A DNA stretch of 19,027 nt from a virus (taxonomy: Duplodnaviria; Heunggongvirae; Uroviricota; Caudoviricetes). Every line of letters starts with the position of its first letter. Positions within the stretch are counted from its first letter, which is position 1. The stretch lies in the IMG/VR virus record IMGVR_UViG_3300022871_000010, one strand, 5' to 3'. Under the pieces are notes generated by a model. That model had not been told where the DNA came from. It saw nothing but the letters and a program-made list of their open reading frames with translations, and did no database searches. The position numbers and the translations under genes were made by a program. Shown piece after piece: positions 1-19,027 of the stretch.

Positions 1-165
1 AGTATAAAATTAAATACAAACTATAAAGAAAATCAACAAAATTACAGGTATGAAAGACAAATAATACAAGCAATGTATAGACAAGGAGAATTATCAAAAA
101 CATCAGAAAAAAAAATTAATAAAATATTAACAAAAATAAAAAATACAAGAGGAACAAAAAAATGA
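1..165 (+). CDS. Partial hypothetical protein, 5' end outside the window
   Basis: Frame 1 is open from base 1 to TGA 163-165, ends NTRGTKK*, and overlaps the next start as ATGA. It is not in the ORF track. Confidence 0.6.
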   Translation, partial: SIKLNTNYKENQQNYRYERQIIQAMYRQGELSKTSEKKINKILTKIKNTRGTKK

Positions 166-362
166 CTGATAGAATTAAAGGATTAGTAGTAACACTAGAA
201 CAGGATATTAGAGATGATGATATCAAACAATTAACAAATGCCATAAACTTAATTAAAGGGGTTGTGTGCGTATCAAATGTTATAGATAATATTGACGACC
301 AAATAAACAGGGTACGCGTAAAACACCAACTAAAAACGCAGTTATATGAGGTATTAAAATGA
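162..362 (+). CDS. Hypothetical protein, 66 aa
   Basis: GAGG SD upstream and ATGA overlaps at both ends. Confidence 0.8.
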   Translation: MTDRIKGLVVTLEQDIRDDDIKQLTNAINLIKGVVCVSNVIDNIDDQINRVRVKHQLKTQLYEVLK

Positions 363-598
363 ATAGGATAGATGATTTTGAAATTAAAAGGCAGTCAGAC
401 GTGAAGGTGTGTGGAATGATTGCGAGAATTATAAAAATTACAAATAAAAAAACAAAAAAAACATCATATAGTTGCACATTACCATTAGTCGTGAATAAAA
501 ATACAAAACACGAAGCCGTTAAAGAAATAGAATTTTTAATGACAATGATTCAAAGAATGAAAGTAATAAATAAAAATACACGAGGAACAAAAAAATGA
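359..598 (+). CDS. Hypothetical basic protein, 79 aa
   Basis: GAGG SD and ATGA coupling. It ends KNTRGTKK*, like the ORF at 1-165. Confidence 0.75.
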   Translation: MNRIDDFEIKRQSDVKVCGMIARIIKITNKKTKKTSYSCTLPLVVNKNTKHEAVKEIEFLMTMIQRMKVINKNTRGTKK

Positions 599-789
599 AT
601 AGAAACTTTAAGAAAGAATCATTAAAAGATTTATTAATGCCAAAAATGTTAGATAGTTTTAGTGATACAGGGCAAAAAGGTGCTGAAAAATATTTTGTTG
701 AATATGACGGGTGGCATTTTGAAGGTTCAACAATGAAATCAGTAACCAACAAAGTATTAAAATACATATTTGTAGGAGGAAAAGAATGA
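595..789 (+). CDS. Hypothetical protein, 64 aa
   Basis: GAGG SD and ATGA coupling. The tail TNKVLKYIFVGG resembles that of the next ORF. Confidence 0.75.
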   Translation: MNRNFKKESLKDLLMPKMLDSFSDTGQKGAEKYFVEYDGWHFEGSTMKSVTNKVLKYIFVGGKE

Positions 790-989
790 TAGTAACAGCT
801 ATAAATATTAAAAATGATATTTTAGACGAAGAAAATATTGAATTGGCTATAAGTATGTGTAATATAAAATACGTTCCGGTAGATGAACTGGAAAGCTTAT
901 TAAAAACAGAACACAAAGACGATAAGGCAGGGGCATTAAGAATTACAAACACATTGAGAAAATACATATTTGCAGGAGGTAAATTATAA
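786..989 (+). CDS. Hypothetical protein, 67 aa
   Basis: GGAGG SD and ATGA coupling. Tail is TNTLRKYIFAGG. Confidence 0.75.
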   Translation: MIVTAINIKNDILDEENIELAISMCNIKYVPVDELESLLKTEHKDDKAGALRITNTLRKYIFAGGKL

Positions 990-1243
990 TGACTATTAAA
1001 GATTTAAAAATTAAAGAAATTTATGAGTATGATAATTTAGTTGCGTTTTTAAAAGGGTTTCAGTTAATAGAAAAAGCAAAAAAACTTTATGAAATAAAGG
1101 ATATTGAAGAAATTTATTCGTCATCATATTGTGATGAAGACGAAATAACAGAATGGTTAGAAAAAAGTGATAAAGAATATAGCATGGACTTTAAAGAAAA
1201 CAGGGAAGGCGGATATTTTGAAATTATAGAATACGAGGAATAA
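989..1243 (+). CDS. Hypothetical acidic protein, 84 aa
   Basis: GGAGG SD and TAATG overlap. Confidence 0.75.
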   Translation: MTIKDLKIKEIYEYDNLVAFLKGFQLIEKAKKLYEIKDIEEIYSSSYCDEDEITEWLEKSDKEYSMDFKENREGGYFEIIEYEE

Positions 1244-1244
1244 A

Positions 1245-1496
1245 ATGGTAATAGAAGAAAAAGAAATTAAAAGACTGATATTAACAGAATTAGACAAGTT
1301 ATTTAATGAAACAATGAATGACAACGAAGATGAATGCAATGAAGAAGAATTAAGTGCCATAGAAAGCGTTTTTATGAGTTACAGGAATGTTATTGCCGGA
1401 ACTGACTGGGACGGCACACATAGAGAATATGAGCGACACGGAATAAATGAAAAAGATGATAGAAATTATTTACCAGAATTACAAAAGGAGGACTAA
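1245..1496 (+). CDS. Hypothetical acidic protein, 83 aa
   Basis: GAGG SD and a 1-nt gap to the previous stop. Confidence 0.75.
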   Translation: MVIEEKEIKRLILTELDKLFNETMNDNEDECNEEELSAIESVFMSYRNVIAGTDWDGTHREYERHGINEKDDRNYLPELQKED

Positions 1497-1499
1497 AAA

Positions 1500-1889
1500 A
1501 TGGAATTAACATATTATTATTTGGAACATATATTCCAGGTGGCAGTGCCAAAAACATTATTTAATAGTGATATAGCTATAGGAATAATTTTGGGAATATT
1601 ATTTATAATTTTTGAATTATTACTAATACGCAAGATAAAAAAATATGATGAAGACAACAATGCACATACAGAATTTGAGTTTTTTGTAGTTTTAAATATG
1701 GGTATCTTGCTTTTAATGGCTATATTTTCGTTTATAGTAGTGTTGTATGTATCTTATTTTAAAAATTTTATGACCATTATAGGTATTATAGCAGTAGCTA
1801 TTGGAATGAAATATGTAATATTTAAATTAGCATTTAAACCAAAGAAGAAAAAAAAGAGAAATAGTGTGTTACTTAAAAGTGATAACTAA
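1500..1889 (+). CDS. Hypothetical membrane protein with about 3 TM segments and a basic tail, 129 aa
   Basis: GGAGG SD. Hydrophobic stretches IAIGIILGILFIIFELLLI, FFVVLNMGILLLMAIFSFIVVLYV and IIGIIAVAIGM. Confidence 0.8.
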   Translation: MELTYYYLEHIFQVAVPKTLFNSDIAIGIILGILFIIFELLLIRKIKKYDEDNNAHTEFEFFVVLNMGILLLMAIFSFIVVLYVSYFKNFMTIIGIIAVAIGMKYVIFKLAFKPKKKKKRNSVLLKSDN

Positions 1890-1891
1890 TA

Positions 1892-1899
1892 TTTATATA
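1892..1899 (+). promoter_or_regulatory. Candidate archaeal TATA box (TTTATATA)
   Basis: Lies in one of the few intergenic gaps, about 24 nt upstream of the AGAGG SD of ORF 1937, and matches the archaeal TATA consensus. Confidence 0.5.
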
Positions 1900-1936
1900 T
1901 TAGTTGCACTTACCAGTAACATAGAGGAAAATAAAA

Positions 1937-2278
1937 ATGACAAATGAAACATTATGCCCAATAAATATTGATGAGATACGACGACTACCTCCAATAGAGA
2001 AAGCCGAAGCATTAAAGAAATATCATGAATGGGTTAGAGGGGCTAGAAAGCAAGACCGAAGATTAGAACACAATAAAGATGTAAGAAAATACAATTTTAA
2101 AACTAGAAAAACGAGAAACGCTAACCAAAAATTAGCAATCTTTAAAAAAAATGGGCATAAATTTTATAACGAAAAAATCAATAGTAGTGGATTGATAATT
2201 AATGTGCAAACAATAGTAAGATTTGATGGAACTATAGACCACAAAATGAAAGTATATACATATAGAACACAGGTGTAA
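1937..2278 (+). CDS. Hypothetical basic protein, 113 aa
   Basis: AGAGG SD. First gene after the candidate promoter. K/R-rich. Confidence 0.75.
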   Translation: MTNETLCPINIDEIRRLPPIEKAEALKKYHEWVRGARKQDRRLEHNKDVRKYNFKTRKTRNANQKLAIFKKNGHKFYNEKINSSGLIINVQTIVRFDGTIDHKMKVYTYRTQV

Positions 2279-2282
2279 AGAA

Positions 2283-2915
2283 ATGAAAATAAAACAAAAC
2301 ACAGCCAGATTTGACAAAAAAATAACTTATGCAGAAGCACATAAAAAAATATTAAAAATATTGAAAACAGAATTAAAAATTCCAGTAAATAAAAATAAAA
2401 ATAACATTATAGTATTAGGTGAAGACAAAATAATCACATTACATATTAAACCTAGTGATAATTATGTTTATTCAAAAAATAATTACAGAGAGTGCAACAT
2501 AGCGTTTAAGATAGAAAATATAGGACAACAATTTCACAGAGGGTTCAGAAACTTCGATATACTTGAAGACAACCATATAATTTTAAAACAAAAATTTATG
2601 GAAATATCAGATATGGCTAAAGAACTACAAATTATTGCAGACAACAACGCTATATTAGTTGATGTAAAAACACAACATATTAATAAAACATTTAAAAATT
2701 TAATTTCGGAACGCCCATTAATAAACATAGATATAATAGTAAATATAAAAAATTTAGCAGAATTGAGCGACCCAAAATATAATGTAAATATACATATGCA
2801 AGGACATTTTAAACACACCTTAGAAGATTTAACACAAGAACAAACACAAAACCTTTTAGACAAATTTAAAAATCTAAATGACACAATGAATGAATATGAT
2901 AAAGGTGATTACTAA
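2283..2915 (+). CDS. Hypothetical protein, 210 aa
   Basis: Long open frame in a very AT-rich context with an AGGTG SD. No motif recognised. Confidence 0.8.
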   Translation: MKIKQNTARFDKKITYAEAHKKILKILKTELKIPVNKNKNNIIVLGEDKIITLHIKPSDNYVYSKNNYRECNIAFKIENIGQQFHRGFRNFDILEDNHIILKQKFMEISDMAKELQIIADNNAILVDVKTQHINKTFKNLISERPLINIDIIVNIKNLAELSDPKYNVNIHMQGHFKHTLEDLTQEQTQNLLDKFKNLNDTMNEYDKGDY

Positions 2916-3163
2916 TGACTATATGCAGAAGAAAAGTACAAAATGAAGATTTTTACATTATATTTTGTGATGACCCAGATTATTTATATTCATTTATGTT
3001 TGGTTCATTAGAAGCTTGTAGTTTATGGATGGACAAAGTTAATGTAACACCACATAATAAAGCTTGGGATAAGTTGATAAAACACCAAGGAATAATATCA
3101 AGAAATGATATTTTAAAAGTCTTAGAGGAACAAAAATGTTCGAAGAATATTCAGATGAATTAA
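2915..3163 (+). CDS. Hypothetical protein, 82 aa
   Basis: AGGTGAT SD and TAATG overlap. Confidence 0.7.
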   Translation: MTICRRKVQNEDFYIIFCDDPDYLYSFMFGSLEACSLWMDKVNVTPHNKAWDKLIKHQGIISRNDILKVLEEQKCSKNIQMN

Positions 3164-3288
3164 AAAAATTTATTAATGAAATAATGCATTTTATTGATAA
3201 AAAACAATTAAAAAAAGAATTATTAAATGATTTCAACAAAGACTTAAAAATAGATTTTGAAACATATCTTGAAGAAGATTATATGTAA
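3136..3288 (+). CDS. Small hypothetical protein, 50 aa (MFEEYSDELKKF...EEDYM)
   Basis: Translated by hand. Preceded by a GAGGAACAAAAATG junction and fills the gap before 3301. Confidence 0.65.
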   Translation: MFEEYSDELKKFINEIMHFIDKKQLKKELLNDFNKDLKIDFETYLEEDYM

Positions 3289-3300
3289 GAGGTTAATAAA

Positions 3301-3492
3301 ATGGAAAAAATAAAATTATATGTTTGCCCAGTATGTAATTATATGTATAAAGATTATGCTACTTGTAGCGATTGTTGTTCAACAGATATAGAAACAGAAT
3401 TAGGATATGCTTGTGATGAGTGTGAGTGTGGTTACAGTGATAAAGAATCGGCAGAAGCTTGTTGCAAAAAAGAGGTAAAAAAAAATGACTAA
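3301..3492 (+). CDS. Cys-rich protein with two tandem CxxC-x12-CC repeats, probably metal-binding
   Basis: YVCPVCNYMYKDYATCSDCC and YACDECECGYSDKESAEACC. GAGG SD. Confidence 0.75.
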   Translation: MEKIKLYVCPVCNYMYKDYATCSDCCSTDIETELGYACDECECGYSDKESAEACCKKEVKKND

Positions 3493-3892
3493 ACAAAAAA
3501 TTAATAAAGTTACAATAGGGGCATCAATATTATTTGGGTTATTAGTTGGAATACTACTAGTAACACAAATGACATGGTTTGATTATCAATATGACGGAGT
3601 ACAATTAACGCACGATATAAGTATGCAACAATGTACCGAAGCATTACAAAATCATTATGATGTTGAAGAAGATTTAATAAACAATGAACGAACAGCCACA
3701 GACGACAGAGGATTTAGTGATATGCAACAATTAAAAGATTGTAAAATGTTAATAGAAAATCCTAATAGAATTTTAAGAGGAGCTTACGGAAATTTTTGGG
3801 CAGGATTTATCGGCATGAATTTAATGATATTGTTTGCAATCATGATAGTATCACTGTTAACATGGTATATGTTAGATAATATGATTAATTAA
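3485..3892 (+). CDS. Hypothetical two-TM membrane protein with a soluble loop, 135 aa
   Basis: N-terminal IGASILFGLLVGILLV and C-terminal FIGMNLMILFAIMIVSLLTWY. GAGG SD. Confidence 0.8.
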   Translation: MTKQKINKVTIGASILFGLLVGILLVTQMTWFDYQYDGVQLTHDISMQQCTEALQNHYDVEEDLINNERTATDDRGFSDMQQLKDCKMLIENPNRILRGAYGNFWAGFIGMNLMILFAIMIVSLLTWYMLDNMIN

Positions 3893-4134
3893 TGAGGAAC
3901 CATAAAATGGAGAAAAAATTATTACATAAAGATATGAGAGATATTGTTTTAGTTGCAGAAATTAGTGGTAATGACGGGTCTGACGGAACAGCCCTGTTTA
4001 ATCAATATCTCCCGGAAATAACTAAATTACATAGAACGACATTAAACAAACTATCAAAAAAAGAATTAAAAAAAAGGTTTGATAAAATAATGAAGTATAT
4101 AGAGACTGGCTATGACAGATATAAAAATGATTAA
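3892..4134 (+). CDS. Hypothetical protein, true start possibly ATG 3907
   Basis: GAGG at 3894-3897 sits at SD distance from ATG 3907. Confidence 0.7.
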   Translation: MRNHKMEKKLLHKDMRDIVLVAEISGNDGSDGTALFNQYLPEITKLHRTTLNKLSKKELKKRFDKIMKYIETGYDRYKND

Positions 4135-4179
4135 TAAAAAATATTGTTGGGAAATAAAAAACAATACAGAGGAAAAAAG

Positions 4180-4362
4180 ATGATTCAACGACAAGGATTA
4201 AATGTTACAGTTAAACAACTAAGAAAATTAGCAGATAAAATTGAAGCTGAACACAATAATTTGGTCAAAGAATTAGGAATAGTTTTGGTTAAAGATGCAA
4301 CCGCAGTTATAAGCATAATTAATAAAAGCAAATGTTCAGATACTTGGGAGATAGAAAAATGA
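4180..4362 (+). CDS. Hypothetical protein, 60 aa, start moved from TTG 4144
   Basis: GAGG SD upstream of ATG 4180 and ATGA overlap with the next gene. Confidence 0.7.
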   Translation: MIQRQGLNVTVKQLRKLADKIEAEHNNLVKELGIVLVKDATAVISIINKSKCSDTWEIEK

Positions 4363-4781
4363 AATATATAGAAGAAAAAAAATTTGGGCGAGACCACTGG
4401 AATTTACTAGCATATATAGAATATTGCTGCATGAATTACGAGGGAAAACTAAACCCACAAAGAATGAGAATAAAACATAAAACAACAGGAGCATCTGGGC
4501 AATGCAGTAGTGAATGGAATCCAAAATATGGAACAAGGCTAAAAGGATATGTATATGATGATAAAACAACCCATGAAACCTTATTGTTAAAAAAACATGA
4601 TGATTTAGATTGTTTAGATGATTTAGAGAATGCAACAATAATTAAAAATAAAGGAAGTGGATTAAACCCTATGGTAGAACTTACAAAAAAAGGAATAATG
4701 TTATGTGGAAAATTAACAGCGCATAAACAAAATGGCGGGTATTTTTCCAATTTTAACTCAGAGGAAAAAAATGAAATATAA
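4359..4781 (+). CDS. Hypothetical protein with FGRDHW and HDDLDCLDDLE motifs, start moved from 4332
   Basis: GGGAG SD and ATGA overlap at 4359. The motifs look conserved but no function is recognised. Confidence 0.75.
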   Translation: MKYIEEKKFGRDHWNLLAYIEYCCMNYEGKLNPQRMRIKHKTTGASGQCSSEWNPKYGTRLKGYVYDDKTTHETLLLKKHDDLDCLDDLENATIIKNKGSGLNPMVELTKKGIMLCGKLTAHKQNGGYFSNFNSEEKNEI

Positions 4782-5286
4782 ATGCAATAATTGTGGACAT
4801 AAAACGGGTTGTTCAATACCAAACATTTTAGATAATAACAAGTGCGTAATCAAAGGTTGCAATGGAAGACTTAAAATAATAGGAGACACAAAAATGAAGC
4901 TTAACGAAATTGTAAAAGAAATAAAAGAATTTAACGACAAAAGAGGGTACTCAAAACCTGAACAAATAAAAGACATGCTATTAAATCTAGTGAGCGAAGT
5001 ATCAGAATTTTCAGACAGAATAAAGTTTGTGGACGTAAAAACACAGCTAAAAATCATTGAAGAAAATAAAGAATTATTTGCAAACAACATAGCAGATATG
5101 TTATATCTTGTATTGAAACTATCTTACTTAATAAACGTGGATGCAGAAAAAGAATTATTAAAAGTTATGGAAGAATACGAACACAGGTCTCCTTTAACTA
5201 AAGAATTTAACAACGGAAATAAGTATGCAGGAGGTAGTGATTTAAAAAAAGAACACTCACCAAACGGAGGAACAAAAAATGAATGA
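4771..5286 (+). CDS. MazG-like (all-alpha NTP pyrophosphohydrolase) domain with an N-terminal Zn-ribbon
   Basis: LLNLVSEVSEFSD...IADMLYLVLKLSYLINVDAEKELLKVMEEYEHRSP fits the MazG/dCTPase helix pattern. N-terminal CNNC...CVIKGC. GAGG SD before ATG 4771. Confidence 0.65.
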   Translation: MKYKCNNCGHKTGCSIPNILDNNKCVIKGCNGRLKIIGDTKMKLNEIVKEIKEFNDKRGYSKPEQIKDMLLNLVSEVSEFSDRIKFVDVKTQLKIIEENKELFANNIADMLYLVLKLSYLINVDAEKELLKVMEEYEHRSPLTKEFNNGNKYAGGSDLKKEHSPNGGTKNE

Positions 5287-5676
5287 ATGGATACTAGCAT
5301 TAACAATAATAATATTAGCAGGTGAAGGATTGTTTATATTTTTTAGAACAACATGCCAAATAAAGTGCGACTCATGGGGCACAGATAAATTTATATCTTT
5401 TCTTGCAGGGGGGGTGTATTATTTTTTATGTTGGAATGTTCCAAGACTAGAATGCTCAATGGTCATATATGAAAATCCATGGCCTTTAGCAGCATCTTTC
5501 AAATATGTAGGATTTGTGCATATAGGCATACTAGGGATAATAGGATTTATTATTTTAAATAAATATTTATCAGACTTTATACATAATAAAAGAATAGGCA
5601 ATCAGTTTGATAGAATGAAAAATAAAATTACGAGGAACAAAAAATGAATGAATGGATACTAGCATTAACAATAATA
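5267..5676 (+). repeat. 45-bp exact direct repeat (5267-5311 and 5632-5676), with a partial third copy near 5981-6026
   Basis: gaggaacaaaaaatgaatgaatggatactagcattaacaataata occurs twice, 365 nt apart. Confidence 0.9.
5279..5647 (+). CDS. Membrane protein, MNEWILAL family copy 1 (about 3 TM)
   Basis: Hydrophobic segments. Shares its N-terminus and a D(S/W)xGxDK...YY..CW.VPR pattern with copy 2. Confidence 0.8.
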   Translation: MNEWILALTIIILAGEGLFIFFRTTCQIKCDSWGTDKFISFLAGGVYYFLCWNVPRLECSMVIYENPWPLAASFKYVGFVHIGILGIIGFIILNKYLSDFIHNKRIGNQFDRMKNKITRNKK

Positions 5677-5997
5677 CTTATAGCAACGGAAATAATTTTT
5701 ATAACAGCAAGAACGATAGGACGTTTAACAGATGTCGATTGGTTAGGAGATAAAATAGCAGCACTATTTACAGCCGCATTATATTATGTTTGTTGTTGGC
5801 TAGTACCAAGATTTAAAATACATGAATATGGCGGGTTTGGTGGAATGAAAGGATTCACTTATGTTTGGGGAATACATTTCATCATTATAGGCGGGGCAAT
5901 ATTACTTTTATTAAATAAAAAAATATCAAACTTTATATATACCCAAAGACTAAAAAATAAAAAATCTAAAAAACAATCACGAGGTAAGAAAAAATGA
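5644..5997 (+). CDS. Membrane protein, MNEWILAL family copy 2 (about 3 TM)
   Basis: Paralog of 5279-5647, with ATGA coupling. Confidence 0.8.
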   Translation: MNEWILALTIILIATEIIFITARTIGRLTDVDWLGDKIAALFTAALYYVCCWLVPRFKIHEYGGFGGMKGFTYVWGIHFIIIGGAILLLLNKKISNFIYTQRLKNKKSKKQSRGKKK

Positions 5998-6150
5998 ATG
6001 AATGGATACTAGCATTAATAATAATAATAGGGATAGGGATAGAAATAATAATAGCACATAAAAAAGGATTTGATGATGCAAAAAAAACAAATGTTAAACA
6101 ATATTGAAGATTACGAAAACAAACACACTAACAAGGTGAAAAATAAATGA
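5994..6150 (+). pseudogene. MNEWILAL family copy 3, short and apparently frameshifted in the A-run at 6080-6087
   Basis: Reads MNEWILALIIIIGIG...KQY* to 6107. Removing one A extends it to TGA 6148-6150, which overlaps ATG 6147. Confidence 0.5.
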
Positions 6151-6572
6151 CTAGAAATTTATACTTTATTAACACAGTAAATATGAAGAACGAATTAATG
6201 AGACAACCAAAAGCTTACATTCAACCAAAGTTCGGGCAGGATGATTCACATGGATATTCTTACCTGGAAGCTAGAGAACGCTATCAAAAAAATTTAGGGC
6301 ATGTTATGGGCTTAGAAAAAAGCATTACAGAACTAGAACTGCGAAGTAATGGAAGTAAACCTTTTGAACACATTTTTGAAGCATACAACGACTTTATTGA
6401 TAGTAAAACAAAAATGGAAGTAGAATTTTTGACAGGAATACCAGAAGACGATACATTACTGACCTATTACAACTCAATAAAAACATACAATGCTTATACA
6501 ACAATACTAAAACACTACGGAAAAGACTGGACAGATGTTTTAGAAGAACAATACCTAGGTGGTAAAAAGTGA
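6147..6572 (+). CDS. Hypothetical protein, 141 aa
   Basis: AGGTGA SD and a long open frame. Confidence 0.8.
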   Translation: MTRNLYFINTVNMKNELMRQPKAYIQPKFGQDDSHGYSYLEARERYQKNLGHVMGLEKSITELELRSNGSKPFEHIFEAYNDFIDSKTKMEVEFLTGIPEDDTLLTYYNSIKTYNAYTTILKHYGKDWTDVLEEQYLGGKK

Positions 6573-6721
6573 ATGAAACAATAATAACAAAACAAGAGTT
6601 TGCGTCAAACCTATTGAGTTGTGCAAAATACATAGCCGCTAAAGGAACAAACAAAGTAGAAGTACAAATGAAAAATGTTGTGGTAACTTTAGAACTACGA
6701 AATGTAAAGACAAAAGTATAA
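6569..6721 (+). CDS. Small hypothetical protein, 50 aa, GTG start
   Basis: Translated by hand (MNETIITKQEFASN...KTKV). GTGA overlap and AGGTGG SD. Confidence 0.6.
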   Translation: MNETIITKQEFASNLLSCAKYIAAKGTNKVEVQMKNVVVTLELRNVKTKV

Positions 6722-6882
6722 TGGCATCTAAAATACATTGCAAAAAATGTAAAGAACCCATAACACAACACGGGTTATACTTCATAATACAAAAGAAACA
6801 AAAAGGAAATGTTATAACACTTGATACAGAAAAATATTGTGAAAAATGTTTTAAAGAAAAGTTTAAAGGTGAAAAACAATGA
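6721..6882 (+). CDS. Small Zn-finger protein, 53 aa (CKKC...CEKC)
   Basis: Translated by hand. TAATG and ATGA overlaps and two CxxC pairs. Confidence 0.7.
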   Translation: MASKIHCKKCKEPITQHGLYFIIQKKQKGNVITLDTEKYCEKCFKEKFKGEKQ

Positions 6883-7082
6883 AAACAACAAAAAATATCA
6901 TTAAATGCAAAAACCTTTTAAAAGAAGATGAACACTTAATTAAACATTTTATTAAAACAAAAACCGTATGCCCGCAATGTGGGGGAATTATAAGCCATAA
7001 AAAAGATGATAAAACTAACGTGGTTTGTCCACAATGTTTATATATTAATTTTACATTGCCAGTAAAAAATAAAAAAAATTAA
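6879..7082 (+). CDS. Zn-ribbon protein, 67 aa (CPQC...CPQC)
   Basis: Two CPQC motifs and an AGGTGA SD. Confidence 0.75.
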   Translation: MKTTKNIIKCKNLLKEDEHLIKHFIKTKTVCPQCGGIISHKKDDKTNVVCPQCLYINFTLPVKNKKN

Positions 7083-7094
7083 AGGTGAAAAACA

Positions 7095-7415
7095 ATGAAA
7101 ACAATAACTAAATTAAAATTATGTAATAAACTTGAAATAGAATTAAAGCATTTAGGTTTAATAAAAAACATAAATGTTGAAATGACTACACAGGATACAT
7201 TATATTTTATTAATTATAATGAACAATGGTTTAAAAAATTAACTTATGACAAAAAAATAATTATTTGTGAGTTATTGGAAGAATTTTTTAAATCTTATGA
7301 ATTAAAAATAACTAGTTTGTTATTCAAAGAATATGGTTTCGGGGTTAGTGATTGTATCTCATTAACTTTGGAAAAGGTGATGAATAAAAACTTAATTAAA
7401 GGTGAAAAACAATGA
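7095..7415 (+). CDS. Hypothetical protein, 106 aa
   Basis: Flanked on both sides by the 22-bp junction repeat. Confidence 0.75.
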   Translation: MKTITKLKLCNKLEIELKHLGLIKNINVEMTTQDTLYFINYNEQWFKKLTYDKKIIICELLEEFFKSYELKITSLLFKEYGFGVSDCISLTLEKVMNKNLIKGEKQ

Positions 7416-7486
7416 AACCAAACTATGAAAAACCCATAATAACCGAGCAATCAACAAATATTTTAAAAATACTGGATGGTGAATAA
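7412..7486 (+). CDS. Mini-ORF, 24 aa (MKPNYEKPIITEQSTNILKILDGE)
   Basis: Starts in a junction repeat and ends in a GGTGAATAA junction, but is very short. Confidence 0.4.
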   Translation: MKPNYEKPIITEQSTNILKILDGE

Positions 7487-7721
7487 ATAATGACAGATTG
7501 CGAATTAACATTTAAATGTGGAGAACATGATATAAATGAATATTTATAAAATAAAAGCTCTAAGAGAAGCTAGAAAATCTCCTGGGCTATTTAATAGTGA
7601 GAAATTTTCGAGGATGTTAGATTTAGCAATGAAAAAATATTAACTACTAAAGAATTACAACGAAGATTTATATATGATTTGGTGTTTACAATATATTATG
7701 GATAAAGGTGAATAAATAATG
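7478..7721 (+). repeat. 15-bp junction repeat GGTGAATAAATAATG x2 (7478-7492, 7707-7721)
   Basis: Read directly. Each copy is SD + stop + start. Confidence 0.8.
7536..7715 (+). pseudogene. 59-codon frame interrupted by an in-frame TAA at 7641-7643
   Basis: MNIYKIKALREARK...AMKKY*LLKNYNEDLYMIWCLQYIMDKGE*. The frame continues to a canonical junction. Confidence 0.45.
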
Positions 7722-8004
7722 GCTGAATTAAAAGATATAAAAAAAGAAATTATAGGAAAAACATTAAAAACAATAATCAGTCTAGATGTTAATTCTTCAA
7801 ACACACTACAAGAAAAAGCTATAACAGATTGTGATTTTTACGATAATGTGGATATGTCATTCAGATGTTAACGAATCAACATTAGAATGTAAAGAATGTA
7901 AAATGAAATACAAAAAAGAAATTGAAAGAGGCATAAAAGTTATAGGAATAGATTATTCAAGTGACGGAACAAAAAATGCGTTATCAAAGTTTGAAGAAGT
8001 TTAA
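7719..8004 (+). pseudogene. Two overlapping short frames (7719-7871 and 7846-8004), possibly one frameshifted Cys-containing gene
   Basis: Removing one T from the T5 run at 7835-7839 joins MAELKDIKK...DCDF to TIMWICHSD...CKECK...FEEV*. Confidence 0.4.
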
Positions 8005-8019
8005 ATAGAGGAAATAAAA

Positions 8020-8214
8020 ATGTATAACAAAATAGTGAAAATAAAAATAACAAAAAGAGAAAATATAAAAATAGGAGATAAAGTTTTATTTGGCTCAGAC
8101 ATTGTTAAAATTTTAGCCATAAATAATGAATATTGGACTTTTGAAGGCAACGAAATAGTAGGTAAAACATTAACTATGCCCAGCTATAATTCTTATTATA
8201 AATTGGTGAAGTAG
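8020..8214 (+). CDS. Hypothetical protein, 64 aa, possibly a small beta-barrel
   Basis: AGAGG SD. An IKIGDKV motif is suggestive only. Confidence 0.7.
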   Translation: MYNKIVKIKITKRENIKIGDKVLFGSDIVKILAINNEYWTFEGNEIVGKTLTMPSYNSYYKLVK

Positions 8215-8217
8215 AAA

Positions 8218-8622
8218 ATGATAGATGATGATAAAACTATTTTGGTTCCTGATTGCATAAAGATAGAAAACAAGTGTTGTGGTGGTGATGGTTTAGGTAT
8301 TGTTTTTCCTAATAACAAACAAACATTATTATATAATAAAAGGAATGAAGTTTTTGGAGTTCGTGTTTCCTGGTTGAGAGATTTTGTTCAATGCAAATTA
8401 ACTCCTTGCAATTACAAAGATATTAAAGAAGGAGACACTTTTTGTGCTAGTAATTATTTACGAAAATCCTCTTCAGAGTTTGAAAACATAAATTGGTATT
8501 ACAAAAAATTAAAAGAAAAAAATAAAGCTGTTTGTGTTACTGTATCAAATGGTATATCTAACGAAGATATTATGAATTGTTATAATTATTTTTGGAAAGT
8601 TGAAGAGGAAAAAGAAAAATGA
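8218..8622 (+). CDS. Paralog family ILVPDCIKIEN copy 1, lacking the N-terminal helix
   Basis: High identity to 8619, 11880 and 13593. GGTGA SD. Confidence 0.85.
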   Translation: MIDDDKTILVPDCIKIENKCCGGDGLGIVFPNNKQTLLYNKRNEVFGVRVSWLRDFVQCKLTPCNYKDIKEGDTFCASNYLRKSSSEFENINWYYKKLKEKNKAVCVTVSNGISNEDIMNCYNYFWKVEEEKEK

Positions 8623-9077
8623 ATAAAGAACAATTACTTAACGAAATTGAAAAGAAAGCTGATGAGATTAAATATTTGAAGAAAGCTTTAATGAACAAAG
8701 ATGAAGAAACTATTTTGGTTCCTGATTGTATAAAAATAGAAAACAATTGTGGTGGTGGTGATGATTTAGGAATTGTTTTTCCTAATAACAAACAAACATT
8801 ATGCTATGAAGGAAATGAAGTTTTTGGAGTTCGTGTTTCATGCTTGAGAGATTTTGTTCAATGCAAATTAACCTCTTGTAAATACGAAGATATTAAAGAC
8901 GGAGAAACTTTTTATGCCACAAATTATTTAAAAAAATATTCTTCAGAGTTTGAAGACATCTATAATTATTACAAAAAATTAAAAGAAAAAAATAAAGCTG
9001 TTTGTGTAACTGGACAAAATGACGTATCTAATGAAAATATAAGTGGTTTTAACTATTTTTGGAAGTTGAAGAGGTAA
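8619..9077 (+). CDS. Paralog family ILVPDCIKIEN copy 2, C-terminus frameshifted by one missing A near 9063
   Basis: tggaagttgaagag here versus tggaaagttgaagag in copies 1 and 4. Confidence 0.85.
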   Translation: MNKEQLLNEIEKKADEIKYLKKALMNKDEETILVPDCIKIENNCGGGDDLGIVFPNNKQTLCYEGNEVFGVRVSCLRDFVQCKLTSCKYEDIKDGETFYATNYLKKYSSEFEDIYNYYKKLKEKNKAVCVTGQNDVSNENISGFNYFWKLKR

Positions 9078-9084
9078 AAGAAAA

Positions 9085-9426
9085 ATGAAAAGGATAGAAG
9101 AGCCCTACTGTGAATTATGTGATTCTAGAATGGAAGAACATTATAGCACTAACAGTTTATCAAAATATTATGTTTGTGAAAATAAAGAATGTAAATATAG
9201 TGGTGCATTAGGAGTATATGAACAAAATGTAAATTTCAAAGATAAGAAATGGTTTTCTGAAGAAGAAATAAGAAAAGCTATTGAAGAATTGTTTAAATAT
9301 AATAAAGAAAAGGGGACACAACTTGCGTTTATAGGAAAAAATGCTTTATATAAAAAATTGTTTGGTGATGAACGAGCTGAAATCTTTAAGTTTTTAGAGA
9401 ATTATACTAATGTAAAGGTGAACTAA
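9085..9426 (+). CDS. Zn-ribbon-containing hypothetical protein, 113 aa
   Basis: CELC...CENKEC. GAGG SD. Confidence 0.75.
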   Translation: MKRIEEPYCELCDSRMEEHYSTNSLSKYYVCENKECKYSGALGVYEQNVNFKDKKWFSEEEIRKAIEELFKYNKEKGTQLAFIGKNALYKKLFGDERAEIFKFLENYTNVKVN

Positions 9427-9427
9427 G

Positions 9428-9643
9428 ATGCATGAAATGTTATTTTATAGAAATTGTATATCAGCTTTGAAAATGAAGAAATCTATGGTTGCAAAAGTAT
9501 TAAGTAAAATGTATACAGAAGAGTGGTTTGAACATTTCAAAGATAATAAACATTGTGAATGGGGTCAAGTATGTTTAGCTTTAAAAGAAGCAGAAGAAAG
9601 ATTTCAGAAAATAAATGATAAAATGGAAGTGAAACTAAGATGA
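9428..9643 (+). CDS. Hypothetical protein, 71 aa
   Basis: AGGTGA SD and ATGA coupling. Confidence 0.7.
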   Translation: MHEMLFYRNCISALKMKKSMVAKVLSKMYTEEWFEHFKDNKHCEWGQVCLALKEAEERFQKINDKMEVKLR

Positions 9644-9825
9644 TAAAGAAATTTAAGTGGTTTTTATTAATTAAACTTATTGAAGAGTTAGGTATGAGTG
9701 AATTAGAATTTATTCAATCACATTGTTCATCCATTGCATATTTAATGAGCATAGAATGTATTGAGAACTTCAAAGAACTAAAGAAAATGAAAATTTATGC
9801 TGCATTCATTAAAGAAAATAGGTGA
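9640..9825 (+). CDS. Hypothetical protein, 61 aa
   Basis: ATGA coupling. The junction GTGAAACTAAGATG resembles 9418-9430. Confidence 0.65.
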   Translation: MIKKFKWFLLIKLIEELGMSELEFIQSHCSSIAYLMSIECIENFKELKKMKIYAAFIKENR

Positions 9826-9831
9826 AGAAGA

Positions 9832-9966
9832 ATGAAAAAGGAAAAAGAAATAGAAGAACAATTAAGAATATCTGAATCTTTATTAAAACAAAACTTAAAT
9901 AGTGTGACTTTTAATAGATTAAGTGCAGAAATTACTTTATTAAAATGGGTGTTGGGTGATGAATGA
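9832..9966 (+). CDS. Small hypothetical protein, 44 aa (MKKEKEIEEQLR...KWVLGDE)
   Basis: Translated by hand. AGGTGA SD. Ends GDE* inside the first GGTG(ATGA)3 element. Confidence 0.65.
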   Translation: MKKEKEIEEQLRISESLLKQNLNSVTFNRLSAEITLLKWVLGDE

Positions 9967-10206
9967 ATGAAAATCGATTTAAGAACAATTAAAAATAATG
10001 ACACTTATATCATAAACATAATTGGCGGATATTCTTGTTTTAAAGCAATATATCATTATAACTATGGAGTTTTTACAAGAGTTCTATATTCTGGAGATTT
10101 ATTAATATACCCAGAGTTTGAAAGTACATTAAGAGCTAAAAAATTCAAAGAAATTATGAAATACATTAATGATAATAATGTTGAATATAATTATATGAAA
10201 AGGTGA
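9967..10206 (+). CDS. Hypothetical protein, 79 aa, duplicated cassette copy A
   Basis: 6 nt differences from 12669-12908. Flanked by junction elements. Confidence 0.85.
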   Translation: MKIDLRTIKNNDTYIINIIGGYSCFKAIYHYNYGVFTRVLYSGDLLIYPEFESTLRAKKFKEIMKYINDNNVEYNYMKR

Positions 10207-10213
10207 TGAATGA

Positions 10214-10501
10214 ATGAGTAAAACAATAGGTGAACTAATCATAGAATCAACCGAAAAAATAGAAAGACTTACTGCATATGCGAAAAAACGTGGGTCTTAT
10301 TCAAAAGATATAGAACAAACAATAATAAATCAAGTGTATGCAGAAAAGGTGTTTTCTGAAGAAGAAATAATTAAGGCAAGACACCACGTTCAAGTTTTTA
10401 TAAATATTGATAGAGATTTACATAATAAAGTGACTATGGATGATGTTGATAAAGGGCTTGATGAATTTTTAAAAATACTAAAAATAGGTGAGCAAAAATG
10501 A
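10214..10501 (+). CDS. Hypothetical protein, 95 aa
   Basis: Starts at the third ATG of a junction element. Confidence 0.75.
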   Translation: MSKTIGELIIESTEKIERLTAYAKKRGSYSKDIEQTIINQVYAEKVFSEEEIIKARHHVQVFINIDRDLHNKVTMDDVDKGLDEFLKILKIGEQK

Positions 10502-10537
10502 GCAAAAATAAAACAACACAAAAACGAGGGATAAAAA

Positions 10538-10702
10538 ATGTATTACACAATAAAATTCAAGGATAAAATAAACAAAATAATTAGTGACAAAGCTTCATTA
10601 AATAAATTTTTAAGTGAATTTAAAGCAAACAGACCAGACATTTATAAACAACTGAATGTTAGCAAAATCACACAAAATTTTAAACAAGTTATAAAGCTAT
10701 AA
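10538..10702 (+). CDS. Small basic hypothetical protein, 54 aa (MYYTIKFKDK...VIKL)
   Basis: Translated by hand. GAGGG SD. Confidence 0.6.
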   Translation: MYYTIKFKDKINKIISDKASLNKFLSEFKANRPDIYKQLNVSKITQNFKQVIKL

Positions 10703-10730
10703 CTTTACTACTTTTAAATTAAAACACATC

Positions 10731-10738
10731 TTTATATA
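10731..10738 (+). promoter_or_regulatory. Candidate archaeal TATA box (TTTATATA)
   Basis: Lies in the 71-nt intergenic gap, about 23 nt upstream of the AGAGG SD of the ATPase gene, with the same geometry as 1892-1899. Confidence 0.5.
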
Positions 10739-10773
10739 GTTATTACATTTTACAATAGTTAGAGGTTGATAAA

Positions 10774-11571
10774 TTGAATACACTAAAGAAATATATTGAC
10801 ATGATGGTTAAAAAACATATCAATGCTTTACTTTGTCACTCAAAAGCAGGTTACGGAAAAACCTTCAATGTATTAAAGGAACTAAAAAGACACGATGTAG
10901 AATACACTTATATCAGTGGAGTAACGACTGCCGTTGAAGTGTTTAAATTACTTCATGCAAATAACGGAAAAATATTAATTTTAGATGACATCGAAACATT
11001 GTTTCAAAACGACAAAATAATTAACTTGCTTAAAAGCGCTCTATGGAACGCAGGAGACAATAGAATTGTTACCTATAAAACTACACATAAATCTTTAGAA
11101 GGATACCCAGATAGCTTTATTTACACTGGACAAGTAATTATTTTAGCTAATGAAATTAAAGGGCCTCAAGACAAATCATTTTATGCATTAATGAGTAGAT
11201 GTTTAGTTTATGAACTAACCTACACAACAAAAGAATTAACCAGCAAAAGTTTAAAAATTATTAAGAGTGACGAAAGATTATCAACACAAAATATTTGTCA
11301 AGTAACTAAATTAATAAAAAAATACAATAAAATAGGTTATGAATACAATTTTCGTATGCTACAACGAATGATAGAGTTCGTAAAGTATGATGTGAAAACC
11401 GCAGATGCACTCTACGAGAAAAGTGTTGAAAAAAATGACCTAGCATTGTCTGTAGAAAGAATACTTAAATATGTTCCTGCAGGCGAACAATACTTTGAGT
11501 TTCATGAAGAAACAGGTAAAAGTAAATCAACATTTTATAAAATAAAACAACAAATAATTAATGATAGGTGA
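10774..11571 (+). CDS. AAA+/P-loop ATPase with a possible C-terminal helix-turn-helix
   Basis: Walker A SKAGYGKT, Walker B ILILDD, sensor-like IILAN, Arg-finger-like ALMSRC, and tail TGKSKSTFYKIK. TTG start after AGAGG. Confidence 0.8.
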   Translation: MNTLKKYIDMMVKKHINALLCHSKAGYGKTFNVLKELKRHDVEYTYISGVTTAVEVFKLLHANNGKILILDDIETLFQNDKIINLLKSALWNAGDNRIVTYKTTHKSLEGYPDSFIYTGQVIILANEIKGPQDKSFYALMSRCLVYELTYTTKELTSKSLKIIKSDERLSTQNICQVTKLIKKYNKIGYEYNFRMLQRMIEFVKYDVKTADALYEKSVEKNDLALSVERILKYVPAGEQYFEFHEETGKSKSTFYKIKQQIINDR

Positions 11572-11580
11572 TGAATAAAA

Positions 11581-11883
11581 ATGAAAAAAATTAGTAAAGA
11601 TTCAATAAATTTAGAAAAATTAGGAACATTCGCTAAAAGCATCCATAGAAAAGACTACATTTTATTAATAACTAATGATGTAAAAAATGTAATCATAGTT
11701 GATAATAAGAATAAAATTTTCGGAGAAGATTATTTTAAATTATCAACCACTAAGAAAGGTAAATCATTTAATTATTGTTATTTGAACGAAAATGATTTAG
11801 TAATCTTTTTATATAGACAACGAAAATTAATGAACACAAAAACTTACAGAGCTAAAAAAGGAAAGTTGGAGCTAATAAAATGA
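11581..11883 (+). CDS. Hypothetical basic protein, 100 aa
   Basis: Follows the variant junction GGTGATGAATAAAAATG. Confidence 0.75.
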   Translation: MKKISKDSINLEKLGTFAKSIHRKDYILLITNDVKNVIIVDNKNKIFGEDYFKLSTTKKGKSFNYCYLNENDLVIFLYRQRKLMNTKTYRAKKGKLELIK

Positions 11884-12344
11884 ATAAGAAAGAAATATTA
11901 TTGAAAAAGATTGAAGAATTAAAGAAAGAAGTGGAAACTTTAGACAAAGATGAAGAAACTATTTTGGTTCCTGATTGCATAAAGATAGAAAACGTTTTTA
12001 ATAACAGTGGTGATGGTTTAGGAATTGTTTTTCCTAATAACCAACAAACATTATTATATGATGGAACGAACGAAGTTTTTAGAGTTCGTGTTTCATACTG
12101 GGTAGATTTTGTTCAATGCAAATTAACCCCTTGCAATTACAAAGATATTAAAGAAGGAGACACTTTTTATGTTGATATGTATTTGCGAAAACTATCTTCA
12201 GAGTTTGGAGACATAACAAGTTATTACAAAAAATTAAAAGAAAAAGATAAAGCTGTTTATGTTACTGATTCAAATGATACATCTAATGAAAATATAAGTG
12301 GTTTTAGCCATTTTTGGAAAGTTGAAAAGGTGATGAATGAATGA
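11880..12344 (+). CDS. Paralog family ILVPDCIKIEN copy 3
   Basis: High identity to the other copies. Ends KVMNE* inside a junction element. Confidence 0.85.
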   Translation: MNKKEILLKKIEELKKEVETLDKDEETILVPDCIKIENVFNNSGDGLGIVFPNNQQTLLYDGTNEVFRVRVSYWVDFVQCKLTPCNYKDIKEGDTFYVDMYLRKLSSEFGDITSYYKKLKEKDKAVYVTDSNDTSNENISGFSHFWKVEKVMNE

Positions 12345-12523
12345 ATAATTATAAACAAGCACTCAAAGAACATGAATAACTAATAAATAAGATAATGAAC
12401 TCAGAACACCCTGTAGATGTTAAACAAAGGTATGTTGAAACAGCAACAAAAGCATTTGTTAAAAGTATGGAATCGGCAAGTATATCGATGAATAAAATAT
12501 TTAAAGAAATAGGTGATGAATGA
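12341..12523 (+). pseudogene. Junction-to-junction cassette frame interrupted by an in-frame TAA at 12377-12379
   Basis: MNNYKQALKEHE*LINKIMNSEHP...KIFKEIGDE*. Confidence 0.5.
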
Positions 12524-12661
12524 ATGAGTAATAAAGATTTTAATGACACAACAATTCCTTATATTTATTTATCTAAAGAACTAAATATTTGTATGAAATG
12601 TGGTGAAGATAAAGACAAATTTTTTGGGTTGATAAAAACAAAATGTAAGTGTAATAGGTGA
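12524..12661 (+). CDS. Small Cys-containing protein, 45 aa (CMKC...CKC)
   Basis: Translated by hand. Runs exactly from one junction element to the next. Confidence 0.65.
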   Translation: MSNKDFNDTTIPYIYLSKELNICMKCGEDKDKFFGLIKTKCKCNR

Positions 12662-12668
12662 TGAATGA

Positions 12669-12908
12669 ATGAAAATCGATTTAAGAACAATTAAAAATAA
12701 TGACACTTATATCATAAACATAATTGGTGGATATTCTTGTTTTGAAGCAATATATCATTATAACTATGGAGTTTTTACAAGAGTTCTATATTCTGGAGAT
12801 TTATTAATATACCCAGAGTTTAAAAGTACCTTAAGAGCTAAAGAATTCAAAGAAATTATGAAATACATTAATGATGATAATGTTGAATATAATTATATGA
12901 AAAGGTGA
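12669..12908 (+). CDS. Hypothetical protein, 79 aa, duplicated cassette copy B
   Basis: 75/79 aa identical to 9967-10206. Confidence 0.85.
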   Translation: MKIDLRTIKNNDTYIINIIGGYSCFEAIYHYNYGVFTRVLYSGDLLIYPEFKSTLRAKEFKEIMKYINDDNVEYNYMKR

Positions 12909-12915
12909 TGAATGA

Positions 12916-13071
12916 ATGAAAATATATTTTACTCACAACTGGAAAAGATTAAAACTCAAAAGAGGAATAACATTTACTTTATTTGGGTTTGATTTTTATA
13001 GACATTATAGTTTAATAATTTGTTTTTGTAATTTTTATATAACAATAAATTTTGATAAAGGTGATGAATGA
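12916..13071 (+). CDS. Small aromatic-rich protein, 51 aa (MKIYFTHNWK...FDKGDE)
   Basis: Translated by hand. Runs junction to junction. Confidence 0.65.
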   Translation: MKIYFTHNWKRLKLKRGITFTLFGFDFYRHYSLIICFCNFYITINFDKGDE

Positions 13072-13275
13072 ATGAAAACTGAAATATTAGCACTAAAACA
13101 TAAAGAATGCGTTATAGTTCCAGAAAGTGATTATGGAAAGGTCGAGATATGGAGAATTAACGATATGTTTATTTTATTCGATATTCCTATGTATGGTGGT
13201 AAACCTATGTATTATCAATCTTTCAGATTAAATCAAATAGATTATATGATTAATATAATTAATGGGTGGACATAA
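13072..13275 (+). CDS. Hypothetical protein, 67 aa
   Basis: Starts at the third ATG of a junction element. Confidence 0.75.
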   Translation: MKTEILALKHKECVIVPESDYGKVEIWRINDMFILFDIPMYGGKPMYYQSFRLNQIDYMINIINGWT

Positions 13276-13423
13276 TGAAAACAACAAAACAAATAAAAAA
13301 TTTAAGACCTAGGAGCACTTATGAAGACGCAAAAGATTACATTAAGAAGCTGAATACGACTCTGATAAAAAAGACGACGAACACATAACACAAAAAGAAC
13401 TAAAAGAATTAATAAGGAGGTAA
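13275..13423 (+). pseudogene. Short chimeric or frameshifted ORF (MKTTKQIK...TYEDAKDYIKK / EYDSDKK...ELIRR*)
   Basis: The first frame stops at 13388. A frame change near 13349 reaches TAA 13421-13423, which overlaps the SD region of the next gene. Confidence 0.4.
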
Positions 13424-13425
13424 GA

Positions 13426-13596
13426 ATGATTGAACCTAATAATTGTTTTAAAATTGTAAATAATTGTTTTTATGGATATACATCTGATTGTATGGGATTG
13501 TTATCTTTTCATTTAAATTTTTTAGGTTTTATTATTTTAAACATTATTTTTATTTTATTAATAAATTATTTTATTTTTTGGAGGAAAACAAAATGA
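13426..13596 (+). CDS. Small single-TM protein, 56 aa
   Basis: Translated by hand (MIEPNNCF...FLGFIILNIIFILLINYFIFWRKTK). GGAGG SD and ATGA overlap. It explains the odd N-terminus of track ORF 13488. Confidence 0.65.
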   Translation: MIEPNNCFKIVNNCFYGYTSDCMGLLSFHLNFLGFIILNIIFILLINYFIFWRKTK

Positions 13597-14063
13597 AAAC
13601 AATACAGAAAGAAATATTATTGAAAAAGATTGAAGAATTAAAGAAAGAAGTGGAAACTTTAAACAAAGATGAAGAAACTATTTTGGTTCCTGATTGCATA
13701 AAGATAGAAAACAATTGTGGTGATGGTGATGGTTTAGGGATTGTTTTTCCTAATAACAAACAAACATTATGGTATAATGGAATGGACGAAGTTTTTGACG
13801 TCAGTGCTTCATACTCGGTAGATTTTGTTCAATGCAAATTAACTCCTTGCAAGTATGAAGATATTAAAGACGGAGACACTTTTTATACCAATTATGATTT
13901 ACGAAAACTATCTTCAGAGTTTGAAGGCATAAATTATTATTACAAAAAATTAAAAGAAAAAAATAAAGCTATTTGTGTTACTGAAGAAAATGATACATCT
14001 AATGATAGTAATATGCATAATTATAAATATTTTTGGAAAGTTGAAGAGATAAAAGAAAAATGA
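13593..14063 (+). CDS. Paralog family ILVPDCIKIEN copy 4, start moved from TTG 13488
   Basis: GGAGG SD before ATG 13593. The N-terminus matches copy 3. Confidence 0.85.
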   Translation: MKTIQKEILLKKIEELKKEVETLNKDEETILVPDCIKIENNCGDGDGLGIVFPNNKQTLWYNGMDEVFDVSASYSVDFVQCKLTPCKYEDIKDGDTFYTNYDLRKLSSEFEGINYYYKKLKEKNKAICVTEENDTSNDSNMHNYKYFWKVEEIKEK

Positions 14064-14206
14064 ATCCAGCAATAAGAGGATTAAGAAGTCAAGGTCATTC
14101 ATGGTGTTGCGGTGTATGTGGAAGAAAATTAACAAGAAGGTGTGATGCTGAAAGTTGTTGTCCGACAAAAGCATTGGAGAAAAAAGTAATGGTGATGAAT
14201 GAATGA
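14060..14206 (+). CDS. Small Cys-rich protein, 48 aa (WCCGVC...AESCC)
   Basis: Translated by hand. Same CxxC-x12-CC pattern as 3301-3492. Ends VMNE* in a junction element. Confidence 0.65.
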   Translation: MNPAIRGLRSQGHSWCCGVCGRKLTRRCDAESCCPTKALEKKVMVMNE

Positions 14207-14415
14207 AATGTGCTATGTGTGGAGAAAAATTAATACCAATAAGCAAGTCAGAATACGCTCATCCAATTAGTAAAGTAAAAAACTTTGAATGTGTAGATTA
14301 TAACGCATGCTTTCCTAGAGAATTTAGTAAAAACAAAATGGAAACTTTTTGTGGAATAATTGGCAACTTAGTAATAAGTATACCATTCATAATGTTTTTG
14401 ATATGGTTATTATAA
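14203..14415 (+). CDS. Zn-finger-like protein with a C-terminal TM segment, 70 aa
   Basis: MKCAMC...H...C and tail IIGNLVISIPFIMFLIWLL. Confidence 0.7.
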   Translation: MKCAMCGEKLIPISKSEYAHPISKVKNFECVDYNACFPREFSKNKMETFCGIIGNLVISIPFIMFLIWLL

Positions 14416-14433
14416 AATTAGGGTGATGAATGA

Positions 14434-14853
14434 ATGAAAGTGTTAAAACTAGAAATGAACAATAGAGAATTTCATAAATTATATAATTATCTAAATGATA
14501 ATCAAGAACCGTTTAAACAAATATGTCCATTAATAGAAAAAAAAACATTAGAGATAATACCTGGAATGGAAAAACTTCATGAAGAAAAGAAGAGGTTATG
14601 TCCTGCAGGTAAGTTAGTGTTGAATAGACCATTAAAAAATGTACAAGAGGTTTATGAAGCTGATTTATCAAAATTTACAACTAGGAGAGATAAGATAGAA
14701 TATGTTAATAACCCCAAAATAAAATATCCAGATGCAAAAGCTTATATTTTAAAACCACAAATAGTTATCTATACTGATATAAATAGTGAGTTGTCTTTTG
14801 AAGAAGTATTAAAAATTTGGGAAACTAGAGAGTTAAAGGTGATGAATGAATGA
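14434..14853 (+). CDS. Hypothetical protein, 139 aa
   Basis: Runs junction to junction and ends KVMNE*. Confidence 0.8.
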   Translation: MKVLKLEMNNREFHKLYNYLNDNQEPFKQICPLIEKKTLEIIPGMEKLHEEKKRLCPAGKLVLNRPLKNVQEVYEADLSKFTTRRDKIEYVNNPKIKYPDAKAYILKPQIVIYTDINSELSFEEVLKIWETRELKVMNE

Positions 14854-15143
14854 GAATATTATTTGAAGAAGAAAAAGATATTAAATGTGGTATGTACATT
14901 ATAAGAAATTCAAGTCCAATAAACAGTAATGACTACTCATTTGCAATGACAGTGTTATATAAAATTGGTTTTGATACGCACAACGATGATATTTGTAAAA
15001 TTTCATTAACTGATGGAATGGTTATGAGATACAAGCATAAAAAATTTTTAATGAAAGAACTTAATGAAGATAAGTTCGGTTACAGAATTTTAAATAAATT
15101 TGAAGTTGCTGAATTATTAATAAACGATTATAAAAATAGGTGA
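14850..15143 (+). CDS. Hypothetical protein, 97 aa
   Basis: Starts in a junction element and ends in the variant at 15139. Confidence 0.8.
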   Translation: MRILFEEEKDIKCGMYIIRNSSPINSNDYSFAMTVLYKIGFDTHNDDICKISLTDGMVMRYKHKKFLMKELNEDKFGYRILNKFEVAELLINDYKNR

Positions 15144-15177
15144 TGATGAAATATTTAAAGAAATAGGTGATGAATGA

Positions 15178-15285
15178 ATGAATAGAACATTAGATGATGA
15201 TAGACCTTGTTATTGTAGCTTTTGTGATAGAGTTACAAAAACAACAAAACAACATAGATGTGTAGTTTGCGGTAGTAATAAATAA
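15178..15285 (+). CDS. Mini Zn-ribbon protein, 35 aa (CSFC...CVVC)
   Basis: Translated by hand. Lies between two junction elements. Confidence 0.6.
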   Translation: MNRTLDDDRPCYCSFCDRVTKTTKQHRCVVCGSNK

Positions 15286-15300
15286 AAAGGTGATGAATGA

Positions 15301-15453
15301 ATGAAAAATTTACTAAATCAAACAAATAAAACCTTTAGTATTGTTTGTTTAAAATGTAATAGAAAATCTTGTGCTTATGTTTTTACAGATGACGGAGATA
15401 TTGTTATAACTTGTAATGCTTGTAGTTCAACTGAACTTGTGAGGAGAAAATGA
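15301..15453 (+). CDS. Small Zn-ribbon protein, 50 aa (CLKC...CNAC)
   Basis: Translated by hand. Starts in a junction element and has an ATGA overlap at 15450. Confidence 0.65.
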   Translation: MKNLLNQTNKTFSIVCLKCNRKSCAYVFTDDGDIVITCNACSSTELVRRK

Positions 15454-15752
15454 AGAAGATACCGAATGAAATAAAAGAAGGAGTTAGTAAGGATTGGCGT
15501 GATGCTTTTGTTGAAACAAAAATAATTACTAAAGAACAATGCGTAAAACATTCTTGTGCCGACTGCGTTAAACTAATAAGAGTCACTGATTGTAGGGGTT
15601 ATCAGTTGCTTTGTGGTTACGTGGCACAATTTGTGACTGGTGGTTTTTGGCTTGATTCAATGGGTTTACATTTTACTACAGCAGGAATTAATTCTGATAG
15701 AGAAGCCACTTATGAAGACGCAAGAGATTACATTAAGAAGTGGAAGAAATGA
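15450..15752 (+). CDS. Cys-containing hypothetical protein, 100 aa
   Basis: GAGGAG SD. CVKHSCADC. Confidence 0.75.
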   Translation: MKKIPNEIKEGVSKDWRDAFVETKIITKEQCVKHSCADCVKLIRVTDCRGYQLLCGYVAQFVTGGFWLDSMGLHFTTAGINSDREATYEDARDYIKKWKK

Positions 15753-15786
15753 CTTTACTTTACTTTATTAACACGGTAAAAAAAAA

Positions 15787-16008
15787 ATGACAAATATAAA
15801 ACTTAGAGAACTAACAGAACCAACAAACCAACCAGGAAAACAATATTTATTATTAGCAATAAAACTAATTATAGGGTTTTTTATAATGATAAATGGTTCC
15901 GCAACAATATTTTTTACAATCGCACTGCAACCAATCTGGATGTTTTATTTTTCAATATCAATGATTATTTGTGCGGCATTATTTAGTATGATTGAAAAAG
16001 GTGAATAA
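15787..16008 (+). CDS. Small two-TM membrane protein, 73 aa
   Basis: Two hydrophobic segments. Confidence 0.7.
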   Translation: MTNIKLRELTEPTNQPGKQYLLLAIKLIIGFFIMINGSATIFFTIALQPIWMFYFSISMIICAALFSMIEKGE

Positions 16009-16009
16009 A

Positions 16010-16231
16010 ATGAGTATAAAAAATAAAAAACTAGAAGCACAAGCACTTAAAGATTCTTTTGACAAAGAATTTTTGGCCAGTACAGAACACAAAATATGTT
16101 GCAAACTACAATATAAACAATTAGTTAAAACTCATGGAGCACCAATAAACTTTTTTTCTTGTAAAAAGTGTGGGCTGACAGTAATAACTAGAAAAGTCCC
16201 AGTGGTGGAAACAAATGCATCTAACAATTAA
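16010..16231 (+). CDS. Basic Cys-containing protein, start moved from 15992
   Basis: AGGTGA SD before ATG 16010. CC and CKKC motifs. Confidence 0.65.
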   Translation: MSIKNKKLEAQALKDSFDKEFLASTEHKICCKLQYKQLVKTHGAPINFFSCKKCGLTVITRKVPVVETNASNN

Positions 16232-16436
16232 AGCACAAACATTTTTTACATACAATATCATTGGATTTATTTGTGTGTTTACTGCATTAATAATGACAAT
16301 ATTTCATTTACTTGAAACAGAAGCGTCAATAGGATTATGGGCTTTAATGATAATATTTTTTTCCATGGCGATAACTGCACTGGCAACAAGTATTTTAATT
16401 TACAACAATTATTTTCGTGCATTATATTATGGATAA
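16215..16436 (+). CDS. Small two-TM membrane protein, 73 aa
   Basis: Two hydrophobic segments. Confidence 0.7.
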   Translation: MHLTIKAQTFFTYNIIGFICVFTALIMTIFHLLETEASIGLWALMIIFFSMAITALATSILIYNNYFRALYYG

Positions 16437-16478
16437 TATTAATGCTAGAAGTAATAACTTTAAATTTAAAAGTATAAA

Positions 16479-16685
16479 ATGATTAACGAAAAACACCACG
16501 ACCTAACTGCAGGAATAATATTATTTTTGTATATGGACTTTTCAATATTTGTAATATTAACAGCATGGACTAACACTGCACCTAAACTAATAATTATCTC
16601 TACAATAGTTGGAGGATTTATTGGGCTGTTTTATATGTTTTGTAAAAATATTACTAAACTTTACGACACGAGGATTACACAATGA
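16479..16685 (+). CDS. Small two-TM membrane protein, 68 aa
   Basis: Two hydrophobic segments. Confidence 0.7.
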   Translation: MINEKHHDLTAGIILFLYMDFSIFVILTAWTNTAPKLIIISTIVGGFIGLFYMFCKNITKLYDTRITQ

Positions 16686-16879
16686 AAACACCTAAAGAAA
16701 CAACTGAAACAATATATTATGGCTTTTTATTTATAGGATTTGTAGGAATAATGGTTTATTTATTTACAGAAATAATATTTACTTTTTGGCTATGCGTTAG
16801 TTGCATAATTTTGCCTCTTGTAATGATAATTATTGACGGAATATTTTTTGATGAAGAAAACGAGGGAAACAATGATTAA
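16682..16879 (+). CDS. Small two-TM membrane protein, 65 aa
   Basis: GAGG SD, ATGA overlap, two hydrophobic segments and an acidic tail. Confidence 0.7.
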   Translation: MKTPKETTETIYYGFLFIGFVGIMVYLFTEIIFTFWLCVSCIILPLVMIIIDGIFFDEENEGNND

Positions 16880-16910
16880 AAGAAAAACTATAATTAAAAG
16901 CTTTGCCTTA

Positions 16911-17138
16911 TTAATAACAAATAATTATTTTTTTATAATCTTTTTTTAATAATTTCTTTTGTCTTAACAGTTTATGTTTTTTAATTCTATTTAATTCTTT
17001 GTCTGTTTTACGGTCTCGAAATCCATCTCTATGGTCTTCCCAATCAGTCCATACTTGTTCGTAGCGAACATCGTTTTCTGAATGTGTTAGTTGTATTGTT
17101 TTTCTTCCAGAGTTCCGTCTATCTTTTTTTGATTTCAT
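16911..17138 (-). CDS. Small highly basic protein, 75 aa
   Basis: Lies 14 nt downstream of the large - strand gene. The + strand switches to T-rich here. No clear SD. Confidence 0.6.
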   Translation of the reverse strand: MKSKKDRRNSGRKTIQLTHSENDVRYEQVWTDWEDHRDGFRDRKTDKELNRIKKHKLLRQKKLLKKDYKKIIICY

Positions 17139-17152
17139 GATTGTTAGTTATT

Positions 17153-18967
17153 TTATATTATCCACCAGTTAGCTCCATCACTTTGAAGTCTAACCGCGTC
17201 ATTCAATGTTAATGCTACATTGCTACTGCTTCCATCAATTTCTTCTGTTCCTGAAGTAGCAATATCCACAACTGACGTGTCATCAATACATTTTATTGTG
17301 TAAATTCTTCCTGTGATACCTACCGCCGTTGGTAAGGTTGCAGTTACTGTGTTACTTGTTCCATCAAGTAATATTGTGTTATCATTAGCTATTATATAAT
17401 CTGCAGTTTTTGTAGTTATTGATAAAGCCATAGTTCCTTCAACCTGAAGTGTGGATGCTGGCGTATCAGTTCCTATCCCTACATCACCATCATTATCAAT
17501 ACGCATCCTTTCAGCCTGGGCGTTTTTTCCTGTTAAAAATACTAGAGCGTTAGAACCGTCAGTTCCATCTCGAATACCACCTATTTGTCCGCCATAACCT
17601 GGAGAACTCGATGAAGTAAACTCGATATACGAACCATCATCAAGAACGGTATTCATAGGACCAATTCTTAAAGCTCTGTTAAACCCTGCATCTGTTTTAA
17701 TATAACTAGTACCTATTGAATTTAATTCAGTTGTTGTAACACTTGAAGAATCCACAACCCTTAATGCATTACCAATAATATTATCATCTGCTGTAATATC
17801 CCCTGCTGCGGTTATAGTACTAGCCACATCTAGTATTCCTAAAAGAGAAACTGTAGTTGACCCTCTAGAAAGTTTTAAAACATCAACTTGAGTGCCTCCA
17901 TTGGTTGTTCCTATATATCCTAAATTTCCTGCACCATCATACTTCATATACATTCCGTAAGAATCCCCGCCTCCCTCAAACAAATTAAGGGTTGCACTAT
18001 CCAGACCATTGCTCGGTCCATTAATATTTAAATACGCAGGGACCGCATAATCGGCTACATTTATAGAACTAACAGTTGAATTAAAATCCACTGGGTCATT
18101 AAAAAGTACATCATTCAAAAAAGTTACATCCGCAGTAAAAATTGGGGTCCCATAAATGTTTCCTCCCATGGTTACATCCACGTTATTAAAATCTACAGTC
18201 CCTACAAAATTAGTACTTCCGGTTATTGCTCCTTGAAATTCTGTTTCACCTAAATAGGTTGTTTTAGCAGTATCTCTCGCTATACGGAACCCTGGAATGT
18301 CTGGGTAAGGAATATTATTTTCTATACCGCCAAACTCTAAATAGTTTCCAGCAGAATTGTACTGTATATACCCGCCTGATGCATAAACTCCCCCGCCTAC
18401 GATTTGTTCTACAAACTGCATTCTGAAAGCGTTATCTCCACTATTCAAATGGCTTTTAAAAGTTAAAGTAGTATTTTCAGAGAAAGAACCTGCTTCAATA
18501 ACTTCCCCTGTTCCTAGATTAAGTTTACTTGTTGTTAATTCATTACTTCCTAAATCTACATCTTTTGTGGCCCCGGTATAAGGAATATAGTTGCTGACAT
18601 CTGAACCATTCAAATCAGTAAAACATGTTCCATTAACACAAAAATTTTCTCCGTAAACTATACCATTAACGACTAATGTATTATTATCGCTAGTGGTTCC
18701 ATTAGAAAATATATTTAATGAAATATTTTCAAAATTGTAATTTAAAGTTGCATACCCTGAAAGGTTTTCTGTGCCATTATTGTATGTGTCATAAAAAACT
18801 AAGTCAGTAAAATTGTTAGAACTGCCTGCATGAATAATTGTTGGTGGTGGAGGCATTGGCATCCATCCAACTAAAAAAATCAAACATACAAATAAAGATA
18901 TTATTACTATTTTATCGTGCTTGATACTCCCACCACTAAAGTTAGTGGGATTCTTAGCTGATGTCAT
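17153..18967 (-). CDS. Membrane-anchored fibre/adhesin-like surface or virion protein, 604 aa
   Basis: GAGGTGA SD, N-terminal TM plus PPPP, YIPYTGATKDVDLG, and ERMRIDNDGDVGIGTDTP, a motif type common in tail-fibre-like proteins. G/T/S/N-rich, with a beta-rich C-terminal domain ending SDGANWWII. Confidence 0.75.
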   Translation of the reverse strand: MTSAKNPTNFSGGSIKHDKIVIISLFVCLIFLVGWMPMPPPPTIIHAGSSNNFTDLVFYDTYNNGTENLSGYATLNYNFENISLNIFSNGTTSDNNTLVVNGIVYGENFCVNGTCFTDLNGSDVSNYIPYTGATKDVDLGSNELTTSKLNLGTGEVIEAGSFSENTTLTFKSHLNSGDNAFRMQFVEQIVGGGVYASGGYIQYNSAGNYLEFGGIENNIPYPDIPGFRIARDTAKTTYLGETEFQGAITGSTNFVGTVDFNNVDVTMGGNIYGTPIFTADVTFLNDVLFNDPVDFNSTVSSINVADYAVPAYLNINGPSNGLDSATLNLFEGGGDSYGMYMKYDGAGNLGYIGTTNGGTQVDVLKLSRGSTTVSLLGILDVASTITAAGDITADDNIIGNALRVVDSSSVTTTELNSIGTSYIKTDAGFNRALRIGPMNTVLDDGSYIEFTSSSSPGYGGQIGGIRDGTDGSNALVFLTGKNAQAERMRIDNDGDVGIGTDTPASTLQVEGTMALSITTKTADYIIANDNTILLDGTSNTVTATLPTAVGITGRIYTIKCIDDTSVVDIATSGTEEIDGSSSNVALTLNDAVRLQSDGANWWII

Positions 18968-19026
18968 ATTGTCACCTCTAAAGGAACTATCTCGTCCCGA
19001 TGTATGCTTTTATACAGGCCATACAT
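18964..19026 (-). CDS. Partial 3' end of an upstream gene (...YGLYKSIHRDEIVPLEVTI*)
   Basis: The frame is open to the window edge and its TGA overlaps the ATG at 18967 as ATGA. Confidence 0.5.
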   Translation of the reverse strand: MYGLYKSIHRDEIVPLEVTI

Positions 19027-19027
19027 A

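What the first reader, a model, noticed from the sequence alone, without database searches (positions are those of the whole stretch)
9955..12919. A 263-bp cassette duplicated precisely from junction element to junction element
Seen: 9955-10217 and 12657-12919 match with only 6 substitutions in the 240-nt ORF. Similarity stops immediately outside the elements on both sides (gtgttg vs gtaata upstream, gtaaaac vs aaatat downstream), and the neighbouring genes differ. Four of the six changes are non-synonymous first-position A/G swaps that alter charge (K/E three times, N/D once). Inference: the element-bounded gene is the unit of movement, and the copy is recent.
Basis: partly seen in the sequence, partly recalled or inferred. 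Interest (0 to 1): 0.8.

Follow-up and report, generated by a model that had tools for sequence, protein, structure and literature searches.

The report
Gene cassette duplicated between junction repeats
A small gene of unknown function in an uncultivated AT-rich virus has been copied exactly from one 16-base gene-junction signal to the next, and related virus genomes show single genes gained, lost and stacked at that junction; this is a clear new example of a known way in which viruses shuffle genes.

Summary
Window 9955-10217 and 12657-12919 are 263-nt copies with 6 substitutions. Identity falls to background (9/30) directly outside the flanking 16-nt junction GGTGATGAATGAATGA ("M"). M occurs 12 times exactly, against 0.04 expected.

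It is not an assembly artefact. Six contigs from six samples carry both copies and the 2.4 kb between them at 99.97-100% identity.

M is a Shine-Dalgarno, stop and start linker. The next gene always starts at ATG position 13, and upstream genes stop in all three frames.

Relatives support M as a crossover point:
- a 156-nt "M + 51-codon gene" unit is present or absent exactly;
- two cassette copies lie head to tail with one M between them;
- the cassette sits in five or more neighbour contexts;
- one junction switches to M through 6 changes in 8 nt, in 800 nt that are otherwise nearly identical.

Other rearrangements in the block do not use M. These are a microhomology deletion, a 3-gene indel and an in-gene chimera.

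"Recent copy" is not shown. One contig carries a gene-conversion patch between the copies, and two of the four K/E and N/D sites (26 and 59) are polymorphic at one locus.

This is a new member of a known kind: boundary-sequence or PeSL-like modular shuffling. This scan noted similar junction linkers before on other DNA.

The parts
9955..9970 (+). Junction M (GGTGATGAATGAATGA), 5' boundary of copy A. The upstream 44-aa gene stops at M positions 10-12. The 79-aa gene starts at M position 13.
9967..10206 (+). 79-codon ORFan gene, copy A (residues K26, E52, K59, N70)
   Evidence: the only relatives are near-identical copies plus two clusters at 57% and 49% identity; no Pfam, PHROG or PADLOC hit
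10202..10217 (+). Junction M, 3' boundary of copy A. The gene's stop is at M positions 3-5, and the 95-aa gene starts at position 13.
12657..12672 (+). Junction M, 5' boundary of copy B
12669..12908 (+). 79-codon gene, copy B (residues E26, K52, E59, D70)
12904..12919 (+). Junction M, 3' boundary of copy B and 5' boundary of the 51-codon unit
12916..13071 (+). 51-codon gene. Together with one M it forms a 156-nt unit that is present in L051 and in the window but exactly absent from L034.
13060..13075 (+). Junction M before the 67-aa gene
12329..12344 (+). Junction M at the end of the 154-aa paralog (stop at M positions 14-16)
12512..12527 (+). Junction M before the 45-aa gene
14191..15304 (+). 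Five further exact M junctions (14191, 14422, 14838, 15166, 15289) that bound single small genes
9075..9088 (+). Junction between the 152-aa and 113-aa genes. It is non-M here (TAAAAGAAAAATGA) but an exact M in L041, L042, L043 and L035. L060 versus L041 shows 6 changes in this 14-nt stretch and 1 change in the surrounding 800 nt.
15135..15181 (+). Scar. Half an M (GGTGATGA) is fused to the last ~16 nt of the unit that ends at 12527, followed by a full M. It is the remnant of a second duplicated unit.
   Evidence: (family D6)
9682..9941 (+). About 260 nt (most of the 61-aa and 44-aa genes) that are missing from the variant lineage. The ends lie at 7-8-nt microhomology, not at M.
8218..14063 (+). 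Four paralogs of a 134-156-aa family (8218-8622, 8619-9077, 11880-12344, 13593-14063). Their conserved 3' end is followed by different junction types. In every arrangement seen, a copy of the 79-aa gene lies 0-4 genes downstream of one of them.

Best explanation
The repeat is a real, precise duplication of one 79-codon gene together with the 16-nt junctions on both sides. It lies in a hyperplastic block of small accessory genes in an uncultivated virus with 28% GC. The junction M, GGTG(ATGA)3, is first of all a translation linker. [quoted passage not shown] M is the longest exact sequence shared by many junctions of the block. For that reason it also serves as the preferred crossover point for short-homology recombination. 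Possible routes are unequal exchange between genome copies, excision of a circle followed by re-insertion at another M, or template switching during replication. The result is that 'M + one gene' behaves as a unit that can be duplicated, stacked in tandem, lost, or placed in a new neighbourhood while remaining translated. Once two copies exist, they exchange patches by gene conversion. What is shown: the exact boundaries, the recurrence in independent assemblies, the exact unit indel, the tandem arrangement, the junction-only switch, the conversion patch, and the use of stops in all frames. What is inferred: that the crossovers happen inside M because of its homology, which enzymes act, and the direction of each event.
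For: (1) Boundaries. Identity is 98% across 263 nt and falls to background (9/30) immediately outside both Ms.
(2) Not an artefact. L036/L045, L037, L038, L039, L040 and L046, from six samples, hold window 9800-13100 at 99.97-100% identity. The longest exact run shared by the two copies is 77 nt, shorter than the final k-mer of 141 that the k141_ contig names indicate for the ENA assemblies (the link from contig name to k is my own knowledge).
(3) Exact unit indel. L051 and L034 are identical over about 430 nt downstream and differ by exactly one 'M + 51-codon gene' unit of 156 nt.
(4) Tandem. L064 reads cassette tail, one exact M, full cassette, M, 95-aa gene. The two copies differ at 2 of 120 shared positions, so this is not a collapsed loop.
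(5) Contexts. The upstream neighbour is the 44-aa gene, a 19-codon remnant, the 45-aa gene, two kinds of paralog, or another cassette. The downstream neighbour is the 95-aa, 51-aa or 67-aa gene.
(6) Junction-only switch. L060 versus L041 shows 0/400 changes upstream, 1/400 downstream and 6 in the 14-nt junction, which turns a non-M junction into M at the same length.
(7) Linker function. All 12 Ms put an ATG at position 13. Upstream stops lie at position 5 (3 times), 12 (3 times), 16 (3 times) or just upstream of M (3 times). Eleven of the 19 gene starts between 9955 and 15304 follow an exact M.
(8) No dedicated machinery. There is no integrase, recombinase or reverse transcriptase domain in the window. 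There is no inverted repeat, terminator or promoter enrichment at the junctions.
(9) Precedent. In T4-type phages, recombination between repeated regulatory cassettes that flank ORFans gives deletions and mini-circles, with crossovers mapped between the SD and the -10 box (PMC2839356).
Against: Sixteen bases is short for homologous recombination, and no recombination enzyme was identified. Several rearrangements in the same block do not use M. Recombination here is therefore promiscuous, and selection for intact genes may explain part of the tidy boundaries. No 'empty site' was found for either copy, that is, 44|M|95 or 45|M|51. Some supporting contigs are short (L034 804 nt, L064 614 nt, L053 766 nt). 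No read-level check was possible. Some of the new contexts could come from crossovers inside the 240-nt gene rather than inside M.
Confidence: 0.6

Rival explanations
1. The duplication is old and the copies are kept alike by concerted evolution. On this reading the ancestral unit was 'paralog-family gene + 79-aa gene', and it was duplicated as a block. Other genes were later inserted between the two parts. The 79-aa copies are kept similar by gene conversion, and the conversion tracts stop at M because homology ends there.
For: A 79-aa copy lies 0, 2 or 4 genes downstream of a member of the 134-156-aa family in every arrangement seen. A conversion patch is documented in L055. A diverged lineage also has two contexts. 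The 113-aa gene that directly follows one paralog shows weak similarity to the 79-aa protein (E=0.003).
Against: The paralogs differ by 14-28% at the DNA level, while the 79-aa copies differ by 2.3% with only 2 synonymous changes. Conversion would need to cover the whole gene up to both Ms and never the paralogs. Conversion tracts normally end inside the homology, which would leave diverged ends, and none is seen. This reading still needs insertions at M to separate the two genes.
Confidence: 0.2
2. M is only a good translation signal. Rearrangements arise by illegitimate, homology-independent recombination at random places, and only those that end at gene boundaries survive, so the tidy ends are a product of selection.
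For: This is the prevailing general view of phage mosaicism (PMC3029335). Non-M events occur in the same block. Block-level breaks fall at other SD/start junctions.
Against: Random breaks filtered by selection would leave small variations in junction length or sequence. Instead, the duplication, the 156-nt indel and the tandem all restore an exact M with no extra or missing base. The junction-only switch, with 6 clustered changes, must be templated by another M. The window holds no copy with 1-2 mismatches.
Confidence: 0.12
3. M is the site of a dedicated site-specific system, so the block is an integron-like gene-capture array served by an unrecognised recombinase.
For: The cassettes are promoterless, lie in one orientation and are bounded by one invariant site. 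Most proteins of this virus have no recognisable family, so a novel enzyme cannot be excluded.
Against: No integrase or recombinase domain was found. M has no dyad symmetry or hairpin of the kind attC sites have. M is fully explained as SD + stop + start. Degenerate Ms (AGTGATGA..., AGTGGTGA...) still bound the cassette in relatives.
Confidence: 0.04
4. The repeat is an assembly artefact, or the differences come from directed mutagenesis of the diversity-generating retroelement kind.
For: Repeats in metagenome assemblies can be spurious. Four of the six differences are A in one copy and G in the other.
Against: Six independent contigs agree base for base across both copies. No reverse transcriptase is present. 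The differences are not confined to adenines of one copy: they read C/T, A/G, G/A, A/C, A/G, A/G.
Confidence: 0.02

Closest known systems
PeSL (promoter-early stem-loop) cassettes of T4-type phages (Arbiol et al. 2010, PMC2839356; Comeau et al. 2014, PMC4122927)
   Same: A repeated regulatory element flanks ORFan genes in a hyperplastic region. Close relatives differ by insertions, deletions and replacements whose ends lie in the element. No dedicated recombinase is involved. Some PeSL crossovers were mapped next to the Shine-Dalgarno sequence.
   Different: PeSLs are composite elements, with a sigma-70 early promoter plus a terminator hairpin, lying in intergenic spaces. M is a 16-nt translation linker inside an operon-like string with 7-nt gaps, and it has no promoter, hairpin or terminator. 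Mini-circles were demonstrated for PeSLs and could not be tested here.
Short conserved boundary sequences at gene junctions as sites of homologous exchange in phage mosaics (proposal cited for lambdoid phages; Island3/Brujita example in PMC3029335)
   Same: A short identical sequence at gene ends mediates gain or loss of one gene, either by intramolecular deletion or by exchange with another genome.
   Different: Such sequences are usually found at only a few junctions. Here one exact 16-mer marks 12 junctions, and within one virus population there are duplication, tandem, indel and junction-conversion events.
Start-Associated Sequences (SAS) of Cluster K mycobacteriophages (Pope et al. 2011, PMC3203893)
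   Same: A conserved asymmetric motif in one orientation contains the SD core. It lies a few bases before the ATG of many unrelated non-structural genes, and the upstream stop often lies inside it.
   Different: The sequence is different (13 bp, GGGATAGGAGCCC). SASs are spread over half the genome and conserved across subclusters, and no role in cassette movement has been proposed for them. M includes the start codon and stops in three frames.
Integron gene cassettes
   Same: Promoterless single-gene units in one orientation are bounded by a repeated site and can be stacked.
   Different: There is no integrase, and there is no attC-like imperfect palindrome. The mechanism is most likely general short-homology recombination.
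Deletion and duplication between short direct repeats (RecA-independent slipped misalignment or short-homology recombination; general knowledge)
   Same: The 156-nt indel is flanked by about 22 nt of identity. The roughly 260-nt deletion is flanked by 7-8 nt.
   Different: That general process does not explain why one 16-mer is kept exact at 12 junctions, or how it replaces another junction type.

Membership tests
PeSL-type mobile regulatory cassettes | A repeated element flanks ORFan genes in a variable (hyperplastic) region | tested here: met
   There are 12 exact Ms at 9955-15304 that bound single small genes with no family. A sister genome, L059, is 99.77% identical up to window position 8606 and then lacks the whole block and every M.
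PeSL-type mobile regulatory cassettes | Gene-content differences between close relatives have their ends in the element | tested here: met
   An exact 156-nt unit indel, a tandem cassette pair and context switches at M. Non-M events also occur.
PeSL-type mobile regulatory cassettes | The element is composed of an early promoter plus a stem-loop terminator | tested here: not met
   There are no terminator-like sites, promoter-like sites are below the shuffled expectation (51 vs 65.5), and there are no inverted repeats at the junctions. Intergenic gaps are only 7 nt.
PeSL-type mobile regulatory cassettes | Circular excision products (mini-circles) | not testable with these tools
The head-to-tail junction in L064 continues into the 95-aa gene, so it is a chromosomal tandem and not a circle.
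Start-Associated Sequences (Cluster K mycobacteriophages) | A conserved asymmetric motif with the SD core lies a few bases before the start of many unrelated genes, in one orientation | tested here: met
   All 12 copies are on the + strand, and the ATG is at M position 13 in every case.
Start-Associated Sequences (Cluster K mycobacteriophages) | The 13-bp consensus GGGATAGGAGCCC and the Cluster K lineage | tested here: not met
   The sequence is different and no phage record matches at the DNA level. The likeness is functional only.
Integron | A tyrosine recombinase (IntI) next to the array | tested here: not met
   No Pfam, PHROG or PADLOC hit of that kind among the proteins scanned: the largest ORFs of the window and the genes around both cassette copies. 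The rest of the genome was not available.
Integron | attC sites that form imperfect hairpins | tested here: not met
   M has no dyad symmetry, and there is no inverted repeat within 60 nt of any junction.
Diversity-generating retroelement | A reverse transcriptase plus a template/variable repeat pair that differs only at template adenines | tested here: not met
   There is no RT. The differences include C/T and G/A.

The most novel reading that the evidence does not exclude
M is more than a passive homology patch. On this reading it is a self-propagating, frame-independent gene-capture linker. It spreads to other junctions by short-patch conversion. It terminates any incoming reading frame and restarts translation. 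It thereby turns the block into an integrase-free, integron-like platform in which any DNA that lands between two Ms is expressed at once, in a virus that earlier notes of this scan consider probably archaeal.
Probability: 0.12. Interest if true: 0.75.

Novelty: new member of a known kind. Interest (0 to 1): 0.42.

Why it matters
How phage and virus mosaics arise is an old argument. One side favours homologous exchange at short conserved boundary sequences; the other favours random illegitimate joins filtered by selection. This virus population holds both kinds of event side by side in a few kilobases. It also shows, in natural variants, each product expected from boundary-sequence exchange: a dispersed copy, a tandem copy, an exact single-gene loss or gain, and conversion of the junction itself. 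That makes the relative rates measurable from the reads of the same samples. The finding also cautions against dating duplicates from their divergence where gene conversion is active.

Tried and rejected
- Own genome: none is held for this window, and handles for the ENA contigs are not held.
- GenBank phages: megablast found no DNA match.
- IMG/VR, motif scan: 33 contigs with one M each, which is chance level, and no multi-copy relative.
- IMG/VR and species genomes, protein searches: no relatives of the 79-aa protein or of the ATPase.
- Metagenome-contig scan with the ATPase: only 3 short loci.
- Structure of the 79-aa protein: the single-sequence AlphaFold model has pLDDT 49, too poor to search with. 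The ESM Atlas gave no usable hit.
- Full HMMER scan of 1.84 billion representatives: only two further clusters, at 57% and 49% identity.
- Larger block duplication: the flanking genes are not paralogous.
- Positive selection on the K/E sites: pN/pS is 0.44, which is not significant. Sites 26 and 59 were seen segregating at one locus. The many K/E and N/D combinations among cluster members fit exchange between the copies better than repeated selection.
- DGR and integron readings: both failed their defining features (see the membership tests).
Full report
**Observation**

Window 9955-10217 and 12657-12919 align without gaps over 263 nt with six substitutions.

Each copy is one 79-codon ORF (9967-10206 and 12669-12908) bounded on both sides by the 16-mer GGTGATGAATGAATGA, here called M. 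Immediately outside the Ms, 9 of 30 bases match on each side, which equals the background for random 30-mers of this window (9.2 +/- 2.6). The flanking genes (44 vs 45 aa, 95 vs 51 aa) show no similarity by blastp.

M occurs 12 times exactly, all on the + strand between 9955 and 15304. There is no copy with one or two mismatches, and 0.04 copies are expected from shuffles.

**Artefact test**

No genome or reads are held for this window, so I used independent assemblies. The two proteins are on record in 12 and 10 contigs.

Six contigs from six samples contain window 9800-13100, that is, both copies and everything between them, at 99.97-100% identity:
- L036/L045 (ERZ27315921)
- L037 (JGI 3300023257)
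- L038 (JGI 3300022890)
- L039 (ERZ27315886)
- L040 (ERZ27316076)
- L046 (ERZ27315667)

The longest exact run shared by the copies is 77 nt. That is shorter than the final k of 141 indicated by the k141_ names of the ENA contigs (the naming convention is my own knowledge). A de Bruijn assembler could therefore keep the copies apart. The duplication is real.

**What M is**

The window has 28% GC and carries about 60 small + strand genes, nearly all without any Pfam, PHROG or PADLOC family. One is a P-loop ATPase with distant relatives in large phages. Earlier notes of this scan on the same genome call it a large uncultivated, probably archaeal, virus; I did not test that.

Every gene has an SD of the GAGG or GGTGA type 6-9 nt before its start. 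In M, GGTGAT is complementary to the 3' end of 16S rRNA (established knowledge). The ATG at M position 13 is the start of the next gene in all 12 copies.

The upstream gene ends as follows:
- at the TGA of positions 3-5, three times, giving a tail ending ...R;
- at positions 10-12, three times, giving ...GDE;
- at positions 14-16, three times, giving ...VMNE;
- at its own stop just upstream of M, three times.

Because (ATGA)3 has period 4, it offers a stop and a start in each frame. Eleven of the 19 gene starts between 9955 and 15304 follow an exact M. No promoter enrichment, terminator or inverted repeat accompanies the junctions. M is therefore a stop, SD and start linker inside an operon-like string.

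**Relatives**

The 79-aa protein has only near-identical relatives, a cluster of 17 sequences, plus two clusters at 57% and 49% identity among 1.84 billion representatives. All contigs come from one set of ENA and JGI metagenomes. They show the cassette in several neighbourhoods:

| Upstream neighbour | Downstream neighbour | Contigs |
|---|---|---|
| 44-aa gene | 95-aa gene | window type |
| 19-codon remnant | 95-aa gene | L041-43, L060-63, L065 |
| 45-aa gene | 51-aa gene | window type |
| 156-aa paralog | 51-aa gene | L051, L052, L054 |
| paralog | 67-aa gene | L034 |
| paralog | 95-aa gene | L053 |
| another cassette | 95-aa gene | L064 |

1. **Exact unit indel.** L051 and L034 are identical over the 67-aa gene and the next gene, and about 95% identical upstream. 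They differ by exactly 156 nt, which is one M plus the 51-codon gene (window 12904-13059).
2. **Tandem.** L064 reads cassette tail, one exact M, complete cassette, M, 95-aa gene. The tail is identical to the L051-type copy, and the full copy is the copy-A type. The two differ at 2 of the 120 shared positions, so this is a true head-to-tail pair and not a loop in the assembly graph.
3. **Context switch.** L053 and L054 are identical through the cassette and diverge at the first base after the 3' M.
4. **Junction-only switch.** At the junction between the 152-aa and 113-aa genes, the window and L060 read TAAAAGAAAAATGA, while L041, L042, L043 and L035 read TGATGAATGAATGA, which is M. L060 and L041 have 0 differences in 400 nt upstream and 1 in 400 nt downstream, but 6 in this 14-nt stretch. 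Six clustered changes at constant length must be templated. M can therefore replace another junction, or be replaced by it, without moving any gene.

**Events that do not use M**

- The variant lineage lacks about 260 nt (window ~9682-9941). The ends lie at a 7-8-nt microhomology inside two genes.
- The variant lineage has three extra genes between window 10502 and 10520, with no M at either end.
- L035 encodes a chimera that leaves the 79-aa gene at window position 10157.
- The variant lineage lacks window ~11580-16000. The break lies at the SD/start junction behind the ATPase gene, which is M-like but not M.
- L059, an 81.6-kb contig, is 99.77% identical to window 1-8606. It then diverges inside the conserved 3' end of the first member of a 134-156-aa paralog family. 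It has no M, allowing up to 2 mismatches, in 19.9 kb.

The block is thus a lineage-specific hyperplastic region in which recombination is generally promiscuous. M is the most used breakpoint but not the only one.

**Age of the copy**

- L055 is 99.85% identical to window 9260-11950, yet its copy A carries the three copy-B bases at 10120, 10128 and 10141. These are flanked by copy-A bases on both sides, which indicates a gene-conversion patch of 22-132 nt.
- At the copy-A locus of the variant lineage, the residues at positions 26, 52, 59 and 70 read K-E-K-N in four contigs (L041, L042, L043 and L049, the last being the same record as L041), E-E-K-N (five contigs) and K-E-E-N (one contig). Among the cluster members, 10 of the 16 possible combinations of these four residues occur.
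- One sample (JGI 3300031227) holds the gene in two contexts in the diverged lineage (L041 and L052).
- pN/pS between the window copies is 0.44, and 4 N to 2 S does not differ from neutrality (P=0.30). AAA, GAA, AAT and GAT make up a quarter of the codons.

The low divergence may therefore reflect concerted evolution as much as youth. The charge swaps are shared polymorphisms rather than a clear sign of selection.

**Mechanism**

The best-supported reading is short-homology recombination at M, with confidence 0.6.
- Unequal exchange between the M before and the M after a gene gives the tandem seen in L064, and its reciprocal is the exact loss seen in L034.
- Excision as a circle followed by re-insertion at another M, or a double exchange using both Ms, gives a dispersed copy such as copy B.
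- Short-patch conversion between junctions explains the switch at 9075-9088.

This mirrors the PeSL system of T4-type phages. There, recombination between repeated regulatory cassettes deletes or inserts ORFans and produces mini-circles, and some crossovers lie next to the SD (PMC2839356). It also matches the older proposal of conserved boundary sequences (PMC3029335).

M differs from a PeSL in being only a translation linker. It resembles the Start-Associated Sequences of Cluster K mycobacteriophages in position and orientation but not in sequence (PMC3203893). Integron and DGR readings fail their defining features.

The main rival, with confidence 0.2, is an older duplication of 'paralog + 79-aa gene' that is kept uniform by conversion. 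It is favoured by the constant association with the paralog family. It is weakened by the 14-28% divergence of the paralogs against 2.3% for the cassette.

**Novelty**

This is a new member of a known kind. This scan has already noted junction linkers that bound swappable genes in other phage genomes (e1-1964165, e1-1681767, e1-487442). What is unusually complete here is the set of natural intermediates within one population.

Noticed in passing
window 1-8606 versus L059:1784-10389: An 81.6-kb contig from the same sample as L040 is 99.77% identical up to window position 8606, inside the 3' end of the first 134-aa paralog. After that it carries quite different genes: a 62-aa gene, a Dam methylase, a DUF87 ATPase and a BppL_N-like protein. 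A more distant PolB-bearing element, L056, has these same genes. About 10 kb of the window genome is therefore replaced in a sister genome.
   Followed up: partly
window 12341-12523: The unit between the Ms at 12329 and 12512 is one 60-codon reading frame with a single in-frame TAA at 12377-12379. The same stop is present in all six long assemblies. It is either a pseudogene or two tiny ORFs.
   Followed up: no
window 15135-15181: Half an M is fused to the last ~16 nt of the unit that ends at 12527, and a full M follows. This looks like the scar of a second duplicated unit that was then mostly deleted.
   Followed up: partly
window 5279-6107: Three tandem genes (122, 117 and 37 aa) share an almost identical start region of about 70 nt, including their SD, and an N-terminus beginning MNEWILALT. 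This is a second local family with its own junction type.
   Followed up: no
P0013, P0014 (L055:381-962): Some ENA gene calls read straight through M with TGA as tryptophan and so fuse three genes into a 193-aa product. This is a gene-caller artefact, not evidence of recoding.
   Followed up: no
L063:1-400 and L034:558-773: A 71-aa gene of the relatives shares segments with the window's 113-aa gene (9242-9385). In L063 a hybrid 85-aa gene follows a copy of that 71-aa gene across an exact M. The 113-aa protein also shows weak similarity to the 79-aa protein (E=0.003).
   Followed up: partly
window 8590-8610, 9056-9074, 12303-12323, 14028-14047: All members of the 134-156-aa family end with the same ~19 nt (ATTTTTGGAAAGTTGAAGA). 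After this, four different junction types follow in different copies and relatives. This gene end is a second recurrent breakpoint.
   Followed up: partly
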